In this document: positions 1-64,000 of the stretch, piece after piece | Layout of the letters: each line of letters begins with the position of its first letter | Numbering within the stretch: position 1 is the first letter of the stretch | NCBI GenBank assembly: GCA_013335095.1 | Contig: JAAXWF010000004.1 | Span: 74,740 to 138,739, forward strand | DNA from: a candidate division WWE3 bacterium | Lineage (GTDB): Bacteria > Patescibacteriota > 4484-211 > GCA-002791395 | DNA: 64,000 nt | Direction: 5' to 3' | The notes under the pieces: generated by a model | The model's database searches: none | The model's input: only the letters and a program-made list of their open reading frames with translations | Told to the model about the DNA's origin: nothing | Program-made: the position numbers and the translations under genes

Positions 1-45
1 ACGTCCCGCCTGAAGACTGGCCAGATGAATACTGAGCTACGGACG

Positions 46-702
46 TTATTTAGAAAGTCTTGTACCTTCGAGGTGTTTATAAGAGAAATAAGAGTACACA
101 ATAATTGAGACAACACACACTGGTAGAAAACCCATAAATACATAAAAACCAATCCGAGGCCACAAAGACACGCTCATAGTAAGTACCCCGAAAAGAATAA
201 ACAACTTGCCGCCTAACGCATGAGTTTTATCCCACACGACCTCATTTGAGATTGTCCAAGGCGTTCGTAAACCAAAAAACCAATTCTGTTTTATTTTCGG
301 CAAAATAAATCCAATTAGAACAAATAATGAACCAATCCCGATCATTATCAATGGACCAACAGCTACCATTTGAGGAAAAATATTTGCAGCAAGGGTAATT
401 CCATGAACGTACAACAAAAAGACCATAAATCCGATAATGAATGTATCATAGCTTTGTTTAAACAGCTTCCAATTTTCCTTTAACGGATCGGCTTTGGGAA
501 TAATCGCGAATAAAGTTCCTAATCCGATCATTAGGAGCGGAACAAAAGAGATGCCAAACAATTTACTCCCATACCCATTTGCAGATCCATCAATTCCCCA
601 ATGTACTACGATTGAGTTCGGTAACATAGAATATGCGAGGAGCGACAGAACCAAGGAAATTGCAACCAAAATAATAATTGCGAATAAAGTTGAACGAGAC
701 AT
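46..702 (-). CDS. Multi-pass membrane protein, SdpI/DUF1648-like
   Basis: 218 aa ORF with several hydrophobic helices. Family assignment is from overall sequence pattern and is weak. Confidence 0.45.
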   Translation of the reverse strand: MSRSTLFAIIILVAISLVLSLLAYSMLPNSIVVHWGIDGSANGYGSKLFGISFVPLLMIGLGTLFAIIPKADPLKENWKLFKQSYDTFIIGFMVFLLYVHGITLAANIFPQMVAVGPLIMIGIGSLFVLIGFILPKIKQNWFFGLRTPWTISNEVVWDKTHALGGKLFILFGVLTMSVSLWPRIGFYVFMGFLPVCVVSIIVYSYFSYKHLEGTRLSK

Positions 703-725
703 GAACTTATTATACTGCTAAATCC

Positions 726-1244
726 TTATCTTTTCTTCTTTGATACAGGGATCAATCGGGGGCGGAGTGAATATAACAGTAACACAAAGCCCAAGGGAAT
801 CATGACATAATTTACGACACCTCCTGGCACAATATGCGTAGAGAGCGCTGGTTTAAGCATCCCCACAACGAGCCGTAAAGAATATTCAATTATTATGGTT
901 AAATACATCGCCGGAATCAGACTTCGATATCGAAAAAGAACCACCGCGTAAATTATCCCGACTAATAATTGTGATATCCCCCATAAAGCAAACGTGAGTA
1001 TCACCAAATGACGAGCTTCAATTGAATAAGACCACAAAGGAAATCCGGCAATCGATTGGGCTCCCCCATCGGCCGAGACAAGGTGAATAAAACTCCGACC
1101 GATCGTAACAATCGTGATGGCAATAAATGCAAACAGTGAAACGGTACTTCCAGAATAGGTATTTGTAATCGTCTTGGGAAATAGATAATTTCGCCTCGTT
1201 TTACCCACGAATTTAGTGTACCGCGAGTTACTACGGATTAACAA
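726..1244 (-). CDS. Integral membrane protein, function unknown
   Basis: 172 aa ORF, largely hydrophobic with multiple predicted TM segments. Confidence 0.4.
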   Translation of the reverse strand: MLIRSNSRYTKFVGKTRRNYLFPKTITNTYSGSTVSLFAFIAITIVTIGRSFIHLVSADGGAQSIAGFPLWSYSIEARHLVILTFALWGISQLLVGIIYAVVLFRYRSLIPAMYLTIIIEYSLRLVVGMLKPALSTHIVPGGVVNYVMIPLGFVLLLYSLRPRLIPVSKKKR

Positions 1245-1561
1245 CTTGTGTTTTTTATTTCTTCATCAACCAGCACGAAATAAGATATGCAATAAAAGGA
1301 GATGTCCAACCCCATTGAAATAGAACAGAGGTAAGCCAGACCTCCCAAATCACACAACAAGGACCCAGAGAACCGTTCGCCATACAATCGGCCAAAAAAC
1401 ACTTTGTTACTAAGTAAAAAGATGTTACCCCAATTATTAATTCGAGCGCAATTGCAACACTGACTCGCTTTATTGTTGGCTTTAGAAATGTTGAAACATG
1501 TTGCATGTATTTCATATGCAGCATACAAGAAGGACCATATGCGTTACGGTATTATTACTAT

Positions 1562-1954
1562 CTATTCGCTTATGATACCGTTAAATTGATCTTCCTCTTC
1601 GTCAGCTTTGGTCGGCTGTATCGTATCTTTTAGGTGGGCTGGAGGTGAATAGAGTGTATACAGCTTTAAGGTTTCGGTTCCGGTGTTTATGACGTTATGG
1701 TAGGTCCCCGCTGGTATGATTATTGCCCAGTCATCGGCAACTTCATATTCAGTTTCTCCATTATTCAAGATGACTTTAGCATTTCCTTGTTCAATGCGTA
1801 AGAATTGATCGAGTCCATGGATTTCGTTTCCGATCTCATCACCAGGCTGAATGCTCATGTATACAAGTTGCGTGTAATGAGACGTATAGATTACCCGGCG
1901 ATAATCGGTATTTTCGAGTGTTTGTTGTTGGATGTTTCCGACAAATCCTTTCAT
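1562..1954 (-). CDS. Cupin domain protein
   Basis: 130 aa. Cupin-like beta-barrel motifs (G-x5-H...E...PAGTYHNVINTG). Confidence 0.6.
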   Translation of the reverse strand: MKGFVGNIQQQTLENTDYRRVIYTSHYTQLVYMSIQPGDEIGNEIHGLDQFLRIEQGNAKVILNNGETEYEVADDWAIIIPAGTYHNVINTGTETLKLYTLYSPPAHLKDTIQPTKADEEEDQFNGIISE

Positions 1955-2000
1955 GTAATTACTATATCATGAAGTTATAAAGAATGTTAAAATTTGTTGT

Positions 2001-2429
2001 ATGGCTGAGTTAAAAACGAAAGTCAATGATGGGAGTGTTGCCGATTTTATTAATGCCGTTTCGGATGATAAAAAACGCGCCGATAGTTTTGAGCTTCTAA
2101 CTCTTTTTGAAAAAGTTACTCATGAAAAACCCAAGATGTGGGGTTCAAGTATTATCGGATTTGGTTCGTATCATTATAAATCTGAGCGAAGCACTCAGGA
2201 GGGAGATTGGCCGCTGGTTGCCTTTTCTCCACGGAAACAAAACATCTCGCTATACTTGATGATACAAACCTTCAATGCCCAATCACTACTTGAAAAACTC
2301 GGAAAATATAAAGCTGGAAAAGGTTGCATCTACATAAATAAACTTACCGATGTAGATAAAAAAGTACTCGAACAACTCATCGAAAGATCGTTTGAGGAAA
2401 TGAAGAAAAGGTATTTGGCCGTTAGTTAA
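2001..2429 (+). CDS. DUF1801 (YdhG-like) domain protein
   Basis: 142 aa. N-terminal MAELKTKVNDGSVADFI... and central GFGSYHYKS... pattern typical of DUF1801 family. Confidence 0.5.
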   Translation: MAELKTKVNDGSVADFINAVSDDKKRADSFELLTLFEKVTHEKPKMWGSSIIGFGSYHYKSERSTQEGDWPLVAFSPRKQNISLYLMIQTFNAQSLLEKLGKYKAGKGCIYINKLTDVDKKVLEQLIERSFEEMKKRYLAVS

Positions 2430-2496
2430 TCACCGTCTGTTTTTAATACTCGTTAAATAGTTGGTTTTCGTTATTTCTTAAGTCGGATTTACCTAA

Positions 2497-3306
2497 TCAA
2501 TCGCAGATATCGTCAATGATTTCTTGGTCGCTGGTTACTGTTGGGTCATAGTATTTTTGATATTCTTGCAGTTTCTCGGCGTTATAGAGGTTGAACGGAC
2601 ACACTGCAAAACGATATTTTTTCGAAGTTTTTACGATTTCATCGTCTTTATATTGGGGATTAGTTGTTAATGATGTCTGCGGTGCCTTTAGATTTACAAC
2701 CCCAAAATCAAACCGAGCCCGACCGTCTTGATTACTATATCCAACGAGCTCACCTGCTTTTATATCGATGGACTGAACCGCAACACTTTTGGTGTCGTTG
2801 CTTGGTTCGGCAGGAAATGCTAACCGGATTTTTTCGGGTACATCGACTAGATGATCAAGCCAAAAACTGACATCGCATCCATCATTAAAAGAAAGGATGT
2901 ATTGAACTTTTGTAACTGGGTTTGGGCCGTAGGTTTCAAGGTAATTTGATCCACCGGTTAAGGTTGCGTCCATTGGTGCATAGACTGGCGATTTTTGTTT
3001 TACTTCAATATATGAGTGTGTTTTTATGTTTTTTCCACCGACTAGCCGAATCGGGTTTTGAATCAAATTAACCGCGCTCATATCTGTTACATCCGAGGTA
3101 AACAAACCCGGGTCCCCTGGTTTACAGCTACCAGATGGTACATCCTGATTATTATTTGCAATTGAATACATTGGTTTGGGCGGATCATTTTTGGTTCCCG
3201 TCTCTCTAACAATTAGAAAATTGAGAAAAAATGCTCCGACTCCAATAAGAACAACAGCGCCGACTAAAATAACTAATTCAACAAAGCCAGACTCAGATTT
3301 ATACAT
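2497..3306 (-). CDS. Membrane-anchored extracellular protein, weakly prepilin-like N-terminus
   Basis: 269 aa with single N-terminal hydrophobic helix (SGFVELVILVGAVVLIG) followed by a soluble domain. Not a canonical G/FTLIE pilin motif. Confidence 0.4.
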   Translation of the reverse strand: MYKSESGFVELVILVGAVVLIGVGAFFLNFLIVRETGTKNDPPKPMYSIANNNQDVPSGSCKPGDPGLFTSDVTDMSAVNLIQNPIRLVGGKNIKTHSYIEVKQKSPVYAPMDATLTGGSNYLETYGPNPVTKVQYILSFNDGCDVSFWLDHLVDVPEKIRLAFPAEPSNDTKSVAVQSIDIKAGELVGYSNQDGRARFDFGVVNLKAPQTSLTTNPQYKDDEIVKTSKKYRFAVCPFNLYNAEKLQEYQKYYDPTVTSDQEIIDDICD

Positions 3307-3368
3307 GAATTTATGATAAGTAAAAACGTTACGTTTAACAACATGTTGGGGTTAAAGAGAAATAGATT

Positions 3369-3710
3369 TCAAGACATCGGATACGTTGAATTAGAATTCG
3401 GCTCGCCAGTTTTTTTATCATGAGCATTCTCATGCTGTGGGAGGGGAAATATTCGAGTAAGAATCGCTGAAGAAATTGCATAAAAAATAAGTCCATAAAT
3501 CAAATATCCATCTACAGGAAATAGAACCCAGAAAGCGTAATAAATAACCTTCGTGTATCCTTCCAAGAAGTTATTGATATTAGGAATCTCCAAAAGAGCT
3601 AGAATACTCCCTAATATATATAAACCTATGAAGCCCATTGCAGTAGATATAATAAATAATAGTACCCAATGTGCCACCTTTCTACTAATTCTCATAATTT
3701 TTTCATACAT
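3369..3710 (-). CDS. Small membrane protein
   Basis: 113 aa with three hydrophobic segments. Confidence 0.35.
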   Translation of the reverse strand: MYEKIMRISRKVAHWVLLFIISTAMGFIGLYILGSILALLEIPNINNFLEGYTKVIYYAFWVLFPVDGYLIYGLIFYAISSAILTRIFPLPQHENAHDKKTGEPNSNSTYPMS

Positions 3711-4227
3711 ATCGTAAGTTAAGAATAAAGCAAAAAAATATATAATTCAAATTATGGCTTAAAAATTGATACAATACCGAACAATGCACGAATTTCGTTA
3801 TGGAAATATATTTGAGAAAGAAACGATCAAAGACGCAATAGAGTTATTGCCTATAATATGAATCAATGACGGCACATTCAATGATCCAATCACTCAAATT
3901 AAATTAGTACATGACAAATTACAACGATTAGAACAATACTTACAAGGGTCAGTTCTTATATGTCCAATAGACTACGCGACCGGTGTTCAGTTCTTCGATT
4001 TTTTTGTCAATAACGATAAACAGGAACCTCGACAATATGATTCGCCGACAAGACTTCCTAATGATATCCTGCAACTTTGGAAAAAATATCAGGATCGCGC
4101 GGGATACTGCGTAATTAATAATATTTCATATGGACAATCAAAAGAGGAGGGTTATTGGATTAGTGAAGATACAATCTTAAACGAAATTGAACAGAGCTTT
4201 TTATCAATCGTTCCCCAACGATACCAG

Positions 4228-4629
4228 ATGCTTGTGGAGGTAATGAACACAAGTAATGACGAAACACACAGAGGCGCGGCTGCATACTTGATACATTGGC
4301 AGCCCAATCATCAATGCGCCGTAAATGACCTACTCATTCATCTCGAAAATGAAACCCGTGATGGCGTACAGAATTACGCCTTGCGAGGGCTAATCGCACT
4401 GGTAGAAAAGGCAGATATACCTAAAGATAAGCTATCCATTATCAACGCACGACTCTACGCAAACGCAACCGCACCCATCAATAAAACACTGGCACTACTA
4501 TACTTACTTTTGGATAAGCATAAAATTGAAAAAAGTGATTTAAATAACCAAGTGGAGCGAATTGCTCAACTGGCAACAGTAAAACGACCTAATATCAAAA
4601 CATATGCAGAAAAGATCATAGGGATTTAA
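4228..4629 (+). CDS. Hypothetical protein; likely the C-terminal part of a longer reading frame
   Basis: First ATG of a frame that is open without stops from 3862. An upstream in-frame ATG at 3784 is separated from it by a single TGA at 3859-3861 (see findings). Confidence 0.4.
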   Translation: MLVEVMNTSNDETHRGAAAYLIHWQPNHQCAVNDLLIHLENETRDGVQNYALRGLIALVEKADIPKDKLSIINARLYANATAPINKTLALLYLLLDKHKIEKSDLNNQVERIAQLATVKRPNIKTYAEKIIGI

Positions 4630-4875
4630 GTATTCAACAAGTTGAGGTGATTATGGGGTCAAGCTATATTTGACAGAACTATTCCCTTAGATGAAGACCA
4701 TTTTTGATAGTCGTTATATTATTTTCCTCGCAGCAAGAATGCTTGATATTCAGGCTACCAAACTCCTCCTAACGCAACTTGAATATAATTCAGGTACCGA
4801 TTTTATCATCGGATGAACTTTAATTTCACATACAAACAGTTGAAAAGCACCCAACCATTCCAACAATTTTTACTT

Positions 4876-4948
4876 GGCTGCGGGACTAGGACTCGAACCT
4901 AGATACCAGCTTTCAGAGAGCTGTGTCCTACCATTAGACGATCCCGCA
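4876..4948 (-). tRNA. tRNA-Gln (anticodon CUG)
   Basis: Reverse complement reads UGCGGGA...UCCCGCA acceptor stem (7 bp) ending GCCA. GGTTCGAGTCC T-loop. Anticodon loop CUCUGAA gives anticodon CUG. Confidence 0.8.
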
Positions 4949-5032
4949 CCGTGTGTATCACCCGATATTATAGCATTATAGCCCGGTAAGATTAATAATT
5001 CTGGCATTGTTTTTGCTATAGTTAAATACAGG

Positions 5033-6610
5033 ATGGATCAAATACCACACAAGAGTAAAACACCGGTAATACTCATCTCTACCAGCCTTGCGATTATCAG
5101 TATCATTTTTCTAATTGCAACAATCATCACCTCAGATCGCCCTATCTTATCTCGGTGGCAAAACACAACAAAAAGCAGCGCAGCATCACAACTCCCCATA
5201 AAAATCAGTACTAATGGACGGTTTTTAGCAACAGCCGACAACCAGCCTTTCTTCATGCAAGCCGACACAGCATGGAGAATCCCACGACTCACACAATCTG
5301 AAGTAAACACATATCTGGCAGACCGCGCAGCAAAAGGATTCAATACAATCTTAGGACCAGTTGTAACCGCAGATGTAGCGGACTACGCAAATCGCCAAAA
5401 CAACGACCCGACCAACCCCAACCTTCAATTCTTTGAACACATTGATTACATCGTAAATAAAGCTGCAGAATACAATATTAATGTAGCAATCGTCGTGGTA
5501 TGGGGAGACAAATCGAACTTATTCAGCTCAACAACCGACGCAAAAAACTACGGAAAGTTCCTAGGCCAACGATACAAAAACAATAATAATGTCATGTGGA
5601 TAATAGCAGGTGAGCATACTATCTCTGGTACATCATCATCTATCCTAACAATCTGGAACGCGCTAGCAGAAGGGATTGAAGAATCCACCAATAACACCCA
5701 ATTGATCACAATCCATGGTAATTGGCGTCAACCTGGACAATCATCATCTGAATTTTTTCACTCGGCATCCTGGCTTGACTTCAATACCATACAATCCAGT
5801 CAAGGCGGCGGGTATGGTAACTGGAATCTAGTCACAACAGACTACTCAAAGACTCCGATAAAACCAACATTTGATGGAGAACCAACATACGAAGGACATA
5901 ATGGATGGGATGCCAATGGTGTACGTCGGCATGCGTACTGGAACATATTTGCGGGAGGTTTCGGTATCGGATATGGCGCAGACGGAGTGTGGGATTTTAA
6001 TGGATGGCAAAATGCCCTAAATACAACCGGAAGTACACAAATAAAATACCTAAAAAAATTAATGTTGTCACGCCCATTCTTCACACGGATACCAGATCAA
6101 TCAATAATAAGTTCTGTTGTTTCAGATGGAAACACCCACCCTCAAGCAACAAGAAGCAGTGATGGCAGCTACGCTATGGTCTATATCCCAACCGCACAAA
6201 CCATAACAATAAACATGACCAAAATATCCGGAACAACTGTAAAAACATACTGGTATAATCCCCGAACCGGAGCATCAACTGTTATAGCTGAATACCCGGC
6301 TGGTGGAACAAGACAATTCACCACACCCACAGAGGGACCCGATTGGGTATTAGTACTGGATGATGCTTCAAAAAACTTTCCAGCTCCCGGGTCAGAAAAT
6401 ACACAGCCGACACCGACTTCAGTGCACCAATCAGCAGACATAAATCGAGACGGAATAGTCAATATATTCGACCTTGGAATACTTACTGGTTATTACGGAC
6501 AATCAGTCACTTCAGCTAGTCCAACAAACCATCGGAATAGTGACATTAACACAGATAACACGGTAAATGTATTTGATTTATCGTTACTGATCGCACAATA
6601 CAATCTTTAA
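5033..6610 (+). CDS. Glycoside hydrolase (GH140/DUF4038-like) with C-terminal tandem dockerin-type repeats
   Basis: 525 aa. N-terminal TM/signal anchor, catalytic-domain-like core, and two Ca-binding dockerin-like repeats DINRDGIVNIFDL / DINTDNTVNVFDL at the C-terminus. Confidence 0.55.
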   Translation: MDQIPHKSKTPVILISTSLAIISIIFLIATIITSDRPILSRWQNTTKSSAASQLPIKISTNGRFLATADNQPFFMQADTAWRIPRLTQSEVNTYLADRAAKGFNTILGPVVTADVADYANRQNNDPTNPNLQFFEHIDYIVNKAAEYNINVAIVVVWGDKSNLFSSTTDAKNYGKFLGQRYKNNNNVMWIIAGEHTISGTSSSILTIWNALAEGIEESTNNTQLITIHGNWRQPGQSSSEFFHSASWLDFNTIQSSQGGGYGNWNLVTTDYSKTPIKPTFDGEPTYEGHNGWDANGVRRHAYWNIFAGGFGIGYGADGVWDFNGWQNALNTTGSTQIKYLKKLMLSRPFFTRIPDQSIISSVVSDGNTHPQATRSSDGSYAMVYIPTAQTITINMTKISGTTVKTYWYNPRTGASTVIAEYPAGGTRQFTTPTEGPDWVLVLDDASKNFPAPGSENTQPTPTSVHQSADINRDGIVNIFDLGILTGYYGQSVTSASPTNHRNSDINTDNTVNVFDLSLLIAQYNL

Positions 6611-6619
6611 CTTTTAACA

Positions 6620-7399
6620 ATGCGTTATGATAGAAGTACCATGGACGCAACCGCACAACAAACCATGCCTGCATCAAAGACACCTGTATCATCGGCAGCA
6701 CTACGAGACCTAAAAAAATCCAACAAACTAAAAGACGAATTCATCGCCATCACCGTCCATAACCAAAAAACCCCACTAATCATCATCCAAGGATACGTAG
6801 ACCTCGTCCAAAAAGAAACCAAAAACTTATCCGACATGCAAAAACATGCACTCGAAGAAATCGAAAAACAATCCAAACGCCTCATCGAAATAAATTCACG
6901 ACTCCTATCGGTAACCAAACTGCATGGTGATGTCATCGCCCTTAAAAAAGAAACCGTAGATTTAGCCGAACTAACCCGCGACGTAGCCGCATCATTTGTT
7001 GTTAAATTGCAAAATAAACGAATCCGACTGGTCATAGACACCCCTGAACAACTCACAGCGAAAATAGACTGCGAATGGATTAGGGAAGTATGGGAAAACC
7101 TCCTCTCAAATGCCCTAAAGTTCACACCCGAAGGAGGAAAAATAACCATCTCAGTAAAACCTAAAGGACAAACAATCATGTGCCAAATAACCGACACCGG
7201 AATCGGAATAGACAAACAAGAAATACAAAACATCTTCGCCCCGTTCTATCGAACCCAAGATGCACTAACCGGTGGATATGATGGCATCGGGCTTGGCCTA
7301 TACATTGTAAAGTTGATCATTAAGGGGCATAATGGGAAAATCAGGATCGTCCCAAGTCATAAAGGAGCGCGAATCCAGTTTCTGCTGCCTAAAAATTAA
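6620..7399 (+). CDS. Sensor histidine kinase (HisKA + HATPase_c), soluble
   Basis: 259 aa. H-box region AITVHNQKTPL and ATP-binding N, G1 (DTGIGI) and G2 (GGYDGIGLGL) boxes. No TM segments. Confidence 0.7.
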   Translation: MRYDRSTMDATAQQTMPASKTPVSSAALRDLKKSNKLKDEFIAITVHNQKTPLIIIQGYVDLVQKETKNLSDMQKHALEEIEKQSKRLIEINSRLLSVTKLHGDVIALKKETVDLAELTRDVAASFVVKLQNKRIRLVIDTPEQLTAKIDCEWIREVWENLLSNALKFTPEGGKITISVKPKGQTIMCQITDTGIGIDKQEIQNIFAPFYRTQDALTGGYDGIGLGLYIVKLIIKGHNGKIRIVPSHKGARIQFLLPKN

Positions 7400-7402
7400 C
7401 CT

Positions 7403-7795
7403 ATGGCCACGATATTACTGATCGAAGATACACAACCTTTATCCGAACTCTACTCGTATAGTATTGGAAGTGCGGGTTATACGGTTGTCACGGCATCATC
7501 CGGCGTAGAAGGACTTGAAATAATCAAACGCCAACCCGTTGATTTGGTTCTACTCGACATCATGCTCCCGGGGGTAAACGGTCTCAACGTACTCAAACAA
7601 ATCAAGGAAAATCCAGAAACGAATCATATCCCCGTCATTATGGTTTCGGTGCTCGAACAAGACGCAATCTTAAAACAAGCTAGGGATGCTGGAGCCAATG
7701 GATATCTATTCAAGGATCACATCACCCCGGACGTGCTTGTCGAAGAAGTACAAAAATATTTAAAAACGGACCAACCGGTACCAAGCACTCCCTAA
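7403..7795 (+). CDS. Single-domain response regulator (REC only)
   Basis: 130 aa. Acidic pocket, phospho-acceptor D in LVLLDIMLPG, conserved K near the C-terminus. Confidence 0.7.
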   Translation: MATILLIEDTQPLSELYSYSIGSAGYTVVTASSGVEGLEIIKRQPVDLVLLDIMLPGVNGLNVLKQIKENPETNHIPVIMVSVLEQDAILKQARDAGANGYLFKDHITPDVLVEEVQKYLKTDQPVPSTP

Positions 7796-7801
7796 CAACA
7801 T

Positions 7802-8179
7802 ATGGCAAAAAAAATACTTGTAGTCGAAGACAATTTAGAAATTGCTGAGGTATACGAAATCGTATTAGCTGACGAAGGATACGAAGTAACGATTCGTTTA
7901 ACCGGAGAAACAGGACTCAACGAAGCCTTGGCAAGCCAATATGATCTAATTCTCTTAGATGTTATGCTGCCTGGAATGAATGGAATATCAATACTCAAAG
8001 AGTTGCGCAAAAACCCTCAGACAGCTCAGACACCAGTGTATATGCTCACTGCACTCGGGCAAGATACGATCAAAAAACAAGCCCATGATGCTGGTGCAAT
8101 CGAAGTCCTGGTTAAATCAACTTTCACCCCTGATCAAATAGTTGAAAAAGTTAATGCAGTACTTGGATCAGCACAATAA
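7802..8179 (+). CDS. Single-domain response regulator (REC only)
   Basis: 125 aa. KILVVEDN...LILLDVMLPGMNG receiver motifs. Paralog of the preceding gene. Confidence 0.7.
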   Translation: MAKKILVVEDNLEIAEVYEIVLADEGYEVTIRLTGETGLNEALASQYDLILLDVMLPGMNGISILKELRKNPQTAQTPVYMLTALGQDTIKKQAHDAGAIEVLVKSTFTPDQIVEKVNAVLGSAQ

Positions 8180-8190
8180 TTTGTAAAGAT

Positions 8191-9603
8191 TTGTCACGTG
8201 GTACAATAAGCCCATACAAAAACCCAAAAGGCATGAATATTGATAACACATCACCAAAAGTAAATGAATCCAATTTCCGCAATTACGATGTTCGTGGTGA
8301 ATACTTAAAAGAGATTGATGAAACCACCGCATATCATATTGGTCGAGCATTTGTAGAATTCACAAAAGCAACAAATATTATTGTCGGTGGGGATATGCGA
8401 ACATCCACACCATCGTTAAAAGAAGCATTAATTCAGGGTATTTTAGAACAAGGTGCTAACGTATCCGATATCGGACTTTCAACAACTGACGGAGTATATT
8501 TTGCCACTCATCATTATCCGGATTTTGACGGCGGGATAATGGTAACCGCTTCTCATATGCCTCAACAATTTAATGGATTTAAATTTTTAAATAAAAACTT
8601 AGAACCAATCGGCAAAGGTTTTGGCATGGAAGAACTCTACCAAATAGCTCATACCCAAAACTACTCGCCTGTATCAGAACCAGGAACACGATCAAATAAG
8701 GATATTTGGAGTGATTACAAAGAATTTGTATTAGGATTTGCCAACATTCAATCGATCCGCCCGATGAAGGTTGTCATGGATGCAGGAAATGGTTTGGCCG
8801 GTTTTATTGTTAACAAGATTTATTTGGATCTTCACTTAGATATTATCCCGCTATATTTTGAGCCGGATGGAACATTCCCCAACCATGATGCTAACCCGAT
8901 CCTACCGGAAAACCGGATCGATATTATAAATAAAGTAAAAGAGACAGACGCTGACTTAGGTATTGCGTGGGATGCGGACTGTGACCGAGTTTATTTTATC
9001 GACGAAAAAGGTAACTACATTGACGGTGACTTTACTACGGTACTGCTTGGTCTACATATTCTTGAGCGCAAACCTGGTGCTGGAATCGTCTACGACATTC
9101 GAGCCAGTCACGCCGTAAAAGATTTAATTGAGAAAGCCGGAGGAAAAGCATATGCCGAACGAGTAGGCCACTCCTACATCAAAAGAAGAATGCGCCAAGA
9201 AGATGCCGAATTTGGCGGTGAGGTGAGCGGACACTATTACTTTAAACGCAATGCATATGCAGAAAACGGATTTATCGCTCCGCTGATGATTATGGAACGA
9301 ATATGCCGTTCAGGAAAATCAATCTCAGAGTTGATTAAATCCTTTGGCGATTACTTTATTTCGGGAGAAATAAACTCAGAGGTTCACGATCAGAACATGG
9401 TTATTCAGGCGATCGCAGGGAAATACGCTGATGCCGTTCACATCGATTATCGCGATGGTATTACCGTCGAATATGAGAATTGGCATTTTAATGTTCGCCC
9501 GTCCGCAAATGATCCGGTAATGCGCCTAAATCTTGAGGCAAATTCTAAAGAATTAATGGAACAAAAGCGCGACGAACTTTTATCCCTTATCCGAAGTTAT
9601 TAA
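8191..9603 (+). CDS. Phosphomannomutase/phosphoglucomutase (alpha-D-phosphohexomutase family)
   Basis: 470 aa. Catalytic serine loop TASHMP, Mg-binding DADCDR loop and sugar-binding GEVSGH motif. Confidence 0.75.
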   Translation: MSRGTISPYKNPKGMNIDNTSPKVNESNFRNYDVRGEYLKEIDETTAYHIGRAFVEFTKATNIIVGGDMRTSTPSLKEALIQGILEQGANVSDIGLSTTDGVYFATHHYPDFDGGIMVTASHMPQQFNGFKFLNKNLEPIGKGFGMEELYQIAHTQNYSPVSEPGTRSNKDIWSDYKEFVLGFANIQSIRPMKVVMDAGNGLAGFIVNKIYLDLHLDIIPLYFEPDGTFPNHDANPILPENRIDIINKVKETDADLGIAWDADCDRVYFIDEKGNYIDGDFTTVLLGLHILERKPGAGIVYDIRASHAVKDLIEKAGGKAYAERVGHSYIKRRMRQEDAEFGGEVSGHYYFKRNAYAENGFIAPLMIMERICRSGKSISELIKSFGDYFISGEINSEVHDQNMVIQAIAGKYADAVHIDYRDGITVEYENWHFNVRPSANDPVMRLNLEANSKELMEQKRDELLSLIRSY

Positions 9604-9650
9604 AAAGAAAGCCACCCGGGACAGATACGTCCGAGGTGGCCTGAGAGTTT

Positions 9651-10082
9651 TTACACCATATTGATGGTAACGTAGTACCACCACACCGAGAAAACCGTAC
9701 ACCCGATCGACATGAAGAATGTATCGGCGTGCTGGATGCTAAGCCCACCGAGCTTGATGTGGGGATGATACTCAGAGTTCATCACCCCGATCACGGTCGC
9801 CACATAAAATGGCATAAGAAATGCCAGGAAGCCATCGGTCGTGAGGCTCCATATGGCAACCACAAAGCCGATACCAGCAGCAGCGGTACAGACCATAAAA
9901 TAGGTCATCTCCCATGCGGCAGCCAGAATGAGGATACGACGCGAACCGCGCATAAACAGACCGATGACCATATGCGGGTCGCGGTGAGCTTCGCGGACCT
10001 GTTCGGCCGCAGTATAACACTCGCCAACCCACATTATTGCAGAGATAGCCCCTACAGCCATGTACACCAGTACGAGGATCAT
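9651..10082 (-). CDS. Integral membrane protein
   Basis: 143 aa, four hydrophobic helices. Confidence 0.4.
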   Translation of the reverse strand: MILVLVYMAVGAISAIMWVGECYTAAEQVREAHRDPHMVIGLFMRGSRRILILAAAWEMTYFMVCTAAAGIGFVVAIWSLTTDGFLAFLMPFYVATVIGVMNSEYHPHIKLGGLSIQHADTFFMSIGCTVFSVWWYYVTINMV

Positions 10083-10145
10083 TGATCCCTCCTGCTAAAC
10101 GACTCAGATTCTAACCAGGTAATTATATCAGTTATAGGACACTTT

Positions 10146-11072
10146 TCACGAACACATAGTTTCAGAAAGACTTTCGTTACTTGCTTTTACCTCCATAAAT
10201 CGTTCCCACACCGACGAGACTTGATTCAAAAACACTTGGGATTCGCGGGTATACCCAAATATTAAAATCAAATCAGAGATCTGCTTGGTACCATGAAATA
10301 CATCCATGGCTAGAAATAACACAATCACAAACTGAAAAAAAACCACCACGTTTTGCAACGAAATCCACCCAATAAAGGTAACGTTACTGACCTCTTTTAT
10401 ATACTTTAGTACCCGATTTACGTACTTTTGGTTCTTTTTGATCGAAAATAGTTCGGCAAAATAAGCTTCACGAGCTAGAGTATACCGCTCAAACGTTCGT
10501 TCATATGATTTTGAAAAAGGATAGTTGACCAGGAAATAAAATAAAATCATCAAACACAACAAAACGAACATTTTTTTATCCTGGCAGAACATAATTATTG
10601 GAATGGTTATAAATGAGATAATCCCATTCATTCCATTTTGGCGGATATCATCGATAAGTAATCCCACCGATTGAGTAATGTTAAGAATTCCTTGAACCTG
10701 CTCTTTTGCATTTGATGAATTCGGCTTAATTACTTTTATAAGCCTTTGCTGAATATTCATTTGAATCGATTCAGTAAGATATATTAGACGCGTCTTCGAT
10801 AATAATCTAACGATATTTTCAACCAGCCCAACAACAAACATTAGAAAAAATATTTGAAGAGTATGATCAATAGATTGATGGTTTTCGAGAGACCGTATCC
10901 CTTCGGAAAATAGATAGGTCACAACGATTGGTCCGAAAGCCGACAGCGAACGAATCAGCATCCAGGTAATAAATCGAGGATTTTGCAAAGAGTCTACAAC
11001 GGAATGATGGATTATATCTTTATTCACGAGGGGTTCCGGCAAGCCATTCTTCGCTGGCAGATTTGTAATCAT
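10146..11072 (-). CDS. Polytopic membrane protein, function unknown
   Basis: 308 aa, about six predicted TM helices. Start probably downstream of the first ATG because of overlap with the next gene. Confidence 0.4.
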   Translation of the reverse strand: MITNLPAKNGLPEPLVNKDIIHHSVVDSLQNPRFITWMLIRSLSAFGPIVVTYLFSEGIRSLENHQSIDHTLQIFFLMFVVGLVENIVRLLSKTRLIYLTESIQMNIQQRLIKVIKPNSSNAKEQVQGILNITQSVGLLIDDIRQNGMNGIISFITIPIIMFCQDKKMFVLLCLMILFYFLVNYPFSKSYERTFERYTLAREAYFAELFSIKKNQKYVNRVLKYIKEVSNVTFIGWISLQNVVVFFQFVIVLFLAMDVFHGTKQISDLILIFGYTRESQVFLNQVSSVWERFMEVKASNESLSETMCS

Positions 11073-11388
11073 GTAACGATTCGATAAAGTCTGCCTTTAC
11101 CCGAGAGATTAAAAGCGTAACCTTTTCTTCAAAGTCATCAATCGTTCGATTTAGAAATACTAATAAGCCATGGTCATGGGGTCGTTCGGTTAAATGGAGA
11201 AGGAAATCTTCATGGTGAACACTATCCAATTCATTTAAGATCAAATGAGTCAGCTCTATGTGGATTGTTTTTAACACGATCTCGAGTAGTTCAACGCGGT
11301 CTTCCTCAGTAAGATCAAGCTCATTAAGCTTTTTTCGAACATCCGATAAATCGATTAGATGATGGTAAAAAATATTGGCTGTTTTCAT
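11020..11388 (-). CDS. Hypothetical acidic protein
   Basis: 122 aa ORF in an operon-like arrangement with flanking minus-strand genes. Confidence 0.35.
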   Translation of the reverse strand: MKTANIFYHHLIDLSDVRKKLNELDLTEEDRVELLEIVLKTIHIELTHLILNELDSVHHEDFLLHLTERPHDHGLLVFLNRTIDDFEEKVTLLISRVKADFIESLHDYKSASEEWLAGTPRE

Positions 11389-12386
11389 TCGGTTAATGTC
11401 ATTGGTCCGAGAGGAATTTTATTCTCTGGATCATCAACAAAGAATAATATCACTTCTCCGTTTCGCATACCTTTATCTAAGTGTAAATCACGCATAGCCT
11501 CAGGACTACCTCCAAAACTTTTACCAGTCCACACCGCAGGACCAGCATCACCAACAACACCGACAACGACGTCACCAGTTTTTGGATTAACCGCGATCAT
11601 TTTACGGAATTTAAACCAGTCTTTCATCTGGTAAATGTTATCTCGCCAACCTGGAGCAAGAAACGTTTGTACCGCAAAATAGTATTCTTCACTCTTTTCT
11701 ACTTCTGGGGTAAGCGCAGTTTTACTGGGGGTAAAATACCCAAATGCGCCTCTTTTGGGAGCAATACCCGCCGATTGAACGGACTTATGTTGACTTAATG
11801 AATCGCCTGGGTATCTTAGTAAATGTTGTTCATATCCCATCTTTCCATACGATGTATTAAGTCGATTACCACTCAACTCGGCTTGCGCGTTAACAGAAAG
11901 CTCGGTTTGTAAAATTCGGGCAACGGATTGTTCTTCATCTTTGGTTAAGGTTCTTGCCTTCGACGGTACAACTTGCATTAATTGCTCGGATAACTGCTTT
12001 TTCGACGGGGTTTTAGGAGCTTCAGTGGGAGTTGGCGTGGGAGAGCTATCTTCATCGCTTGATTCGGTCGGTGTGGGTGGTTTCGCCGCTTGGGCAACAG
12101 CATTCACATCGAATTTCCCAGGCCCTATAAATAACGCACTCGACACAAGTCCGGCACTCAACATTCTCAGAGAAGTTTGACGAATTTGTTCACCGCTGAT
12201 CTCGATCTCTTTAATTCGTCCGGTAACCTTTTTATGTGCTTCGGTAATATTTTGAATCGCCCGCTGATGTCGATCACGGAATGCACTTTTTAGTTTATGC
12301 ACATGATGCTGACGATGCTTTTTCCCTGCAGGAGCTATAGGTTCAACAACTTTCTTATTTCGAGGAGGCAGTATTTTATCAAACAT
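11385..12386 (-). CDS. RlpA-like/3D double-psi beta-barrel domain protein with PT-rich linker
   Basis: 333 aa. C-terminal KTGDVVVGVVGDAGP resembles the NDRGP motif of RlpA/3D domains. N-terminal basic region and PTPTPT linker. Confidence 0.4.
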   Translation of the reverse strand: MFDKILPPRNKKVVEPIAPAGKKHRQHHVHKLKSAFRDRHQRAIQNITEAHKKVTGRIKEIEISGEQIRQTSLRMLSAGLVSSALFIGPGKFDVNAVAQAAKPPTPTESSDEDSSPTPTPTEAPKTPSKKQLSEQLMQVVPSKARTLTKDEEQSVARILQTELSVNAQAELSGNRLNTSYGKMGYEQHLLRYPGDSLSQHKSVQSAGIAPKRGAFGYFTPSKTALTPEVEKSEEYYFAVQTFLAPGWRDNIYQMKDWFKFRKMIAVNPKTGDVVVGVVGDAGPAVWTGKSFGGSPEAMRDLHLDKGMRNGEVILFFVDDPENKIPLGPMTLTE

Positions 12387-12395
12387 ACAATGTAA

Positions 12396-13790
12396 TTATG
12401 GAAGATACGCTTGTATACGCCCAAGTACGGTATCTTTCCCAAGTACTTCAAGTGTATCAAATAATGGAGGCGTTGCCGACTCCCCGGTAACAATCAGTCG
12501 CAACGTCATAAATGCCTGCTTAGGTGTTAAACCATAAGACGATTGGAGTTGATGGAGTTTTGCATCGAGCTCATCTTTCTCCCACGCGAGTGAAGCATCT
12601 GATAAAAGAGCGATTACAGCGTCGCGATATTGTAGTAACACCGCATCGTCACTAATAAATTTAGCTACAGATTCTTTTGTTGGGACCTGATATTCATTGT
12701 AAAAATATTTATTTTGTGGCCAAAAATCTTTAAGTGTTTGTAATCGTTCTTTAGCCAACCCAACGACACGAATACTATACTGCGGATTCGCACTAATTTG
12801 TTGATACGCATTTTGGTCGTATTCTTGATAATAAGAACTTAAGGTATTAAAGAGTTGCTCGTTATCCATTTCACGAATCTTAACCCCGTTTAACCATCTC
12901 AATTTATCAAGGTCAAAAATAGGCGCACGTGAACGGAATTTTTCAAACGTAAAGTGAGTAATAAATTCATCCTCTGAAAAAACTTCTTTTTGTTCAGGGT
13001 GTGACCATCCCATTAATGAGAAGAAATTCTTTAATGCGTCGGGTAAGATACCCTCATCTTTGTACCATTGCAAACTAACGTGTCCCTGACGTTTACTGAG
13101 CTTTGATTCGTCAGTGTTACGAAGTAATGGCATGTGAGCATACATTGGTGGTGTTCCGCCAAGAGCGGTGATGGCCAGAACATGAAACGCAGTGTTAGAA
13201 AGATGGTCTTCACCACGAATAACATGAGTAATCTTATGGTCGATCTCGTCGACACAGGTAGCAAATTGATACGTCGGAAAACCATTGCTTTTAAGGATAA
13301 CAAAATCCTTTAGATTTTTGCGTTCAAACACAACTTCACCACGGATAAGATCATGAACAACAATTGGATCACCAGGCTGAATCTTAAAATAAATCGCCCC
13401 ATCAAGATGATACGCAAGTCCTTTATCAACAAGCTCATTGGCCTTTTCCTTGTATCGATCAATTTTTTCTGATTGGCGATAGGGAGGATACGGAGAGCCA
13501 TCGATTGTGGCACCTTCCTGCCAGACCAAGCCAAGCCATTCAAACAATCGATAAATGACCCGTTCGGCATCGGCAACATGGCGAGCTTGATCGGTATCAT
13601 CAATACGAACAATAAAAGTTCCATTATGCTGCTTGGCAAAAATATAGTTGTAATATGCAATATACGTATTTCCGACATGGACATAACCGGTTGGACTCGG
13701 AGCAATTCGCACGCGCACAGGTGAATTCATGGGAATATTGTATACCATCCTACCAAAATAAATCTGGGGAAAGAGATTGGGCCAAGGCAT
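12396..13790 (-). CDS. gltX: Glutamate--tRNA ligase
   Basis: 464 aa. Class I HIGH motif (PTGYVHVGN) and KMSKS variant (KLSKR). Confidence 0.85.
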   Translation of the reverse strand: MPWPNLFPQIYFGRMVYNIPMNSPVRVRIAPSPTGYVHVGNTYIAYYNYIFAKQHNGTFIVRIDDTDQARHVADAERVIYRLFEWLGLVWQEGATIDGSPYPPYRQSEKIDRYKEKANELVDKGLAYHLDGAIYFKIQPGDPIVVHDLIRGEVVFERKNLKDFVILKSNGFPTYQFATCVDEIDHKITHVIRGEDHLSNTAFHVLAITALGGTPPMYAHMPLLRNTDESKLSKRQGHVSLQWYKDEGILPDALKNFFSLMGWSHPEQKEVFSEDEFITHFTFEKFRSRAPIFDLDKLRWLNGVKIREMDNEQLFNTLSSYYQEYDQNAYQQISANPQYSIRVVGLAKERLQTLKDFWPQNKYFYNEYQVPTKESVAKFISDDAVLLQYRDAVIALLSDASLAWEKDELDAKLHQLQSSYGLTPKQAFMTLRLIVTGESATPPLFDTLEVLGKDTVLGRIQAYLP

Positions 13791-13885
13791 CAGACTCCGA
13801 TTCTATATTGATACACCAATGTCAAAAGCATATTGGTCCAATGCTTCTCATGACCAAACGAACGCGTTATACTACATAGTAAGGT

Positions 13886-15076
13886 ATGTCACTAACCCAA
13901 GCTGCACATAAATTTAAAGCCGCCATAAGAATAGTTGGTGTTGTGGTTGCCATAATAGTCATATTTCGAATTATCGTATTAGTATATGGATTGACCATTA
14001 AGCTCCCCGAAGGAGCCGAAGCGTTACCAAAAATAACGACAAAATATGGACAAATTCCGCCTTTAGTTATAGACCGGGTGCCGATTAATTTACCGACAAA
14101 CTTTAGTACTTCACTGGATCTAGTTGAACCTGAGTTACCAGCCGATCCGACGGTAGCAAACGTATATCCTGTATTAAAAGCACCGTATGGATTTTTAAGT
14201 GAAGATCGGGCCAAAGAGATAGCCCAGACGTTTAATATGACTCAACAACCGATTAAAACGAGCCCACTTGAAAGCTTATGGAATGCGCCAAATATTAGTT
14301 TAGTAATTAACGATCAAAACTTAAACTTTCATTACGAGTATAATTACACTGCCGATCCAACAATATTTGTACCAGGAACATTTGCCAGTCAGACCGATAC
14401 AATTAGAAGAGCGCTCTTAGTTCTTAAACGCCATAAAATAGCAACAGACGAAGAAGTCGACTCAAATACCGGTGATTTTATCACCGAGCAGCCCCCAGTA
14501 TATTTGTTGAAATATGAAAACCAACGACTTCAACCGACGCTACGAATAGTCGAGTCATCTGCCGCTCGAGTTGATTTTAAACGCCAAAACGCCAAATATA
14601 AGCTGAGTAATGGAAAAGCCCAAGATATTCCATTTGTTTCACCACATTATGTTGAAGCATTAACATATGTGTTGTTAGCGCCAATCCCGGCAAAAAGCAC
14701 CATTGAAAAACCTGATATCCTCGTTGTAAATCGAACACTTTGGCGATATCGCAGTGATGATGGCTCGACCTACCCACTCATTTCCAGTAAAGACGCGTGG
14801 GAAAATATACAAAAAGATCCGAGCCTATTTACTACGTATGTAGGCAATCTTAAACTCGGACCGATCGATAAATTGACCGAAACACCTCTAATACAAGGGA
14901 TTACTGCCCGTAATGTTTATCTGGCTTATTACGATACAAAAGATCAGCAAGATTATCTTCAACCGGTATGGGTTTTTAGCGGAAAAGCTAAGCTAGCCCA
15001 GGGTGGCGAATTAGACTGGGCAGGATACGTTCCGGCGGTACATCCAAAATACATTAAGTCCACGACAGGTCAATAA
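13886..15076 (+). CDS. Membrane-anchored extracellular hypothetical protein
   Basis: 396 aa, single N-terminal TM helix then a large soluble domain. Confidence 0.45.
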   Translation: MSLTQAAHKFKAAIRIVGVVVAIIVIFRIIVLVYGLTIKLPEGAEALPKITTKYGQIPPLVIDRVPINLPTNFSTSLDLVEPELPADPTVANVYPVLKAPYGFLSEDRAKEIAQTFNMTQQPIKTSPLESLWNAPNISLVINDQNLNFHYEYNYTADPTIFVPGTFASQTDTIRRALLVLKRHKIATDEEVDSNTGDFITEQPPVYLLKYENQRLQPTLRIVESSAARVDFKRQNAKYKLSNGKAQDIPFVSPHYVEALTYVLLAPIPAKSTIEKPDILVVNRTLWRYRSDDGSTYPLISSKDAWENIQKDPSLFTTYVGNLKLGPIDKLTETPLIQGITARNVYLAYYDTKDQQDYLQPVWVFSGKAKLAQGGELDWAGYVPAVHPKYIKSTTGQ

Positions 15077-15106
15077 GTTGTTCTGATTTTGAAATTGAAA
15101 CCTACC

Positions 15107-16090
15107 CTATTCCCCTAAAAAGATCGAAGTCCCAATGTATTTATTGTATTCAGTAAACGTTGGAGTAATACCATCAAGCGCGGGCATTGCTTTAGCATTA
15201 CGCATCATCGAAGCGGCAATATTAAGATCCATTGATAAGACGTCGGCATGATACACCGCAATCGCCTCTCGGGTCGAAGGGATAGTCACACTCCCCTGTT
15301 CCAATTTTCCCTGGTGACTCAAGATTATATGAATCAAGTGTTTGGCAAAGTTATCGGGAAAATCGTTTGGCATGCGTTCATTAATCATCTGGGTCCCAAG
15401 ATAAATATGCCCCATCAATCGACCAATTACCGTACGTTCAACAATTCCGGTTGAGGTTACCGTACATTCACGAATTTTACCGATATCATGCAAAAGTGCG
15501 CCTGCGGTCATAATATCGTGATCAAGATCTGGATACAGTTTGAGAACTCCATCCAGAATAGACAGCATCTCAAGCGTATGCTGGAGCAAACCATGACGAT
15601 ATGCATGGTGAACTTTTTCCCCGGCAGGTATCGTGGTAAAGTGTTGATAAAATTCAGGATCGTCAAAAAAGGCATCAATTAATTTACGGACATGGAAATC
15701 ACGAATCGAATCAATCCGCTTGGCTAATTCGCGTTTCAGCTCTTCGGGATTTAAGTGATCGGGGGCACTCACAAAGTCATCAAGTTCGTATTCGGTTACT
15801 TTACGGATTTGCCGAATCACCATTTCGGTTCGACCTTGATACGTTTGAATCTCAAAATCAATGAGCACAATATCTCCATTTGCGATCGATTGAGTTTGAT
15901 TCACTCCTTCGGACCATATCTTTCCGCTCATTTCTCCGGTCCGATCGGAAAGGGTTAAATCGGCAAACGGTTTATTTGCCCTAGTCGTTTTGATTTCTTT
16001 ATGGTTGAGCAACAATAATGTAGAACCAACAAGGCCAGGTGATTTTATTAGATCTGATACGTAAAACTGTTTTGCCATTACAGTATTCAT
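15107..16090 (-). CDS. YhaM-like 3'-5' exoribonuclease (OB-fold + HD domain)
   Basis: 327 aa. N-terminal OB-fold region, HD phosphohydrolase motifs (H...HD...LLHDIGK). Confidence 0.6.
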   Translation of the reverse strand: MNTVMAKQFYVSDLIKSPGLVGSTLLLLNHKEIKTTRANKPFADLTLSDRTGEMSGKIWSEGVNQTQSIANGDIVLIDFEIQTYQGRTEMVIRQIRKVTEYELDDFVSAPDHLNPEELKRELAKRIDSIRDFHVRKLIDAFFDDPEFYQHFTTIPAGEKVHHAYRHGLLQHTLEMLSILDGVLKLYPDLDHDIMTAGALLHDIGKIRECTVTSTGIVERTVIGRLMGHIYLGTQMINERMPNDFPDNFAKHLIHIILSHQGKLEQGSVTIPSTREAIAVYHADVLSMDLNIAASMMRNAKAMPALDGITPTFTEYNKYIGTSIFLGE

Positions 16091-16220
16091 TGTACTTCAT
16101 ATGTCATCCATTAATTTCATGATATGGATAAATGCGTATTACCCACTACGCAAATATCATTGTCGTATCGCGGTAAAGTGTTCTATGTTTTTACCCGATC
16201 CATGTATATAATGAGTTCAA

Positions 16221-17126
16221 ATGAAGCCATTTTTGATACGTTTATTAGTTATTTGTATTTTTAGTTTTGGGTTACTTTTTACTTCACGATCTCTAGTTAA
16301 GGCAGAAACAGTTATTCGGATTCATACCGTGTATGTTAATCGAGGAGTAGAACAAGCTACGGTTAGTTGGCAAACGGATCCAGAATCAAAGGGGCAAGTC
16401 GAGTATGCTGATCCATCAGGAAAATGGACACAAACACCTTGGACAAACGACGCTTTATCGAAGCATTCAATTACACTGTTTAACCTAATTCCGAATACGA
16501 CGTATGTAGTTAAAATCAATGCACAGGGATCAGATCAAAAAATAATCACCAAGACCGATACCTTCACAACACTTAATGGCGAAGTGCTCGGTGCACCGAT
16601 GTCCGAAACCACACCAGACAGCGCTTCAGGATTTCAAAGTTTATTACCGACAGCAACCCCAGCTCCAACGATTACAAATAATTCAGGAACCTATTATCCT
16701 CAAGTCCTTGGCCAACAGGTTGTACCAGTAGTACCAATGTATGGTGTCCCGTACCAGATGGGAATGCAACCTGCCGTAACTATCATCGTCGCCACACCAA
16801 CGATGGCGCCTCCGACACCGACACCAAGCCCATCCCCAACGATGGTTAGTATGGTTTCGGAACTATTACAAAGTAATATTTCAAACCTTAGTCTCGGTTT
16901 AGTTGTTGGAGTAACTGCGGCAGCAATCCTTCACATACTCACCTCCCGTTCACCCAAGACTCAAGTTAAGCCAGAAAAGAAAAAAACTCATACAATAATA
17001 GAAAAACTAGAACCCAAAGAAGAACTAGCGCCAGATGAAGTTGAAGAATCAAAGCCCCCAATTCCGGAACCTCCGAAGAAAAAGAAACGGCCGACTAAAA
17101 AGTTTCATTTCTCAGTTAATTCATAA
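16221..17126 (+). CDS. Cell-surface protein with fibronectin-III-like N-domain, PT-rich linker, C-terminal TM and lysine-rich tail
   Basis: 301 aa. Signal peptide, beta-rich domain, PTPTPSPSPT linker, a hydrophobic segment, then a KKKKRPTKK tail. Confidence 0.5.
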   Translation: MKPFLIRLLVICIFSFGLLFTSRSLVKAETVIRIHTVYVNRGVEQATVSWQTDPESKGQVEYADPSGKWTQTPWTNDALSKHSITLFNLIPNTTYVVKINAQGSDQKIITKTDTFTTLNGEVLGAPMSETTPDSASGFQSLLPTATPAPTITNNSGTYYPQVLGQQVVPVVPMYGVPYQMGMQPAVTIIVATPTMAPPTPTPSPSPTMVSMVSELLQSNISNLSLGLVVGVTAAAILHILTSRSPKTQVKPEKKKTHTIIEKLEPKEELAPDEVEESKPPIPEPPKKKKRPTKKFHFSVNS

Positions 17127-17147
17127 TTCTGTTGGTACAATAACATC

Positions 17148-18974
17148 ATGAGTGATGTGGCAAAACAAATAAAAGAACGAATCGATATCGTCGAATACAT
17201 CAATAGGACAACAAAGTTACAACGAACCGGTAAAAACTTTAAAGGAATCTGTCCCTTTCATAAAGAAGTTACTGGTAGTTTTTTTGTATCACCCGATCGC
17301 CAAATGTGGCATTGCTTTGGATGTAATCGGGGCGGAGATTTATTTACCTTTGTCACCGAAAAAGAAGGCATTGACTTCAAATCGGTATTAGAGCTACTTG
17401 CACCAGAGGCTGGCGTAGATTTATCTCAATTTCGCCAAGGAGACTTGGCAAATGAGCACAAAGCATATGATGCACTTCAGGCCGTCACGCACTTCTATCA
17501 GCACGCATTATTTGAACCCAAAGCTAAAAGTGCCCTTGAATATATCCTTACTCAACGTCAAATTCCTCGGGAACTCATTGAGAGATTTCAGATTGGATAT
17601 GCTCCGGATTCATGGTCTATTACCGGAGAGTACTTGATTACTAAAGGCTTCAAAGTATCCGAACTTATCGCCAGCGGTATTATCATCGAGAAACCGGACT
17701 CAGATCAACGTCGAAATTGGTATGATCGATTTCGTAATCGAATTATGTTTCCCATCCACGACCGATTAGGCCGAGTGGTTGGATTCACCGCACGTTCACT
17801 TGAAGCAAAACCAACGGGAGGAAAATATATCAATACGCCCGAAACGGAATACTACAAAAAGAGTTCGCTCTTATATGGACTTGAATTAGCCAAGGATTCG
17901 ATCAAACGGCTTGATTACACCATCGTTACCGAGGGAACGCTCGATGTCATTGCTTTTCATAAGATTGGTATCCAAAACGTTGTTGCACCTCTAGGAACAG
18001 CATTAACGATGCAACATATCGAGATATTAAAAAGAATATCATCGCGAATAGTCCTATTTTTTGATGCGGATCAAGCGGGATATCAAGCGACACTAAGAGC
18101 ACTTCTTTCGTGTTTGGCGAGCGAAATGGAAGTTAAAGTAGCAATAATCGAAGGAGGGAAAGATCCCGATGAGCTGGTTAAATCAAAACCGAACCAACTT
18201 AAATCATGCTTACAAAGTGCTAAAAGTTTCTATGACTTTTTACTCATCAAAGCCAAAGAGCAATTGCCGAATACTCACCCCAATTTTGCCGTGCATACCT
18301 CTCAATTGATCCTGCCCTTTATTAAAATTGTACCGAATACGATTCATCAAGAGAGTTTGATTCAGCGCCTTTCCCGTGACGTTAATATCACAATAAATAG
18401 CCTCACACAGCAACTTAGTAAAATAAACCCCAACGATATTGTGAATACGGTGGATCGAATCAGTACCACTTCGGTTCAATCCACCCCGATACGACCGCCA
18501 AAACAGACACGCCTCCAGGCCTTATGGCGAGAACTAAATGCGATGATGCTTCAGATACCGGCAAGCTTAGAAAATGATGCACAACTCATGGAGATTGTAT
18601 CGGAGATACCCGAGCCAGATACTGAGCATATAGTTACCTCACTTAACCAAAAGCTGAAACAATTTATTGCCGAAACTGGTACAATAAATCATGAAGAACT
18701 TGATAAACAACTCACCCCAGAAGAGCTCGAACTCACTAACTTGTTAGCTCTTCATAATCTTGGTACAATATCCGCGGATGAAGAGGCGTTTTTATCCAAT
18801 CTTAGTCAAATCACCCGAGACATCATCATCTCACAAACCAAACGTCGCATTACGCAGGTTAGTAAAATTATTGCCGCTGGAGATAGCTCAGCTGAATTGT
18901 TAAACGAGATGCGTGGGCTTACTCACAAGCTCAGAGAGCAGCAACTCGCTTCACAACAAGCTACAGAGGGTTGA
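17148..18974 (+). CDS. dnaG: DNA primase
   Basis: 608 aa. CHC2 zinc finger (CPFHKE...CFGC) and TOPRIM domain (EGTLDV, FFDAD). Followed 21 nt later by rpoD. Ends with TGA. Confidence 0.85.
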   Translation: MSDVAKQIKERIDIVEYINRTTKLQRTGKNFKGICPFHKEVTGSFFVSPDRQMWHCFGCNRGGDLFTFVTEKEGIDFKSVLELLAPEAGVDLSQFRQGDLANEHKAYDALQAVTHFYQHALFEPKAKSALEYILTQRQIPRELIERFQIGYAPDSWSITGEYLITKGFKVSELIASGIIIEKPDSDQRRNWYDRFRNRIMFPIHDRLGRVVGFTARSLEAKPTGGKYINTPETEYYKKSSLLYGLELAKDSIKRLDYTIVTEGTLDVIAFHKIGIQNVVAPLGTALTMQHIEILKRISSRIVLFFDADQAGYQATLRALLSCLASEMEVKVAIIEGGKDPDELVKSKPNQLKSCLQSAKSFYDFLLIKAKEQLPNTHPNFAVHTSQLILPFIKIVPNTIHQESLIQRLSRDVNITINSLTQQLSKINPNDIVNTVDRISTTSVQSTPIRPPKQTRLQALWRELNAMMLQIPASLENDAQLMEIVSEIPEPDTEHIVTSLNQKLKQFIAETGTINHEELDKQLTPEELELTNLLALHNLGTISADEEAFLSNLSQITRDIIISQTKRRITQVSKIIAAGDSSAELLNEMRGLTHKLREQQLASQQATEG

Positions 18975-18995
18975 CATAGTTAGTATAGTTAAACC

Positions 18996-20081
18996 ATGGC
19001 TGCACAGACACAACAAGACCAACTTAATGATCTAGTCAAAAAAGGGAAAAAACAAGGTTTTGTCCTTATTGAAGAGATATTAGGCATTTATCCCGACGCA
19101 GAAAAAAAACTTGAAGAGCTCGATAAGCTGTATGGAGTATTCCTCGATAATGGTGTTGAGGTATTAGAAACCCAGCAAAAAGACGAGGCTGTAGGTGCGA
19201 AAAAAATTGATATCCATAAGCAACTCGATGAACTTGCAAGTAAAATCCACAAAAAAGCATCCGATCCTGTTCGTATGTACCTTACCGAAATTGGTAAAGT
19301 ATCCCTTTTAACTAAAGATGAAGAAGTTTCACTCGCAAAACGCGTAGAGCAAGGCGATCAAGAAGCGGTAGAAATGCTTATCCGTTCAAACCTCCGGTTA
19401 GTGGTCTCTATTGCTAAAAAATACCTCGGACGAGGACTATCCATGCTGGATTTAATCCAGGAAGGTAACATGGGTCTTATGAAAGCAATAAAGAAATATG
19501 ATTGGCGACGAGGATTCAAATTTTCGACCTATGCAACATGGTGGATTCGCCAAGCAATTACCCGTGCAATCGCCGATCAAGCACGAACGATTCGCGTTCC
19601 AGTCCACATGGTCGAAACGATTAATAAATTCCACCGAATATCGCGTCGGATGGCACAGGAACTTGGACATGAACCAGAACCAGAACAAGTCGCAAAAGAG
19701 ATGGGATTAGAACCCGAAAAAGGTCGCGAAATACTTAAAATTGCTCAAGAACCAACCAGTTTACAACGTAAAGTTGGAGATGATGATGAGTCATCACTTG
19801 GAGACTTTATCGAAGACGAAATGGTGATGTCACCCGATGAAGCCGCAAGCGCAGAACTCCTCAAAGAGCAAATGCGCGAGGTTTTAGAGTCATTAACTCC
19901 CCGCGAACGCAAGGTCTTGGAGCTGCGATTTGGACTTGAAGATGGCCGTAGCCGAACACTCGAAGAGGTTGGAAAAGAGTTTGGCGTAACTCGAGAACGT
20001 ATTCGCCAGATCGAAGCGAAGGCGCTACGAAAACTTAAACACCCAACACGAGCACGTAAATTGAAAGATTATTTGGAATAA
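18996..20081 (+). CDS. rpoD: RNA polymerase sigma factor RpoD (sigma-70, compact)
   Basis: 361 aa. Region 2 ([28 protein letters not shown]), region 3, region 4 ([29 protein letters not shown]). Confidence 0.9.
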
Positions 20082-20177
20082 TTTATCCGTTATTAGGTAC
20101 ATATTTCATTTTCTATTTGAACCAATTCGTTATAATGTGATCGTTATTTTCATCCGGATACATTTCACCCAAGGAGG

Positions 20178-20711
20178 ATGACCGTGGGCTGTCGTCCACA
20201 TTTAAAGCCGCTCGTGGTTGCGGATGCTGATCTTGCCGAGATTGACCGAATTCTTTGCGAAGATCAACTTCCACCCAGGCTTCAGAAGAGGGCATTATGC
20301 CTATTGTTACTCAGTCGTGAAGAACCGATCGACGAGATCTGTCGGCAAACAGGACTAGTCAAAGGTTCTGTGTACTCGATCCGTCATCGGTATGAAGACA
20401 GAGGGATGAAGGTACTCGAGAAACCGGCACAGCCCCCTACCACGGCAGATTCGGATCGGTGGTCTGCGCAGCACCTCAAAACCCGGGGAAGCCGTTTGCG
20501 CCGAATACAATCCGATGAGTTAACCGCTCTGATCGAGATCTCTGCCCAAGATGATGCAGGTGAGCCCAAACGAAGGGCTCAAATCATTATCGATATTCAC
20601 TCGGGAATCAAGGCGATAATAGTAGCGCAAAGACTCGGAGTATCCCGTCAAGCAATCAGCGAGAAGGTCAGTAAGTTCAATCTATTTGGGTTGAGCTGGG
20701 TTCTCGCATAG
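20178..20711 (+). CDS. Tandem HTH protein with transposase-type (paired-like) helix-turn-helix modules; no catalytic domain
   Basis: 177 aa, GC-rich. Two modules matching the R-A-x-I-L-L-...-G-x-S-...-I-A-...-G-V-S pattern (RALCLLLLSREEPIDEICRQTGLVKGSVYSI... and RRAQIIIDIHSGIKAIIVAQRLGVSRQAISE...). Start may be the GTG at 20184, which gives better RBS spacing. Confidence 0.5.
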   Translation: MTVGCRPHLKPLVVADADLAEIDRILCEDQLPPRLQKRALCLLLLSREEPIDEICRQTGLVKGSVYSIRHRYEDRGMKVLEKPAQPPTTADSDRWSAQHLKTRGSRLRRIQSDELTALIEISAQDDAGEPKRRAQIIIDIHSGIKAIIVAQRLGVSRQAISEKVSKFNLFGLSWVLA

Positions 20712-20724
20712 GGTTTAACCCCAA

Positions 20725-20753
20725 GGGCAGGTCTAAACCACCTGCCCATTTAT
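20725..20753 (+). terminator. Hairpin terminator candidate (GGGCAGGT...ACCTGCCC)
   Basis: 8-bp perfect inverted repeat with 7-nt loop directly after the stop of the HTH gene, followed by ATTTATT. Confidence 0.4.
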
Positions 20754-20800
20754 TACGTTACCTGTTGATCCGATTATAATTATCAGCTACTCTAAAGAAA

Positions 20801-21412
20801 GTGAACGACTCCACCCACCCCGAAAAAATTACCGATAGATATTTAAGGAGATTACGTTTTGACCAGAGTATTCGTTATTTAACTGATAAAAAGATTGGTA
20901 CGATAGTCGATATTGGCTGCGGGTCGGTGGGTTATTATCTTAACTATTTAATTGATAAACGCTATAGTGTAAACGAGTACATCGGTATTGATCCCCTATT
21001 AAATCCTGATATTGATCAGCTGCATCAACCGATTAAAAATACTCGTTTCATAAGCAGCATGCTCGATTCCACATTAGAACTTGAATCAAACAGTGCGGAT
21101 CTCGTCGTTGGTTTCTCGGTTCTTGAACACATACAATATCCCGATAAGATCATGAAAGAAGTCATCCGCATAATGAAACCAGGGGGTCGAGCAATATTTT
21201 CTGCACCTACGCCATCGGCTAAAAGCATATTAGAAATCATGGCTAATCAGTTACAACTGATTTCACCCCATACCGTTAAGAGGCAACCGCAATACTTCAC
21301 GAAAGAAACAATGCTGCGATTAATACCACCACAATTAACCGAAGAAGTTGTCATAATGCATCATTATTTTGAGTTCGGATTAAATAATTTATTTGTTCTG
21401 TATAAAAAATGA
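20801..21412 (+). CDS. Class I SAM-dependent methyltransferase
   Basis: 203 aa. Motif I VDIGCGSVGY, motif post-I/II LVVGFSVLEH, motif III MKPGGRAIFS. Confidence 0.65.
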   Translation: MNDSTHPEKITDRYLRRLRFDQSIRYLTDKKIGTIVDIGCGSVGYYLNYLIDKRYSVNEYIGIDPLLNPDIDQLHQPIKNTRFISSMLDSTLELESNSADLVVGFSVLEHIQYPDKIMKEVIRIMKPGGRAIFSAPTPSAKSILEIMANQLQLISPHTVKRQPQYFTKETMLRLIPPQLTEEVVIMHHYFEFGLNNLFVLYKK

Positions 21413-21458
21413 CCCTCAGTGTTTTTATTCCTAAGGGTCTATTGGAGTTTCCACAATA

Positions 21459-21980
21459 TTAAATGGCAACAGATTCGGTTAAGTTGATCCTGCCAGCAAT
21501 AACGTCACGGAGGAACCGAGTCCATGGGTCCGTACCGTTTACTGTAAGCGGCCACATATGCACGGCCCATTCAATGATCCAATCCAAGCAGGGCTGTGTT
21601 CGACTGGGTCCATACAATCTTACCGCCATGGGTATCACCAGAAGGGTTGCCCCAAGATCAACGGTATGAAATCCCACTTCCACATACAGGGAAAGTCGTT
21701 GTCCAGCGGCATCAATCACCTTAACGACACCGTTGTAGATCGTAATTTGGATCGGATTGTCGTCGGCAAAGACAACCGAATCTTCGCCAATGTCGGATAC
21801 CGAAACATCGGTAATCTGACATTGATGCACCTGGGCTGCTATTTGAACAGCCTCTAGAACGCGTAGGGCGTTCTGTCCGATACGAACTGTCGGAGAATCC
21901 ATCACGAGCCTCCATCCATACAAGCTATATGGGTAAGATAACGACCGAATCATTGTAGTGACCATGCTTGATTCGGACAA
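21459..21980 (-). CDS. Hypothetical protein (GC-rich island)
   Basis: 173 aa ORF in a 55-60% GC segment. No recognisable motifs. Confidence 0.4.
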   Translation of the reverse strand: MSESSMVTTMIRSLSYPYSLYGWRLVMDSPTVRIGQNALRVLEAVQIAAQVHQCQITDVSVSDIGEDSVVFADDNPIQITIYNGVVKVIDAAGQRLSLYVEVGFHTVDLGATLLVIPMAVRLYGPSRTQPCLDWIIEWAVHMWPLTVNGTDPWTRFLRDVIAGRINLTESVAI

Positions 21981-22105
21981 CTAGATTAATTTCGTATACG
22001 GCTAACCAATACAAGAGTGAGGCGGTTTTGAATTGATACAAAGGAAGAAACCCGACAAGTATATAACTTGCCGGGCAAAGTTGCTTAGACGCCCCTTCTA
22101 GAGGG

Positions 22106-22657
22106 TCACACAGTGTAGGTATCGACGGCAAAGACATGTTCGGCTAAACCAGCACCCACCGTCCATATGACGGCTTTACTGAGGGTATCGATCCCCCACT
22201 CATATCGGGAAACGACAATGCGCTGTAGCGCGCCCTCAATAAGAGATGGTGAAAGTGCCCGAATCATCGGTAGCACGTCTGGGGCTGGTATTGTCCAACC
22301 GCTCAGTTTAGCGAGTAGGACAAATTCAGATACTCCCCGTAGGGCGGCCGATATTGTCCTTAAATCGACCTCGGTGGGTACGGTAACAGTAATTGCACCG
22401 AAGGGTGGGAGATGTACGGTGCCGTGAAGACAGACCCGAGCATCAGCCGAAAAAGTAACCGATACAGGAGCACGTTCAAACATGTCGCCATATCGATACT
22501 CAGCAAGCCCGGTGATCCGTGTGAGCTCATGGTCATGTAAAGGATCATGCCACCAAAGATCCTCAACCACACCACCAAAAACATGTACTAGATCGGCGAT
22601 TAGTTCGCCGGCCCTTTCCGCCAATGAAAGCGGTTCCGTCAGCGTGGATAGATCCAC
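22106..22657 (-). CDS. Hypothetical protein (GC-rich island)
   Basis: 183 aa ORF in a GC-rich segment. No recognisable motifs. Confidence 0.4.
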   Translation of the reverse strand: MDLSTLTEPLSLAERAGELIADLVHVFGGVVEDLWWHDPLHDHELTRITGLAEYRYGDMFERAPVSVTFSADARVCLHGTVHLPPFGAITVTVPTEVDLRTISAALRGVSEFVLLAKLSGWTIPAPDVLPMIRALSPSLIEGALQRIVVSRYEWGIDTLSKAVIWTVGAGLAEHVFAVDTYTV

Positions 22658-22758
22658 TGTAGACCTCCAGTCAGATTACATGTAGCTTGTTTTTTGATTA
22701 TACGGCAAAGAATAAAGAGCAACTTATCATTACGAAGTTATTCATGTACAATCGCTAG

Positions 22759-23601
22759 ATGAATATTGGCGGATTTGTTTCGGCGTCAGGTGGGATTGAC
22801 CAGGCCTTTCATCGAGCATACACAAACGAATTCTTAGTACCAATGTTTTTCATCGGTAGTCCTCAAAGTTGGAATTTACCAGTACTAAATGATGTTCAAA
22901 TTGGTCAGATCCAAAAAGCTAAAAAGGAAACTGGTATAACCCAATCCTATGCTCATGCACTCTATTTAGCTAATCTAGCTTCACCAGAAAAATCTATTAC
23001 CGATAAGGCCGTGAAAGCATTAACAACGACGATGCAAAATGGAGAAAAGATTGGACTTTCTGGCGTTATTTTCCATTTAGGAAGCCATAAAGGAACATCG
23101 ACCGAAGAAGGACTAAAGCGCGTCGCACAAGGTATGCGTCTGGTGCTTAATGCATCGCCCGGCCAAACCCATTTGATTATGGAGAACAGTGTCGCGCAAA
23201 AAGATAAAGTCGGTGGTAATTTTCAAGAGATTGGATATGTTCTAGACCTTCTTGACCACGATCCTCGAGCAACAGTTTGCCTGGATACCTGCCATACATT
23301 TGCGTCAGGCTACGATTATAAAGATAGTGATTCGTTGTCTATGTTGTTAACCGAGGTCGATAAATATATCGGCTTTGATCGACTAGAATGCTTACACGTT
23401 AATGATTCTCAGGGAGCGCTCGATAGCCATATTGATCGTCACGCTAATTTTGGTGAGGGTAATATAACCCCCGAAGGATTTAGAGCATTACTTCTTCACC
23501 CGAACATCATAGACAAACCAATGATTATGGAGATTCCTGGAGTAAATGGAGAAGGTCCGAGTATTGAAGACAAAAAGATTCTTCTTAGCATTTTGAAATA
23601 A
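22759..23601 (+). CDS. nfo: Endonuclease IV (AP endonuclease family 2)
   Basis: 280 aa. N-terminal GxHVSASGG-like motif (GGFVSASGGIDQA) and metal-binding H/D/E residues of the xylose-isomerase-like TIM barrel. Confidence 0.7.
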   Translation: MNIGGFVSASGGIDQAFHRAYTNEFLVPMFFIGSPQSWNLPVLNDVQIGQIQKAKKETGITQSYAHALYLANLASPEKSITDKAVKALTTTMQNGEKIGLSGVIFHLGSHKGTSTEEGLKRVAQGMRLVLNASPGQTHLIMENSVAQKDKVGGNFQEIGYVLDLLDHDPRATVCLDTCHTFASGYDYKDSDSLSMLLTEVDKYIGFDRLECLHVNDSQGALDSHIDRHANFGEGNITPEGFRALLLHPNIIDKPMIMEIPGVNGEGPSIEDKKILLSILK

Positions 23602-24120
23602 GGTTTTATTAACATAAATCAGTGTTGTTGCATAACCTGATAAAATGACTGCTAAATCAAATTAATAATGGCAAAAGAGGGAATACTTACTAAAATAATT
23701 TCAAAGGGGATGTCCGAATTTTATCCAAAAGTCGAAGATATAGGCGAGATACGCATACCAATGCCCAAAATTAACGGGGTAAAATCAGTCGACAAAGCGG
23801 CAATCGCGGCGCTAAAAGACATGGCCAAAGCCGTACCGTGGTCAGATAAATAAATCCTCTTTATTGAATTTAACTATTTCCAGGAATACTTTTTGATATA
23901 TCTTTGAGAACCAATTTTGATGCTTCACTAAATGACCGCACCGGCTTTAAATCTGGCATTCGTATAATATTTAAACTTGGAAATTTAACAACAGGCCCGA
24001 TTGCTTCCGGTAAAGACTTAATAGTGAGTGGTCCTATTTTAGTCGCCATATGGCATTTTAGTACCGTAAAACGGATACGTCAATGTATTTAAAAGCTAGT
24101 TAATAAAAACAATTGAAGAA

Positions 24121-24711
24121 TCACAATCCCAGCAGATCAGAATCTTTTTGCATTGCGGTGAGGACAATTTCAATGTGCTTCTCAAGCGGCACATCAATCT
24201 CTGCCGCTCCGCGTTCGATATCGGAACGATTAACGCCGCGGGCAAAACCAGCATTTTTCCACTTTTTTAACACACCTTCAACCGTAACATCAGCTAATTT
24301 TTTACTTTCCCGAACCAATGCACATGCAACAATAAGGCCAGTTAACTCATCAACCGCACGAAGTGTACGTGCCATACGAGTATTAGCTTCTACACCAAGT
24401 TCAAACCCATGCGACGCAATCGCATTAATTAAATCAACATCCTCACCTTCTTGTTCGAGCCATGCCGTTAAAACAGTTGGATGCTTATCGGGGTAGGCTT
24501 CATAATCAGCATCATGCAACAAACCCGCAACAGCCCAAAGCTCACTTTCAGATTCAGGAACATCAAAATATATTGCATATCCTTTCATCGCAGATTCAAC
24601 CGCTAAACAATGTTTTATTAAATTTGGATTTTTAATCATCTGGGTTACTTTTTCCCAGGCTTTTTCACGCGTCATATTAGAAATAAATCGCACACGAGGG
24701 TGATCACTCAA
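24121..24711 (-). CDS. HD-domain phosphohydrolase (5'-deoxynucleotidase-like)
   Basis: 196 aa. H...HD (LLHDADY)...D metal-binding pattern. Confidence 0.55.
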   Translation of the reverse strand: MSDHPRVRFISNMTREKAWEKVTQMIKNPNLIKHCLAVESAMKGYAIYFDVPESESELWAVAGLLHDADYEAYPDKHPTVLTAWLEQEGEDVDLINAIASHGFELGVEANTRMARTLRAVDELTGLIVACALVRESKKLADVTVEGVLKKWKNAGFARGVNRSDIERGAAEIDVPLEKHIEIVLTAMQKDSDLLGL

Positions 24712-24755
24712 AGTTATGAGTAGATCACCCGTCGCGCTTCACGAACGGGCGAACA

Positions 24756-25337
24756 CTAACGGTTCTGATAACCTTCGTCGTTTAACATCTCACGTTTCAC
24801 CAGGTCGCGAATAAACACTGATTTTGGAATCCGACGGCTCTTTGATACCCATTCCAAGTAATCAACCATTGTCGGTGGAATCAAAAAGTTAAATCGAATA
24901 TCTTCTCCTTCTTTTACCGATTCAATCTCATCCTCAAGTTGTGACAGCAACTGATCCAAACCTTTGTATTCGAGAAAATAAATATTGTGATCTTGTAAGG
25001 CCTTAAAAATTTGTGGAATACCCGATTCTGAAGCGATGATCACTGGTTTATTTTTCTCCAAAGCAATAGTAACTTCGTGACCAATGCTGGCGCTCGATAC
25101 GCTCATTTCGGCAAATACTAAATCTGCCTTATTAATTTTATTGAGCATATCTCGATAAAACTTAACTCGATAGTCGTCTTCGGCATTCAAGACCTGATCA
25201 TAATCCGCTTGCAGGACATGATCCGATAACACTTCATGACCTAAACTTCGAAGCTTATCGACTATTGATTTATAACGTTCCATTATTTCCGGGTGGTCTC
25301 GTTTTCCAGCGATAGATGCAGTGAAGTATATTGTCAT
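24756..25337 (-). CDS. Nucleoside 2-deoxyribosyltransferase-like protein
   Basis: 193 aa. N-terminal MTIYFTASIAG... flavodoxin-like fold signature of the NDT/DNPH1 family. Overlaps the upstream methyltransferase by 4 nt. Confidence 0.4.
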   Translation of the reverse strand: MTIYFTASIAGKRDHPEIMERYKSIVDKLRSLGHEVLSDHVLQADYDQVLNAEDDYRVKFYRDMLNKINKADLVFAEMSVSSASIGHEVTIALEKNKPVIIASESGIPQIFKALQDHNIYFLEYKGLDQLLSQLEDEIESVKEGEDIRFNFLIPPTMVDYLEWVSKSRRIPKSVFIRDLVKREMLNDEGYQNR

Positions 25338-26152
25338 TGTTTTTCACCTCCTAAAATTAAAAAGCGGGGCAAATAATATGCCGCAACTTCGTCGTTTTTT
25401 ACTGCTGTATCATAGTCTAACGTTGGTTCAGTAAAACCAATTAATTTATAGTTTCGCGTTAAGAACAAGTTAACATATTTACTAACTGGGCGAAAGTAGT
25501 AAGCCACCAAACCTTCGGTAAAACCAGCTTGACGTTCATAGCGCACTTCATAATTATATGGAGCCGAAAGTTCATATTTCATCATAATTTGCTTCTTTGA
25601 CTCCGAACTTATACGTGAACGAGCCAGTCTTTGTGAGGTATTCATATCAAAAGCAGGATGTAAAATTGAAAAAATCATTCGGCCGCCTGGTTTTAAGTAA
25701 GAATGCAAGTTTTCAAACACCTGATCGACTTCTTCAATCTCATGTAAGACCATGTTCGCTAAAATTAAATCAAAGCTTTCTTTGGGGAATAAATTTGGTT
25801 CTTCAAGTTCACACACCGAAAAGTCAGATTTTAGTTTGTTTTTAACCTTTCGCTCTTTTGCCGCCTCAATCATAGTTAAACTGGCATCAATCCCGACTAA
25901 AGAAGCGCCGGACTTCTCAAACATTTCGGTAAATACGCCATCACCACATCCAGCATCGAGCATCCTTTTGCCTTTTAAATTACCTAAATATTTTAATGCG
26001 TAAGGAATTAATAGTTTACGACGTAGTAGATCCCCGTCCTCATGTTGCTCACCAGACTGAACTAAGGCGATGAAGTCCTTAGCAGCTTGTTCCCATAATA
26101 TTTTGTCCCGTTTAGATTCGCCAAGGCCCATTCTTATTAATGATTTTATCAT
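25334..26152 (-). CDS. Class I SAM-dependent methyltransferase
   Basis: 272 aa. Motif I LDAGCGDGVF, motif II DLILANMVLHE, motif III LKPGGRMIFS. Confidence 0.6.
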   Translation of the reverse strand: MIKSLIRMGLGESKRDKILWEQAAKDFIALVQSGEQHEDGDLLRRKLLIPYALKYLGNLKGKRMLDAGCGDGVFTEMFEKSGASLVGIDASLTMIEAAKERKVKNKLKSDFSVCELEEPNLFPKESFDLILANMVLHEIEEVDQVFENLHSYLKPGGRMIFSILHPAFDMNTSQRLARSRISSESKKQIMMKYELSAPYNYEVRYERQAGFTEGLVAYYFRPVSKYVNLFLTRNYKLIGFTEPTLDYDTAVKNDEVAAYYLPRFLILGGEKQ

Positions 26153-26262
26153 GATCGTCGATTCTTAATAAATCGGACCCCATTTTACCACATAGTTCAA
26201 AATATAGGTCGAAAAATCACTCGACGAATACGTTTGAATGATTTATTATGGAATAACCGTAT

Positions 26263-27768
26263 ATGCCCACAAGCCCACTAAATCTCTCAATATCACCCAC
26301 CGAATACGCCAAAGGATCTCGAATGGCGAAAAAAATTAGCCAGAAAGCCAAAACAGGTTCATTCATTATTAGATTTTTAACTGTTGGATTACCAATACTA
26401 CTGATAATTACATTACTTGTAGTTGTAATTGGGGTAACCTACAAACCAGAGTTCTTCTCATTTCTACCGGGGAAAGTACAAGTGTTAGCCACTCAGGCAT
26501 CGTTTTACCTACCCCTACCTAAGACAAAGCATCAAATTTTGAGCACAGCCGCGATTAAAAGTCGTTATCTGCGAAATTATGAACAGAAGTTTTTCGTCGA
26601 AACATTTCTTCAAAAGCCCTCGACTAATGAAATTTTGCCAAGCTTTAAGGGCTTACGGAGTGATGGGGCAATTAACTTAAATAATTCACAGCGTCCCCAG
26701 CTTGAACAAACAATATCAATACTTTCAAATGTTCCCGGAGAACCACAGTATGATCTTACGATAGCAACCACCGTTATTGATGGAAACCTGTACTTTAAAA
26801 TCGACACCATACCTGATGCAATCCGGGCAAAAGTTGATTCCAGAATACAATCTGGAGAGTGGTACAAATCAGAGGCAACAAATATAGGAATTTACCAAAA
26901 ACTTCGGCAATTAACATTTGACCAAGTATTATCATCTTGGCTTAAAATCCTTACCATATCAAGTTATGAATCGCTGGTCGAACAAATCGGCCAAGAGCAG
27001 ATCAACGACCAACTCACCTATCATTTCCGGATGCAAAATCCTGGAGCAAAAGCTGCCGCCCTATTCACTGACGCCTATAAAGCGTTCATCAATCAAAACC
27101 AACCCTTAGGACCCGAGGTTAATAATCAACTTCGAGAATTAGCCCAAAATATTCAATCGTTTCAGTTTGATACCTGGATTGATGCTCGTTACGGCTTTCC
27201 TGTAAGAAATGCGGTTACCATATCATTTAACTCTCCGGTAATGCTCAGTCAAAACCTTAAGATACCGCTTGGTGAAGAATTAAGTAAAACGCCACTGACT
27301 AAACTAAATATCGGATGGGATGCGACCGACATAAATGAACCATTTGTATTCACGCCACCCAAGCAATCTTCACCTCTAACCTTCTCGATCGACAACTCAA
27401 GCTCAAATGATCAATCCACCGATGAATCACGGCTTGATAAAGCGGTGCTTGATCAGCTTCATTCAATCGGAACAGCCCTCGAAGCATCATACTTGGTGAA
27501 CGGCGAAAAATATCCAGGGGGTTTAAACGATCTTATTCGTGAAAGTTTTATTAAAGTACTACCACAATTTTTCGTAGATCAAACACGCGTTCAGTATGTA
27601 TCAACAGGAGATAAAGCAGCAATATTCTTCAAATCGCCCGATACGGTTAGCCTGCAGGATCAACTTTGGTACTATGCGATACATGACGATGCGATCCTTA
27701 TCCTGTCTACCGATGAGTATAAAGAATTTGTCTCTCGATTTAATCAATCCCCGGTTCTTACCCAATAG
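26263..27768 (+). CDS. Membrane-anchored extracellular hypothetical protein
   Basis: 501 aa. Single N-terminal TM helix (IIRFLTVGLPILLIITLLVVVIGV) then a large soluble domain. Confidence 0.45.
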   Translation: MPTSPLNLSISPTEYAKGSRMAKKISQKAKTGSFIIRFLTVGLPILLIITLLVVVIGVTYKPEFFSFLPGKVQVLATQASFYLPLPKTKHQILSTAAIKSRYLRNYEQKFFVETFLQKPSTNEILPSFKGLRSDGAINLNNSQRPQLEQTISILSNVPGEPQYDLTIATTVIDGNLYFKIDTIPDAIRAKVDSRIQSGEWYKSEATNIGIYQKLRQLTFDQVLSSWLKILTISSYESLVEQIGQEQINDQLTYHFRMQNPGAKAAALFTDAYKAFINQNQPLGPEVNNQLRELAQNIQSFQFDTWIDARYGFPVRNAVTISFNSPVMLSQNLKIPLGEELSKTPLTKLNIGWDATDINEPFVFTPPKQSSPLTFSIDNSSSNDQSTDESRLDKAVLDQLHSIGTALEASYLVNGEKYPGGLNDLIRESFIKVLPQFFVDQTRVQYVSTGDKAAIFFKSPDTVSLQDQLWYYAIHDDAILILSTDEYKEFVSRFNQSPVLTQ

Positions 27769-27830
27769 TCACGATAAAAAACGATTCGCGATAAGGTAAA
27801 CAACCCTACATATGAAAATTTCTGAAACTT

Positions 27831-28382
27831 TTATGGGCAAGATGACGGGCAACTGCACGAAGAGGTCTGGAAATTTGATCCAGTAATTCGACCGGAAACA
27901 TCAACAGTAACGGTATGTTGTCCAACACCCTGATAACAGACAGACAAAGTAGTCGATGATCCAGATAAACCAACTACCCTACCACTTGGAACGGTATAAT
28001 CAATCTGACTTACCGGTGAAGAAATACACACATTACATGATATGGTTTGCTCATCAACTGGCTCCTCAATCACATTCCCGGCTTCATTCAACCGTTGTAT
28101 TTGATACCCACCATAATAAGAGCCTCGAGTTACCAACTTAAATCGATACCTAGTTACGAATGCATTTCCTGTTTGCACTCCTGCAAGTGCTAAACTTTGA
28201 GTCTGCTCGATGCCGTTTAATAACTGAGTCGCGCCTTGCTTTAATATCTCTCGCCGATTAAATGATAAAAAGCTCGGAGTAATGAATGTGATTAACATTC
28301 CCATCAGTAATACCACGACCAACATTTCGATCAAGGTAAAACCTTTTTGGGAATTTAAAGATAGGCAGTTTCGTCGTCGCAT
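27831..28382 (-). CDS. Type IV pilin-like protein (prepilin-type N-terminal cleavage/methylation domain)
   Basis: 183 aa. KGFTLIEMLVVVLLMGML class III signal peptide motif. Cys pairs in the C-terminal domain. Confidence 0.65.
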   Translation of the reverse strand: MRRRNCLSLNSQKGFTLIEMLVVVLLMGMLITFITPSFLSFNRREILKQGATQLLNGIEQTQSLALAGVQTGNAFVTRYRFKLVTRGSYYGGYQIQRLNEAGNVIEEPVDEQTISCNVCISSPVSQIDYTVPSGRVVGLSGSSTTLSVCYQGVGQHTVTVDVSGRITGSNFQTSSCSCPSSCP

Positions 28383-28392
28383 GCTGTTTTAA

Positions 28393-30420
28393 TTAAAATG
28401 GCTGATCGGTACTCCAGAGCGGTCCGGCAGGATTACCACCAAACTGTAAAGTACCTGGACTTGTGCCCTTCTCATCAATAATAGCACTTCCATTACCTTC
28501 ATTAAAGCGATACAACGCAATCGTATTGCCATCGTTAGCAAGCGCAGTATTTGGTCGGGTAAATGAACCCGTATAACGCCTTGTTTTTGATAACCGGATA
28601 TCGTCTAAAAATCCAGCATACGAAGGATATGACGCACCCGCATCATGCTTCTCTGCACCAATAACTAAAAATGGGTCACTATTTGGATATGATGAATTTC
28701 GACCATTAGTATAGCGGATGTCTCCGGTAGGTCCCGTGGCCTCGGCATCCATCTGTCCATCGACATAAAGTTGTAAAAGCCCATTAGTATACCGACGGGT
28801 GACGGCAACGTGGTGCCAGCTGTTATCAGCAATCATTCGCGATCCACACAAAGTCACGCCAGACGTACCTTTTGCTACACCATATGCAATCCGTCCGTTC
28901 ATCAAAGAAATTCCATAATCACCTACATCGCCCTGTCCATAGGTATCGCGATCAAGGATCACGTTTCCATAAATCCAAGAATCGTTGTCTTGAGAACAAC
29001 TCGCCATGCCATTATCGGTTAACACGGCTTTCATCCAAAACTCAATCGTTGTGTCTGTAGATCCGATATCAGCCGGAGATGAAGGACCGTCAATACGAAT
29101 CTTGACCCGGTCAATATCGTTTTCGCCATTGCCATAGAATCGTAATGAATAATTTCCACCAGCAGCTAACGTCGGAGATGGAATAAGCGTAGGTGTCGGA
29201 GTTGGGATAACCGGATTATTATAAGTAATGACTAACGATGGTGCAGTAGTCGAAGAAGACTCAAAGGAATAAATTCTTCGGTTAATAGAAGCACTCCCCG
29301 ATCCTTTAATTATAATACCCACACTATTTCCACTCACCCAGCCAGGTCGGTTTACGATCTCCTGAATTATTGATTTAAGATTGCCAAGTTGGTACTGATT
29401 TGCATCACTCCATGGTTCACTAATAGTCAAATCAACAAATGACGATGTTAAGGAACGAGTGGATGGCCGCGAGGTGGTAGAAAATAAAGCACTATTGTCC
29501 GAAGCATCTCCAGATATTCTTAACGAGATTGAATTTGTACTACCTCCACTCGCCCGCACATCTAAGTATGCATTGGTAATCACAGCATGCGATGGTATAG
29601 TGACAGCCCCAAATCGTAACCCGGTATAACTCGCGTTTGCCGTAGTATTTGTACCCAGCCACAGCGTTGTGCCGGTTCGGTTTAGAGTTGTTCCGTTTTC
29701 ATTAACATCATTAGAACCAGACGTTATTTGCCGCGTAAACGTTACCCCGACCGCAGGAGTTGGCGCCACTGTTGGAGTCGGAGAAGGAGTAGGTGTAGAA
29801 CCGCCTGGAATCGTCGGCTGAGGGGTTGGCGTATATGTAGGAGGCAATGTGCACGTCGAGGGGCAAGAGCATCCTGTTGAAGACTTCACTAATGGTCCTT
29901 TACTCACCTTCCCATAGATGTCGACTGTAACATCATAATACCCATAGTTTAAATCGCATACACGGAATACAGCTTGACGGCTGGTAATGTCGGTTGCCTG
30001 GCCAGTAGGGATATCAAATGATATTTTATTAGTCGTCGATTGAATACTGTATCCGCAGGCTAAATCAACCGAATCAAGCGGTTCTCCAGTGACACTACCA
30101 CTTTCCGCTATCCGATCGATTTGGTAGCCACGATAACATCCGCCCGAACCGCTTAAGGTAACCCGGTATTCTTTAAGCGGCATGTCAGGCTGTACCGCAG
30201 CTTGAGCCAGGTTATATGCTTTTTCAAATCCTCGTATTAATGACATCGAGGTATCATCTAGCTTCGAAACCTTTGTCATTTGGGTAAATGCCGGAACAGA
30301 AATTACAAGCATGAAGGAGAGTAAACTAACTGCAATAAGTACTTCGATTAGCGTAAACCCTTTGTTTATTACATTACGAGGCATTACTTTTATAATCGCG
30401 CATATACATATCTTTTGCAA
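28393..30420 (-). CDS. Pilin-like protein with large C-terminal LamG/concanavalin-like domain
   Basis: 675 aa. Prepilin motif KGFTLIEVLIAVSLLSF (true start probably the Met near 30381), PT-rich linker, C-terminal laminin-G-like region. Confidence 0.6.
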   Translation of the reverse strand: MQKICICAIIKVMPRNVINKGFTLIEVLIAVSLLSFMLVISVPAFTQMTKVSKLDDTSMSLIRGFEKAYNLAQAAVQPDMPLKEYRVTLSGSGGCYRGYQIDRIAESGSVTGEPLDSVDLACGYSIQSTTNKISFDIPTGQATDITSRQAVFRVCDLNYGYYDVTVDIYGKVSKGPLVKSSTGCSCPSTCTLPPTYTPTPQPTIPGGSTPTPSPTPTVAPTPAVGVTFTRQITSGSNDVNENGTTLNRTGTTLWLGTNTTANASYTGLRFGAVTIPSHAVITNAYLDVRASGGSTNSISLRISGDASDNSALFSTTSRPSTRSLTSSFVDLTISEPWSDANQYQLGNLKSIIQEIVNRPGWVSGNSVGIIIKGSGSASINRRIYSFESSSTTAPSLVITYNNPVIPTPTPTLIPSPTLAAGGNYSLRFYGNGENDIDRVKIRIDGPSSPADIGSTDTTIEFWMKAVLTDNGMASCSQDNDSWIYGNVILDRDTYGQGDVGDYGISLMNGRIAYGVAKGTSGVTLCGSRMIADNSWHHVAVTRRYTNGLLQLYVDGQMDAEATGPTGDIRYTNGRNSSYPNSDPFLVIGAEKHDAGASYPSYAGFLDDIRLSKTRRYTGSFTRPNTALANDGNTIALYRFNEGNGSAIIDEKGTSPGTLQFGGNPAGPLWSTDQPF

Positions 30421-30440
30421 CCGCCGTACAATACAGATAC

Positions 30441-31313
30441 ATGAACAAAATTATTCCGGAGTTTCCCGAAGCTATTCCATTAAATCTACAGATGCAGCCG
30501 ATTTTCGATGAGTTTCATCAGCAATTTAATTTGGCGACAACAGCGACATCACTGTCTAACTTGTTCCTGCTTGATAGTGAAAATAAAACAACCGTGAGTA
30601 CCCTACTCGGCAATCTGTTAATTCAGCGTAAGGAGGATTCATATCCACGGCCAAGCACGTTTGTCATTGGTAATCTGCATATCGACGAAGTCCTAAATCA
30701 GTTAGCCCAGCATGGCATTGGTTATATTGATCAATATCCGTGGGAATTACCGAATGCTCAGGTTGATCTAGATAATTCCGAATATCTATACTCTGTTGCC
30801 GAGATGAAAGCAATGAATGGACATACATATAGCGGAATGAGAAGAAAAATCAGACTGTTTGAACGTTATCCATCAATAGAATGTATTCCTGTAAAAACCA
30901 ATAATTTGTTCGAGGTTACCGAGTTTGATGAGTTATGGCGTGATCAATACCAAAAACGCCATACAATTGACGATGCGCTACACGAAGAAAAAGCCGCATT
31001 TGAAAAATCACTGTTATTTTATACCCCTCTTCATCTTCAAACCCATGCACTGTATGTTCAAAATACACTAGTCGGCTATTGTATTGGAGAAATACTATTT
31101 TCGCATGTGTATGCAATTCACTTCTTCAAAACCAATACCGCATATACCGGTGCCGGAGAATTTCTTTTTCATGCAATCGCGCAAATGTTACCGTCACAGG
31201 TTGATCTAATAAACTTTCAACAAGATTTAGGAATAAAAGGGTTACGACAATTTAAGCAAAGCTTATCGCCAATGAAAAAAATAACCGTCTACACCGTACC
31301 AACAACTCATTAA
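30441..31313 (+). CDS. DUF2156-like (lysyl-PG synthase C-terminal-like) protein
   Basis: 290 aa. Acetyltransferase-like fold signatures. Weak assignment. Confidence 0.35.
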   Translation: MNKIIPEFPEAIPLNLQMQPIFDEFHQQFNLATTATSLSNLFLLDSENKTTVSTLLGNLLIQRKEDSYPRPSTFVIGNLHIDEVLNQLAQHGIGYIDQYPWELPNAQVDLDNSEYLYSVAEMKAMNGHTYSGMRRKIRLFERYPSIECIPVKTNNLFEVTEFDELWRDQYQKRHTIDDALHEEKAAFEKSLLFYTPLHLQTHALYVQNTLVGYCIGEILFSHVYAIHFFKTNTAYTGAGEFLFHAIAQMLPSQVDLINFQQDLGIKGLRQFKQSLSPMKKITVYTVPTTH

Positions 31314-31314
31314 T

Positions 31315-32730
31315 CTATTGAAAGATTCCCCGAAGCGTTAAAAAACTAAAGGTCCCAAAAAAGACAAATGCTACAACTAATACAAATGTACGGAAAAAGC
31401 TTGGTCTAAGCTCTGTGGGGAGTTGAGTTTTGTTTAAAAACAGCATTAATCCGATAAGGACAAACATCGCCACGGCGTTAAATACCGCCCCTAAGGTTAT
31501 GAGTGTACGAGGCTCAGCAAACCCAGTAAACATCACCACAATACCAAATAAGAGTTGTATCCACAGAACTGAATAGTACATCTTAGAAATATGAACCGAT
31601 GAGTTTGACCGAAGTAATAAGATATTTTCGGTAATAATTCGGCTGGTTGAATCAAGCACCGTCAATTGAGTCGCAAGAAGCATGACACCGGTAACCAATA
31701 AAAACAGTACGCCAAAGAAGGGAAGTGTCGATTTACCAATAACCATTGCCTCATTTATTACAAAGTTAATCCCCTGACTATTATCGAGTCCATACACCGT
31801 GGTATATGACAACAGCGCGAGCATGAGCATGGTTAATAACCCGAGTCCCCAAAATACAACTAAATGTTCGATATTGATTCGCTTCCACCATACGGTAAAT
31901 CGTTCCATATTGGTGGGGTTAACTTTAAATGTAGTTCCACTTAATCGAATTGATTGATTGGCTCCCGAACTAGTAAAAAGACTCTTTATTTTGTCGGCAT
32001 ATGCACCCATTCCATACCCTTTGTCACGAATATAAAAAGATTGAGCGAGGTTCAAATTCCCACCAGCCCCAGAATATCCTAACGCACCGAAAAATGATGT
32101 TAGGGCAATGCCAGCAGGTAACCAGTGATAATCGTTACCAATACCAATAAGTCCTTGAGCCAATGCTTGAAAATCCATCCGTTCAGATAAATATAGTGTA
32201 AGGAATAAGATAAACGGGACCCCAATACTAATAAGTACTTTTTGCAGACGTTCTACGGTTTGGTACAGGACTTTTCCAAGAGTCAGCACCGCGCCGATGA
32301 ATAGAAACATGAGTACCGCAAGTATTCGTGGGTTCATGATGGGCTGGCCTCCGCCAAGGGCATTTGCCAATAAAGTTGCACCAGAAAGACCAATCCCTGG
32401 CCATCCGAACCCAATAAAAGTCGATACGATAAACCATACCGGAAGCCATTTGAACATTCTGACAAATCCGACAAAGACGCTTTCGCCATTAATAAGCGCG
32501 TAGCGTTCCACTTCCATATTGATAAAGAATTGAAATGTTATTCCGACTAGCATTCCCCAGACGATTCCGAGTCCATAATTACTCGCCAAATACGGCCAGA
32601 GGATTACTTCACCACTGCCCAGACCAAGGCCAAGCAAGATAAAACTTGGTCCAAGAAGTTTTTTTATTGGCAACGGTTCCGGTAATGGCTTTACCGACAA
32701 CTGGAGGTGTGCAGGTACTGGCATATGCAT
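31315..32730 (-). CDS. NRAMP-like polytopic membrane transporter
   Basis: 471 aa, 10-11 TM helices. N-terminal LGPSF...GSGE motif resembles the NRAMP GPGF/DPGN region. Confidence 0.45.
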   Translation of the reverse strand: MHMPVPAHLQLSVKPLPEPLPIKKLLGPSFILLGLGLGSGEVILWPYLASNYGLGIVWGMLVGITFQFFINMEVERYALINGESVFVGFVRMFKWLPVWFIVSTFIGFGWPGIGLSGATLLANALGGGQPIMNPRILAVLMFLFIGAVLTLGKVLYQTVERLQKVLISIGVPFILFLTLYLSERMDFQALAQGLIGIGNDYHWLPAGIALTSFFGALGYSGAGGNLNLAQSFYIRDKGYGMGAYADKIKSLFTSSGANQSIRLSGTTFKVNPTNMERFTVWWKRINIEHLVVFWGLGLLTMLMLALLSYTTVYGLDNSQGINFVINEAMVIGKSTLPFFGVLFLLVTGVMLLATQLTVLDSTSRIITENILLLRSNSSVHISKMYYSVLWIQLLFGIVVMFTGFAEPRTLITLGAVFNAVAMFVLIGLMLFLNKTQLPTELRPSFFRTFVLVVAFVFFGTFSFLTLRGIFQ

Positions 32731-32806
32731 ATCCTACCATTTTTTACTTAGTGAATAAAATAACTGCAAAGGCAAGGATTATCCGGTATGATGAAAATAA
32801 TTTTAT

Positions 32807-33547
32807 ATGGAAACTCGTTTCACGATTAACAGATCTCAATTAATCACGATTATCGGACTTGTGTTTTTGATTGTAATTGGACTATGCGCCGTGTTTATTC
32901 AACAAGGGCATTTGTCAGTTGCGGGCTTAACGACTGAGCCAACCGCGACGATTCCACCAAGAACAGTTAGCCCCCTTATAGGATCAATTACACCTGCAAT
33001 AACGGTGCTTCCAACAAAAGGTTTGAAATCAGCGCCGACACCAACGCCGTATGTCGGAACAAAGATTACTCCAAAACCAACTAGTAAATCAAAGATAACG
33101 CCTTCGGCCTCGCCCGCTGGTCCAACCGTTCCTTCAGACAATACAAGTATAGACGTGATTTTAGCGAACGAATCATTGAATTTAGGGCGCCTGATCTGTG
33201 GGCCGAGTCAACAAACTGCGGTGAATAATAAAATTAAACAGCTCGATTCAGACATTTCCACATCAGCAAAGACATATATTGCTTGTAACAATACAGCAAA
33301 GACAAAAGGAGATGCGTGTATAAATGCATGTGGAACAAGTATTAGTTGCCTAGAGGGATGCGGTATGACGTGTGAATCAGAATCGAAATCATGCAACGAT
33401 GTGTATGTTTCTATTGCGATACCTCTTATAAGTCAATTTATTCAAGATGTTTCGGGAATTTGCTACAACTCCGAAGATATAAACCCGAATAAGAAACCAA
33501 CGCTAACGATAACCGCCTGTTATACTGACCCATACGACAAGCAATAG
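32807..33547 (+). CDS. Secreted/membrane-anchored cysteine-rich protein
   Basis: 246 aa. N-terminal TM helix, PT-rich linker, C-terminal domain with more than 10 Cys. Confidence 0.4.
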   Translation: METRFTINRSQLITIIGLVFLIVIGLCAVFIQQGHLSVAGLTTEPTATIPPRTVSPLIGSITPAITVLPTKGLKSAPTPTPYVGTKITPKPTSKSKITPSASPAGPTVPSDNTSIDVILANESLNLGRLICGPSQQTAVNNKIKQLDSDISTSAKTYIACNNTAKTKGDACINACGTSISCLEGCGMTCESESKSCNDVYVSIAIPLISQFIQDVSGICYNSEDINPNKKPTLTITACYTDPYDKQ

Positions 33548-33550
33548 ATC

Positions 33551-34078
33551 ATGATTCGTCGAAAATTAACCCGCAAACAAATTAAACTGATTACAACTCT
33601 TATTGCTGGTGCAATTTTAACCGTCATTGGGATTCTTTACCCAAACGCAAATAAGCCACAATCGACAAGTGGCCAAAATGAATTCGTGGTAACACGAGTT
33701 ATTGATGGTGATACCTTTGTTATCGATACGGGTCAAAAGATTCGCCTAATTGGTGTGGATACCCCTGAAATTGCAAAAAAGACGCCCCCCGCCGAATGTT
33801 ATGCCAACGAAGCGATGCTTTTCACTCAAAAGCAGCTCGAAAATAAAACAATCCGCTTAGAAAAAGATGTGTCCGAAACCGATAAGTATGGCCGCCTGCT
33901 TCGCTATGCGTATCTCAATGATGAGCTTTTTAACCAAACGCTGGTAGAACATGGCTATGCACTAGCCCGCTCGTATCCACCGGATGTAGCTAAACAAGAC
34001 GTACTTCAAGAAAGTGAACAATCTGCACGGACAAATAACCAAGGACTGTGGAACCCAGCTGTGTGCCCGAAACAATAG
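33551..34078 (+). CDS. Thermonuclease (SNase-like) family nuclease, membrane-anchored
   Basis: 175 aa. RVIDGDTFVI...RLIGVDTPE Ca-binding/catalytic motif and downstream R/E/Y residues. Confidence 0.7.
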   Translation: MIRRKLTRKQIKLITTLIAGAILTVIGILYPNANKPQSTSGQNEFVVTRVIDGDTFVIDTGQKIRLIGVDTPEIAKKTPPAECYANEAMLFTQKQLENKTIRLEKDVSETDKYGRLLRYAYLNDELFNQTLVEHGYALARSYPPDVAKQDVLQESEQSARTNNQGLWNPAVCPKQ

Positions 34079-34377
34079 CCTCAAGTAGCCTATAATCATT
34101 GCATTAACCCCCTAAACATCCTATAATTAAAGTGCGTACAGCTACGCAAGTAGTTTTACGTACTTTGGTAATACCAAAGATGCACTTTTTTATACGCATG
34201 AATTTGAACTAATGTAACGTTCACGTTGCTCCTGCGCCTTATCCAGGCCGTTGAGGATATAATAGTTATGTCTTCTACGGCCCGGATAAGAGTGTCGGCC
34301 TTACAAGCCGACTCGGACAACCCCGCGCAATCGGGGTTTATTGGTGGCGGTTCTACCGCCCAGATGAGGAGATCGCA

Positions 34378-34683
34378 ATGGATACCGATCTGCTATGGAG
34401 CCGAATCGAGGAGCGGGCGGCGGTTATGGCGATAGTTGCGAGTGCGATACTGGACGAGGGGGGCACTTTCCCCGTCCGTTTTAATCGAGCACTCAAAATG
34501 GTCGCTGAAAATGAGATCGAACTTACGGTGAGGGAGTGGATACAGGTCCTTCGGGGCCTTGGCATCTACGACTTCAACCAGTACTTCGGGCTCATTGGAA
34601 ACGTCCGTGTACCTGGCGGAACGCTCCCGTACTACGATAAGTTCGATCGGGAGATGTCTGCTATCGATTGGCACGGTTTCTAA
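34378..34683 (+). CDS. Hypothetical small protein (island cassette gene 1)
   Basis: 101 aa, about 58% GC. Preceded by hairpin GGTGGCGGTTCTACCGCCCA and a GAGGAG RBS. Confidence 0.45.
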   Translation: MDTDLLWSRIEERAAVMAIVASAILDEGGTFPVRFNRALKMVAENEIELTVREWIQVLRGLGIYDFNQYFGLIGNVRVPGGTLPYYDKFDREMSAIDWHGF

Positions 34684-34721
34684 AAAGGTGGCGGTTCTAC
34701 CGCCCACAAGGAGAGGTACCA

Positions 34722-35126
34722 ATGGCGACCTCAGCAGGCAGCCGTGCGCAGCTCAAGTCCGTGATCGAGGCCCTCGGCGAAGTCTACACAGTCGCTCTGG
34801 ACCTGGGGTACAATCCCCAGCCGGGGCTTGACCGTAGAATCTTCGCCCGGATGGCTAGTGCCGCCCATAACGGCACGCACATCGTGATCGGAATACAGCG
34901 GGCCGCCAAGAGGGCTAAGGAGCTGGGTATCGAGATGAATCCCACCGATTGGCTCCCCTATCTGGGGGCCTTTGGGATCAACTCGTACGAGCTTCTGCTG
35001 CTGGCGATCGGGGACTACACGTTCCAGATCGTCGGCGATGACCTTACCAGCGCGATTGTCGCCGGCCTCAAGCCCTGGGACTTCCCCGGGTATGAGGGTT
35101 GGCGGCCGGAGGAATCCGGCAAATAG
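34722..35126 (+). CDS. Hypothetical small protein (island cassette gene 2)
   Basis: 134 aa. Start chosen at the ATG 7 nt after AAGGAGAGG, which follows a second copy of the GGTGGCGGTTCTACCGCCCA hairpin. Confidence 0.45.
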   Translation: MATSAGSRAQLKSVIEALGEVYTVALDLGYNPQPGLDRRIFARMASAAHNGTHIVIGIQRAAKRAKELGIEMNPTDWLPYLGAFGINSYELLLLAIGDYTFQIVGDDLTSAIVAGLKPWDFPGYEGWRPEESGK

Positions 35127-35286
35127 GTTCCGATTCGGCGTTTGCCGGGGCTGAGGGGGAGCAATCCACCCAAAGTCCCGGCCTTTTTTGTTATATCTCT
35201 TTTATTTCAATTTTTATTTGACGACCTACAATAATTAACCTATAATAATTTCGTCTTTTTCATCCGGATAACAAGGAGGTGGCTCA

Positions 35287-35868
35287 ATGAGCCAGAACCA
35301 AGGAACGCTACCAACCATTCTGGTAGACCTGTCGTTCAGGTATGCAGGAACGCTCCTGCATGCTACTCACATTGATGCCGATGGTAATGCCCAGGTTGAG
35401 TTCCCGATCAGCTTCGGCGGAGGACGACTCCGAAGTGGTCGACGCAAGAGTGAGTACTTCATCCTCACCCTAGAACTTTCTGAGCTAGTAAGAATCATGG
35501 CTCTCTTCCAGAACCTGATTCACCGGATCCCTGAGGTCCAGGCGATGGCCGAAAACGCCATCACGGTGATCTCGCAGCAGGGGACGAAACTAAACCGGGA
35601 GGTCACGATCAAGCCGATCGTACGCACCCTCGTGGTTGCGACATCCCTCCCATCACGGGATGAGTCAGAGGCCGAAGTTGTTCTGGCGGCGGGAACGCAG
35701 GTGAGCATCTGGGGAGTATGTGACCCAACTCACCCGTACTTCTACGCCACTATCGGGGGAAACCGTTCGGCGCTTATTCCGGCAACCAATGTCGAAAACG
35801 GCGCGGATCTGGCGACCCGAATCTTCAAGCAGGCGGCGGAGCTATTCCGCCCGCTGGGAGGTGAGTAA
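35287..35868 (+). CDS. Hypothetical protein (island cassette gene 3)
   Basis: 193 aa. Preceded by the conserved TATAAT-N10-TTTTCATCCGGATA-AAGGAGG leader. C-terminal half resembles the next ORF (GTQV..G motif). Confidence 0.45.
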   Translation: MSQNQGTLPTILVDLSFRYAGTLLHATHIDADGNAQVEFPISFGGGRLRSGRRKSEYFILTLELSELVRIMALFQNLIHRIPEVQAMAENAITVISQQGTKLNREVTIKPIVRTLVVATSLPSRDESEAEVVLAAGTQVSIWGVCDPTHPYFYATIGGNRSALIPATNVENGADLATRIFKQAAELFRPLGGE

Positions 35869-36173
35869 TGAGCAACCCCGGTCTTGACGAGCTCCCGCTT
35901 CGTATAACTGAGCGGGTTCATGACATGGTGAGAACGGAACCTGCCATAGTGGCTTACACCACGGTAGGGCTCCAACTGACCTCAGAAACCGCTGGTGCCC
36001 AAATTCTACCGATAGGCACACAAGTGCTCGTCGTCGGCATATTTGGGTACAATCCGCCACGACTAATCGTCATCTGGCCGGATGGATCTGAAAGTGGTGT
36101 GGAGAAGTCCATCATTGAAGATGGAGAGGCATTGATTACGAGGATCACTAAGCTCCGTGATCCATCGGCCTAG
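35868..36173 (+). CDS. Hypothetical small protein (island cassette gene 4)
   Basis: 101 aa. TAATG stop/start overlap with gene 3 (translational coupling). Followed by a strong terminator. Confidence 0.45.
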   Translation: MSNPGLDELPLRITERVHDMVRTEPAIVAYTTVGLQLTSETAGAQILPIGTQVLVVGIFGYNPPRLIVIWPDGSESGVEKSIIEDGEALITRITKLRDPSA

Positions 36174-36194
36174 CCATTTGAAGTGACAAAACCA

Positions 36195-36227
36195 CCCCAG
36201 GGACTAAAAAACCTGGGGCTTTTTTTA
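36195..36227 (+). terminator. Rho-independent terminator (CCCCAGG-loop-CCTGGGG + T8)
   Basis: 7-bp GC-rich stem, 10-nt loop, followed by TTTTTTT. Lies between the convergent island cassette and pgk. Confidence 0.6.
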
Positions 36228-36239
36228 TTTTAGGGAATA

Positions 36240-37463
36240 TTATTCTTCACGGAGCATTTCTAACGCAGGGAGTTTTTTACCGGCAATAAATTCTAACGTC
36301 GCACCACCGGCTAAACTAATGTGAGTAAACTGAGTAGGATTACTAAATCGATTGATTACTGCAATCGTATCTCCTCCGCCAACAATCGAATCATTCTTAG
36401 AATTGGCCATAGCTTGAGCAACTATTTTTGAGCCATTTGCAAAACGATCATCTTCAAACTTTCCCATCGGACCATTCCAAAATACTGTACCCGATTTATG
36501 GATAATATCTGCATACATTTGCGCAGTAGCCGGACCAATATCGAATGCAGCCCAACCCGGTGCGACAGCTTGTTTCCCATCGACATACATAACTTGAGTT
36601 AAAAACGAATAATCCGAACTCTCTCCTACCACAACATCAACTGGCATTACAATCTTGTCACTTTTCTGAGCTTTTTCTAATAACTCTTTTGCATATTCAA
36701 CCCAATCTTTTTTTACCTTCTTTTGAGCATCCACAAAAACATCCTCGACATATGAATCAGCCATATCATGACCGGCAGCTTTCAAGAAAACATTTGCCAC
36801 GCCACCACCAACCAAAAACTGATCTGCGACGTTAAATAAATTATTAATGGCATCGACCTTATCCGAAACTTTTGCACCGCCGATAATTACGGTAAATGGC
36901 CGTTTTGGCGATTCGAGAATTCCCGACAAACTAGACGCCTCTTTTATGCAGTAAAATCCGGCATAACTCGGAAGATGACGCATGATACCAGTTACAGAAG
37001 CATGAGCTCGATGTGCTTGAGGAAAAGCATCGAAAACAACAACCTCACCATTTTTAGCAAGTTCCAATGCAAAAGAGTCATCATCGGTCATCTCTTCTGG
37101 ATGAAAACGGGTATTTTCGAGCATAACAATCTCACCAGGATGCATACGGTGTATAAAGGATTGGACTTCGTCTCCAATGCATTCATCTAATTTTTGTACT
37201 GGGTGATTTAATAATCGAGCTAAAACTTCGGCGTGAGGTGTCGTACGAAGAGATTCAACAACTTTACCATCAGGTCGCCCAACAAAGGTTAAGATAACAA
37301 TTTTGCATTGTTTTTCTAGAAGGTATTGTAACGTTGGAAGAGTTGCTTCTATTCGGCTTTCATCGGTAAGAGTACCGTCATCTTCGACATTTATATCGTA
37401 TGGGGAACGATATAAAACAGTCTTATCAGTAAGATCAGCAGTTTCGAGTGAACGCAAACGCAT
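36240..37463 (-). CDS. pgk: Phosphoglycerate kinase
   Basis: 407 aa. N-domain substrate-binding residues, hinge and C-terminal nucleotide-binding GGGA motif region (IIGGAKVSDK, GGGVAN). Confidence 0.85.
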   Translation of the reverse strand: MRLRSLETADLTDKTVLYRSPYDINVEDDGTLTDESRIEATLPTLQYLLEKQCKIVILTFVGRPDGKVVESLRTTPHAEVLARLLNHPVQKLDECIGDEVQSFIHRMHPGEIVMLENTRFHPEEMTDDDSFALELAKNGEVVVFDAFPQAHRAHASVTGIMRHLPSYAGFYCIKEASSLSGILESPKRPFTVIIGGAKVSDKVDAINNLFNVADQFLVGGGVANVFLKAAGHDMADSYVEDVFVDAQKKVKKDWVEYAKELLEKAQKSDKIVMPVDVVVGESSDYSFLTQVMYVDGKQAVAPGWAAFDIGPATAQMYADIIHKSGTVFWNGPMGKFEDDRFANGSKIVAQAMANSKNDSIVGGGDTIAVINRFSNPTQFTHISLAGGATLEFIAGKKLPALEMLREE

Positions 37464-37466
37464 TAT

Positions 37467-38933
37467 TTATAAAACCTCTTGTATTGTTATTGTATTCGTT
37501 GAACCCGGAACACGCCAGCGGCGACCGTGAACAATTAATAAACGATTACCTGGATGAGCGATACCTTGAGCCTTTAAGGCATCGACGGCTTCTTCAAGTG
37601 ATACGTCAGTCTCTTCGGGGAACGGTAGGTTAACCGGTTCAATACCATACGATAACTGGAGTTGACCGCGAATTGTTTCATCAACGGTAATTGCAAAGAT
37701 CGGAATATCAAGACGGAATCGCGATAATGAATACGCAGTGCGGCCAGTTTCACTAAAAACGATAATCGCATCGATATCAAAATTTTTGCGAGTTGAAACG
37801 ATCTTGTTTACCGCATAGGTTAAAATGTCGGTTTGATCCAAAGCTTTTTCCATAGATAAATCAGGAACATACATGTGGGCCTTTGTTTCATTGAACTCGG
37901 CGATTTTTGCCATAGTACGTACGGCTTCAACCGGATATTTACCCTGGGCACTTTCACCAGAAAGCATAATTGCATCGGTTCCATCAAACACAGCATTAGC
38001 AACGTCGGTTACTTCGGCACGTGTAGGCATCCGTTCGGTAATCATAGATTGGAGCATTTGAGTTGCAGTAATAACCGGCTTTCCAACAATACGGCAGGTA
38101 TTAATGATTTCATTTTGCCAATAAGCGATCTCTTCGAGCGGAGTCTCAATACCAAGATCACCACGAGCAATCATTATTGCATCTGATAAAGTTATGATTT
38201 CGCCTAAATGATGCAATGCCAAACTGGTTTCGATCTTTGAAACGATTTTGGCTGGCATTTTATATTCATCCAGTTTATTTTTCAAAACATTAATGTCTTC
38301 ACCGGTACGAATAAATGATAACGCTACGTAAGCGATTTCTAAATCTTTAAATGCATCTAGAAACATAACATCTCGTTCGGTAAGTGATGGGACATCAACA
38401 TACACTGTGGGTAAATTGACTCCTTTACGATTGCCAACGGTATAATTGTCTAGCGCGGTCGCAACAACAGAATCGCCTTCTTTACGAACAACTTCAAAAT
38501 GGATAAATCCATCATCGATTAAAATAATTGTTCCGATATTTAGTTCATTGATAATTTGTTGATTAGGAATAACAAACTCTTTTTCTTTACCGGTAAAATC
38601 TGCCGAAAAATATGCTTCTTCACCAGATTTAACTTCGACAGGTTGTTTGTTTGGTGTAGCAATACGGATTTCTGGACCTTGAAGGTCTACAAGAATACCA
38701 ACCGGCTTGTTCATGCGTTTGCTAATCGAAAGAACTGATTCGATTCGTTCACGATGCCACTCCGGCTCATTATGTTTTAGATTGAAACGAAATACATCAA
38801 CGCCCGCATCAATCATTTTTTCGATAGTATCAGGAGATTCCGACGCAGGTCCGAGCGTCGCAACTATTTTTGTTCTGCGCACGTTCATTATTCTAGTCGA
38901 TGATCCCGAATAATCAACCCCCAATACATACAA
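37467..38933 (-). CDS. pyk: Pyruvate kinase
   Basis: 488 aa ORF. Real start likely the internal Met (MNVRRTKIVATLGP, near 38888). K+/Mg-binding and MIARGDLG active-site motifs. Confidence 0.85.
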   Translation of the reverse strand: MYVLGVDYSGSSTRIMNVRRTKIVATLGPASESPDTIEKMIDAGVDVFRFNLKHNEPEWHRERIESVLSISKRMNKPVGILVDLQGPEIRIATPNKQPVEVKSGEEAYFSADFTGKEKEFVIPNQQIINELNIGTIILIDDGFIHFEVVRKEGDSVVATALDNYTVGNRKGVNLPTVYVDVPSLTERDVMFLDAFKDLEIAYVALSFIRTGEDINVLKNKLDEYKMPAKIVSKIETSLALHHLGEIITLSDAIMIARGDLGIETPLEEIAYWQNEIINTCRIVGKPVITATQMLQSMITERMPTRAEVTDVANAVFDGTDAIMLSGESAQGKYPVEAVRTMAKIAEFNETKAHMYVPDLSMEKALDQTDILTYAVNKIVSTRKNFDIDAIIVFSETGRTAYSLSRFRLDIPIFAITVDETIRGQLQLSYGIEPVNLPFPEETDVSLEEAVDALKAQGIAHPGNRLLIVHGRRWRVPGSTNTITIQEVL

Positions 38934-39040
38934 AAGACATACAAATTACCAACAATATTCACATTTTATTTGATGTAGCTATGGTATTTTGCTATCATCG
39001 TGGCGTTCACACTAGGCAAGGAATAATTAAGGAGGTGGCA

Positions 39041-39910
39041 ATGCCACGGCTACATGAGCTGGAAATCACCATTACGTTAAATGGTGAAAAGTCGGTGACA
39101 AATCTCGGACGAATAGCATTACACGATGCTGTTCGAAAAATAGTCGAGATGAACCCGACGGTTGGCCCGGCAAACATGTCGGTTCGTCAAGTCGATATAG
39201 ATCGGATCCTGCCGAATATAACCTTTCGCCAGCAGACGAACAGTCTATTTTCCCAACTGCTGGCAGAGCGAGTAGAAGCAGATCCGCAGCCACCCCTTCC
39301 CCACCATGTGAATGAAGAGGTATACGCCATCTGCCCCTGGTGCCGTAAAGAGGTTGGTGATGAGGTCTATCGAACTCTCAAGGATTGGAATTACATCCAG
39401 CCCGACTGGACACTGACCGACAAATTCGATGAATTCGAATGTCCACATTGCGGCCAAGTTATTGGTCGGTATTTAAGTGTGTGGCTGACCCAGCCAGTTA
39501 AACTGGGTGCGGCACTCTTTGCTAACCATCCAGTGGTGTACGGTGAACGGCTAGCTCGGTATAAAGAGCTACATTGGCTATTAGTAAATCTATCGGAAGA
39601 ACTAGGCCAATTGACACAAGTCGCGATTTTTGAACGATTTGGATGGCGCTGGAACCAGCTTCCTCCACTGGCTGAAGTGGCTCGATCAAAAGGAATTACG
39701 ATTGATCGGCGACGTAAGCAGGAACAGACGGGTCTTAGGAAATTGCGCAATCGGCGCAATGCCGAACAAATGACAGGAGCAGCCGACCCAACGGGGACCT
39801 TTGAAATATTAAGACTAAAACAGCAGATTGCTGATTTAGAAACACGGCTAAGAATATTAACCGTGGAAAACTCCAATCTGCAGGGACTCTTATTAGCTCT
39901 GCGGAAATAG
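39041..39910 (+). CDS. Zinc-ribbon protein with sigma-70 region-4-like HTH (paralog A)
   Basis: 289 aa from the ATG 7 nt after AAGGAGG. CPWC-x35-CPHC zinc ribbon. C-terminal IFERFGW...LAEVARSKGITIDRRRKQEQTGLRKLR closely parallels rpoD region 4 (LELRFGL...[27 protein letters not shown]). No region 2. Confidence 0.5.
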   Translation: MPRLHELEITITLNGEKSVTNLGRIALHDAVRKIVEMNPTVGPANMSVRQVDIDRILPNITFRQQTNSLFSQLLAERVEADPQPPLPHHVNEEVYAICPWCRKEVGDEVYRTLKDWNYIQPDWTLTDKFDEFECPHCGQVIGRYLSVWLTQPVKLGAALFANHPVVYGERLARYKELHWLLVNLSEELGQLTQVAIFERFGWRWNQLPPLAEVARSKGITIDRRRKQEQTGLRKLRNRRNAEQMTGAADPTGTFEILRLKQQIADLETRLRILTVENSNLQGLLLALRK

Positions 39911-40077
39911 AGCTAGTGTAAATACCGGCTAATGAGGGAATCTCATTGGCCGGTATATTAACGACACATACATTTCCATATCTCTCGACACGCTACCGTT
40001 TGCATAACATTATCGGCTTTGTTATCATTTCCCTGACTACAACCAGTAGTTGTTGGATAACGCAAGGGAGGTGCTCT

Positions 40078-41250
40078 GTGCCAAACCAAGACAGGATTGT
40101 CATCCTGTATGAGGTCAACGGCCATCGAGGTAGTTCTGAATACTTCGATATGACCTTTAATGATGCCCTGGCGATGTTTGTGCGGGAACGGCCGGAAATC
40201 GGTCCCCGACAGATCGCCCAGGTATTCCACGGGTTGGTCAGTAGTGAAAAGACCTACAACGGCTGGAGAGGCCGGGTCGACGCATACTACCTCAACGTTC
40301 CCCTTCCGGACCCAGATCCGATTGCCCCAGAAGTCGAAGACGAACTATCGGCCCAGTGCCCACGGTGCAAGGCCGATATCGGAGGATGGATCGTATCGAG
40401 CCTACCCCGGGACGATCTGTATCTTAACTTTGGGGTACCAAGTTTCGATTTCAGATGTCCAGGGTGTGGAACCGATTTAGAGATGTGGATACATAGCTAT
40501 TTGAACAAGCTTATGGCGGTGTTCAATGTAGTCCATGGAGGAATTGTAGAACGAGATAAGGCAGCACTGCGTTTAGTGCGCTTCTATCGCTCCGTTCAAC
40601 AGGTCCTGGTTGACCTGCATCAGCAGGAACCTGAGGTTTATAACGTCTTGGCTCATATGGTCGGACTCAAAGGAGTCTCGATTACCCAGAAGCAGGTAAT
40701 TATAGAACTGGGCCTGGGATCAGACTCCGTTCTAAGAAAGCTTATGGGTAAGGCAACAACGTTTTTGCGGCGCCACCCGCAAATGCAGGCAGCCTTCCGA
40801 TATCGGGATTTAAGCGACGAGGCAATAAATGCGTTCGTCGCCTCAGCCCAAGGAAGACAAGAAGAGGCGCTGGCAGAACTCGCGGCGCAAGTAGCCACGC
40901 TTTCGACGATGATCAATGAGGTCGCGAATCACCAACATGATGCGATCTTCAACCTCAGAGTCGAAGTGCTACTCCTGAGGGGCCTACCCCTGGCCGAAGC
41001 CCAGATCCTAGCCCTTCTTACCGTCGAGGATCTAGCGCTTACGCCAAGCCTGCGACGCTCGCTTAACATAGCACCCGTTCTCACCGAAATGCGAAACGCT
41101 GCCGGCAGAGTCTTTGCCGGTAATCTTTTGATCTGGCTCAGGTCAAAAGACCGAGAACAGGTAATCAAAAGTATCCCCAGAATGGGTCCATCTGGGATGG
41201 CCAGTATTGAAGGGGCATTCCTCCTTCTTGGGATTCAAGTTTACCCGTAA
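40078..41250 (+). CDS. Zinc-ribbon protein with sigma-70 region-4-like HTH (paralog B)
   Basis: About 390 aa from the GTG after GGGAGG. CPRC-x36-CPGC zinc ribbon. HTH segment VGLKGVSITQKQVIIELGLGSDSVLRKL. N-terminus parallels paralog A (MP..I.I..NG...GP). Confidence 0.5.
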   Translation: MPNQDRIVILYEVNGHRGSSEYFDMTFNDALAMFVRERPEIGPRQIAQVFHGLVSSEKTYNGWRGRVDAYYLNVPLPDPDPIAPEVEDELSAQCPRCKADIGGWIVSSLPRDDLYLNFGVPSFDFRCPGCGTDLEMWIHSYLNKLMAVFNVVHGGIVERDKAALRLVRFYRSVQQVLVDLHQQEPEVYNVLAHMVGLKGVSITQKQVIIELGLGSDSVLRKLMGKATTFLRRHPQMQAAFRYRDLSDEAINAFVASAQGRQEEALAELAAQVATLSTMINEVANHQHDAIFNLRVEVLLLRGLPLAEAQILALLTVEDLALTPSLRRSLNIAPVLTEMRNAAGRVFAGNLLIWLRSKDREQVIKSIPRMGPSGMASIEGAFLLLGIQVYP

Positions 41251-41367
41251 TAAACCAGAGCTGGTCGGCATCGCCGATCAGCTCATCTTTCTACATCCAT
41301 TCGAACTCAACAATCATACTATAGGTGCTATAATTAATCCGTCGCTATTGGCACGTATCGGAGGTCC

Positions 41368-41776
41368 TATGACCAAAGGATTCTTGGACAAGGTTAAACT
41401 GGCCAAGGGGCCAGACATGAGTTTCGCGGCCTTTGAACAAGCATTTTCGGCATTTGACGAATTCAACGCGAATCCCACCAAACGATTCGTCATCGTCTTT
41501 CTGTGGCCTATGGGTGAAACCATGAGTATGCAAGGGCTGAACCGCCCACTCGACTATGCCTTTGCATATGTTGATGGATCTACTCCGATTCCCTATCGAT
41601 TAATGGAGATCGGCCTGGGGTGGAATATCTCGTCCGACCCACATGAGATATCAATCGCAGAATTTATACAGCGTTTGACCGATGAATTCGGCGATCGATT
41701 TGCCGGAATCATTCAGGCATCGGGTGAATTCTGGCGATTGGCCGAGCTGGCGATTGAAGCCAGCAAAGGACCCTAA
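41368..41776 (+). CDS. Hypothetical protein (end of GC-rich island)
   Basis: 136 aa from the ATG after GGAGG. Followed by hairpin CGGGAG-N12-CTCCCG. Confidence 0.35.
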
Positions 41777-41850
41777 GATTAGCAGCTATAACCGACTGAC
41801 GGATCAATCTTATAACTTAGTCGGGAGGTGGTTTTCCATCTCCCGCTTAC

Positions 41851-42621
41851 TTATTTGTATTCTTGCATCCGATGACAATCATTCATCGTGAAATGTCCAT
41901 TCCGGGTGCGAATAATCGAAAAAGTTGTCAGAGGAATTTTAATCAGAGTACCAATATCTCGAACCAGGGTTCGAATATACGTTCGTTTCCCTGTTACCGC
42001 AGAGCAAGACAGAACCACATATTTTTCCACACCGGCCTGCTGGGCTATTCTTAACGATACTGACCACATATCTAGAATTTGCTGCTGGCGAAAGTCTCCT
42101 TGTACAGAATTAATACGCACAGCCAACGTCTCGGATAAATCTGTTAGAGATATCGTATGCGACTTGACATACTCAAGCTTCGAAATGTGTACGGTTTCGG
42201 TTGGTAAACTCATGTCTTCACCATCTCGAGCACGATCAAATGCCGATTTCCCTTGTACCCGTTTTGCCGAAAAAGGGTGTACTTTCTGATTTATAGAACC
42301 AACAAATTGTGGAATAGTATCGGTAATCGAATGTGTAAGATCATTTTCTTCAATTTGATCTTGAGAAACGTCCTGCACCAAGCCGAGTAGATCATCGGAA
42401 TCGGTAGAAAAGCCAGCCAGTATTTCAAATGAATACTCTTTATCAACAGATGCCAGTTGTTGTCTTTTATGACGGTCATCGCCTGTTAATATAACAACAA
42501 CGCCTTCGGCTAACGGATCTAAAGTTCCGGTATGGGTAGCTGGCTCTTTATAAAAATGACCGACTGTTGCGGCTAATTGATGCGTTGAATAACCCAATGG
42601 CTTATAAACAGGTATCACCAT
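41851..42621 (-). CDS. truB: tRNA pseudouridine(55) synthase
   Basis: 256 aa. Catalytic-aspartate motif HTGTLDPLAEGVVVIL. Confidence 0.8.
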   Translation of the reverse strand: MVIPVYKPLGYSTHQLAATVGHFYKEPATHTGTLDPLAEGVVVILTGDDRHKRQQLASVDKEYSFEILAGFSTDSDDLLGLVQDVSQDQIEENDLTHSITDTIPQFVGSINQKVHPFSAKRVQGKSAFDRARDGEDMSLPTETVHISKLEYVKSHTISLTDLSETLAVRINSVQGDFRQQQILDMWSVSLRIAQQAGVEKYVVLSCSAVTGKRTYIRTLVRDIGTLIKIPLTTFSIIRTRNGHFTMNDCHRMQEYK

Positions 42622-42623
42622 TT

Positions 42624-43409
42624 TTATCGATTACGTTCGTTTCGAACAAATAAATATGTGCCAATCATGAAAAATAGTGTAAACATTATCCCGATGACGA
42701 TAATGTTGACCATAGGTGAATATAAAACTGCATGAGCGTATTCAGATTGTCCTGAATAGTAAATGCTGCGCATTAAATCAACCGCATACGTCATAGGTGC
42801 GATTCGGGATAAATAGAATAAGTACCACGGCAAATTCTGGATCGGATTAAATACTCCAGCCAAAAAGTACTGAGGTAATAATAGAAATGGAAATATCTGA
42901 TTAGCCGCGCGCTGATTGCTAAGGTTTGCAAGAACCAAAACGCCGAATGCGCCGCCAAACAAACACGCAATTATCACAAATGGAATTAATTTAATAAGAT
43001 GAAATAGTGAGATTGGAATACCGATTAAAAAGCCGAACGCGATAATTCCAATAACCTGCGCCAGAGCAACCAGAGATTCACCTAATATTTTACCGAAAAT
43101 AATCGAATTTCGAGAAATCGGTGAAATAAATATCTCCTGACTAAAATCGTTTTCACGATCTTCAATTAATGAAATAATTCCAGCAGCAGTTGATTGAAAT
43201 AATGTTTGCCCAATTACGCCAAGAAACGTGTACACCAACAAGTTGTACCCTAATGAATCTCCCAGATTCGCGTTCAAACTACCACCTAATACGGCAATAA
43301 AAATAAATGGGAAAAGAAATGTTGCGATAATTCGTGGACGATCACGCAAAAATTTCACCACATCACGATACGCAATAGTAAGAATGGCATTTAGTTCTCT
43401 TTTAAACAT
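42624..43409 (-). CDS. ABC-2 type transporter permease
   Basis: 261 aa, six TM helices. Overlaps the upstream ATPase gene by 8 nt. Confidence 0.65.
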   Translation of the reverse strand: MFKRELNAILTIAYRDVVKFLRDRPRIIATFLFPFIFIAVLGGSLNANLGDSLGYNLLVYTFLGVIGQTLFQSTAAGIISLIEDRENDFSQEIFISPISRNSIIFGKILGESLVALAQVIGIIAFGFLIGIPISLFHLIKLIPFVIIACLFGGAFGVLVLANLSNQRAANQIFPFLLLPQYFLAGVFNPIQNLPWYLFYLSRIAPMTYAVDLMRSIYYSGQSEYAHAVLYSPMVNIIVIGIMFTLFFMIGTYLFVRNERNR

Positions 43410-44367
43410 GCTCCTCCCGTTGATGCTCAGTTTTTTCGATGATTTTTAAGTAGGCTTCTTCTACGGTAGGGTTGTAGGTCTTTAGTGTCGTGAGGACAGT
43501 TTGAATTTTCTGGATTACTTCCTGGGCATTATGTTTTTGCAAATCGATACGAAGATTACCCTGTTCTAATTGAGTATGCACAAACCCTAAGCGATTAAGC
43601 TCTTCCCGTAACTCATCTTTATTGGTGGCATCAATCTCTAAATATGATTCGGTTAATTGCTGTTTTATGTCGGTTGGTGTACCGAATGATACGATTTTGC
43701 CGTGGTTAATAATGCAAATATGATCAGAATTTTCCGCTTCTTCTAAATAGTGAGTCGTCAAAAAAATTGTCGTACCTTGGTTTTTCTGAATATCGGCTAG
43801 ATATCGCCATAAACTATTTCGACTCACCGGATCAAGCCCTGAGGTCGGTTCATCTAAAAATAAGATCTTAGGATTATGGATTAAACTACGAATGATCTCC
43901 AGTTTTCTTTTCATTCCGCCCGAAAATGTACGAAGCGCTTTAAACATATCCTGATCGATTCCAAGAATTGTGCCGAGTTCATGCACTTTATCCTGGTACT
44001 CTTTTGGCATTAATCGAAATGCCGGACGAAACGGATAGACTCCATACAATATGGCATGAAATCGAATATTTTCCTCTGCGGTCAAATTGAGATCTAAACT
44101 TGGATTCTGAAAAATGATTCCTATTTTCTGACGAATCTGCGATGCTTGAGTATCAAGATCTAGTCCGGCCAGATTAACCCGCCCTGAAGTTTTGGACAAT
44201 GTAGTCGTTAGAATAGATATCGTAGTCGTCTTCCCGGCACCGTTGGGGCCTAAAAGCGAAAAAAACTCTCCCTCTTCAACATTGAACGAAATTGAATCAA
44301 CCGCTTTTTGCTCGGCATTCTTATATGACTTCACTAAGTTTTCAACCGTAATAGCAGATGTAGACAT
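43402..44367 (-). CDS. ABC transporter ATP-binding protein
   Basis: 321 aa. Walker A GPNGAGKTT, signature SGGMKRKL, Walker B ILFLDEPTSGLD. Confidence 0.8.
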   Translation of the reverse strand: MSTSAITVENLVKSYKNAEQKAVDSISFNVEEGEFFSLLGPNGAGKTTTISILTTTLSKTSGRVNLAGLDLDTQASQIRQKIGIIFQNPSLDLNLTAEENIRFHAILYGVYPFRPAFRLMPKEYQDKVHELGTILGIDQDMFKALRTFSGGMKRKLEIIRSLIHNPKILFLDEPTSGLDPVSRNSLWRYLADIQKNQGTTIFLTTHYLEEAENSDHICIINHGKIVSFGTPTDIKQQLTESYLEIDATNKDELREELNRLGFVHTQLEQGNLRIDLQKHNAQEVIQKIQTVLTTLKTYNPTVEEAYLKIIEKTEHQREEHV

Positions 44368-44411
44368 AGTTATCTAAAATTATACCTTCTCTATGTTGTA
44401 AGGTGGATACG

Positions 44412-44864
44412 TTACTTATTGGTAATCTTTTTACTTCGTTTTTCCTTCGCGGAAGCTCTCTCTTCTATTGCAGTCTGCTTTGCAATAACAAGCGTCGTGA
44501 TGAGAACTAGAGTCACAAACGGTACCGCTCGGATAAAGGTATCGCTTACCGAATGGGAATTCAAATCCGACACAATAAAAAGCAAAATCGAAAGGCACCC
44601 GCTCAAAATTAAGATGGCCCATCCTGATGAATTTAATGGAACATATCCCCATCGATTCATCCGAAACCAGTTATATTCAGGACGCTCTTCTTCGAGGAAA
44701 AAATAGACCAATGCACTCGAAACGACCAACACAACGATTGGATATAGTAATGTCCAATCAAATCCAATGCCCAGGTACATAATATAAAGCATGGTAACGA
44801 CCATCATGATGATCGCAAGCAGTTCACGCATAAATCTATTGTATAGTTTTGAAAAATTAAACAC
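44412..44864 (-). CDS. Small membrane protein
   Basis: 150 aa, four hydrophobic segments, C-terminal basic tail. Confidence 0.4.
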   Translation of the reverse strand: MFNFSKLYNRFMRELLAIIMMVVTMLYIMYLGIGFDWTLLYPIVVLVVSSALVYFFLEEERPEYNWFRMNRWGYVPLNSSGWAILILSGCLSILLFIVSDLNSHSVSDTFIRAVPFVTLVLITTLVIAKQTAIEERASAKEKRSKKITNK

Positions 44865-44909
44865 AATAAAATAATGTCCAGAAGATACAAGATCCTCTGG
44901 ACGAAAGCA

Positions 44910-45734
44910 TTAATAAACGACGATTTGAGTTCCAAGAGGGGCAAACGAGTACACAAATTCGGCATCATCGGCCGACATGTTGATACACCCGTGGGATACG
45001 CCGCCAGAATATCCAAACGATGAATGCCAATATGCTTCGTGGATCGCCATGCCCCGATCATATCCGCCATTGCGGTTAAGCCGTTCGACTAAATCAAAAT
45101 ACGTCACGAAATGGATATCGGGCAAGAAATAGTAATCTCCATCTGCCTCATATCCTTCCATAGTACGCGTGGCCAACTGACGGGTTGTTCGATGCAAGCC
45201 CAAAGGAGTTGGGGTTACATCACGTGCATCAGGTGCGTTCATTCTCCCAGTAGAAATCCAGGTTGCCCGAATTATCGTACAGCTATTCCCGCTACACCGA
45301 ACAAAAAACGCAGCTTGCTGGTTCCGGTCAACCAACAAACAATGATCCGCAGAGTCGGGGCAACCCAACGTGCCGAAGAAAACAGGATCGTCGAGCAATT
45401 TGACAAAACCCAGATGGACAAACCCATATGCAGTTCGCCCCCACAGGCACTGATCATTGACGCATCCCGATGGTGACGTGGCTGCCACAACTTCGAGAAC
45501 TTTTATCCGTCCGCCTTGACGAACCCTACTAATTTGCCGAGGACGATCGACACTCACTGAAATGTCGCAGCGAACATCCGGGCAAGTGCGAATATTTAAA
45601 GGTCCGTCGGTAACTTCGACCCAGAATACCTCATTTACAGGCCACTCTTCCGCTGCCCGTGCTAACCGAGGTGATGCCACTATGGTCATCGCTAGAAGCT
45701 CACAAAACCATATTGCTCCGATAAGGTAACGCAT
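44910..45734 (-). CDS. L,D-transpeptidase (YkuD domain) with N-terminal SH3-like domain
   Basis: 274 aa. C-terminal catalytic H...GVSHGCINM motif. Signal peptide. Gene is GC-richer than its flanks. Confidence 0.65.
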   Translation of the reverse strand: MRYLIGAIWFCELLAMTIVASPRLARAAEEWPVNEVFWVEVTDGPLNIRTCPDVRCDISVSVDRPRQISRVRQGGRIKVLEVVAATSPSGCVNDQCLWGRTAYGFVHLGFVKLLDDPVFFGTLGCPDSADHCLLVDRNQQAAFFVRCSGNSCTIIRATWISTGRMNAPDARDVTPTPLGLHRTTRQLATRTMEGYEADGDYYFLPDIHFVTYFDLVERLNRNGGYDRGMAIHEAYWHSSFGYSGGVSHGCINMSADDAEFVYSFAPLGTQIVVY

Positions 45735-45911
45735 AATAGCTACTCCTTTCTGACTCAGCCGTAACGAATTTGGTGATAATTATTGTATCAGCTGTATTAA
45801 AGAGAACGATAATAACGCATCAGTATGCTTAATGACTATTCACCCTTGTCTCCACTACTACACATTTATTACCCACGAGAATTAACTGTTGTATCAACCC
45901 ATATTAAAAGT

Positions 45912-45946
45912 TATTGACAATACATTTTATTGTCACATATAGTAAG
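45912..45946 (+). promoter_or_regulatory. Candidate promoter with palindromic operator (TTGACAAT-N8-ATTGTCA) overlapping the -35
   Basis: TTGACA, 18-nt spacer, then TATAGT. The -35 is embedded in a 7/8-bp inverted repeat. Upstream of the small secreted protein gene at 46103. Confidence 0.3.
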
Positions 45947-46102
45947 TAAATCTTTTGCTCACCGCAATCGGAGGCATATGATAAAGAAAGTTATACACAC
46001 CCCTAATTCGATCTGTGCATGCACGTATTTAATTTCCCTGAGAATATCTGGTTATATATATCATTTTAATAACAATTTACTGAAAGGAGGTGAAGATAAA
46101 CA

Positions 46103-46423
46103 ATGCGAAAAGTATTACTTGGAGTGATAACAGGACTCTTCTTACTTACCGTAGTAGTCACCGGAGTACATGCAGCTAACGATAACAACCGCTGCGAAAA
46201 TACTGGTAATGGTCGAAACAGTAAAAATCGTTGTCGAATAACGGCTACCTATAATTGGACCAAAGTGCAGCAAAACAACACTGCGATTATGAACTCGGTT
46301 AACGTAAATGCGAATACGGGCGGTAATAAGGTAAAAGATAATATTGATGGTGATTCAAAGGCAAATACCGGAGACATCAATACAACAGTAAGCATAACGA
46401 ATACAGTTACAAACTCAAACTAA
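46103..46423 (+). CDS. Small secreted Asn/Thr-rich protein
   Basis: 106 aa. Sec signal peptide (cleavage after VHA), two Cys, N/T/G-rich low-complexity mature region. AGGAGG RBS. Confidence 0.45.
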   Translation: MRKVLLGVITGLFLLTVVVTGVHAANDNNRCENTGNGRNSKNRCRITATYNWTKVQQNNTAIMNSVNVNANTGGNKVKDNIDGDSKANTGDINTTVSITNTVTNSN

Positions 46424-46453
46424 TTACAGTTTGTAGAAAACTTACTTCAAAAA

Positions 46454-46481
46454 GACCCATCAGATCGGATGGGTCTTTTTT
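46454..46481 (+). terminator. Rho-independent terminator (GACCCATC-loop-GATGGGTC + T6)
   Basis: Perfect 8-bp stem, 6-nt loop, T-run. 30 nt after the stop of the small secreted protein gene. Confidence 0.6.
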
Positions 46482-46781
46482 GTATGATGTCTCCTTAATT
46501 GATTATACCGTCCTTTTCCCTATTGACGCAATAACTATGGGATGATAATGTAATTCGCAATGAAAAATTTAATCTGTCAATTGAGCTTTAATCAATTACG
46601 CAAAGTGGCGACACCAGCGGGCCATATCGTGCCCAAAGCAGGCTCAGATAATGGGCTTGTTTTCGCCGCAGTCCTTGTACGCAAGAAAAGACCTCACTAA
46701 CTCCCCTCTTGTAATAAGCACTGTGGTGAAAACCACAGTCGCTAAAGGCGCGACAAGCGCATACACCAAGAGGAGGATTCG

Positions 46782-48524
46782 ATGCATCTACGTCTCTGGA
46801 AGCTCCTTGAGCCGTTCCACCGGATTTTCGCCTGGTACGCCGTGTTAATCATCGTCTTTGAAGGCCTTCAGATTATTGAAGGTTATGTCATGAGCGGTGT
46901 TATTACCCTGTTCAACAGCGGTATTACGCCTTTCATGTGGATGATGCTATTCACGGCAATCGTCATTTTCGACGAAGCATTCATGCGATTAGGGAATCGG
47001 ATCGACTGGTACGTCATTGTCAAACAAGACTACCCAATCTTCCGGTATCTCAAAACAAAGGCCACACAAAAGTTTCTAGCAATGGAAATGGCCTGGCATC
47101 AGCGTATGAACTCAGGTACGCTGTCCGGGAAGGTGAACCAGGGCGTATCGAAGGTAAATGACATGGTCGATGCATTGAGCTGGGAGTTTCTCCCAACGAT
47201 CATCCAAACCATACTTTCGATCATTCCGCTGCTTATCTTAAGCCCAGTAGTGGTGCCGATCGCAATCGTTGGGTTGGGTCTGTTTCTATGGATTAGCGCA
47301 CTCAGCTATCTTGAGCGTCGCCCATTAAGAACAGAACGACATGATGCTTACGAGGAAGATTGGAGATTGGCAACGGAGATCGTCCGAGCGACCGAAACGC
47401 TGCGGATGTTTGGCCAGGAAGACCGGTTCTACCAGGAGTATGAAGAACTCCATGAGCGGATCATGGAGCGCGGTAAGATCGAAGCCCATATGGGCGTTTT
47501 TCGGCATAATCGCTGGCGAATTACGGTGATGAACATCACCCGCCGCGCGATTTTGGCGGTATGGATCTGGCAGTTGTATCAGGGTACCCTTGATATCGCC
47601 GGACTCATCTTCGTCAATGTGTTGATGGAAAAGCTTTTTCATGCCTGCTGGCGGCTAGCCCGTCTATGGGAAAAAGCCGTCGAGGCAAACGAAAGCGTTG
47701 ACCGGTTGTACAACCTCCTCTCGGAGGAGCCGCGGCCACATACCGGGACAAAAACCCTGACAGAGTGTGGGGTTCCGGCAATCAACCTGGATGGAGTGTG
47801 TTTTTCGTATGATGAGGAATACGCTCAAGATTCAGGGGCGTTGCATGATCTTAGCCTAGACATCAATCCGGGTGAGATTATTGCCGTTGTTGGCCCATCC
47901 GGTGCAGGGAAAACGACACTGCGCAAGATCGTGACCGGGCTCTGGCCGATTCAGTCGGGTACCATTACCGTAGCCGGCATTGAGCTATCGGATTGGTCAT
48001 TGCAGCATCTGCGCCGGCTATACTCGTATGTCCCTCAGGGAGATGACGTGTATGTGTTCGACAACACGGTTGCGTTCAATATCAGGGTTTCAAAACCCGA
48101 CGCATCCGACGAAGAAGTAGTTCGGGCGGCTGAGCTGGCTGGAATCAGCGAGTTCATTGAAACGCTTGAGGAAAAGTACGAGACCAAGGTAGGTGAGCGA
48201 GGTATTCGCCTATCCGGTGGTCAAAAGCAGCGAATCGCCCTGGCCCGCGCGATTCTAGCCGATCGACCGATCCTAATTCTCGATGAGGCAACGAGTGCAA
48301 TCGATGCCATTACCGAGAGAAAGATTCAGTCGCTAATGAGCACGATCCTATCAGGCAAGACTGCGATCATCATCGCTCATCGTCTTTCAACGGTGTGGGA
48401 TATCGCTGATCGGATCATCGTAATGGAAAACGGCCGGAAAGTGGCCGAGGGAACGCACGAACAACTGGTACTTCAAGGTGGATTGTATGCTGAGATGGTC
48501 AGCCTCCAAACCCACCACGAGTAA
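46782..48524 (+). CDS. ABC exporter, fused permease/ATPase (MsbA/LmrA-like)
   Basis: 580 aa. Six N-terminal TM helices, Walker A GPSGAGKTT, signature LSGGQKQRIALARA, Walker B ILILDEATSAID. Gene is about 55-58% GC. Confidence 0.8.
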   Translation: MHLRLWKLLEPFHRIFAWYAVLIIVFEGLQIIEGYVMSGVITLFNSGITPFMWMMLFTAIVIFDEAFMRLGNRIDWYVIVKQDYPIFRYLKTKATQKFLAMEMAWHQRMNSGTLSGKVNQGVSKVNDMVDALSWEFLPTIIQTILSIIPLLILSPVVVPIAIVGLGLFLWISALSYLERRPLRTERHDAYEEDWRLATEIVRATETLRMFGQEDRFYQEYEELHERIMERGKIEAHMGVFRHNRWRITVMNITRRAILAVWIWQLYQGTLDIAGLIFVNVLMEKLFHACWRLARLWEKAVEANESVDRLYNLLSEEPRPHTGTKTLTECGVPAINLDGVCFSYDEEYAQDSGALHDLSLDINPGEIIAVVGPSGAGKTTLRKIVTGLWPIQSGTITVAGIELSDWSLQHLRRLYSYVPQGDDVYVFDNTVAFNIRVSKPDASDEEVVRAAELAGISEFIETLEEKYETKVGERGIRLSGGQKQRIALARAILADRPILILDEATSAIDAITERKIQSLMSTILSGKTAIIIAHRLSTVWDIADRIIVMENGRKVAEGTHEQLVLQGGLYAEMVSLQTHHE

Positions 48525-48584
48525 ATAACGTATGGGTAGTAGTGAATAACTACTACCCAATTTTTTTCCTGCTATCATTGAAAA

Positions 48585-48899
48585 ATGTACTTCGTATATA
48601 TACTAAAGTGCGCTGATAATTCCCTGTATACCGGGATTACCAACAATATTCAAAAACGACTCTCGGCCCATTTGTGTGGTAACGGCTCTCGATTCGTTCG
48701 TTCGCGATTGCCGGCACAACTGGCTGCGGTAATTGAGGTAACCACCAAAAATGAAGCGCTGAAATGGGAATATTTAATCAAATCGTGGTCAAAAAATGAG
48801 AAGGAAGAATTTATAAAACAACAAAATCAGGTTGAGTTAGTCAGCAAACTGCAACAGGAAGTTACGATAAATATCCTTGGTCGTGACGATACCAATTAA
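48585..48899 (+). CDS. GIY-YIG nuclease superfamily protein (UPF0213-like)
   Basis: 104 aa. N-terminal YFVYILKCADNSLYTGITNNIQKRLSAH GIY-YIG motif. Confidence 0.7.
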   Translation: MYFVYILKCADNSLYTGITNNIQKRLSAHLCGNGSRFVRSRLPAQLAAVIEVTTKNEALKWEYLIKSWSKNEKEEFIKQQNQVELVSKLQQEVTINILGRDDTN

Positions 48900-49283
48900 C
48901 TCGCCATTATCCATCACCGGAAGACGCCGAATATCATTTATCATCATTAATGAGCACGCTTTTAATATATGATCGTTCGGTTTGACTGAAACGATTTTCT
49001 TTGACATTAAATTTTTCGCTTTCAATTTTGTAATCTCTTTAGCTTCTTTTTCAATTCGCTCGTGATCGAAATAATATGATGGATCCTCACAACAATCAGC
49101 TTCACTGGGAAATACATGGTCTAATAAGTCTTTTTCTGAAATAATCCCGATAACTTTGCCCTTTTCATTTACCACCGGAGCACCGGAGATATGATGATCC
49201 TCCAATAGATGGACGATTTCCTTAAAGCTAGTGCTATCCTTAATTGTTAATACATTGGTCGACATGACCTCTTTTACGAGCAT
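48837..49283 (-). CDS. CBS-pair domain protein
   Basis: 148 aa with two CBS repeats (HHISGAPVVNEKGKVIGIISEKDL / RRLPVMDNGELIGIVTTKDI). Confidence 0.6.
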   Translation of the reverse strand: MLVKEVMSTNVLTIKDSTSFKEIVHLLEDHHISGAPVVNEKGKVIGIISEKDLLDHVFPSEADCCEDPSYYFDHERIEKEAKEITKLKAKNLMSKKIVSVKPNDHILKACSLMMINDIRRLPVMDNGELIGIVTTKDIYRNFLLQFAD

Positions 49284-49437
49284 AGTATGCTAATGGGTAA
49301 TTTATTAATTATAGACCTATTGTCCATGAATAATTAATACATATTTGGAACTCATCACAAAACGAATTGCCCAAGAACCAATACAAAATGCTCCGTCACA
49401 AATATATACCAACATGCGTTATATATAATGTCGGGTA

Positions 49438-50013
49438 ATGATTAAGTGGATTAAATCTCGAATGTATCCATTGTCTGATAAATCCGACGCAGAATTAATC
49501 GCAGCGGCAAAACGCGGCGATAGGGATGCTTTTGGGCAATTATATTTGCGCCACCTTGATGCGATGTTTCGATATATTTACTTTCGGACGGGTGATTCAC
49601 TAACCGCCGAACAGATAGCTGCTGATGTGTTTGTGAAAGCATGGAAAAAGCTTGAATCGTACCATCCAAAGGCTGGAAGTTCATTTACATCGTGGATTTA
49701 TCGAATCGCCCGCAACCGGATTATTGATTATTATCGGACTCGCAATACTCGTAATCAATCACTCTCAATACAGATGGAAGATGCCCATCAACTAACATTC
49801 GATGAGCGGTTAGCAAAAATCGATAATGAACGAATGATTGAACAGTCGTTGCAGATTCTGACTGAAGAGCAGCGCGAGGTGATCATGCTTAAATATATCG
49901 AACGACTCGATTACAAGGAGATCTGTTCAATAACCGGTAAATCGAATATGGCAGTGAGGGCATTAGTATCAAGAGGTTTAAAAATATTACAAAAAAACAT
50001 TACAAAAAAATGA
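49438..50013 (+). CDS. ECF-type RNA polymerase sigma factor
   Basis: 191 aa. Region 2 (FRYIYFRTGD...AEQIAADVFVKAWKK, SWIYRIARNRIIDYYR) and region 4 (EQREVIMLKYIERLDYKEICSITGKSNMAVRALVSRGLKIL). Confidence 0.75.
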   Translation: MIKWIKSRMYPLSDKSDAELIAAAKRGDRDAFGQLYLRHLDAMFRYIYFRTGDSLTAEQIAADVFVKAWKKLESYHPKAGSSFTSWIYRIARNRIIDYYRTRNTRNQSLSIQMEDAHQLTFDERLAKIDNERMIEQSLQILTEEQREVIMLKYIERLDYKEICSITGKSNMAVRALVSRGLKILQKNITKK

Positions 50014-50822
50014 AATCGACACAATTAAAAACATCATTTGAGGAATTAAAGTCACTGACTGCTCCAGCAAGATTGCGCTTACGGATAGAAAAGCTATCGC
50101 AACAACTACCTCATAAAAATCAAAATTGGAACCGATTTAGTCGGTTTACACCCCTCAATTTAGCCCTGGCTCTATTAGTCGTAATGGCAGTGGGGGGGCC
50201 AGGGCTCGCATGGGCATCGGAAACTAGTCACTCAGGCGAAATATTATATCCAATAAAAAAACTTACACAAACTTTGCAGTTATCATTAACAGATTCTCCA
50301 AAGGAACAAGTTGATATTCATGTAGAATATGCCGAAAAGGAGATTGAACAAATCAGAGGTTCATTAGCAAATAATGAAATTGTAGCGATACCAACGGTAT
50401 CAGCAGAATATGAACACGAAATCAATGATGCAGTTCAAGTAATTCAGGAAACCCAAAGCGATACCAGTGATGTCATAGAAAAAGCGACTGAGACACTCGA
50501 TAAACACAGTCAAAAACTAGAGGAACTACTCGATCAAGCCCCTTCCCCTGCTCAAGAAACGATTGCTCAAACAATTATCTCGGTTCAAAAGACAAAACAA
50601 ATTTTGGCCGATCAGCAAGAGGAAATTCAAAAAAGAATTATTGTCCCTACAGTGCCCGCAATACCGACCGTTCCTTCAGTGCCAACCGCAATTCCGATAC
50701 CTACGATAGCAAGAACCATACCAACCATCGCATTAACGACATCACCTACTCCGACTAATATGCTAATCGAGCTACTAACTCCAACAGCAACACCCATAGA
50801 AAAACAACCCGAAGGGAGGTGA
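50010..50822 (+). CDS. DUF5667-like membrane protein, putative anti-sigma partner
   Basis: 270 aa. Gene overlaps the ECF sigma stop by 4 nt. Single TM helix, helical extracellular region, Pro/Thr/Ile-rich repeats near the C-terminus. Confidence 0.45.
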   Translation: MKSTQLKTSFEELKSLTAPARLRLRIEKLSQQLPHKNQNWNRFSRFTPLNLALALLVVMAVGGPGLAWASETSHSGEILYPIKKLTQTLQLSLTDSPKEQVDIHVEYAEKEIEQIRGSLANNEIVAIPTVSAEYEHEINDAVQVIQETQSDTSDVIEKATETLDKHSQKLEELLDQAPSPAQETIAQTIISVQKTKQILADQQEEIQKRIIVPTVPAIPTVPSVPTAIPIPTIARTIPTIALTTSPTPTNMLIELLTPTATPIEKQPEGR

Positions 50823-50826
50823 TTAC

Positions 50827-51324
50827 GTGAATACCTTATTATTATTTTTAGCAGGAATCGCCATGACATTGGCTACACCAACCGTGCATCCGATTGATTC
50901 ATTTGTATTACCTGAAATCACTCCGGTATTACTACAACAAGATTTTGAAGAGCCGCTCCCTTCTGATCCTGAAAATATGATAAGTCAGGTTCAAGTAACA
51001 AACGATTTACCAGAGATCGTTTCTGAAAGTAATGAGCCTAGCGTAGAACAAGCGCTTGTACAGGAAGAGCATCAAATACCGGATTCAAACGTTGTAGAGA
51101 GTCAGGACACAATGGTTACCGTACACATCGATGCTGATGAACCAATGGTAATTGACCAGAACAACGAAGGTACGGTTATTTCAAAACAAGAGGTTCGTAG
51201 CGATGGATTATCAAAACTACAGATAAAACTTCCGACATCAACAAGTTCGATTAAGTTTGATTCAACGGGAGAATCCATTACTACTCATAAGGTTACGATC
51301 AAAGTTACTGGCGTTGGATCATAA
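50827..51324 (+). CDS. Secreted acidic hypothetical protein
   Basis: 165 aa. Signal peptide, acidic low-complexity region. Followed by inverted repeat AAGTCCC-N10-GGGGACTT. Confidence 0.4.
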   Translation: MNTLLLFLAGIAMTLATPTVHPIDSFVLPEITPVLLQQDFEEPLPSDPENMISQVQVTNDLPEIVSESNEPSVEQALVQEEHQIPDSNVVESQDTMVTVHIDADEPMVIDQNNEGTVISKQEVRSDGLSKLQIKLPTSTSSIKFDSTGESITTHKVTIKVTGVGS

Positions 51325-51361
51325 CGTTGTCCACGGGAAGTCCCTCTAAAACGCGGGGACT

Positions 51362-52360
51362 TTACCGCTGAACATCACTAAATACCTGCGTAAACATTTT
51401 TCCATAATACCCATTATCAATTACCCCGATACCCATGCTTCGAAACTCAGGTCGAAGTATGTTTTCACGATGTCCGGTTGAATTCATTAGTCCTAAGTGC
51501 GCGGTTTTTACGGTCGGAGCAAGAGCTAGGTTTTCCCCTGCAAGAGTATAGACATAATCGACCTGTTCGAGACGATCAGCAATATTAAATCCATCGGGAG
51601 AATAGTGGGAGAAGTATTTTCGTTCCCACATATCTTTTGAATGATTTCTCGCGACCTCAGAGAGTCGATCATCATATACTAATGCGGGCAAATTACGACT
51701 AATACGCTCATCATTTACCAGTTCAAATAGCTCCCTTTCCGCATTGGTATCAACTGATAAGTTAAACGAATCGATTTCGAGAGGAACCGACTCTGTCGAA
51801 CCTGGCTTGGTGATTTTGTATGTTAACGATTCCTCTATAGCCTCTCCAAAAATTGCTTCGATCGTTTGCTCCAAACCAGATGTTTGGGAAATCATCCATC
51901 CACCAATCGCCGACTGTACAATTTGGGTTTTAATCGAAGGAGTTATTGGCAAGGTAATGATTAACATCAATACAAAACTAATTAGTATAAGTCCCTGTCC
52001 AATCGACGGAATAAGACTTAGGATTCGAAAATGAGGATGACTTTCATCATGTTTATTGAAGCGAGCGATTGCGTAACTTAGCAACGAACCAACAATAATT
52101 TCGATCAACAATGAGACGGCCAAAAAACCTAATGCTTTCGAAGTGGCTTCACTCCAGTGGAATACCTCAACGAATAAGTTGCCCATATACCGGTAAAAAA
52201 CAAATGATCCAATAAGTGCTAGTAGAAAGGTAAAAAAGTTAGCAATACTAGTCCATACCCCGACAATCCATGCCTGGAAAATAAACCACGAGAGTACAAC
52301 AATAATTATAGTATCCACCCAATTCCAAGAGCCCCAAATATACTGGAATAATGTAATCAT
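51362..52360 (-). CDS. CvpA-like membrane domain fused to CAP (SCP/PR-1) domain
   Basis: 332 aa. N-terminal four TM helices (CvpA-like). C-terminal CAP signatures (HYSPDGFN...GENLA...TGHRENIL). Confidence 0.55.
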   Translation of the reverse strand: MITLFQYIWGSWNWVDTIIIVVLSWFIFQAWIVGVWTSIANFFTFLLALIGSFVFYRYMGNLFVEVFHWSEATSKALGFLAVSLLIEIIVGSLLSYAIARFNKHDESHPHFRILSLIPSIGQGLILISFVLMLIITLPITPSIKTQIVQSAIGGWMISQTSGLEQTIEAIFGEAIEESLTYKITKPGSTESVPLEIDSFNLSVDTNAERELFELVNDERISRNLPALVYDDRLSEVARNHSKDMWERKYFSHYSPDGFNIADRLEQVDYVYTLAGENLALAPTVKTAHLGLMNSTGHRENILRPEFRSMGIGVIDNGYYGKMFTQVFSDVQR

Positions 52361-52457
52361 ACGATCATTGTACTGTGATGTAACACGGACTATCCAGTAT
52401 TGCGGTATAATCCAGCTAGACAGAGCCCCACGTTTAACATTAGATTGCTAGAACATC

Positions 52458-53165
52458 ATGCTTACCCACATTCGCCGGAATCAAACACTACTCATATTTA
52501 TAATTGGATCTATCGGCACGATAGCTGCGTATGTACTCTTTGTGCAATCGACCTATTTTATTATATTTACCACATGGGCCAAAGATCACCCAATTATTCT
52601 ATTCTTTGCTCTAGTGTCAGTAAAAATACTTTCAATTATTTGGCCACCACTGTCGGGAAGTATGCTACTAATCGGAATGATTCCAGCGATTGGATGGCCG
52701 TCAATTTATTTGATTGATTTTGTCGGAAGTATCATAGGATCATCAGTTTCATATTTCATCGGTGAAAAATACGGAATTACCTTCCTAAAAAAACTTTTTG
52801 ATGATGTAACGATTGAAAAGATTCAAAGTATCCATTTAATTCCAACAAGAGAAATTGAAGCAATATTTATACTACGAGTACTGTCAGGCGGAGTATTTTT
52901 TGAAGCAGTGTGTTATGGCGCTGGAATTATCGGGGCAAAATTCTCACATTTTTTTATTGCAAATGTGCTATTCCACCTAACGGTTGGCATTCCGATGTTC
53001 TATTTATTTGGCAATATTATGATTGGATCAAACCGATACCTCAGTATTGGCCTTCTCATAGGTATGGGGCTGCTTATTTATCGCTTGAGAAAGCGTTATT
53101 TCATCGTTAAACCGCGTATTGCAGCTCAAGATGTAACTACATCGTCTCGAAACCCCAAAAGATAG
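52458..53165 (+). CDS. DedA/TVP38 family membrane protein
   Basis: 235 aa. Multiple TM helices and conserved G-rich DedA motif region (FVGSIIGSSVSYFIGEKYG). Confidence 0.55.
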   Translation: MLTHIRRNQTLLIFIIGSIGTIAAYVLFVQSTYFIIFTTWAKDHPIILFFALVSVKILSIIWPPLSGSMLLIGMIPAIGWPSIYLIDFVGSIIGSSVSYFIGEKYGITFLKKLFDDVTIEKIQSIHLIPTREIEAIFILRVLSGGVFFEAVCYGAGIIGAKFSHFFIANVLFHLTVGIPMFYLFGNIMIGSNRYLSIGLLIGMGLLIYRLRKRYFIVKPRIAAQDVTTSSRNPKR

Positions 53166-53421
53166 TCACTTTATTATGTGAGGTTTTTATTATTCCTTTA
53201 CCGATGGTAAACTCGATTGATTTTCCATCCGGCGGCTGAATGACAACTCTATCCTGAATCAAAGAAATAAAGTTTACATGAAAAGGAAGAATATCAAACG
53301 GTCCAGTATCATTTAGACACGTAACCGATGTTGCGGGTCCATCATATAGGACTGCATCAGTACTTCTCACAAAGACTGATAGAATCGGGTTATCGAGTAC
53401 AAGTGGCAGAGGTGTATCCAT
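53137..53421 (-). CDS. atpC: F-type ATP synthase epsilon subunit
   Basis: 94 aa. Beta-sandwich N-domain pattern (GPFDILPFH). Position immediately downstream of atpD. Confidence 0.6.
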   Translation of the reverse strand: MDTPLPLVLDNPILSVFVRSTDAVLYDGPATSVTCLNDTGPFDILPFHVNFISLIQDRVVIQPPDGKSIEFTIGKGIIKTSHNKVTIFWGFETM

Positions 53422-53424
53422 AGA

Positions 53425-55719
<2,295 letters not shown>

Positions 55720-55723
<4 letters not shown>

Positions 55724-57183
55724 AGATTTGCGAATTCGTCTTTTATCTGAGAAACATTCTTCAATAACTGATCAAGAGAAGTCGCTTGAACGACTTTAGT
55801 CATCTTTTTTCGCTTATGCTCATCTAAATAGATATCAATCAGCTTTTTTCGGACTTCAAATAAAGCCTCAGTGTTTTTATCGGATAAAGCGCCGATCCAG
55901 ATCAAAGCAAACAATATAAGTTGAACATCTGGAGGAATAATTAAATTGTAGTGTTGATCAAACAAATCATGAATACGATCACCTAATGCAATCATTTGTT
56001 TAACTTCATCTGTTAATTCGGCTCCAAAGTGCGAATAGGTTTGGGATTTTTCATACGCCGATAAAAATGCCCCGAGTTCCCTATTGATCTCGCGCTTTAA
56101 GTTAGTTTGTGTCTGTCGACCGACACGGGTAACCGAAAGCTGAATGTTAATAGCCGGACGTTTACCGTTATAGTAAGCGTTACTATCGAAAAAGATATGA
56201 CCATCGGTCATTCCCATCAAATTGGTTGGGATGTACCCTGAAATATCACCGTCAACAGTTTCTATAACCGGCAAACAGGTAATCGAAACCTCACCCTTTT
56301 CTGGATGTCTAAAGTTACCTGCACGTTCAATCAATTTCGCATGCGTGTAAAAGATATCTCCCGGATATGAATCTCGTCCAGGGAATCGCCTGGCAAGCAA
56401 TGAAATCTCACGATAAAACTTAGCATGCTGCGACAAATCATCCAAAATCAATAAAACATCTTGGCCAAGGTCTCGAAAATATTCGGCAATGGTCATTGCG
56501 GAATACGGCGTTAAATACACAAGGCTGGGAGAATCATTTGAACTAGTGACGACCATCACCATATTTTTATCGATCCGCTCACGTCGGAAATGCTCCTGAA
56601 GCCGTTTAATCTCGGCCTTCTTTGCACCGATACATGCGTACACAACTAAAGAGTCTTCGTGGACCTGATTCTTTATTGCAGATAGCAAAAATGAAGTTTT
56701 ACCGGTTTTCCGATCACCCAAAATGAGCTCTCGTTGTCCTTTACCCAATGGAACCATCATATCGACAACGGTAACGCCAGTCGTAAAAGGCCGCTTAATC
56801 CGAGACCGGGTTTGTATTGCACCGATTTCATGATCAATCGGACGATATTCAGTTGGTTTCTCGTACATGTCTTCGGTGGATAACAAATTCCCCAGAGGAT
56901 CAAACACGTATCCAAGCAATTCTTTTCCGACCGGAACAGTTATAAAGGTATCACTGCGTACGACTTGAGTTCCGACACGAATAGGATCCTGGGAAAAGAC
57001 CAAAATTTCGACAACATCATGATTAATCGTAAATACTTCACCTATCTTTCCATCATCAAACACAACGACTTCATATAAGCGAACATTCGGTAAGCCGACA
57101 ACGACTACAATCGGATGACGAACTTCTTTTACATATCCGAACTCACCTATAGAATCAAAATATTCTGCGAATGTTTTTACCAT
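55720..57183 (-). CDS. atpA: F-type ATP synthase alpha subunit
   Basis: 487 aa. P-loop GDRKTGKTS, conserved ILDDLSQHA and arginine-finger region. Confidence 0.9.
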
Positions 57184-57184
57184 A

Positions 57185-57682
57185 TTATTTTAATGTTGTT
57201 GCGATTATTGACGATACTGAAACTTCACTCAGTGCCTTACGAAGTGAATAATCTTTATAGTACCCACCCGCCTGGATTAGTGCGCCACCAATGATATCCG
57301 TATCAACACTTATATCCAATAAGATTTTACGATTAAAATTTTGCGCTAACCAACTATTGAGTTGTTTCATCTGAAATCCTTTTGGTTCATACGCAATCGT
57401 TATTTTTAATGTAGGAATTGAAGAAAGTTCTTTTTTGAGTAACGTTAATTCGCGTTGTACCGAGACCCGATCTTGAATATCTACCCCCGATTCGCGGACC
57501 CATTGCATAACTTGGAGTTTATAGTTTATTGAGACACACCGATCGAACTTATCATCCATCGACTCCTTGAACTTAAACAATGATTCGATGAGCTCATCTA
57601 TTTGACTGATCAAATTATGCAACTCAGCCGCCGTGTTCAGATCTTCAAATAACTGGATAATAGAAAGTCGCCGCTTAATCAT
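57185..57682 (-). CDS. atpH: F-type ATP synthase delta subunit
   Basis: 165 aa helical protein located between atpF and atpA. Assignment is mainly positional. Confidence 0.5.
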   Translation of the reverse strand: MIKRRLSIIQLFEDLNTAAELHNLISQIDELIESLFKFKESMDDKFDRCVSINYKLQVMQWVRESGVDIQDRVSVQRELTLLKKELSSIPTLKITIAYEPKGFQMKQLNSWLAQNFNRKILLDISVDTDIIGGALIQAGGYYKDYSLRKALSEVSVSSIIATTLK

Positions 57683-58376
57683 ATTTTAGAAGTCCATCTT
57701 CCTTAGCTTGGCTCAAGGCCTTTATAACAAGTGTTTCATGATCATTGATTGATATGGCATCTGGTAATATCTCCTGGGCTAGGTGCAAAATAATATCATC
57801 GAGAGATTCCTCCATCTCCTGAATACGGTATTTTTTATAATTGGCGATTTCTTGCTGAGCATTATTAAATTCTTGATCAACCTTTTTCTCTAAATATTCC
57901 TGCAAAGAAAGGCTCTTACTCTGTAAGGCTTCTTGAATATGACCTAATTCCTGATCACCTAATGTACGAACTTTGTTCATAGTTTCTTCCACCGCATTCG
58001 CATAATCAGTCTTTAAGATGTTGAAGGTCTCATCATATTGTTTACTGAGTTGGTCTAGTTTTTGGCTTAATTCAGTCGAAAATTGTTCTACCGCGCCATT
58101 TAAATCATGGTTGACCTTATCTTTCATCCGATCGGTAAAAAAGTCGGTTTGTTTTAATATTTCAGTTGATTTATCAATAGCCTCGGCGATCATCATTTTT
58201 TCCTTTTGATGAGCCTGGTCTAGTATATCGTCGCTGTTGGAAGTCAACTTATGTTCATGATTCTCATATGATTTTTTCTTATCCATTAAGTAAAACAGCG
58301 TTAGACCAAGCAAGATCATCAATAACGTATTACCTAATAGAGAGATAAAAATTAACAGATTAGTGAACATGGGCAA
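57675..58376 (-). CDS. atpF: F-type ATP synthase b subunit
   Basis: 233 aa. Single N-terminal TM helix followed by long charged coiled-coil. First gene of the atp cluster. Confidence 0.5.
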   Translation of the reverse strand: MPMFTNLLIFISLLGNTLLMILLGLTLFYLMDKKKSYENHEHKLTSNSDDILDQAHQKEKMMIAEAIDKSTEILKQTDFFTDRMKDKVNHDLNGAVEQFSTELSQKLDQLSKQYDETFNILKTDYANAVEETMNKVRTLGDQELGHIQEALQSKSLSLQEYLEKKVDQEFNNAQQEIANYKKYRIQEMEESLDDIILHLAQEILPDAISINDHETLVIKALSQAKEDGLLKYD

Positions 58377-58457
58377 TGATTCGCTAAATTTATCTTATAC
58401 TATTACATCTAAAAGAGGAATTACTACAACAGAAGCCCTGTTGTATAAGCCAGCGGA

Positions 58458-61400
58458 CTACCAGATTGCGCTCCAATATATGGTTGCATCAGTAGCAGAA
58501 GCGGATTCTACATAAATAACAAATCCATCTTTGGTGATCGATTCAACCCAGACCTTCGTATTATATGAAGGAGTTGTATTGATACTCTTTGGAGCCTCTT
58601 TCCAATCTTTAACCACAGGGATTCGGACTTGTCCGGCCGGTAGCGCAATTGAGCCACGGATCGAATCATTGGCATAGATCAAACCTTCTTTAATCTTGAG
58701 GTTTCCATCGATATCTACTTCGACTGCGCCGCCCATTATATCGAGGCTAGCCGCTCGAGTTGGTTGCAGTTTCAACGAAGATGCAACTGTTTCTAAGGAA
58801 CCGTTTTCACCATTAATCGTCAACATTCCGTTAGTTATATTCTTATTTACGACCAATTCTCCAACCGTTGCCTTTCCAAGAACAGTTAATGAATCCGAAA
58901 TTGCAGCATTTGTTAACTCGACTGAATTCATCTTCAATGTAGCACTTGTTTCTAATAGGGTGGCTAAATCATTGGCCGCTCCGCTAAAGGCACTCGGCTG
59001 ATACCAACCAGCTTGAATCATGACCAAAATTTGAGCACATCGAGATCCCGACGGCGCACCCTTAGGACATGCTATTGGCTCACCAACGCCATTATTCGGA
59101 TCAAATGGAGAAAGGGCTCGGCCAATTACCCAACCTGCATCAATTGCTTTTTGTCCAAATCCAATAACATCACTACCCGAGATTGGATCTCCAACTTCGA
59201 TATTTCCCGCTGTTGAGACTACATTAACCGGGATACGTCCGTTCAACGCAACGGCAACTTCTTTCTTGCTGCGTGGATCATTGCTTTGTCCAAACCCACC
59301 AAGTAAGACACCTGGTTTTTCAGATATTGCTCCGAGTACAGCACTTCGACTATTAGCTTTCTTTACGAATTCAGTTTCATAATCACCACTCTGAAATGCG
59401 CCAGGTACTGCATCTGGAACAGTTTGTGGATCAATCGAAACAAGGTCGCCAGCCTGTATAGATTCATCCAGTGTTGGGAAGTTTTCCGCTATATCATCAA
59501 TAGCAAAACTCGAAGAAATACCATATACAGTACCAGCCGCACGTGAAGCATCAATACAATCATCAGCGGTATCTAAACTATCGTCAGCACAAATAGCACC
59601 ATAGGCTAAGATTCCACTACCACCAATATTGGTTGAGGTTAAGGTCTGATCGCTACTTAATACAAGATCGTTGTTAATAGACACGTTACCAGCAGCTTCT
59701 AGAATAATTCCACCACTGTTGAATGTTCGCATTGTTAAGTCATTGCTTTCAAAGCTCTCACCCGCTTCGATGGTAAATGGACCATTCGATTTAATATAGG
59801 CGGCGGTTTGATTACTGAATAACATATCATACGCAATGGCAACGTCACCGGCAGCATTAAAGGAGTGTGGTAATTCCGAGGTAATTGCAGTTTCGGTAAT
59901 AGAGAACAACGATGAAGTACCGTCACGGGCAATAAATACATTACCAACGTTACCGTTAGAACCGACAGTGACCGCAAAAACATCACCCGTTGCAGTGGTC
60001 GCTGATCCAGGTGTCCAGTTAACGTTCATGACCGTACCGGTAGTTAATGCGGTTGATGATGACCCAAAGGTATATGCCGTACCGGTTGTTAATGAATTGG
60101 AGGCATACGTTAATCCGTTAGTTGTAGTACCAGTGAAGTTTTGTGTCCAAGTATTCGAGCCTTGGTTCACAACGAGCGCTGCGTCTAAGTCCAACGTGTC
60201 CTCAAGCTCAGCGAAGTCGAGACAATCGGTACAAGCAAAATCAGTCGCGTTAACCGTATCACCACTAAATGTAACGCTAGAGCCGGTCGTTGATACGGTA
60301 AGATTTCCTGATGAGTCAGTCTGAAATTCACTATAAACAGATCCATCAGTATATGTTAACCGAAGTTGCGCGGCAGATGCATCTAATACATCAAGTCGAC
60401 GATCGGGTCCGGAAGTACCAATACCTACATTAGCCGAAAAATAGTTTGAATCTTCGCCAGTTGAATAAATACCCCAGGCAGTGGCGGCAGCATCTGTTTG
60501 GGTAAATGCGGAATAATATCCATATACGTTATCGTTACCGGTGGCGTTTGCATCAATGGTGATATCATTTCGGATTGCATACATTGTTCGGGTTGAACCT
60601 GTATTTGTATCTTCAAAGTCAACCGAAAAACCAATCGCATTGCCAGTCGAAGAATCGATATTTACATCAATGACACCTGCCGTAGTGGTTGTATCAGTAG
60701 CCGCTGCATCAATTTGGAGATAGTTTGCGGCAGGTAAACTCCATACAGTGTTTCCTGAATCATTAACTGTTAAAACCGTGGTTCCGTTATCCTGAACGAT
60801 AAAATCACCAGTCGATGACAAGTTCGTGGTAACATTACCCGCACCGCTCGCAGTAAAGGTTAAATTATTAGCACCCATTGTGATACCCGTTGAAGCATCA
60901 AGGGTCATGGCATCAATAAGTTCAGTAAAATCGAGACAATCAGTACACACAAAGTCAGACGCCGTAATCGTACTACTGCTAGCCAAAATGTTTCCACCAC
61001 TAAATGACCACTCATCATTTGTAGTGTACGTAATCGTTCCGGTATCTCCATCTGACGCAAACATTGAAAGTACGGCATTAGCGGTTGCTCCAGTGCCGAT
61101 ACGTGCGGTGTTAGCCGAGACGTCAACGCTAAATGCGGACGCCAGAGTCGATCCACCAACCGCAAAATCCTCAGCTGTATCAGTTAAATACGTAATACCA
61201 GTGCCATCGGTCCATGGACTTGAAGCACCGCCACATGTCTGCCATTCAAATGTAGAGCCCGTTGATTCATAAGTTAGACATTCTTCATCAGCCTCTGAAT
61301 CAACCGAAGCCATATCTACGGGTAAAAGAGTATCATCTAAGATCTCACCAGCACTAATTGATCCAGTAGGCAGCACAACCTCACTGTCGCCGGTACCATT

Positions 61401-64000
61401 AGTTGTGACAGTAACCGAAGTCACATCGGCCGACCCGATGGTTAATGCACTCGCACCAACGGCATCAAAAGTTGAGGCAAATACACTGTTTGATCCTGCC
61501 GAAATATTACCTGAGACATTTACATCCCCACCACTTGGGGCAATTGTTAGATCTCCCCCACTGTTAACGGTGAAAGAGTTATAAACGGAACCATCGGTGT
61601 AAGTTAATCGTAGTTGTTCAGTAGTTGCTAAGATATCGGCCTTTGCGTCGGCTCCAGTTGTACCAATACCAATACGTGAATTTGTCGTATCAGCAACCAG
61701 TAATCCATTTTCTACATTTAAGGATGTAGTACTGCTATCAGCAAGGTCCCAAGCCTGTGCTTGCAATAATGTTACGCCACCGGGTGCATCAAAAACGACA
61801 TCACCACTATTGTATGTTTTAAGTGTTAAATTGTTGCTCTCAAAGTTATCGCCGACCTCTAAATACAATGGTGATTTGGTTTTGATCGTACTACTCGTCT
61901 GATTGGTAAATTGTAGATCATATGCCATTGACACATCACCCGCGGCAGTGAAGGAATGCGGCAAATTCGATGTTATGCCAGTTTCAGAAATGGCAAATAG
62001 TGGAGTTGTACCATCCCGAACAACAAAGAGGTTACCGCTCGTTGTTCCATTTGATCCAATGGTTATTCCAAACAAATCGCCAGTAGCAGTAGTCGCGGAT
62101 CCAGGTGTCCAGTTTACATCCATAATTGATCCCGAGGTTAAAGCAGTAGAAGTTGAACCAAAGGTATATGCAGTTCCCGTTGTTAAGGAGTTCGAGGCAT
62201 AGGTTAACCCATTGGTTGTTGTTCCGGTAAAGTTTTGTGTCCAAGTATTTGTTCCTTGATTTACCACAAGCGCGGCATCTAAGTCCAACGTATCTTCAAG
62301 CTCAGAGAAATCAATACAATCGGTACAAATAAAGTCAGATGCCGTCACCGTACTGCTGCTGGCCAAAATGTTTCCACCAGTAAATGACCACTCGTCATTC
62401 GTTGTATACGTGATATTGCCCGTATCGCCATCAGATGCAAACATTGAAAGAACGGCATTGGCGGTGGCTCCAGTTCCAAATCGTACGGTATTTGCGGAAA
62501 CGTCGACACTAAATGGAGAGGCTAAGGTTGATCCTCCGATCGCCAGGTCTTCAGCCGTGTCGGTTAGGTAACTAATACCAGTACCATCAGTCCAGATATT
62601 GGCTGCATTTGAACAGGGTTGCCATTCAAAATCTCCAGTGGTGGTCTCGCGCGTCAAACACTCTTCATCAGCGGCGGTGTCAACTGATTTAAGATCGGTT
62701 GCTAAGATGGTTGCATCCAAAATCTCGGTTGAATCGATTGATCCAGCTGGTAACACTACTTCGGCCGTACCAGTTCCATCGGTTGTAACGGTTACCGAAG
62801 TAACATCAGCAGAACCGATGGTTAAGGCACTTGCACCAACAGCGTCAAACGTTGAAGCAAACACGCTGTTTGATCCAGCCGAAATATTACCTGAGACATT
62901 TACGTCCCCACCACTTGGCGCAATCGTTAAATCTCCACCACTGTTAACCGTAAATGAGTTGTACACGGAACCATCGGTATACGTTAATCTCAGTTGTTCA
63001 GTTGTTGAAAGAACGTCTAATTTTGCATCAGGTCCGGTTGTACCAATGCCAACAGTTCCAGACATATAGTTTCGATCTTCGCCGGTAACATAAAATCCAT
63101 ACGCGGTTGCATTTGCATCATTTTGGGTCAGGCCGAGGTAATTTCCATACACGGTATCATCACCCGTAGCATTCGCATCAATCGTTACATCGGTGCGGAA
63201 TGCGTAGAACGTCTTGGCAGTACCGGTATTTGTGTCTTGGTAATCGAGAGCTATTCCTATGTTTCCTGTAGTACTGGAATCGACATCCATATCGATAACT
63301 CCAGCGGTCGTTGTTGAATCATTGGTCGCACCATCAATCTGGAGATAATTCGCTACAGGTAAACTCCATACCGTATTTCCTGAATCATTAACTGTTAGCA
63401 CAGTTGTTCCGTTATCCTGAACGATAAAGTCACCAGTTGATGACAAGTTCGTGGTAATATTACCCGCACCGCTCGCCGTAAAGGTTAAATTATTAGCACC
63501 CATAGTTATACCAGTTGAAGCATCTAGAGTCATCGCATCAATCAGTTCGGTGAAATCGAGACAATCAGTACAAATAAAGTCAGACGCCGTAATCGTGCTA
63601 CTGCTGGCTAAGATATTTCCACCGCTAAATGACCACTCATCATTAGTCGTGTACGTAATCGTTCCGGTATCTCCATCCGATGCATACATTGAAAGAATCG
63701 CATTTGCTGTTGCTCCCGTACCAAGTCTGGCTGTATTCGCCGAAACATCAACGCTAAAGGCTGATGCGAGCGTCGAACCACCTACTGCGAGATCTTCGGC
63801 AGTATCAGTCAAGTACGTAATGCCACTACCATCAGTCCAAGGACCAACCCCATCTCCACACGTCTGCCATTCAAAATCTCCAGTGGTGGTCTCGCGCGTC
63901 AAACACTCTTCATCAGCGGCTGTGTCTACTGATTTAAGATCAGTGGCTAAGATTGTTGCATCCAAAATCTCGGTTGAATCGATTGATCCAGCTGGTAATA
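58458..64000 (-). CDS. Giant tandem-repeat cell-surface protein, 5' end beyond window
   Basis: Open frame to the window edge. At least three about 420-460 aa repeat units (each beginning ILDATILATDLKSVDTAADEECL...FEWQTCG) with near-identical DNA copies (e.g. 62.70-62.76 kb vs 63.95-64.0 kb). Unique about 550-aa C-terminal domain. Confidence 0.7.
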   Translation of the reverse strand, partial: LPAGSIDSTEILDATILATDLKSVDTAADEECLTRETTTGDFEWQTCGDGVGPWTDGSGITYLTDTAEDLAVGGSTLASAFSVDVSANTARLGTGATANAILSMYASDGDTGTITYTTNDEWSFSGGNILASSSTITASDFICTDCLDFTELIDAMTLDASTGITMGANNLTFTASGAGNITTNLSSTGDFIVQDNGTTVLTVNDSGNTVWSLPVANYLQIDGATNDSTTTAGVIDMDVDSSTTGNIGIALDYQDTNTGTAKTFYAFRTDVTIDANATGDDTVYGNYLGLTQNDANATAYGFYVTGEDRNYMSGTVGIGTTGPDAKLDVLSTTEQLRLTYTDGSVYNSFTVNSGGDLTIAPSGGDVNVSGNISAGSNSVFASTFDAVGASALTIGSADVTSVTVTTDGTGTAEVVLPAGSIDSTEILDATILATDLKSVDTAADEECLTRETTTGDFEWQPCSNAANIWTDGTGISYLTDTAEDLAIGGSTLASPFSVDVSANTVRFGTGATANAVLSMFASDGDTGNITYTTNDEWSFTGGNILASSSTVTASDFICTDCIDFSELEDTLDLDAALVVNQGTNTWTQNFTGTTTNGLTYASNSLTTGTAYTFGSTSTALTSGSIMDVNWTPGSATTATGDLFGITIGSNGTTSGNLFVVRDGTTPLFAISETGITSNLPHSFTAAGDVSMAYDLQFTNQTSSTIKTKSPLYLEVGDNFESNNLTLKTYNSGDVVFDAPGGVTLLQAQAWDLADSSTTSLNVENGLLVADTTNSRIGIGTTGADAKADILATTEQLRLTYTDGSVYNSFTVNSGGDLTIAPSGGDVNVSGNISAGSNSVFASTFDAVGASALTIGSADVTSVTVTTNGTGDSEVVLPTGSISAGEILDDTLLPVDMASVDSEADEECLTYESTGSTFEWQTCGGASSPWTDGTGITYLTDTAEDFAVGGSTLASAFSVDVSANTARIGTGATANAVLSMFASDGDTGTITYTTNDEWSFSGGNILASSSTITASDFVCTDCLDFTELIDAMTLDASTGITMGANNLTFTASGAGNVTTNLSSTGDFIVQDNGTTVLTVNDSGNTVWSLPAANYLQIDAAATDTTTTAGVIDVNIDSSTGNAIGFSVDFEDTNTGSTRTMYAIRNDITIDANATGNDNVYGYYSAFTQTDAAATAWGIYSTGEDSNYFSANVGIGTSGPDRRLDVLDASAAQLRLTYTDGSVYSEFQTDSSGNLTVSTTGSSVTFSGDTVNATDFACTDCLDFAELEDTLDLDAALVVNQGSNTWTQNFTGTTTNGLTYASNSLTTGTAYTFGSSSTALTTGTVMNVNWTPGSATTATGDVFAVTVGSNGNVGNVFIARDGTSSLFSITETAITSELPHSFNAAGDVAIAYDMLFSNQTAAYIKSNGPFTIEAGESFESNDLTMRTFNSGGIILEAAGNVSINNDLVLSSDQTLTSTNIGGSGILAYGAICADDSLDTADDCIDASRAAGTVYGISSSFAIDDIAENFPTLDESIQAGDLVSIDPQTVPDAVPGAFQSGDYETEFVKKANSRSAVLGAISEKPGVLLGGFGQSNDPRSKKEVAVALNGRIPVNVVSTAGNIEVGDPISGSDVIGFGQKAIDAGWVIGRALSPFDPNNGVGEPIACPKGAPSGSRCAQILVMIQAGWYQPSAFSGAANDLATLLETSATLKMNSVELTNAAISDSLTVLGKATVGELVVNKNITNGMLTINGENGSLETVASSLKLQPTRAASLDIMGGAVEVDIDGNLKIKEGLIYANDSIRGSIALPAGQVRIPVVKDWKEAPKSINTTPSYNTKVWVESITKDGFVIYVESASATDATIYWSAIW

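What the first reader, a model, noticed from the sequence alone, without database searches (positions are those of the whole stretch)
20131..20186. Conserved leader/operator shared by two separate GC-rich islands: TATAAT-N10-TTTTCATCCGGATA-AAGGAGG
Two leaders align at about 30/36 positions:
- 20131-20186, upstream of the tandem-HTH gene.
- 35241-35289, upstream of cassette gene 3.

The architecture is the same in both: a -10-like TATAAT, 10 nt containing TCGT, then TTTTCATCCGGATA, then AAGGAGG and the start codon.

The core ATCCGGAT is a perfect 8-bp palindrome lying just downstream of the -10. That is the classic position for a dimeric repressor operator. Related half-sites (TTATCCAGG / CCGGATAAG) flank the TATAAT at 34238-34290.

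The shared cis element links islands 14 kb apart to a common regulon or a common origin. The tandem-HTH protein encoded right behind one copy is the obvious candidate binder (autoregulation).
Basis: seen in the sequence. Interest (0 to 1): 0.7.

Follow-up and report, generated by a model that had tools for sequence, protein, structure and literature searches.

The report
Shared promoter-leader on two accessory genes
Two unrelated, strain-specific genes in an uncultured WWE3 (CPR) bacterium carry related copies of one promoter-plus-leader segment; the similarity is real, but nothing yet shows that it is a repressor binding site.

Summary
Both sites have TATAAT, 10 nt containing TCGT, the identical 14-mer TTTTCATCCGGATA, then AAGGAGG and a start codon. 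A further 17/19 block lies upstream. The pair is the top outlier among all intergenic pairs and among all 1711 TATAAT-anchored pairs (18/24 identical, background 6.2±2.2).

The window is a candidate division WWE3 metagenomic contig of about 41% GC. Both copies lie in strain-variable DNA:
- The tandem-HTH gene plus its leader is replaced in a close relative (SigA 96% identical, HTH 34%). DNA similarity stops at the sigA stop codon.
- The four-gene cassette is an insertion between SNase and PGK.

No copy of the module was found in the genome, metagenome or viral collections, and both downstream proteins are near-orphans.

I read it as one promoter/5'UTR module of common descent that drives leadered, Shine-Dalgarno-dependent expression of foreign-type genes, in a genome whose native genes look mostly leaderless.

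The operator/autoregulation idea is untested. The perfect palindrome is only 8 bp, the one ortholog lacks the motif, and a third copy of the 15-mer lies inside a native coding region. The "half-sites" at 34238-34290 are the stem of a long hairpin.

Modest interest.

The parts
20102..20120 (+). Site 1 upstream block A (TATTTCATTTTCTATTTGA). It holds a TTGA(A) -35-like core, but lies only 8-10 nt from the -10.
   Evidence: 17/19 identical to 35203-35221 and colinear with the 14-mer match. No -35 at 16-18 nt spacing was found by the promoter scan.
20131..20136 (+). Site 1 -10 hexamer, TATAAT.
   Evidence: Read. It lies 41 nt before ATG 20178.
20141..20144 (+). Site 1 conserved TCGT. G 20143 is the predicted transcription start, 7 nt after the -10 (inferred).
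   Evidence: The start position is an inference from the usual sigma-70 spacing.
20147..20160 (+). Site 1 14-mer TTTTCATCCGGATA (palindrome ATCCGGAT at 20152-20159). Predicted position about +5 to +18 of the transcript.
   Evidence: Exact match, one of two copies in the window.
20171..20186 (+). Site 1 Shine-Dalgarno AAGGAGG (20171-20177) and start codon. ATG 20178 has zero spacing; GTG 20184 has 6-nt spacing and is the more plausible start.
   Evidence: Spacing argument from general knowledge of SD-start distances.
20178..20711 (+). Tandem-HTH protein gene (177 aa, 51% GC, GC3 0.50). It is related to the DNA-binding N-terminus of IS630-type transposases and has no DDE domain.
   Evidence: Pfam HTH_23 1.3e-11 and HTH_29 1e-10. 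NCBIfam IS630, residues 37-119, below cutoff. AF2 model pLDDT 87.6: two helical domains and a floppy linker. Only 20 relatives among 1.84e9 representatives.
20725..20747 (+). Terminator-like hairpin that closes the HTH transcription unit.
35144..35189 (+). Terminator-like hairpin plus T-run after cassette gene 2. It separates genes 1-2 from the site 2 unit.
35203..35221 (+). Site 2 upstream block A (TATTTCAATTTTTATTTGA). It overlaps the -35 TTGACG at 35218-35223.
35218..35246 (+). Site 2 near-consensus sigma-70-type promoter, TTGACG-17-TATAAT (11 of 12).
35251..35254 (+). Site 2 conserved TCGT. G 35253 is the predicted transcription start (inferred).
35257..35270 (+). Site 2 14-mer TTTTCATCCGGATA (palindrome at 35262-35269).
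35273..35295 (+). Site 2 translation-initiation region: AAGGAGG, then the hairpin TGGCTC-AAT-GAGCCA with the ATG (35287) in its loop.
   Evidence: 21/22 identical to L033:7374-7395, the start region of another GC-rich orphan gene about 2.5 kb left of the window.
35287..36173 (+). Cassette genes 3 (193 aa) and 4 (101 aa), both orphans. Gene 4 is a distant paralog of the C-terminal part of gene 3.
   Evidence: GC3 0.64 and 0.53.
36195..36226 (+). Terminator-like hairpin (CCCCAGG...CCTGGGG plus T-run) at the end of the cassette.
   Evidence: Read.
34079..36239 (+). The whole four-gene GC-rich cassette, an insertion between the SNase and PGK genes.
   Evidence: In relative L032, PGK and SNase are adjacent. 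In relative L031 a GIY-YIG gene sits there instead.

Best explanation
**What it is**
The two sites are diverged copies of one promoter-plus-5'UTR module of about 80-90 nt. The module belongs to accessory, foreign-type DNA of this WWE3 genome, not to its conserved backbone.

**How each copy works**
- It provides a sigma-70-type -10. Site 2 also has a near-consensus -35.
- The predicted transcription start is the G of the conserved TCGT.
- It gives a leader of about 30-40 nt that begins with GU(U/C)(A/U)UUUUCAUCCGGAUA, and a strong Shine-Dalgarno sequence.
- GC-rich orphan genes are therefore expressed as leadered, SD-dependent mRNAs, in a genome whose native first genes are mostly transcribed from a -10 placed 6-8 nt before the ATG.

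**Why the two copies are alike**
The similarity comes from common descent: duplication or recombination among accessory units, the process described as promoter propagation or promoter reuse.

**Shown and inferred**
- Shown: the similarity is non-chance, both copies lie in strain-variable DNA, the downstream genes are unrelated, and there are no copies in the other collections.
- Inferred: promoter activity, the transcription start, and that the fully conserved 14-mer in the initially transcribed region is under constraint (for a regulator, for promoter escape, or for the mRNA 5' end).
For: **Non-chance similarity in colinear blocks**
-.

**Pattern of conservation**
- Blocks coincide with promoter and leader parts. 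Spacers diverge (4/10 between the -10 and the 14-mer), and there are two indels of 9 and 8 nt.
- Block A is retained in site 1 although the indel puts its TTGA at a useless 8-nt spacing. That favours descent over convergence.

**Both copies are in variable DNA**
- DNA identity to relative L030 is about 88% in sigA and ends at the stop codon, so the whole leader is replaced there.
- The cassette is absent from relatives L032 and L031.

**Foreign-type genes**
- GC3 is 0.46-0.78 against 0.28-0.36 for native genes, with normal codon periodicity.
- The downstream proteins are unrelated to each other.

**Other island genes share regulatory pieces in a mosaic way**
- Genes 1 and 2 keep a start region that is 80% identical over 44 nt although the proteins are 28% identical.
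- The start region of gene 3 is 21/22 identical to that of another orphan gene.

**Leadered versus leaderless**
- 19 of 52 native genes have a -10 ending 4-13 nt before the start. None of the 12 GC-rich genes does.
- Four GC-rich genes have a perfect TATAAT 39-41 nt upstream, plus an SD.
Against: - There are only two copies, and the genome outside about 74 kb could not be scanned.
- The pair fails the published formal threshold for a propagated promoter (at least 50 nt at 80% identity or more). The longest BLAST blocks are 18/20 and 17/19.
- Site 1 lacks a usable -35, so it may be a weak promoter, or the gene may be read through from sigA.
- There are no expression data.
- Perfect conservation of 14 nt between diverged spacers suggests a specific function that this explanation leaves open.
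Confidence: 0.55

Rival explanations
1. **Operator and small regulon.** The tandem-HTH protein binds the ATCCGGAT-centred 14-mer just downstream of the -10. It represses its own gene and cassette genes 3-4. This can coexist with common descent of the module.
For: - The 14-mer keeps exactly the same distance from the -10 (10 nt) in both sites, while its distance to the SD differs (10 versus 2 nt). That ties it to transcription rather than to translation.
- It is 14/14 identical between spacers that have diverged.
- The gene behind site 1 encodes a confidently folded two-domain HTH protein.
- N-terminal transposase fragments that repress by binding their own promoter are an established precedent (IS1 InsA; general knowledge).
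- The relative with a different HTH allele lacks both the motif and the cassette. With only two genomes this is weak.
Against: - The perfect symmetry is only 8 bp. Bipartite HTH proteins of this type usually read long asymmetric sites.
- The ortholog's leader has no such motif.
- A third copy of TATTTTCATCCGGAT lies inside a native coding region (L033:12200-12214).
- 3 of the 5 ATCCGGAT copies in the 74 kb are within genes.
- No conservation was found in the genome, metagenome or viral collections.
- No binding data exist.
Confidence: 0.2
2. **Chance.** Two strong promoters with consensus -10 and SD sequences happen to share a 14-mer.
For: - Repeated 14-mers are common: 58 in the 74-kb sample.
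- The repeat finder lists many two-copy 30-nt families of similar quality.
- TATAAT and AAGGAGG are generic signals that other island genes share too.
Against: - The pair is the top outlier among intergenic pairs and among the 1711 TATAAT-anchored pairs.
- There is a second colinear 17/19 block.
- The register relative to the -10 is identical.
Confidence: 0.1
3. **RNA-level element.** The shared 5' end of the two mRNAs (G-U-N-N-UUUUCAUCCGGAUA) is recognised by an RNA-binding protein, an sRNA or an RNase. Alternatively its U-rich tract acts as a translational enhancer.
For: - All three copies of the 13-mer lie on the sense strand of a transcription unit.
- The motif would sit at the very 5' end of the predicted transcripts.
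- A 5'UTR is itself unusual in this genome.
Against: - No shared or significant secondary structure (z -1.4 and +0.1).
- No Rfam match.
- The distance to the SD and start codon is not conserved.
Confidence: 0.08
4. **Relic of a mobile element end.** The module is the left terminal region, with its internal promoter, of a decayed IS630-like element. The HTH gene would be what remains of its transposase, and site 2 a solo end.
For: - The HTH protein is most similar to IS630 transposase N-termini, and Mos1 transposase is among the top fold matches.
- Transposase genes often start close to an inverted repeat that carries their promoter (general knowledge).
Against: - No DDE domain.
- No inverted copy of any part of the module in the window.
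- No second HTH gene copy.
- The family also contains standalone arrays of 2-5 HTH repeats rather than transposases.
Confidence: 0.05

Closest known systems
Putative mobile promoters / promoter propagation (Matus-Garcia, Nijveen and van Passel 2012, PMC3488235)
   Same: Homologous non-coding sequence lies directly upstream of non-homologous genes within one genome. Most published families also have just two members.
   Different: This pair is much more diverged than the published definition allows (at least 50 nt at 80% identity or more). It is conserved only in blocks, with indels. It also includes the 5'UTR and SD, and both copies lie in accessory DNA.
Promoter-proximal operators of plasmid or phage global repressors, such as KorA of RK2/RP4 (12-bp palindromic operators at several promoters)
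   Same: A short palindrome sits at a fixed position next to the -10 of more than one promoter in accessory DNA. An HTH protein is encoded behind one of them. KorA is among the weak fold matches.
   Different: The perfect palindrome is 8 bp, not 12 or more. There are only two sites. The protein is a tandem HTH related to transposases, not a KorA homolog (E > 0.1). No binding is shown.
Autoregulation by truncated transposase DNA-binding proteins (for example IS1 InsA binding the IS1 ends, which contain the promoter)
   Same: The protein corresponds to a transposase N-terminal HTH region without a catalytic domain, and it is encoded directly behind the candidate site.
   Different: No insertion-sequence structure is present: no inverted repeats, no DDE gene, no extra copies. 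The HTH gene is positionally conserved next to sigA in a relative.

Membership tests
Putative mobile promoter (PMC3488235) | Similar sequence within about 150 nt upstream of two genes whose products are not homologous | tested here: met
   The HTH protein and gene 3 give no meaningful blastp hit to each other. Both copies end at the start codon.
Putative mobile promoter (PMC3488235) | Upstream neighbouring genes are not homologous | tested here: met
   SigA against cassette gene 2 gives only a 30%/79-aa match at pairwise E 0.004-0.01, with no Sigma70_r3 Pfam hit. I treat this as noise.
Putative mobile promoter (PMC3488235) | BLAST alignment of at least 50 nt with at least 80% identity (E < 1e-4) | tested here: not met
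   The longest blocks are 18/20 (E 6e-5) and 17/19. The gapped alignment has 57 matches in 86 columns.
Dimeric-repressor operator | Inverted repeat long enough for two recognition helices about one helical turn apart (typically 12-20 bp) | tested here: not met
   The perfect palindrome is 8 bp. The extension is 9/12 per half in site 2 and 8/13 in site 1 (sequence).
Dimeric-repressor operator | Overlaps the core promoter or transcription start | tested here: met
   It starts 10 nt after the -10 in both sites. The transcription start itself is only predicted.
Dimeric-repressor operator | Motif retained upstream of orthologous regulator genes | tested here: inconclusive
   The single ortholog (L030, 34% identity) has no such motif. 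It carries a different near-palindrome, GGTATCTTCGATGATACC, between the -10 and the SD. Divergence is too great for a firm negative.
Dimeric-repressor operator | Specific binding by the cognate protein | not testable with these tools
   Needs EMSA, DAP-seq or protein-DNA co-folding.
IS630-family insertion sequence | DDE transposase catalytic domain | tested here: not met
   Only the first 88 of 299 profile positions match, and no DDE domain is present. The next gene is a SAM methyltransferase.
IS630-family insertion sequence | Terminal inverted repeats | tested here: not met
   No inverted match to either site anywhere in the window.
Known cis-regulatory RNA (Rfam 15) | Match to a covariance model, or a shared stable fold | tested here: not met
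   No family at gathering score, and none at E <= 5 over either site. The folds are not significant and not shared.

The most novel reading that the evidence does not exclude
A private two-promoter regulon. A hyper-divergent tandem-HTH protein derived from a transposase, always encoded just after sigA, would bind the +5 to +18 14-mer. It would thereby control its own gene and an orphan cassette. This would be one example of a wider, undescribed class of GC-rich, leadered, SD-dependent accessory genes with shuffled expression modules in CPR genomes that are otherwise largely leaderless.
Probability: 0.15. Interest if true: 0.55.

Novelty: new member of a known kind. Interest (0 to 1): 0.3.

Why it matters
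Taken alone, the shared leader is a small result: one more case of a reused promoter segment, in an uncultured bacterium, upstream of genes of unknown function.

The context matters more:
- In this WWE3 genome the accessory genes stand out by GC content, by codon usage, and by using a 5'UTR with a strong Shine-Dalgarno sequence. Native genes appear mostly leaderless.
- These accessory genes exchange pieces of their expression signals.

If this holds genome-wide, it gives a simple sequence signature for recently acquired genes in CPR bacteria. It also gives a handle on how such genes become expressed.

The candidate regulator-site pair is cheap to test in vitro.

Tried and rejected
**Searches for further copies of the motif**
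- Scans of the genome, metagenome and viral collections returned only unrelated chance hits, or none.
- The cassette DNA has no match in the phage or plasmid collections.

**Searches for relatives of the downstream proteins**
- The word-based search found only the query itself for the HTH protein and for gene 3.
- PHROGs, NCBIfam and PADLOC gave nothing for the cassette proteins.
- The PDB sequence search found nothing for the HTH protein.
- Foldseek against the PDB gave no hit below E 0.1.
- The single-sequence AlphaFold model of gene 3 is unusable (pLDDT 38.5).

**RNA-level checks**
- The two 5'UTRs have no shared structure.
- There are no Rfam matches.

**Ideas rejected**
- Restriction-site idea: TCCGGA is not unusual in frequency, 10 against 15.8±3.9 expected.
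- Cassette gene 2 resembling sigma region 3: pairwise E 0.004, but no Pfam support.
- A 14-mer shared between the L033 terminator and L030 (E 0.044): judged chance.
- The L030 leader palindrome does not recur in the DNA available.

**Could not be done**
- One protein at the right end of the window could not be looked up. The genome beyond about 74 kb was not scanned.

Full report
**Source and setting**

The window is a metagenome-assembled contig of a candidate division WWE3 bacterium (CPR/Patescibacteria). The assignment comes from the NCBI names attached to its proteins and from Logan sample SRR11449211. Overall GC is about 41%.

- Site 1 follows the dnaG-sigA pair (Pfam).
- Site 2 lies inside a 2.2-kb stretch of 53-61% GC, between a staphylococcal-nuclease-like gene and the phosphoglycerate kinase gene.

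**Checking the observation**

| Feature | Site 1 | Site 2 |
|---|---|---|
| TATAAT | 20131-20136 | 35241-35246 |
| TCGT, within the 10-nt spacer | 20141-20144 | 35251-35254 |
| TTTTCATCCGGATA | 20147-20160 | 35257-35270 |
| AAGGAGG | 20171-20177 | 35273-35279 |
| Start codon | ATG 20178 | ATG 35287 |

- Ungapped identity from TATAAT to GGATA is 24/30. Adding the SD after an 8-nt indel gives 31/37.
- At site 1 the ATG abuts the SD. GTG 20184, six nt further on, is the more plausible start.
A 17/19 block, TATTTCAnTTTnTATTTGA, lies at 20102-20120 and 35203-35221. It is colinear with the rest but 9 bp closer to the -10 in site 1.

**Chance or not**

An exact 14-mer repeat means little on its own. 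The 74 kb available contain 58 repeated 14-mers and 167 repeated 13-mers, and the repeat finder lists many comparable 30-nt pairs. The whole arrangement, however, is an outlier by three tests:
- It has the best local alignment among all 992 comparisons of intergenic regions: 37 against 30 for the runner-up. Shuffles give 15.8±2.4, and none of 2000 reaches 37.
- In a whole-window blastn, each site's best non-self hit is the other site, in two colinear blocks.
- Among all 59 perfect TATAAT hexamers, taken as 1711 pairs, identity over the next 24 nt averages 6.2±2.2. This pair scores 18 and the next best 14.

I conclude that the similarity is real.

**What the two copies sit in**

The genes behind both copies have foreign-type codon usage with normal coding periodicity. 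GC3 is 0.50-0.78, against 0.28-0.36 for sigA, PGK and the methyltransferase. Both proteins are near-orphans:
- The word-based search of 5.8 billion clusters returns only the query itself for each.
- A full HMMER scan of 1.84 billion representatives finds just 20 weak relatives of the HTH protein, and a single full-length one, P0003 (34% identity, E 4e-19).

P0003 is informative.
- It lies in a 4.3-kb contig from another sample (L030), directly downstream of a sigA whose product is 96% identical to the window's.
- DNA identity is about 88% through the end of sigA and stops at the stop codon.
- From there on, the promoter, the leader, the HTH gene and the next gene all differ.
- The L030 HTH gene is also GC-rich against its flanks.

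So a gene of this HTH family is a positionally conserved but replaceable module after sigA, and the leader travels with the module.

For site 2:
- A more distant relative (L032, PGK 66% identical) has PGK and the nuclease gene 4 nt apart.
- The closest relative (L031, PGK 78% identical) has a GIY-YIG nuclease gene next to PGK instead.

The four-gene cassette at 34079-36239 is therefore an insertion at a variable spot. Site 2 lies inside it, between a terminator after gene 2 and gene 3. Both copies of the element thus belong to accessory DNA.

**The generic and the specific parts of the 'architecture'**

Native genes here mostly lack a Shine-Dalgarno sequence.
- 19 of 52 have a -10-like hexamer ending 4-13 nt before the start codon, most often 6-8 nt. 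Examples are sigA, dnaG and the gene at 49438. This implies leaderless mRNAs.
- SD sequences among native genes appear mainly at genes internal to operons.

The GC-rich genes differ.
- None of the 12 is of the leaderless type.
- Nine carry GGAG(G).
- Four (9651-, 20178+, 22106-, 35287+) have a perfect TATAAT 39-41 nt before the start.

So 'TATAAT, about 30 nt, AAGGAGG, start' is the common format of island genes. Only block A, TCGT and the 14-mer are specific to the two sites.

Other island genes share other pieces:
- Genes 1 and 2 are 28% identical paralogs, yet keep a hairpin-plus-SD segment that is 80% identical over 44 nt.
- Gene 4 is a distant paralog of the C-terminal part of gene 3.
- The SD-hairpin-ATG segment of gene 3 is 21/22 identical to the start region of another GC-rich orphan gene about 2.5 kb left of the window. 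That gene has a different promoter and no 14-mer.

The expression signals of these accessory genes are therefore mosaic. They are better conserved than the proteins they serve.

**Mechanism**

- Site 2 is a near-consensus sigma-70-type promoter, TTGACG-17-TATAAT.
- Site 1 has the -10 but no -35 at a workable spacing. Retention of block A at a spacing where its TTGA cannot act as a -35 argues for descent with an indel rather than convergence.
- In both sites a G lies 7 nt after the -10, inside the conserved TCGT. If that is the start, the mRNAs begin G-U-(U/C)-(A/U)-UUUUCAUCCGGAUA.
- The 14-mer keeps its distance to the -10 but not to the SD (10 against 2 nt). This links it to transcription or to the mRNA 5' end rather than to translation initiation.
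- RNA folding gives no shared or significant structure, and Rfam gives nothing.

**The operator hypothesis**

The HTH protein is a credible DNA binder.
- Pfam gives HTH_23 and HTH_29.
- NCBIfam matches the IS630 transposase N-terminus, below its cutoff, and there is no DDE domain.
- The AlphaFold model is confident (pLDDT 87.6). It shows two helical domains joined by a floppy linker.
- The best fold resemblances, none significant, are to Mos1 transposase, sigma factors, KorA and paired domains.
- Its relatives are arrays of two to five such HTH repeats.

Points in favour of an operator:
- The position is fixed relative to the -10.
- The 14-mer is perfectly conserved.
- Truncated transposases acting as repressors are a known precedent.

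Points against:
- The perfect palindrome is only 8 bp, with weak flanking symmetry.
- Bipartite HTH proteins usually read long asymmetric sites.
- The ortholog's leader lacks the motif. At 34% identity the specificity could have changed, though, and that leader has its own near-palindrome.
- A third copy of TATTTTCATCCGGAT lies inside a native coding region, at L033:12200-12214.
- There is no conservation elsewhere.

I put this hypothesis at about 0.2. It is compatible with the common-descent reading.

**The third site**

The sequences at 34238-34290 are the two arms of a hairpin with 25-nt arms (84% complementary), with TATAAT at its tip. The hairpin lies in a 247-nt stretch upstream of gene 1 that folds at -98 kcal/mol, z = -6.9. 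No Rfam family matches it. The word CCGGATA is not over-represented. This site is not evidence for an operator.

**Comparison with known systems**

- The closest described phenomenon is promoter propagation, or 'putative mobile promoters' (PMC3488235).
  - The pair meets the qualitative definition: related upstream sequence with unrelated genes on both sides.
  - It fails the formal threshold of at least 50 nt at 80% identity.
- It may work like the multi-promoter operators of plasmid global repressors such as KorA, or like IS1 InsA autoregulation. Membership in either family is not supported.
- It is not an IS630 element: no DDE domain, no inverted repeats, no extra copies.

**Verdict**

This is a real, private, diverged promoter-leader module shared by two accessory transcription units. 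I rate it as a new member of a known kind, of modest interest. The regulatory reading is open and cheap to test. The leadered-versus-leaderless split between accessory and native genes, and the hyper-divergent HTH gene after sigA, are the more interesting by-products.

Noticed in passing
whole window; examples 18996 (sigA), 17148 (dnaG), 49438, 16221, 43402: Native genes (GC below 48%) mostly lack a Shine-Dalgarno sequence. 19 of 52 have a -10-like hexamer ending 4-13 nt before the start codon, which suggests leaderless mRNAs. None of the 12 GC-rich genes does. Nine of them carry GGAG(G), and four have a perfect TATAAT 39-41 nt upstream.
   Followed up: partly
window 20082-20711 versus L030:1295-2177: The HTH gene after sigA is hyper-divergent or replaced between close relatives. 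SigA is 96% identical and the HTH protein 34%. DNA similarity ends exactly at the sigA stop codon. The L030 version has an extra N-terminal HTH repeat (probable start GTG 1380) and is also GC-rich.
   Followed up: partly
window 34079-36239; L032:3849-3853; L031:3024-3305: The PGK-SNase junction is a variable spot. One relative has nothing there (4-nt gap), the closest relative has a GIY-YIG nuclease gene, and this genome has a four-gene orphan cassette.
   Followed up: yes
window 34134-34380: The 247-nt GC-rich region upstream of cassette gene 1 folds into a chain of about six hairpins (-98 kcal/mol, z -6.9). One has 25-nt arms with TATAAT at its tip (34238-34290). No Rfam match. It could be a structured leader or a small RNA.
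   Followed up: partly
window 34343-34386 and 34687-34730: The hairpin GGTGGCGGTTCTACCGCC plus SD is repeated at 80% identity in front of cassette genes 1 and 2, whose proteins are only 28% identical. Gene 4 is a distant paralog of the C-terminal part of gene 3. The cassette grew by internal duplication, and the start regions are conserved better than the proteins.
   Followed up: partly
L033:7300-7731 (about 2.5 kb left of window position 1): Another GC-rich orphan gene (ATG 7387, + strand, 114 aa) has an SD-hairpin-ATG segment 21/22 identical to that of gene 3 (35274-35295), but its own promoter. The gene called in the public record on the opposite strand (7327-7776) is probably wrong. More GC-rich islets lie at L033:6666-7241 and 8323-9105.
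   Followed up: partly
L033:12200-12214: A third copy of TATTTTCATCCGGAT (15/15 to site 1) lies on the sense strand inside a native 41%-GC gene for an MGMT/ATL-like 132-aa protein. TTTTCATCCGGAT is the only true three-copy 13-mer in the 74 kb examined. Chance is possible, but it remains unexplained.
   Followed up: partly
window 38900-41250: Two GC-rich paralogous orphan genes (336 and 434 aa, 23% identical, E 9e-9) have weak zinc-ribbon hits. The first also has very weak hits to sigma-factor C-terminal models (E about 0.002-0.006).
   Followed up: no
window 58458-63965: A very large minus-strand ORF (over 1835 aa, running to the window end) holds internal repeats of about 1245-1380 nt at 76-93% identity.
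   Followed up: no
window 21459-22657: Two further GC-rich orphan genes lie on the minus strand (173 and 183 aa, 49-52% GC), just beyond the native methyltransferase that follows the HTH gene. The whole region after sigA appears variable, since the relative L030 has different genes there.
   Followed up: no

What the first reader, a model, noticed from the sequence alone, without database searches (positions are those of the whole stretch)
20140..20760. Stand-alone tandem transposase-type HTH protein in a GC-rich insert (domesticated transposase N-terminus?)
The 177-aa protein carries two consecutive HTH modules. Both follow the pattern typical of paired-like/Tc1-IS630-type transposase DNA-binding domains (R-A-x-I/C-L-L-L-S..E-x-x-..I-x-..-G-V-S...V). 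There is no DDE catalytic domain and no terminal inverted repeats nearby.

It sits in a roughly 55% GC segment, between the AT-rich rpoD and an AT-rich methyltransferase. It is followed by a hairpin terminator.

This suggests a transposase-derived transcription factor, or the remnant ORF-A of a decayed IS, co-opted together with the islands it may regulate.
Basis: partly seen in the sequence, partly recalled or inferred. Interest (0 to 1): 0.55.

Follow-up and report, generated by a model that had tools for sequence, protein, structure and literature searches.

The report
Orphan two-HTH DNA-binding gene after rpoD
A small, real gene in a candidate-division WWE3 bacterium encodes two copies of the helix-turn-helix module that IS630-type transposases use to grip DNA. 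It has no cutting domain and no transposon around it, so it is best read as an ordinary, lineage-specific DNA-binding regulator attached to the end of the dnaG-rpoD operon.

Summary
ORF 20178-20711 (+, 177 aa) is a real gene encoding two HTH modules, and it is GC-richer than its host (51% against 42%; GC3 0.51 against about 0.35). A hairpin terminator follows it. There is no DDE domain and no terminal inverted repeat.

The "decayed IS" reading is rejected. A six-frame Pfam scan from the rpoD stop to nfo finds only the HTH and a methyltransferase. The second module repeats the first (HTH_23 type) instead of being the HTH_32/33 second domain of IS630 transposases. The nearest relatives among 1.84 billion representatives are DDE-less arrays of 2-6 such modules.

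The only full-length homologue in the protein collections searched (34% identity, really 265 aa with three modules) also lies directly after rpoD, in a related genome (RpoD 96% identical, synonymous sites near saturation). It likewise has no terminator before it and a strong one after it. Four other WWE3-like rpoD loci (RpoD 83-94%) lack the gene.

Between the two homologues the module-2 HTH is 61% identical and the module-1 HTH 19%.

Best reading: an anciently acquired, fast-evolving bipartite DNA-binding regulator co-transcribed with dnaG-rpoD. Its target is unknown. It is a new member of a known kind, of modest interest.

The parts
20178..20711 (+). Gene for the 177-aa two-module HTH protein. 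Alternative start: GTG at 20184, 6 nt after GGAGG.
   Evidence: ORF list. Pfam HTH_23 and HTH_29 above their gathering scores. A full-length homologue exists, P0002. The AF2 model has mean pLDDT 82.7.
20211..20411 (+). Module 1 (residues 12-78): a four-helix HTH_23/HTH_29-type module. Its HTH diverges strongly from the homologue's (19% identity).
   Evidence: Module profile 59.3 bits. Pfam best stretch is residues 33-80. Helices 16-27, 33-46, 51-58 and 62-80. Identity by region.
20412..20510 (+). Basic, disordered linker (residues 79-111, pI 11.4), containing RW...RGSRLRR.
   Evidence: pLDDT below 50 for residues 84-104. pI calculation. The RW and RGS.LR motifs are conserved in P0002.
20511..20693 (+). 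Module 2 (residues 112-172): a second module of the same repeat type. Its HTH and recognition helix (S/T)RQAIS.KVS.FNL.GL.WV is 61% identical to the homologue's.
   Evidence: Module profile 21.7 bits. Pfam HTH_23 E = 0.0029 on this half alone, with no HTH_32/33 hit. Helices 112-123, 129-141, 146-153 and 157-170. Identity by region.
20082..20177 (+). The 96-bp spacer between rpoD and the HTH gene. It has no terminator, a perfect TATAAT at 20131-20136, and GGAGG at 20173-20177.
   Evidence: No terminator-like site in the scan. Folds no better than shuffles, z = +0.83. Sequence read.
20725..20747 (+). Intrinsic-terminator-like hairpin: 8-bp stem with 6 G-C pairs, then ATTTATT. It closes the dnaG-rpoD-HTH transcription unit.
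   Evidence: Scan. Fold z = -2.47. The homologue has an equivalent, stronger hairpin at L162 2189-2215.
17148..20081 (+). dnaG (17148-18974) and rpoD (18996-20081): host genes in the same orientation directly upstream, and the inferred operon partners.
   Evidence: Pfam domains of the called genes. Nucleotide homology with L162 ends at the rpoD stop codon, 20084.

Best explanation
The gene encodes a small (about 20 kDa, pI 9.2), stand-alone, sequence-specific DNA-binding protein. It consists of two copies of the four-helix 'IS630-transposase N-terminal' HTH module (Pfam HTH_23/HTH_29), joined by a roughly 25-residue basic flexible linker.

Inferred mechanism: each module places its recognition helix in a major groove, and the basic linker tracks the backbone or minor groove between them. 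One molecule would then read a bipartite site of about two helical turns and act as a transcription regulator. Module 2 is the conserved, specificity-defining head. Module 1 has diverged between the two known members.

The gene is not part of a transposon. An ancestor of this WWE3 sub-lineage acquired it once from a GC-richer donor, just after the rpoD stop codon. It has since been partly ameliorated and has evolved fast, while staying intact as the last gene of the dnaG-rpoD transcription unit.

Shown: domain content, repeat nature, absence of DDE and TIRs, conserved position, terminator layout, and differential conservation of the two modules.

Inferred: DNA binding, the bipartite binding mode, co-transcription with rpoD, the regulatory role, and a single ancient acquisition.
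For: Domain content:
- HTH_23 and HTH_29 score above their Pfam cut-offs.
- The NCBIfam IS630 profile matches only its positions 1-88 of 299, at 33 bits against a cut-off of 100.
- Both halves hit one module profile built from 66 modules of other proteins.
- AF2 gives two confident four-helix modules and a disordered linker.

Relatives:
- Exhaustive HMMER against 1.84 billion representatives gives only 20 hits at E <= 1e-3.
- The ten of these scanned with Pfam are DDE-less proteins with one to six HTH_23/29 modules. The shorter hits read directly show the same module and no catalytic domain; P0008, P0010 and P0013 were not examined.
- The only full-length homologue, P0002, lies directly downstream of an rpoD that is 96.4% identical in protein. 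At four-fold degenerate sites that rpoD differs by 62%.
- Nucleotide homology between the two loci stops at the rpoD stop codon.

Transcription layout and selection:
- Both loci have no terminator or stable structure between rpoD and the HTH gene, and a hairpin terminator right after it.
- Both genes have GC3 of 0.51, against a host GC3 of about 0.35-0.41.
- Both ORFs are intact. dN/dS is about 0.5 with dS saturated.
- The module-2 HTH is 61% identical between the homologues and the module-1 HTH 19%.

No transposon:
- No DDE in six frames of 20060-22780.
- No TIRs.
- No transposase among the called genes covering 41 kb of the window.
Against: - No DNA target was found. The two loci share no significant motif in their flanks, and the CGTTAT repeats in the upstream spacer are not enriched.
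- The family has only two members, so conservation statistics are thin.
- dN/dS of about 0.5 is high for a regulator, and dS is saturated, so selection is poorly measured.
- Equal GC3 excess in both genes could also come from two independent acquisitions.
- Four related rpoD loci lack the gene, so it is dispensable.
- Fold searches gave no significant match (best PDB E = 0.067, best BFVD E = 0.003). The bipartite binding mode therefore rests on analogy.
- Co-transcription with rpoD is inferred only from the absence of a terminator. A perfect TATAAT in the spacer could instead drive independent transcription.
Confidence: 0.6

Rival explanations
1. Remnant OrfA of a decayed IS630-family insertion sequence. 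The DDE OrfB and the inverted repeats have eroded away, and the surviving ORF has no host function.
For: The best named matches are transposase-type HTH families, and the NCBIfam IS630 profile hits at E = 3.4e-8. The gene is GC-rich relative to its host, as expected for foreign DNA. It is absent from four related rpoD loci.
Against: - No DDE or rve trace in any of six frames between rpoD and nfo.
- Only 96 bp and 89 bp of flanking spacer, then intact host-type genes.
- No TIRs.
- The second module is a repeat of the first, not HTH_32/33.
- An intact homologue sits at the same position in a genome with near-saturated synonymous divergence. A dead ORF would have accumulated stops by then.
- The recognition helix of module 2 is selectively conserved.
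- No DDE-bearing protein appears among the HMMER hits examined.
Confidence: 0.05
2. Component of an unrecognised small mobile or cassette-like element that targets the 3' flank of rpoD. The two homologues would then be independent insertions. The HTH protein would serve the element as a site-recognition, excision-control or repressor protein, not the host.
For: - The rpoD-nfo gap is a variable region that holds different GC-rich orphan genes in three close relatives: window 20178-22657, L162, and L169 5392-6909.
- Homology between genomes breaks exactly at the rpoD stop codon.
- Both HTH genes keep a raised GC3 despite near-saturated host divergence.
- A distant two-module relative, P0018, sits in a phage-like gene cluster with RusA, an endolysin, HNH and Dam.
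Against: - No integrase, recombinase or transposase, no att-like or inverted repeats, and no tRNA at the site.
- The GC-rich segment is exactly one gene, with its own SD and terminator.
- The neighbouring 'cargo' differs completely between the two genomes and has host-like GC: a methyltransferase in one, a GT2 in the other.
- No hit to PADLOC, plasmids or informative PHROGs.
Confidence: 0.15
3. An accessory factor functionally tied to the primary sigma factor: a DNA-binding or RNAP-binding partner co-expressed with RpoD that modulates promoter use in this sub-lineage.
For: The gene is adjacent to rpoD in the same orientation, without a terminator, in both known members, although everything further downstream differs. 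Weak structural resemblance to two-domain sigma factors appears among the top Foldseek hits.
Against: - The sigma-like fold hits are not significant (E >= 0.027).
- There is no Sigma70_r2 or r4 Pfam hit.
- The gene is absent after rpoD in 4 closer and about 150 more distant rpoD loci.
- Adjacency in two genomes may simply be inherited position.
Confidence: 0.1

Closest known systems
IS630-family transposase N-terminal DNA-binding region / OrfA (NCBIfam NF033545; Pfam HTH_23, HTH_29)
   Same: It has the same four-helix HTH module: L..E...L, then RA..LLL, then G.S..EIA...GVS..TV..W..R(Y/F)...G(L). Profile positions 1-88 align at E = 3.4e-8.
   Different: It has no HTH_32/33 second domain, no DDE_3 catalytic domain, no TIRs and no TA duplication. 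It scores 33 bits against the family cut-off of 100. It is a single-copy gene held at a fixed chromosomal position.
DDE-less tandem arrays of HTH_23/HTH_29 modules, annotated 'helix-turn-helix domain-containing protein' or 'transposase' (for example P0004, P0012 and P0018 with two modules; P0005 and P0009 with five or six)
   Same: The repeat unit is the same and the architecture is the same (module, short basic linker, module), with no enzymatic domain. These are its best HMMER neighbours (E = 5e-9 to 1e-3).
   Different: They share only 20-30% identity. They come from unrelated contexts; one lies in a phage-like cluster. None is functionally characterised, so the comparison gives an architecture but not a function.
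Bipartite paired-type DNA-binding domains (Pax paired domain; Tc1/mariner, Tc3 and Sleeping Beauty transposase PAI+RED)
   Same: Two helical HTH sub-domains joined by a basic linker, a plausible model for reading a bipartite site as a monomer.
   Different: Here the two sub-domains are repeats of one four-helix type, not distinct three-helix PAI and RED units. The Foldseek match to 1pdn and 6pax is not significant (E = 0.27-1.2).
Cbp1, the multi-HTH CRISPR-repeat-binding protein of Sulfolobus (PDB 2lvs)
   Same: It is the top Foldseek PDB hit, and it is a small protein made only of tandem HTH units that binds repeated DNA.
   Different: E = 0.067 with TM 0.24-0.39, so there is no real evidence of relatedness. 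There is no CRISPR array or other repeat array in the window.

Membership tests
IS630-family transposase (NF033545) | Whole-protein score at or above the curated cut-off (100 bits) | tested here: not met
   33.3 bits. Only profile positions 1-88 of 299 are matched.
IS630-family transposase (NF033545) | DDE_3 catalytic domain, in frame or frameshifted downstream | tested here: not met
   Six-frame Pfam scan of 20060-22780 finds only the HTH and methyltransferase domains. No transposase among the called genes of window 10.2-30.7 kb and 36.8-58.5 kb.
IS630-family transposase (NF033545) | Second DNA-binding domain of HTH_32/HTH_33 type | tested here: not met
   The C-terminal half alone hits only HTH_23 (E = 0.0029), with no HTH_32/33 hit on that half. 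It matches the module-1-type repeat profile at 21.7 bits.
IS630-family transposase (NF033545) | Terminal inverted repeats flanking the element | tested here: not met
   No inverted repeat brackets the ORF. All pairs found are short, imperfect and inside neighbouring genes.
Pfam HTH_23 (PF13384) / HTH_29 (PF13551) | Score at or above the gathering threshold | tested here: met
   HTH_23 44.4 bits against 24.6. HTH_29 42.0 bits against 28.1.
DDE-less tandem HTH_23 module proteins (informal class) | Two or more modules of the same repeat type and no other domain | tested here: met
   Two hits to one module profile built without the query. The alignment with two-module proteins P0004, P0012 and P0018 is collinear. 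No other Pfam domain is present.
Paired / Tc1-mariner bipartite DNA-binding domain | Structural superposition on PAI+RED sub-domains | tested here: inconclusive
   Foldseek against 1pdn gives E = 0.27, TM 0.24-0.34 and rmsd 12.6 A. The relative orientation of the two modules in the model is undefined, pTM 0.44.
Sigma-70 / ECF sigma factors | Sigma70_r2 and r4 domains | tested here: not met
   No Sigma70 family appears among the Pfam hits at E <= 1. Structural hits to sigma factors have E >= 0.027.
Sequence-specific DNA-binding transcription factor (functional class) | Demonstrated binding to a defined operator | not testable with these tools
   No candidate operator was found. This needs EMSA or DAP-seq.

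The most novel reading that the evidence does not exclude
The 3' flank of rpoD in this WWE3 sub-lineage is a dedicated landing site for GC-rich foreign gene cassettes. Under this reading the two-/three-module HTH protein is the site-recognising or controlling component of a so-far undescribed recombinase-less (or trans-mobilised) element. A variant of the idea is that it is a lineage-specific partner of the primary sigma factor, co-expressed with it.
Probability: 0.1. Interest if true: 0.6.

Novelty: new member of a known kind. Interest (0 to 1): 0.27.

Why it matters
CPR/Patescibacteria have very small regulatory repertoires. A retained, horizontally acquired DNA-binding protein attached to the dnaG-rpoD operon would be one of few lineage-specific regulators there.

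The case also shows that transposase-type HTH modules circulate as free-standing, duplicating DNA-binding units (arrays of 2-6 modules) that are not remnants of insertion sequences. That matters for annotation, because such genes are often labelled 'transposase'.

Beyond that, the finding is ordinary. It has no new chemistry, no new element and no identified target.

Tried and rejected
- Internal duplication by direct BLASTP of the two halves: nothing (E = 1.9). The repeat relationship only appears with a module profile.
- Word-indexed protein search: only self, and with the two-sequence profile only P0001 and P0002.
- PDB sequence search: no hit at E <= 10.
- PADLOC, PHROGs and plasmid tblastn: nothing informative.
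- Synteny through DnaG in GTDB genomes and RpoD in JGI metagenomes: about 150 rpoD loci, all distant (RpoD <= 64%), none with a relative of the gene. Close relatives came only from the RpoD protein search plus contig look-ups.
- Candidate operator motifs: CGTTAT occurs three times in the upstream spacer, but CGTTATWWT is not enriched in the window (7 observed, 4.6 expected). A shared 10-mer, TATTTCATTT, between the flanks of the two loci is within chance.
- The 15-bp direct repeat at 20077 and 21383 that brackets the HTH and methyltransferase genes was considered as an att-like duplication. It was rejected: 13 of 15 matching, AT-rich, inside a coding region, and one of 17 similar chance families.
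- Homology between the GC-rich orphans of the window (orf173, orf183, 34668, 35287) and those of L169: none.
- Literature searches on HTH_23, IS630 domestication and WWE3 returned nothing on such bacterial proteins.

Full report
**1. What is there**

The window comes from a candidate division WWE3 (CPR/Patescibacteria) genome. The exact protein is in NCBI as 'helix-turn-helix domain-containing protein [candidate division WWE3 bacterium]', on a 143-kb contig.

The ORF at 20178-20711 (+) encodes 177 aa. GGAGG at 20173-20177 touches the ATG. It lies 6 nt before an in-frame GTG at 20184. The homologue described below has the same GGAGG-N6-GTG layout, so the real start may be 20184.

The gene lies 96 bp after the rpoD stop and 89 bp before a SAM-methyltransferase gene. 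An 8-bp G+C-rich hairpin followed by ATTTATT sits at 20725-20747. It folds better than shuffled sequence, z = -2.47.

The ORF is 51.1% GC with GC3 of 0.506. The window as a whole is 42.3% GC, and host-type ORFs have GC3 of about 0.28-0.44.

**2. Domain anatomy**

- Pfam HTH_23 (44.4 bits, two stretches) and HTH_29 (42 bits) both exceed their gathering scores.
- The NCBIfam IS630-transposase model matches only its first 88 of 299 positions, at 33 bits against a cut-off of 100.
- The C-terminal half alone gives only a weak HTH_23 hit (E = 0.0029), with no HTH_32/33 hit.
- I built a 68-position profile from 66 module instances in distant relatives, excluding the query and its homologue. It hits residues 12-78 (59.3 bits) and 112-172 (21.7 bits). 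The two modules are therefore repeats of one type. This is not the PAI+RED or HTH_29+HTH_32 pair of Tc1/IS630 transposases.
- AlphaFold2, run on a 7-sequence alignment, gives two confident four-helix modules (pLDDT about 90). The linker at 84-104 is disordered, and the relative orientation of the modules is undefined (pTM 0.44).
- The protein is basic (pI 9.2) and the linker strongly so (pI 11.4).
- Fold searches found nothing significant. The weak top hits are other multi-HTH or two-domain DNA binders: Cbp1, sigma factors, the Pax paired domain and KorA.

**3. Is it a degraded IS?**

No.

- A six-frame Pfam scan of 20060-22780, the whole stretch from the rpoD stop to nfo, finds only the HTH and the methyltransferase.
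- No inverted repeats bracket the gene.
- The called genes covering 41 kb of the window include no transposase.
- Tblastn with the three-module homologue finds only the gene itself in the window, so there is no paralogue there.

**4. Relatives**

The word-indexed search of 5.8 billion clusters finds only the protein itself. An exhaustive HMMER search of 1.84 billion representatives finds only 20 proteins at E <= 1e-3.

- The ten of those hits scanned with Pfam have no DDE domain and carry one to six HTH_23/29 modules. The shorter hits read directly show the same module and no catalytic domain; three hits (P0008, P0010, P0013) were not examined.
- One of these, P0018, lies in a phage-like cluster.
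- Sources call these proteins 'helix-turn-helix domain-containing protein' or 'transposase'.

Only P0002 is a full-length homologue (E = 4e-19, 34% identity).

**5. The informative comparison**

P0002 is encoded on a 4.3-kb contig (L162), again directly downstream of rpoD.

- That RpoD is 96.4% identical in protein. The rpoD genes are only 81.9% identical in DNA, and four-fold degenerate sites differ by 62%, close to saturation.
- Nucleotide homology between the two loci runs from the 3' end of dnaG to the rpoD stop codon and then ends.
- The L162 gene really starts at an upstream GTG. It encodes 265 aa with three modules, and the window's protein corresponds to modules 2 and 3.
- In both loci there is no terminator or stable structure between rpoD and the HTH gene (z = +0.83 and -0.72). 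In both there is a hairpin terminator right after it (z = -2.47 and -4.63).
- Both genes are GC-rich relative to their hosts and have the same GC3, 0.51.
- The genes further downstream are unrelated. The window has a methyltransferase, two GC-rich orphans and nfo. L162 has a GT2 and a membrane protein.

Other relatives lack the gene at this site:

| Locus | RpoD identity | What follows rpoD |
|---|---|---|
| L163/L164 | 94% | Convergent histidine kinase |
| L165 | 84% | The same convergent histidine kinase |
| L168 | 83% | LytR_C gene, then nfo |
| L169/L170 | 92% | Two different GC-rich (58%) minus-strand orphans, then nfo |

About 150 more distant rpoD loci also lack it.

**6. Selection**

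Both ORFs are intact despite neutral divergence of more than one substitution per site.

- dN is about 0.74, and dN/dS is about 0.5 with dS saturated. For rpoD, dN/dS is 0.014-0.027.
- Conservation is uneven. The module-2 HTH (residues 142-172) is 61% identical between the homologues, and the module-1 HTH (47-78) is 19%.
- A nearly invariant recognition helix, (S/T)RQAIS.KVS.FNL.GL.WV, argues for a maintained DNA-reading function (inference).

**7. Interpretation**

The most economical reading is a lineage-specific, stand-alone bipartite DNA-binding protein of the transposase-HTH module class. The common ancestor of the window genome and the L162 genome would have acquired it from a GC-richer source. 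It has since been partly ameliorated, which would explain the equal residual GC3 excess. It is kept as the terminal gene of the dnaG-rpoD unit and evolves quickly except in its module-2 reading head.

DNA binding, co-transcription and a regulatory role are all inferred. No operator was found.

The rivals are:

- An rpoD-flank cassette or mobile-element component. The gap between rpoD and nfo is clearly a variable region collecting GC-rich orphans, but no recombinase or att-like repeats exist there.
- A sigma-associated factor. This rests on adjacency alone.
- An IS remnant. This is essentially refuted.

**8. Novelty and score**

This is a new, very rare (two-member) sub-family of an already known and widely annotated kind of protein. 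The conserved attachment to rpoD and the asymmetric conservation of the two modules are mildly interesting. There is no new mechanism or system here. Interest 0.27.

Noticed in passing
window 21459-22657 (- strand); L169 5392-6909: Two adjacent minus-strand orphan ORFs (173 and 183 aa, GC 49-52%, no Pfam, NCBIfam, PHROG or PADLOC hit) sit just upstream of nfo. A relative with 92% identical RpoD has two different GC-rich (58%) minus-strand orphans at the same place. The rpoD-nfo gap therefore looks like a hot spot that collects GC-rich foreign orphan genes. No homology between the pairs was detected.
   Followed up: partly
window 34100-36300: The strongest compositional island in the window (up to 61.8% GC). 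Its two ORFs, 34668-35126 and 35287-35868, have GC3 of 0.75 and 0.64 and no Pfam or PADLOC hit. A 14-bp tandem repeat lies between them at 35224-35250.
   Followed up: partly
window 38900-39910 and 39946-41250 (+): Two adjacent GC-rich ORFs are paralogues (23% identity over 252 aa, E = 7e-9). Both contain paired CxxC zinc-ribbon-like motifs and otherwise have no family assignment. A third GC-rich orphan follows at 41207-41776.
   Followed up: partly
L162 1380-2177: The database protein P0002 (215 aa) is called from an internal ATG. The ORF extends upstream to a GTG 6 nt after GGAGGAAGG, giving 265 aa and a third complete HTH module.
   Followed up: yes
window 9651-10085: A short GC-rich island (about 53% GC) with overlapping ORFs on both strands. 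The minus-strand 143-aa product looks like a small multi-pass membrane protein. No Pfam hit.
   Followed up: no
window 49438-50822 (+): An ECF-type sigma factor gene (Sigma70_r2/r4_2, 191 aa) is followed, with a 4-bp overlap, by a DUF5667 protein (270 aa). This is a likely sigma/anti-sigma pair, and shows that this small genome has at least one alternative sigma.
   Followed up: no
window 58458-63965 (-): A giant ORF of 1835 aa with unusually high GC2 (0.515). It was not examined.
   Followed up: no
L172 1725-2291: A distant two-module HTH_23 protein (P0018, 188 aa) lies in a phage-like cluster between RusA and a GH25 endolysin, near HNH, T5orf172 and Dam genes. Such module pairs are therefore also used by phages.
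   Followed up: no
window 20801-21412 (+): The methyltransferase downstream of the HTH gene (GTG start, host-like 37.7% GC) is absent from the rpoD-nfo gap of all relatives examined. It gives a weak PADLOC hit to mad2 (E = 3.5e-7), probably generic SAM-MTase similarity.
   Followed up: partly

What the first reader, a model, noticed from the sequence alone, without database searches (positions are those of the whole stretch)
34200..36235. Four-gene GC-rich cassette of small unknown proteins behind a triple-hairpin leader with a duplicated hairpin element
This segment between the SNase gene and pgk is about 58% GC, against about 39% for the backbone. It holds four small ORFs (101, 134, 193 and 101 aa). 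They use AAGGAGG-type RBSs and TAATG coupling, and a strong terminator closes the cassette.

The leader is unusually structured:
- A TATAAT at 34258-34263 is flanked by inverted half-sites CTTATCCAGGCCG (34238-34250) and CGGCCCGGATAAG (34278-34290).
- The transcript would then fold three consecutive GC hairpins: GTCGGC-N7-GCCGAC at 34294-34313, CCCCG-N6-CGGGG at 34321-34336, and GGTGGCGGTTCTACCGCCCA at 34343-34362.
- The last hairpin is repeated verbatim at 34687-34706, immediately before gene 2.

A repeated stem-loop placed exactly before consecutive RBSs suggests an RNA-binding translational regulator site or a processing site.

Gene 3 and gene 4 share an internal GTQV..G motif, pointing to a domain duplication.
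Basis: seen in the sequence. Interest (0 to 1): 0.75.

Follow-up and report, generated by a model that had tools for sequence, protein, structure and literature searches.

The report
Foreign small-gene cassettes with hairpin leaders
A 2 kb GC-rich insert in the chromosome of an uncultured WWE3 (CPR) bacterium carries two self-contained transcription units for four small proteins of unknown function. Its conserved RNA hairpins most likely stabilise or insulate the mRNAs. It is real and undescribed, but only two examples exist.

Summary

- **Composition:** the segment is 54.8% GC against 41.9% for the rest of the window. The window is a candidate division WWE3 (CPR) chromosome.
- **Two operons, not one cassette:** g1-g2 and g3-g4 are separated by a terminator (35144-35189) and a near-consensus promoter (35218-35246).
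- **Second locus:** one homologous island exists, "X", in Logan runs SRR21121619/20/27/28. It sits between different AT-rich genes and has four monocistronic cassettes.
- **Shared elements:**
  - a promoter (CCTATAAT, 34120-34127);
  - a ~245-nt, six-hairpin 5' leader;
  - a terminator family;
  - a GC hairpin just 5' of the Shine-Dalgarno site of 7 of 8 ORFs.
it lies in the loop of a transcribed 57-nt hairpin and is not conserved.
- **Stem changes:** all substitutions keep pairing, several as G·U. With two sequences this is not statistically significant.
- **Proteins:** they fall into two novel families and are essentially orphans. Family A is a predicted six-helix bundle (g1, g2 and three X proteins). 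Family B is the g3 C-terminus plus g4.

Best reading: a horizontally acquired, moron-like cassette island whose hairpins act as mRNA stabiliser, processing or insulator modules. Protein function is unknown. Interest is moderate.

The parts
34099..34127 (+). Probable promoter of unit 1: -35 TTGCAT (34099-34104), 17-nt spacer, -10 TATAAT (34122-34127, inside CCTATAAT).
   Evidence: Read. CCTATAATTRAAGT is conserved in locus X at L002 1118-1131. A primary sigma-70 gene is present in the window. The transcription start is inferred, not mapped.
34130..34176 (+). Leader hairpins P1 (34130-34165, 5'-terminal) and P2 (34166-34176).
   Evidence: Predicted folds. X has hairpins at the same positions with different sequence. 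P2 shows 3 compensatory pairs.
34180..34210 (+). Conserved, mostly unpaired leader block TGCACTTTTTTATACGCATGAATTTGAACT.
   Evidence: 25 of 30 positions are identical to X 1180-1208; z 8.5, 0 of 2000 shuffles reach the score.
34238..34290 (+). Leader hairpin P3, a 23-bp stem.
   Evidence: MFE -32.8 kcal/mol; the X equivalent is -43.8 with 25 pairs and 4 G·U. There are 23 aligned pairs, 100% paired in both loci, and 5 variable pairs, all kept. The 3' arm ACGGCCCGGATAAG is invariant.
34294..34338 (+). Leader hairpins P4 (34294-34312) and P5 (34319-34338; the AAUCG loop/stem motif is shared with X).
   Evidence: one compensatory pair in each hairpin, none broken.
34343..34362 (+). Pre-SD hairpin copy 1 (P6): GGTGGCGGTTCTACCGCCCA, followed by SD GAGGAG (34367-34372).
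   Evidence: Exact repeat. GGCGG-loop-CCGCC is conserved before X_c1 and X_c2.
34378..34683 (+). g1, 101 aa, a shortened family A member.
   Evidence: Similar to g2 (z 5.7) and X_c2 (z 6.4). The annotated frame is chosen by the codon model. NCBI NTV31584.1, hypothetical.
34687..34706 (+). Pre-SD hairpin copy 2, identical to copy 1, followed by SD AAGGAGAGG (34709-34717).
34722..35126 (+). g2, 134 aa, family A, a predicted six-helix bundle.
   Evidence: Homologue P0005 (= X_c1): pairwise E 2e-13, library-wide E 1e-3. AF2 pLDDT 78.8. No fold match.
35144..35189 (+). Intrinsic terminator of unit 1: a nested hairpin followed by U6.
   Evidence: -29.1 kcal/mol. It is homologous to three terminators in X.
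35218..35246 (+). Promoter of unit 2: TTGACG, 17 nt, TATAAT.
   Evidence: 11 of 12 consensus matches.
35287..35868 (+). g3, 193 aa. SD AAGGAGG at 35273-35279. The C-terminal ~65 aa belong to family B.
   Evidence: No relative was found by the word-seeded search of 5.8 billion proteins. The frame is supported. The AF2 model is unusable (pLDDT 38).
35835..35851 (+). Pre-SD hairpin of g4 (GGCGGAGCTATTCCGCC), inside the 3' end of g3.
   Evidence: three GGCGG-N3-7-CCGCC sites in 64 kb, all in the island, against 0.06 expected. It has the strongest upstream fold among 64 window genes.
35868..36173 (+). g4, 101 aa, family B, joined to g3 by TAATG.
   Evidence: g3 versus g4: z 4.9, 1 of 1000 shuffles; E 6e-4. 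Its coding signal is the weakest of the four.
36195..36226 (.). Bidirectional terminator, probably shared with pgk, whose stop codon is at 36240-36242 on the - strand.
   Evidence: Fold. An A-run lies 5' and a T-run 3' of the stem. It is not homologous to the X terminators.

Best explanation
Positions ~34090-36230 are a horizontally acquired island in a WWE3 (CPR) chromosome. It consists of two autonomous, moron-like transcription units, each with a promoter, a structured leader, ORFs preceded by strong SD sites, and an intrinsic terminator.

The units encode small, acidic, cytoplasmic, fast-diverging proteins of two undescribed families.

The palindromes are transcribed RNA hairpins, not DNA operators. 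Unit 1 starts at about 34134 with a 5'-terminal hairpin, a conserved single-stranded block, a long RNase III-type hairpin (P3) and three short GC hairpins. Nearly every cistron has a GC hairpin a few nucleotides 5' of its SD.

The inferred mechanism has three parts:
- The hairpins, with the strong SD sites, protect each cistron from 5'-end-dependent decay.
- They keep the SD free of long-range pairing in a GC-rich message.
- They mark processing boundaries, with AU-rich spacers just 5' of each hairpin.

The duplicated 20-mer arose by tandem duplication of a hairpin-SD-ORF module (g1 and g2 are paralogues). Selection or gene conversion has since kept it identical.

Shown: the island, the homology, the conserved foldability and the coding frames. 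Inferred: the transcription start, the stability or processing role, and every statement about protein function.
For: **Foreign composition and codon usage**
- The composition contrast is shown.
- A host codon model does not fit g1-g3.
- The window is chromosomal (dnaG, rpoD, gltX, atp genes, pgk, pyk). No recombinase domain is recorded within ±10 kb.

**Second locus X**
- X has the same design between different flanking genes: four units, each with promoter, hairpins, SD, ORF and terminator.

**Regulatory parts are far more conserved than proteins**
- The P3-P6 alignment is 80% identical, against 26% amino-acid identity for g2 versus X_c1.
- The two loci share a terminator family.
- An upstream block is 25/30 identical.

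**RNA-level structure**
- In P3-P5, all 33 pairs form in both loci. There are 3 double and 5 one-sided changes and none is disruptive. Slid controls pair at only 29-48%.
- Over the full leader there are 12 compensatory pairs.
- The + strand folds better than the - strand: -101.6 against -80.9 kcal/mol in X.

**Pre-SD hairpins**
- Three GGCGG-loop-CCGCC sites occur, all directly before island SD sites, against 0.06 expected.
- g4, g1 and g2 rank 1st, 2nd and 5th of 64 genes for upstream fold energy.
- Equivalent hairpins precede all four X ORFs.

**Paralogy**
- g1, g2, X_c1, X_c2 and X_c3 are linked by significant alignments.

**Precedent**
- 5' occlusion plus a strong SD stabilises mRNAs (PMC3997798).
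- The B. subtilis hbs mRNA combines a structured 5' UTR and a strong SD that block RNase J1 (PMC5737220).
Against: - Only two independent loci exist. Covariation is therefore not statistically significant: 62 of 500 shuffles reach the observed value. Most stem pairs are simply invariant.
- There are no transcript data, so the start site, processing and stability effects are untested.
- A pure stabiliser does not need sequence conservation as strict as the invariant P3 3' arm or the 20/20 identity including the loop. That hints at a sequence-specific partner.
- No mobility gene, target-site duplication or terminal repeat was found. Neither donor nor transfer route is known.
- Whether this genome encodes RNase III, J or Y cannot be seen from 64 kb.
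Confidence: 0.5

Rival explanations
1. The pre-SD hairpins, and perhaps P3, are binding or cleavage sites for one dedicated RNA-binding protein. This would be a translational repressor like a phage coat protein, or a Cas6/Csy4-like hairpin endonuclease. It would coordinate expression of the cistrons.
For: - The two copies are identical over 20/20 nt including the loop, while the flanks drop to about 58% identity.
- The GGCGG/CCGCC stem is conserved across the two loci.
- The P3 3' arm is invariant.
Against: - Loops differ in sequence and length among the seven hairpins.
- The X_c3 and X_c4 stems differ in sequence (GCGGC, GGTGGT).
- All island proteins are acidic to neutral and have no RNA-binding family hit.
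- The hairpins lie 5' of the SD and do not cover the SD or the AUG.
Confidence: 0.2
2. The leader is a sensing riboregulator. It would be riboswitch-like, or an autoregulatory site for the family A protein that always follows it. It would switch between a P6 hairpin and an alternative anti-SD pairing.
For: - A conserved unpaired block is present.
- A pyrimidine-rich segment just 5' of P3 can pair with the purine-rich 5' side of P6 or the SD in both loci. That is 6 alifold pairs, 3 of them compensatory (also the MFE).
- In both loci the leader precedes a family A gene.
Against: - The hairpins are independent, like beads on a string, with no multi-stem junction.
- There is no Rfam match even at E 10.
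- Family A proteins are only 26% identical while the leader is 80% identical, which argues against a co-evolving pair.
- The alternative helix is weak and rich in G·U.
Confidence: 0.12
3. The palindromes work as DNA: operators for a dimeric regulator, or recombination sites of an integron-like or IS200/605-like mobile cassette.
For: - Long inverted repeats sit at the 5' edge of a foreign island.
- The island lies at different genomic sites in the two loci.
- Conserved intergenic modules recall integron or rAID arrays (10.1101/471110).
Against: - Four G·U pairs in X P3, and the + strand folding better than the - strand, are RNA-specific.
- The arm spacing differs by 4-5 bp.
- P3 lies about 100 nt downstream of the conserved promoter.
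- There is no GTTRRRY/RYYYAAC core.
- There is no recombinase, transposase or TnpB within ±10 kb.
- There are no target-site duplications or terminal repeats.
Confidence: 0.07
4. It is an artefact: a chimeric assembly, or GC-rich non-coding sequence with chance ORFs.
For: - ORFs of about 100 codons are expected by chance in 55% GC sequence. An antisense 109-aa ORF exists.
- g3 and g4 have no homologue outside the locus.
Against: - The same junctions appear in the NCBI MAG contig (143 kb) and in an independent Logan assembly (52 kb).
- Island X was assembled identically from four runs.
- The annotated frame is chosen in 8 of 8 cross-locus codon tests.
- tblastx finds only the + frame match.
Confidence: 0.03

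Closest known systems
Phage 'morons' (autonomous promoter-gene-terminator units of deviant base composition, e.g. in HK97 and lambda; recalled from general knowledge)
   Same: - Each unit has its own sigma-70-type promoter and intrinsic terminator.
- The ORFs are small and of unknown function.
- Base composition differs from the neighbours.
- The units are inserted between unrelated genes.
   Different: - This island sits in a chromosome, between SNase and pgk, not in a recognisable prophage.
- The units form tandem arrays of paralogues.
- Each carries multi-hairpin leaders.
- No phage relatives were found.
5' UTR mRNA stabilisers: ompA, aprE and ermC 5' stem-loops, cryIIIA STAB-SD, and the hbs structured leader with strong SD (PMC3997798, PMC5737220)
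   Same: - A hairpin sits at or near the predicted +1.
- SD sites are strong.
- SD-like purine tracts overlap the 5' arm of the pre-SD hairpins.
- Each cistron is bracketed by stable 5' and 3' hairpins.
   Different: - There are six hairpins in series, plus one before internal cistrons.
- Sequence conservation is higher than a steric block needs.
- The function is untested.
RNase III processing hairpins of phage T7 early mRNAs and the rnc leader (recalled from general knowledge)
   Same: P3 is a 23-25 bp, nearly perfect stem in an untranslated leader, followed by further hairpins that would cap the processed 5' end.
   Different: - No cleavage data exist.
- The presence of RNase III in this genome was not checked.
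Recombinase-associated acquired interbacterial defence arrays (rAID-1) and integron cassette arrays (10.1101/471110)
   Same: - Small genes are co-directional.
- GC content is skewed relative to the genome.
- Conserved repetitive intergenic elements are present.
- Gene content is divergent and paralogous.
   Different: - There is no XerD-like or IntI recombinase.
- There are no attC-type sites.
- Each gene has its own promoter and terminator.
- There is no similarity to known immunity families.

Membership tests
Integron gene cassette array | An IntI tyrosine recombinase with attI and Pc adjacent to the array | tested here: not met
   No recombinase Pfam domain is recorded on any gene within ±10 kb. 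The flanks are SNase and pgk.
Integron gene cassette array | attC sites (imperfect palindromes with RYYYAAC / GTTRRRY cores) at the 3' end of promoterless cassettes | tested here: not met
   The P3 arms are CTTATCCAGGCCG / CGGCCCGGATAAG with no conserved GTTRRRY core. The cassettes carry their own promoters and terminators.
rAID-1 orphan-immunity array | A 5' XerD-like recombinase plus at least 2 co-directional genes of skewed GC (criteria in 10.1101/471110) | tested here: not met
   Co-directional genes of skewed GC are present. No recombinase is present.
rAID-1 orphan-immunity array | Genes homologous to known toxin-immunity families | tested here: not met
   There are no Pfam, NCBIfam or PADLOC hits.
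Known structured RNA families (Rfam 15: riboswitches, leaders, sRNAs, CRISPR repeats) | A covariance-model match at or near the gathering score | tested here: not met
   Only the tRNA-Gln matches at gathering score. Within 34000-36300 the best E-value is 2.5, far below cut-offs.
Toxin-antitoxin or anti-phage defence system | A match to a known toxin, antitoxin or defence protein model | tested here: not met
   PADLOC, Pfam and NCBIfam give nothing. The X cassettes are monocistronic.
Phage moron / prophage cargo | An autonomous promoter-ORF-terminator unit with deviant composition | tested here: met
   promoters and terminators; GC.
Phage moron / prophage cargo | Location inside a phage or prophage genome | tested here: not met
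   The neighbours are housekeeping genes. There are no PHROG hits and no phage or viral-contig relatives.
5' UTR mRNA stabiliser | A stable stem-loop at the extreme 5' end and/or a strong SD in the leader | tested here: inconclusive
   P1 begins within a few nt of the predicted +1 in both loci, and the SD sites are strong. The transcription start is only predicted.
5' UTR mRNA stabiliser | The element lengthens mRNA half-life | not testable with these tools
   This needs half-life measurements on hairpin mutants.

The most novel reading that the evidence does not exclude
These islands may represent a recombinase-less cassette system of CPR bacteria.
- A conserved regulatory frame (promoter, multi-hairpin leader, pre-SD hairpin, terminator) would serve as a portable expression socket.
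- The cargo would be rapidly diversifying small acidic inhibitor proteins, such as immunity against toxins of the host or competitors, or anti-defence factors.
- The arrays would grow by tandem duplication.
- The invariant P3 3' arm would be a specific control point.

This would be functionally analogous to integron or rAID arrays but mechanistically distinct.
Probability: 0.15. Interest if true: 0.7.

Novelty: new variant of a known kind. Interest (0 to 1): 0.42.

Why it matters
CPR bacteria are uncultured episymbionts whose accessory genes and gene regulation are almost unknown.

This locus gives a concrete and rare example of foreign expression units whose RNA and regulatory frame is conserved much more strongly than their proteins. 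It also yields two undescribed protein families and an undescribed leader RNA.

If the hairpin-SD module proves to be a stabiliser or processing signal, it would show how CPR bacteria express GC-rich acquired genes. If the proteins prove to be inhibitors or immunity factors, it would bear on how these symbionts survive contact with hosts and competitors.

With only two loci and no functional handle, the present value is mainly as a lead.

Tried and rejected
**DNA pattern scans for the P3 core**
- GGCCGT-N20-45-ACGGCCCGGATAAG was scanned in viral contigs and genomes. CTTCNACGGCCCGGATAAG was scanned in viral contigs and metagenomes.
- These gave 2, 35, 0 and 46 hits, all chance matches inside unrelated, mostly GC-rich coding sequence. 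The viral and genome loci were checked by blastn; the metagenome hits were checked by reading the flanks.

**Protein searches**
- g3 alone has no relative.
- The exhaustive HMMER search with g2 found only P0005 plus two repetitive false positives.
- The two family A profiles found only members of the two loci.
Its 90% cluster has one member.

**Other searches with no significant result**
- Pfam, PHROGs, PADLOC, NCBIfam and PDB sequence searches.
- tblastn and blastn against phages and plasmids.
- Viral-contig protein scans.

**Structure**
- The AF2 model of g3 had pLDDT 38 and was not used.
- The afdb50 library was unavailable.

**Ideas rejected**
- A leader peptide: the SSTARIR frame is not maintained downstream.
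- Target-site duplications or terminal repeats.
- Extra leader copies in the window.
- Homology between this leader and other GC-rich patches of the window.
- The origin of the samples could not be found in the literature.
Full report
**1. Observation**

Direct reading and the ORF list confirm four + strand ORFs:
- g1: 34378-34683, 101 aa
- g2: 34722-35126, 134 aa
- g3: 35287-35868, 193 aa
- g4: 35868-36173, 101 aa

The 20-mer GGTGGCGGTTCTACCGCCCA occurs exactly at 34343 and 34687 and nowhere else in 64 kb, even allowing 3 mismatches. None is expected in shuffles. With flanks, the repeat extends to 44 nt at 80% identity, covering the SD and the ATG.

GC of 34200-36235 is 54.8% against 41.9% for the rest of the window.

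The leader folds much better than shuffled sequence (z -5.5 to -6.5).

**2. Corrections to the anatomy**

Between g2 and g3 lie two signals:
- a strong nested terminator (35144-35182 plus U6; -29.1 kcal/mol);
- the best promoter match of the region, TTGACG-17-TATAAT at 35218-35246 (11 of 12).

The segment is therefore two transcription units, g1-g2 and g3-g4. TAATG coupling occurs only at g3/g4.

A third GGCGG-loop-CCGCC hairpin (35835-35851) sits just 5' of the g4 SD. All three such sites in the window lie in the island and directly precede an SD, against 0.06 expected. For fold energy of the -50 to -7 region, g4, g1 and g2 rank 1st, 2nd and 5th of 64 window genes.

The closing terminator (36195-36226) lies 13 nt from the pgk stop on the other strand. 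It has an A-run on one side and a T-run on the other, so it is probably bidirectional and shared with pgk.

**3. Are the ORFs genes?**

- GC by codon position is coding-like: GC1 ≈ 0.61, GC2 0.37-0.45, GC3 0.54-0.79. Host genes have GC3 of 0.28-0.37.
- A codon model trained on the ORFs of the second locus picks the annotated frame out of six for all four window ORFs. The reverse test also succeeds, giving 8 of 8. A model trained on host genes does not fit g1-g3.
- g4 has the weakest signal.

**4. Source**

The proteins are NTV31584-NTV31587 of a candidate division WWE3 MAG. The locus is also present in an independent Logan assembly of SRR11449211.

The window is chromosomal. It carries dnaG, rpoD, gltX, ATP synthase, pgm, pgk and pyk. 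No recombinase domain is recorded within ±10 kb.

**5. Relatives**

- g3 has no relative in the word-seeded search of 5.8 billion proteins.
- An exhaustive HMMER scan of 1.84 billion representatives with g2 found one true relative, P0005 (library E 1e-3; pairwise E 2e-13).
- Following P0005, P0008 and P0009 through Logan contigs, I assembled a 3746-nt composite locus, X. The overlap is identical, and the locus was seen in four runs.

Locus X has AT-rich flanks (~0.40 GC) carrying a beta-lactamase-family gene and a membrane protein. Between them lies a 0.51-0.63 GC island with four monocistronic units. Each unit has a promoter, hairpins, an SD, a small ORF (123, 118, 118 and 138 aa) and a terminator. 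The flanking genes differ from those in the window, so the island occupies different genomic sites.

Pattern scans for the leader core in viral, genome and metagenome collections returned only chance hits. There are no phage, plasmid or viral-contig relatives. The family is therefore very rare.

**6. What is conserved between the two loci**

| Element | Window | Locus X | Evidence |
|---|---|---|---|
| Promoter motif CCTATAATTRAAGT | -10 at 34122-34127; -35 TTGCAT at 34099-34104 | L002 1118-1131 | |
| Hairpins P1 and P2 right after the predicted +1 | 34130-34176 | same positions, different sequence | |
| Unpaired block | 34180-34210 | X 1180-1208 | 25/30 identical, z 8.5 |
| P3-P6 | 34232-34366 | L002 1217-1352 | 80% identical |
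| Start ATGGATAC | yes | yes | |
| Terminator family GGCCGGGG…CCCGGCC-T6 | one copy | three copies | |

By contrast, the proteins are at most 26-35% identical.

Inside X, the terminators (95% over 22 nt) and a 14-nt promoter-region repeat recur between cassettes whose ORFs are barely alignable. The same contrast holds inside the window: the two hairpin copies are 20/20 identical, while g1 and g2 are 28% identical over 60 aa.

**7. RNA or DNA?**

- On the P3-P5 alignment, all 33 pairs form in both loci. Three pairs changed on both sides and five on one side, always to a G·U-compatible partner. None is broken. Slid controls pair at only 29-48%.
- Over the whole leader, RNAalifold reports 55 pairs, 12 of them compensatory.
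- P3 in X uses four G·U pairs.
- The + strand folds better than its complement: -101.6 against -80.9 kcal/mol in X, and -98.4 against -93.8 in the window.
It is replaced by ACAAAC… in X, and the distance between the two half-sites differs by 4-5 bp.

These points favour a + strand RNA hairpin over a promoter-operator arrangement. With only two sequences, however, the shuffle control is not significant (62 of 500), and most pairs are simply invariant.

There is no Rfam match. A covariance model of P3-P6 finds one copy per locus.

**8. The pre-SD hairpin**

Seven of the eight ORFs in the two loci have a 5-6 bp GC hairpin ending 1-6 nt before the SD, or 23 nt before it for X_c2, where a second hairpin intervenes.
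- The stems are GGCGG/CCGCC in five cases, and GCGGC and GGTGGT in the other two.
- The loops differ: TTCTA twice, then AGCTATT, TCTTTA, TTT, ACA and CTGTC.
- An AU-rich spacer lies 5' of each hairpin.
- An SD-like purine tract overlaps the 5' arm.

g3 lacks this hairpin. It has a short leader and a small hairpin around its AUG.

**9. Proteins**

Shuffle-calibrated Smith-Waterman scores define two families:
- Family A: g1, g2, X_c1, X_c2 and X_c3, linked by z scores of 5.7-18.8.
- Family B: the g3 C-terminus and g4 (z 4.9).

All eight proteins are acidic to neutral (pI 4.7-6.9). There are no family hits in Pfam, PHROGs, PADLOC, NCBIfam or PDB sequences.

**10. Interpretation**

The best-supported reading is a horizontally acquired island of autonomous, moron-like expression units. 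Its regulatory RNA frame is under much stronger constraint than its fast-diverging cargo.

Strong conservation of the RNA, set against weak conservation of the proteins, points to recognition by conserved host machinery (ribosome, RNases) rather than by the island's own proteins.

The architecture consists of:
- a 5'-terminal hairpin;
- a long RNase III-type stem;
- a GC hairpin and a strong SD before each cistron;
- a strong 3' terminator hairpin.

This matches known determinants of mRNA protection. [quoted passage not shown] This role is inferred, not shown.

The duplicated hairpin is explained by tandem duplication of a hairpin-SD-ORF module, followed by selection or gene conversion.

The invariant P3 3' arm and the identical loops leave room for a sequence-specific partner.

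**11. Comparison with known systems**

The island works like phage morons and like 5' UTR stabilisers. It superficially resembles integron or rAID arrays (10.1101/471110), but it fails their defining features: there is no recombinase and there are no attC sites.

It is not a member of any Rfam, Pfam or defence family tested.

I rate it a new variant of a known kind. It is real and undescribed, but it rests on two loci and has no functional handle. Interest is 0.42.

Noticed in passing
window 46524-48524: An ABC transporter gene (46782-48524; ABC_membrane + ABC_tran) is also GC-rich (0.52-0.53). It has a promoter-like site at about 46524-46550. Its ~230-nt leader ends in two hairpins (CTGTGGTGAAAACCACAG and TCGCTAAAGGCGCGA) directly before the SD AAGAGGAGG. 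This is the same hairpin-then-SD style as the island, but the sequence is not homologous.
   Followed up: partly
window 38900-41776: A second GC-richer patch (0.48-0.52) lies on the other side of pgk-pyk. It has three + strand ORFs (336, 434 and 189 aa) with only sub-threshold zinc-ribbon hits. It shares no hairpin or terminator style with the island.
   Followed up: partly
L002 + L089 (composite locus X, 3746 nt; island ~1100-3470): This is a sister island with four monocistronic cassettes. The terminator (95% over 22 nt) and a 14-nt repeat, CTTATAGTGTTTG…, in the promoter region recur between cassettes, while the ORFs have diverged almost beyond recognition. This suggests whole-cassette tandem duplication with fast protein evolution.
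   Followed up: partly
window 34221-34231 with 34343-34372; L002 ~1206-1220 with 1326-1345: A pyrimidine-rich, anti-SD-like segment just 5' of P3 can pair with the purine-rich 5' side of P6 or the SD. The segment is GTTGCTCCTG in the window and CCTCTTTTCTCTTTG in X. The pairing would enclose P3-P5 and compete with P6, giving a possible switch. It was seen in the MFE and alifold folds only.
   Followed up: no
window 34199-34213: A four-codon mini-ORF (ATG AAT TTG AAC TAA) lies inside the conserved unpaired leader block. The ATG reads ACG in locus X, so it is probably not meaningful.
   Followed up: yes
window 36195-36226: The terminator that closes g4 lies 13 nt beyond the pgk stop on the opposite strand and has A- and T-runs on its two sides. 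It is probably the host's bidirectional pgk terminator rather than part of the insert.
   Followed up: partly
window 32807-33547: A 246-aa ORF lies upstream of the SNase gene. It has an N-terminal hydrophobic segment, a Pro/Thr/Ser-rich linker and a Cys-rich C-terminus. It has no Pfam match.
   Followed up: no
window 34690-34704, - strand: Read on the minus strand, pre-SD hairpin copy 2 is followed by ACCTTTTTAG and scores as terminator-like. It could stop antisense read-through coming from the pgk side.
   Followed up: no

Follow-up and report, generated by a model that had tools for sequence, protein, structure and literature searches.

A 2.9 kb GC-rich segment lying between the pyk and truB genes of a candidate division WWE3 bacterium was characterized within a 64,000-nucleotide stretch of DNA (referred to hereafter as the window). 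Pfam matches (PK and TruB_N) confirmed the identity of the flanking genes, and with it the position given in the preliminary description. The GC content of this island was 0.48-0.54, as compared with ~0.40 in its flanks. It carries three genes, A, B and C, which are predicted to be monocistronic, each with its own promoter-like site and terminator-like hairpin (Table 1); no other small gene was found there besides C. The two larger ORFs noted previously proved real, with strong ribosome-binding sites (RBSs) and the same starts in the NCBI annotation. The GTG start of B is backed by its RBS, AAGGGAGG, and by alignment of its N-terminus with A and with a homolog, P0004 (see below). The third small ORF was likewise found, and the strong hairpins number three, one 3' of each gene, rather than the two first counted; a 65-nt fold 3' of A (39911-39975) had an MFE of -26.5 kcal/mol (z -5.96). 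A TGyTATmAT motif was common to the promoter-like sites of all three genes, and no operator-like motif was detected upstream of them beyond the extended -10. The number of promoter-like sites in the region did not exceed shuffle expectation, and the site of A is best described as plausible. Together with a GC1>GC3>GC2 coding pattern, the RBSs, promoter-like sites and terminators indicate that A, B and C are real genes. Gene C had no homolog or family match (Pfam at E<=10; NCBIfam at E<=0.1; PADLOC).

Table 1. Features of the island and its flanking genes (positions are those of the window).
Feature	Position	Strand	Description
pyk	37467..38888	-	Pfam PK
Promoter-like site 5' of A	38970..38998	+	TTGATG-17-TATCAT, extended -10 TG; consensus scan
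RBS of A	39029..39035	+	AAGGAGG, 5 nt ahead of ATG; read from sequence
Gene A	39041..39910	+	289 aa; NCBI HGA91_06460, hypothetical protein; N-domain, Cys4 zinc ribbon, sigma region 4, leucine-zipper-like coiled coil (predicted)
A zinc ribbon, aa 96-140	39326..39460	+	CPWC-x32-CPHC
A sigma-70 region-4 domain, aa 172-244	39554..39772	+	RFG...LAEV...TIDRRRKQEQTGLRKLR
A C-terminal coiled coil, aa 253-288	39797..39904	+	Asn in heptad core
Hairpin 3' of A	39922..39956	+	perfect, 15 bp; terminator-like, without clear T tract
Promoter-like site 5' of B	39999..40028	+	TTTGCA-18-TATCAT with TG; consensus scan
Gene B	40078..41250	+	390 aa, GTG start; NCBI HGA91_06465; N-domain and Cys4 zinc ribbon (aa 1-143), then 245-aa helical region of unproven identity
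B zinc ribbon, aa 92-133	40351..40476	+	CPRC-x29-CPGC
B candidate degenerate sigma-4-like HTH, aa 178-233	40609..40776	+	non-significant profile and rpoD alignments
Hairpin 3' of B	41258..41284	+	intrinsic-terminator-like; 12-bp stem, T-rich tail; -22.6 kcal/mol, z -6.96
Promoter-like site 5' of C	41307..41334	+	TCAACA-16-TATAAT with TG; consensus scan
Gene C	41369..41776	+	135 aa, acidic, pI 4.7; NCBI HGA91_06470
Hairpin 3' of C	41822..41845	+	terminator-like; faces truB 3' end; z -6.59
truB	41851..42621	-	Pfam TruB_N

The island genes are GC-rich, as had been claimed, at 48-52% rather than 50-60% (A 0.483, B 0.523, C 0.493). Their GC3 was 0.45 (A), 0.56 (B) and 0.54 (C), as compared with 0.28-0.40 in host genes, and in a related WWE3 genome (L005) truB and pyk are separated by a gap of ~440 bp with a uniform GC content of 37-39%. 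Because GC3 departs from that of the host and the related genome has a short, uniform truB-pyk gap, the foreign origin proposed earlier is supported, the island probably being specific to this lineage and acquired horizontally. A second orphan GC-rich island (island 1) lies nearby within the window; on comparison, its proteins were unrelated to A, B and C.

A and B are paralogous, as first described (BLASTP E 2e-10, 24% identity across 251 aa). The similarity is confined to the first ~145 residues, which comprise a small beta-beta-alpha domain and a Cys4 zinc ribbon; no similarity was detectable between the C-terminal halves (E 2.2). Each protein has exactly four cysteines, all in two CPxC knuckles (C98/101/134/137 in A; C94/97/127/130 in B). 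The long-spaced zinc ribbons of the preliminary description therefore stand, with spacers of 32 and 29 residues in place of 35 and 36. With two conserved CxxC knuckles, the predicted metal site belongs by sequence to the zinc-ribbon structural class, and A, B and P0004 gave many zinc-ribbon matches in Pfam, all of them sub-threshold. Against the PDB, the N-module gave a marginal zinc-ribbon match, which involved the C-terminal end of a gelsolin from Lokiarchaeota (E 0.009) and is uninformative on function. There is also a charge divide, the N-module being acidic and the C-terminal half basic. In a three-protein alignment all four cysteines were invariant across A, B and P0004, so that the Cys4 first seen in A and B is kept in a homolog. 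A further ~20 positions were invariant despite an overall identity of 22-25%, which argues for purifying selection on the N-module. We conclude that a new acidic module of ~145 residues, in which a variable linker joins a predicted beta-hairpin-helix domain to a long-spaced Cys4 zinc ribbon, defines the family.

This family is extremely small, three members having been found among about 15 billion proteins. When 1.84 billion representatives were searched exhaustively with HMMER, P0004, on a contig from SRR22388279, was the single further homolog (P0003, from the same search, was a junk ORF of repetitive sequence and was set aside), and a word-indexed search of a 5.8-billion index returned self-matches alone. 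Family-profile scans of viral, genome and metagenome contigs gave no match, nor did tblastn against phages and plasmids. PHROG (best E 0.03) and PADLOC gave no significant match for A, B or C, and single-sequence Pfam scans of the three found no significant family. Relatives in phages, plasmids or Actinobacteria, which had been thought worth seeking, were thus absent from the collections searched.

P0004 was collinear with A over residues 1-284 (E 3e-12), and its match to B was restricted to residues 7-143 (E 3e-10). It scored 28.1 bits on Pfam Sigma70_r4, above the gathering threshold (GA) of 24.1, and its region 4 includes the C-terminal tail helix H..IR.IVD. Taken singly, A and B had no Pfam Sigma70_r4 match; of the members checked against this model, as the preliminary description had advised, P0004 is the one that passes. 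The Cys4 being conserved, neither of the outcomes that the preliminary description named as refuting it was observed. P0004 also carries two RNA polymerase (RNAP) alpha-CTD domains (39.9 bits over the two on a custom HMM; NCBIfam rpoA E 4.6e-6; Pfam 21.3 bits, just below the GA of 23.8), which are 31% identical to canonical tandem alpha-CTDs. No such region was found in A. An alpha-CTD seen by eye at the C-terminus of B was rejected, as it scored 1.2 bits, a value equalled by 117 of 3000 shuffles, and hhalign against the P0004 repeats gave E 0.12.

The region-4 segment of A matched the rpoD of the same window by BLASTP (E 3e-4), and A scored 18.4 bits on an independent primary-sigma-4 HMM, a score reached by none of 3000 shuffles. 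Residues 172-244 of A gave RpoS and RpoD_Cterm in NCBIfam (E 0.0015 and 0.005, respectively). When a three-member profile was compared with the PDB, 59 of 60 among the matches listed were to region 4 of RpoD, SigA, RpoS or SigB (best E 2.9e-6), and these matches spanned 4.1, 4.2 and the tail. Within A, the RFG and LRKLR motifs are kept, the stretch after LRKLR is degenerate, and the residues corresponding to the -35 contacts R584/E585/R588/Q589 of Escherichia coli sigma-70 are I/D/R/K. The segment is basic (pI 10.8). These comparisons show a predicted region-4 domain in A and P0004 that is complete and whose origin lies in a primary (group 1) sigma factor. Recent gene conversion from the host rpoD was rejected, nucleotide identity being 44% overall and 28% at third positions.

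The candidate HTH segment of B is also basic (pI 10.3). B gave E 1.4 against the rpoD of the window and 2.7 bits on the sigma-4 HMM, a score equalled by 104 of 3000 shuffles (p ~0.035-0.04); hhalign against the sigma-4 profile gave E 0.095, in the same register as against rpoD. By BLASTP, HMM scoring with shuffles and hhalign, a region 4 in B is without statistical support. The likeness to rpoD described earlier for both proteins, and with it the picture of a zinc ribbon joined to a region-4 HTH with no region 2, thus holds for A and is unproven for B. That neither protein has a region 2 was correct: Sigma70_r2 gave no match to A or B at E<=1, nor to P0004 at E<=10. GerE (PF00196), Sigma70_r4_2 (PF08281) and other HTH families were absent from A and B at E<=1, and neither the isolated HTH segments of A and B nor P0004 matched PF00196 or PF08281 (E<=10).

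AlphaFold2 (AF2) models built from three-sequence alignments were poor (pLDDT 53 and 44), and a Foldseek search of the PDB with the model of A gave no match at E<=0.001. The coiled coil of A was the best-predicted helix of its model (pLDDT ~76) and aligns with that of P0004, which has weak leucine-zipper and coiled-coil matches in Pfam. Taken together, the alignments show the N-module fused to region 4, followed by a putative leucine-zipper-like coiled coil, in both A and P0004.

Rather than sigma factors, A and B are most likely transcription regulators of an unusual kind. The best explanation of the whole, including the horizontally acquired island, is that they would be dimeric (leucine-zipper) DNA-binding regulators built on the sigma-4 HTH, a proposal made from sequence, to which we give about an even chance. 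A would be a dimeric, sequence-specific DNA-binding transcription regulator whose two sigma-4 HTHs, joined by the zipper, would read -35-like half-sites of altered specificity, and the zinc-ribbon module could provide a partner-binding or signal-binding surface. B would keep the N-module. Its C-terminal half, basic and helical, would have diverged beyond recognition, and B may have retained the ability to bind nucleic acid or to pair with A.

Besides DNA, sigma-4 naturally binds the beta-flap tip, and DNA binding is therefore not the sole reading. The preliminary description likewise put forward -35 or beta-flap binding, sigma mimicry and anti-sigma appropriation as hypothetical roles. A could be a sigma-4 mimic directed at RNAP, or half of a split sigma factor, that docks on the tip helix of the beta flap and either replaces the housekeeping region 4 or competes with it. 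Its zinc-ribbon module would then touch RNAP at another surface or a partner that carries region 2, and host transcription would be redirected or inhibited, by a logic perhaps akin to that of SigO-RsoA, or of phage T4 gp33 and AsiA. The inheritance of a whole primary region 4, 4.1 included, would fit such docking, as would the retention of RFG and LRKLR in A and the pairing of region 4 in P0004 with alpha-CTD, another RNAP module. P0004 has in addition the tail helix, which in sigma-70 packs against the flap. However, the tail of A beyond LRKLR is degenerate, and a coiled coil placed right after sigma-4 suggests a dimer, unlike sigma-4 on the flap. Split sigma factors are known (SigO-RsoA, described in 2009 as cited in a passage of PMC7826278), but no region-2-like partner was found here, C and the N-modules having no Sigma70_r2 or other Pfam match at E<=10, nor was a phage context. 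We regard this reading as possible but unlikely.

A wider proposal, which appears distinctly doubtful, is a new RNAP-associated 'pseudo-sigma' class in CPR bacteria, in which a sigma-4 taken from the housekeeping sigma would sit on the beta-flap or read the -35, the unprecedented zinc-ribbon N-module would replace region 2 as a second anchor to RNAP or a partner, and the alpha-CTDs of P0004 would add UP-element reading. If true, this would be a promoter-recognition device made from the DNA-reading parts of RNAP without its core-binding parts, and such factors could occlude, mark or re-target promoters.

The foreign composition, the orphan status of A and B, their orphan neighbour genes, the second orphan GC-rich island close by and the basic HTH could also point to a degraded mobile element or prophage whose DNA-binding protein has no transcriptional role and uses a sigma-4-type HTH for DNA recognition only (for example, a small-terminase-like, excision-control or partition-type protein). 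This is improbable: no integrase, transposase or terminase was found at the island, no direct or inverted repeats marking an insertion site in its flanks and no tRNA near it, PHROG, PADLOC, phage and plasmid searches gave no match, and the HTH is nearest to primary sigma factors specifically. It is more improbable still that A and B are decaying, functionless remnants of transferred genes. The rarity of the family and the absence of detectable similarity between the C-terminal half of B and either A or P0004 would be consistent with decay, but A and B are long, uninterrupted ORFs, each furnished with a strong RBS, a promoter-like site and a terminator, and the invariant Cys4 and ~20 further positions argue against it. 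Finally, an ordinary ECF or other full-length sigma factor with an unrecognized region 2, which region-4 similarity alone would favour and which the preliminary description had named among the findings that would overturn its reading, has a negligible chance and is refuted by domain content: region 2, which binds the core and reads the -10, is missing from A and B, so that neither qualifies as a sigma factor, the N-terminal 150 residues form a predicted beta-rich domain and zinc ribbon (from the alignment and the low-pLDDT AF2 models), and a real ECF sigma factor of the window (49438-50013) shows both r2 and r4.

The regulatory repertoires of CPR bacteria are very small, and their transcription control is almost unstudied. 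Reuse of the -35-reading domain of a primary sigma outside a sigma factor would mean that promoter-recognition modules of RNAP have been recombined into free-standing factors; in A, region 4 is linked to a zinc-ribbon module not seen before, and in one relative to alpha-CTDs as well. Should A bind promoters or the beta flap, it would open a simple way into promoter recognition or sigma competition in a lineage that has not been cultivated, although its practical weight is limited because the family has so few members.

Among known systems, region 4 of primary sigma-70 factors (RpoD/SigA; PF04545) shows sequence homology to A and P0004 along all ~70 residues of the domain, and shares the RFG, T-x-E/D-R-x-R and LRKLR motifs with them. 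The A family differs in having no regions 1.1-3, an unrelated zinc-ribbon module in their place, a coiled coil after region 4 and, in A, altered -35 contact residues. To our knowledge, neither a zinc ribbon nor a coiled coil is part of the two-subunit sigma factor SigO-RsoA, which shares with A a polypeptide carrying sigma-4 without sigma-2; unlike in that system, no gene for a sigma-2-bearing partner was detected beside A or B. ZAS anti-sigma factors (Fin/CsfB-type) are similar in being small zinc-binding modules that act on the sigma/RNAP machinery. P0004 gave a faint Fin match (E 0.007) confined to a single CPHCG knuckle, the similarity being that of a CxxC knuckle, but the ZAS HxxxCxxC motif is absent from A and B, in which the residue at position -4 from the first Cys of each knuckle is V and D (A) or L and S (B) and never His, and neither has an anti-sigma Pfam match. 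Non-RpoA proteins with alpha-CTDs (PF03118), such as the TPR plus tandem alpha-CTD proteins of L006-L012, are 31% identical to the end of P0004, which consists of two alpha-CTD-like helix-hairpin-helix domains; A has none, and B does not score. Phage late activators of the ArpU/RinA type are stand-alone regulators of mobile elements, small proteins that control transcription through a sigma-4-like HTH and have no region 2, and A as a putative regulator would resemble them. They differ in their N-module, and the A family, which has no PHROG or phage match, is nearest to the region 4 of primary sigma factors.

Between pyk and truB of this candidate division WWE3 (CPR) bacterium lie three plus-strand genes, A, B and C (HGA91_06460, HGA91_06465 and HGA91_06470 at NCBI; identical, and all annotated as hypothetical proteins), each predicted to be a unit of its own. 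A strong hairpin lies 3' of every gene, making three where the preliminary description had counted two. An operator common to the island's own promoters was sought and not found. C encodes a 135-aa acidic orphan protein, which had no match in Pfam, NCBIfam or PADLOC searches. Antisense ORFs within A and B (e.g. 39391-39876) resemble the shadow ORFs that GC-rich coding DNA commonly shows; homologs conserve the A and B frames. The independent Logan assembly of SRR11449211 has its genes in the same order, with B identical, demonstrating that the arrangement is no assembler chimera.

Coordinates of the genes and hairpins of the two GC-rich islands and their surroundings
Feature	Position	Strand	Remarks
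Island 1 gene	34378-34683		no family match
Island 1 gene	34722-35126		no family match
Island 1 gene	35287-35868		no family match
Island 1 gene	35868-36173		no family match
pgk	36240-37463	-	flank gene, ~40% GC
pyk	37467-38888	-	flank gene, ~40% GC
A	39041-39910	+	RBS AAGGAGG; promoter-like TTGATG-17-TGcTATCAT
Hairpin 3' of A	39922-39956		z -6.0
B	40078-41250	+	GTG start; RBS AAGGGAGG; promoter-like TTTGCA-18-TGtTATCAT
Hairpin 3' of B	41258-41284		z -7.0
C	41369-41776	+	RBS GGAGG; promoter-like TCAACA-16-TGcTATAAT
Hairpin 3' of C	41822-41845		z -6.6
truB	41851-42621	-	flank gene on other side, ~40% GC
YkuD L,D-transpeptidase gene	44910-45734		GC 0.50, GC3 0.46; foreign-looking
ABC transporter gene	46782-48524		GC 0.51, GC3 0.59; foreign-looking

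The GC content of the interval, which reaches up to 0.48-0.54 in a sliding window, is 0.483, 0.523 and 0.493 in A, B and C, with GC3 of 0.45, 0.56 and 0.54, as compared with a GC3 of 0.28-0.40 in 16 of 18 other genes measured outside GC-rich islands. All three genes show GC1>GC3>GC2, the pattern of genuine coding sequence, and the spacers between them are lower in GC (0.36-0.46). In a related WWE3 genome (PCSU01000015), whose Pyk and Pgk are 52% and 55% identical to those of the window, truB is followed on the same strand by one small gene, pyk and pgk, GC being an even 37-39% throughout, and truB and pyk are ~440 bp apart, as against 2.96 kb here. Judged by the GC and GC3 contrast and this short interval, the segment is lineage-specific and compositionally foreign, in support of the foreign origin proposed for it. 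No integrase, flanking repeats or tRNA were found at the island. The small same-strand ORF in the truB-pyk interval of the relative (754-1143) resembles, by eye, pterin-4a-carbinolamine dehydratase.

A second orphan island (island 1, 34100-36200), on the far side of the pgk-pyk operon, is even GC-richer (GC 0.53-0.62, GC3 up to 0.79). Its four genes fall into two pairs of weakly similar paralogs (E 0.003-0.008), and a 44-nt repeat (34343-34386 and 34687-34730) comprises a GGTGGCGG/CCGCC hairpin, an RBS and a start codon; no sequence relationship to A, B or C was found. Since the YkuD and ABC transporter genes also look foreign, the genome has the appearance of a mosaic that acquired several higher-GC pieces within 15 kb. 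A small GIY-YIG ORF (48585-48899; precomputed Pfam) lies just downstream of the ABC transporter gene, and a very long minus-strand ORF (58458-63965, 1835 aa) lies at the window end.

A and B are paralogs, as had been claimed (E 2e-10, 24% identity over 251 residues). Their similarity sits in the first ~145 residues, the N-module; none was detected between the C-terminal halves alone (E 2.2). The module runs from a beta-hairpin and helix (residues ~4-37; in the AF2 models of A and B, no other globular part reaches even moderate confidence) through a conserved P-x-x-G-P and a variable linker to a zinc ribbon. Both proteins contain four cysteines and no more, paired in two CPxC knuckles (A 98/101/134/137; B 94/97/127/130), confirming the long-spaced ribbon and correcting its spacers from 35 and 36 to 32 and 29 residues. 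The N-modules are acidic (pI 4.6-5.7), and the sigma region 4 (sigma-4) of A (pI 10.8) and the middle and C-terminal parts of B (pI about 10.2-10.3) are basic. At the sequence level, this Cys4 module is novel and unprecedented. Its profile (A aa 89-131) marginally matched residues 289-331 of PDB 7whg_G (E 0.009), where a gelsolin from Lokiarchaeota has a C-terminal CPxC-x29-CxxCG ribbon; the likeness is probably one common to ribbons in general.

A word-indexed search of 5.8 billion clusters returned self-hits alone. An exhaustive HMMER search of 1.84 billion representatives clustered at 50% identity, using a profile of A and B, yielded a sole true relative (E 2e-5), the 435-aa protein P0004, giving a family of three members; the other match, a repetitive junk ORF, was rejected. 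Viral, genome and metagenome contigs scanned with the family profile as seed contained no family member, and tblastn against phage and plasmid records no match, so that the phage or plasmid homologs envisaged earlier did not materialize. In P0004, CPWC...CPHC is retained along with some 20 further invariant positions; the protein aligns collinearly with A over A residues 1-284 (E 3e-12) and with B solely within the N-module, residues 7-143 (E 3e-10). Its gene occupies 3392-4699 of a 5.4-kb Logan contig (5453 bp) of SRR22388279, a GC mosaic like the window's, with 48-52% GC in the P0004 gene and 32-36% in neighbours, which include a DUF5678 gene and an aspartyl-protease-like gene. A class-IV aminotransferase-like gene of ~50% GC adjoins the P0004 gene, and about 750 nt on each side of the latter carry no called gene.

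Single-sequence Pfam scans of A and B gave no sigma match, even at E<=1; a Pfam Sigma70_r4 match was obtained for P0004, above threshold (28.1 bits versus GA 24.1, E 1.4e-6). When the three-member profile was run on the full set of PDB sequences, region 4 of RpoD/SigA, RpoS or SigB made up 59 of the 60 matches listed (best E 2.9e-6), with alignments spanning 4.1, 4.2 and the C-terminal tail. A alone aligned with region 4 of the window's own rpoD (15/39 identical, E 3e-4) and scored 18.4 bits on an HMM built solely from five primary sigma-4 sequences, the best of 3000 shuffles reaching 10.9 bits; weak NCBIfam RpoS/RpoD_Cterm matches fell exactly at its residues 172-244. These comparisons show the region 4 of A and P0004 to be primary-sigma-derived, upholding the earlier assignment for A. 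As read off ungapped alignments (A with the window's rpoD; family profile with PDB), A keeps RFG, T583, R586, R588, E591 and the whole LRKLR, and has I, D and K in place of the main -35-reading residues R584, E585 and Q589 (E. coli sigma numbering, RFG being R562-G564 and LRKLR 595-599). Comparison at the nucleotide level (44% identity) gave no sign that the host rpoD had recently converted this region, and the relationship is therefore old. Pfam scans of A, B and P0004 revealed no GerE, Sigma70_r4_2 or other HTH family.

The corresponding claim for B did not hold up. Residues ~178-233 align in the right register with rpoD (BLAST E 1.4) and with the sigma-4 profile (hhalign E 0.095), and B scores 2.7 bits on the primary sigma-4 HMM, a value that 104 of 3000 shuffles match. 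On this model an equally low score goes to the bona fide ECF sigma of the window, so B may have a diverged sigma-4. Region 2 is absent from A, B and P0004 in Pfam scans, as the preliminary description had stated for the first two. The ECF sigma gene (Sigma70_r2 + r4_2/r4, precomputed Pfam) is translationally coupled to that of a DUF5667 protein, the two occupying 49438-50822.

After sigma-4, A and P0004 both have a helix rich in heptads, in which the motif E-N-x-x-L-[QR]-G is conserved. In A, AF2 models this helix with higher confidence than any other (pLDDT about 76), and in P0004 it gives weak leucine-zipper and coiled-coil Pfam matches; a dimer can reasonably be inferred. C-terminal to the coiled coil, P0004 has a pair of domains resembling the RNA polymerase alpha-CTD (custom alpha-CTD HMM, 39.9 bits; NCBIfam rpoA E 4.6e-6; Pfam 21.3 bits, slightly below GA); they share 31% identity with canonical alpha-CTDs that stand in tandem in JGI-metagenome TPR proteins. 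These TPR proteins, encoded on seven near-identical contigs (e.g. L009 4471-5802, 443 aa), represent an alpha-CTD architecture outside RpoA. An alpha-CTD suspected at the B C-terminus failed the tests run on it.

We give an even chance to A being a dimeric DNA-binding transcription regulator, in which the two sigma-4 HTHs would read -35-like half-sites with altered specificity and the acidic zinc-ribbon module would serve for contact with a partner or a signal. The main rival has sigma-4 of A using its other natural contact, the beta-flap tip, as a sigma-4 mimic or competitor or as half of a split sigma, for which SigO-RsoA offers a model (PMC7826278). This is unlikely: no region-2 partner was found next to A or B, and the flap-facing tail is degenerate in A, although retained in P0004. 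Less weight goes to two further readings, a DNA-binding role outside transcription in a degraded mobile element, and A and B as decaying relics; structure predictions (AF2 of A and B; fold search) were too poor to tell the readings apart. An ordinary ECF sigma, the earlier fallback, is ruled out by domain content.

The architecture is a curious one, of relevance to transcription in CPR bacteria. Its domain content makes A neither a sigma factor, a ZAS anti-sigma nor a LuxR-type regulator, and no phage, plasmid or defence protein. In its presumed working, A would most resemble the known stand-alone sigma-4-type regulators. What sets it apart from these is its specific descent from region 4 of a primary sigma and an N-terminal module that has no precedent; P0004 is additionally fused to alpha-CTD.
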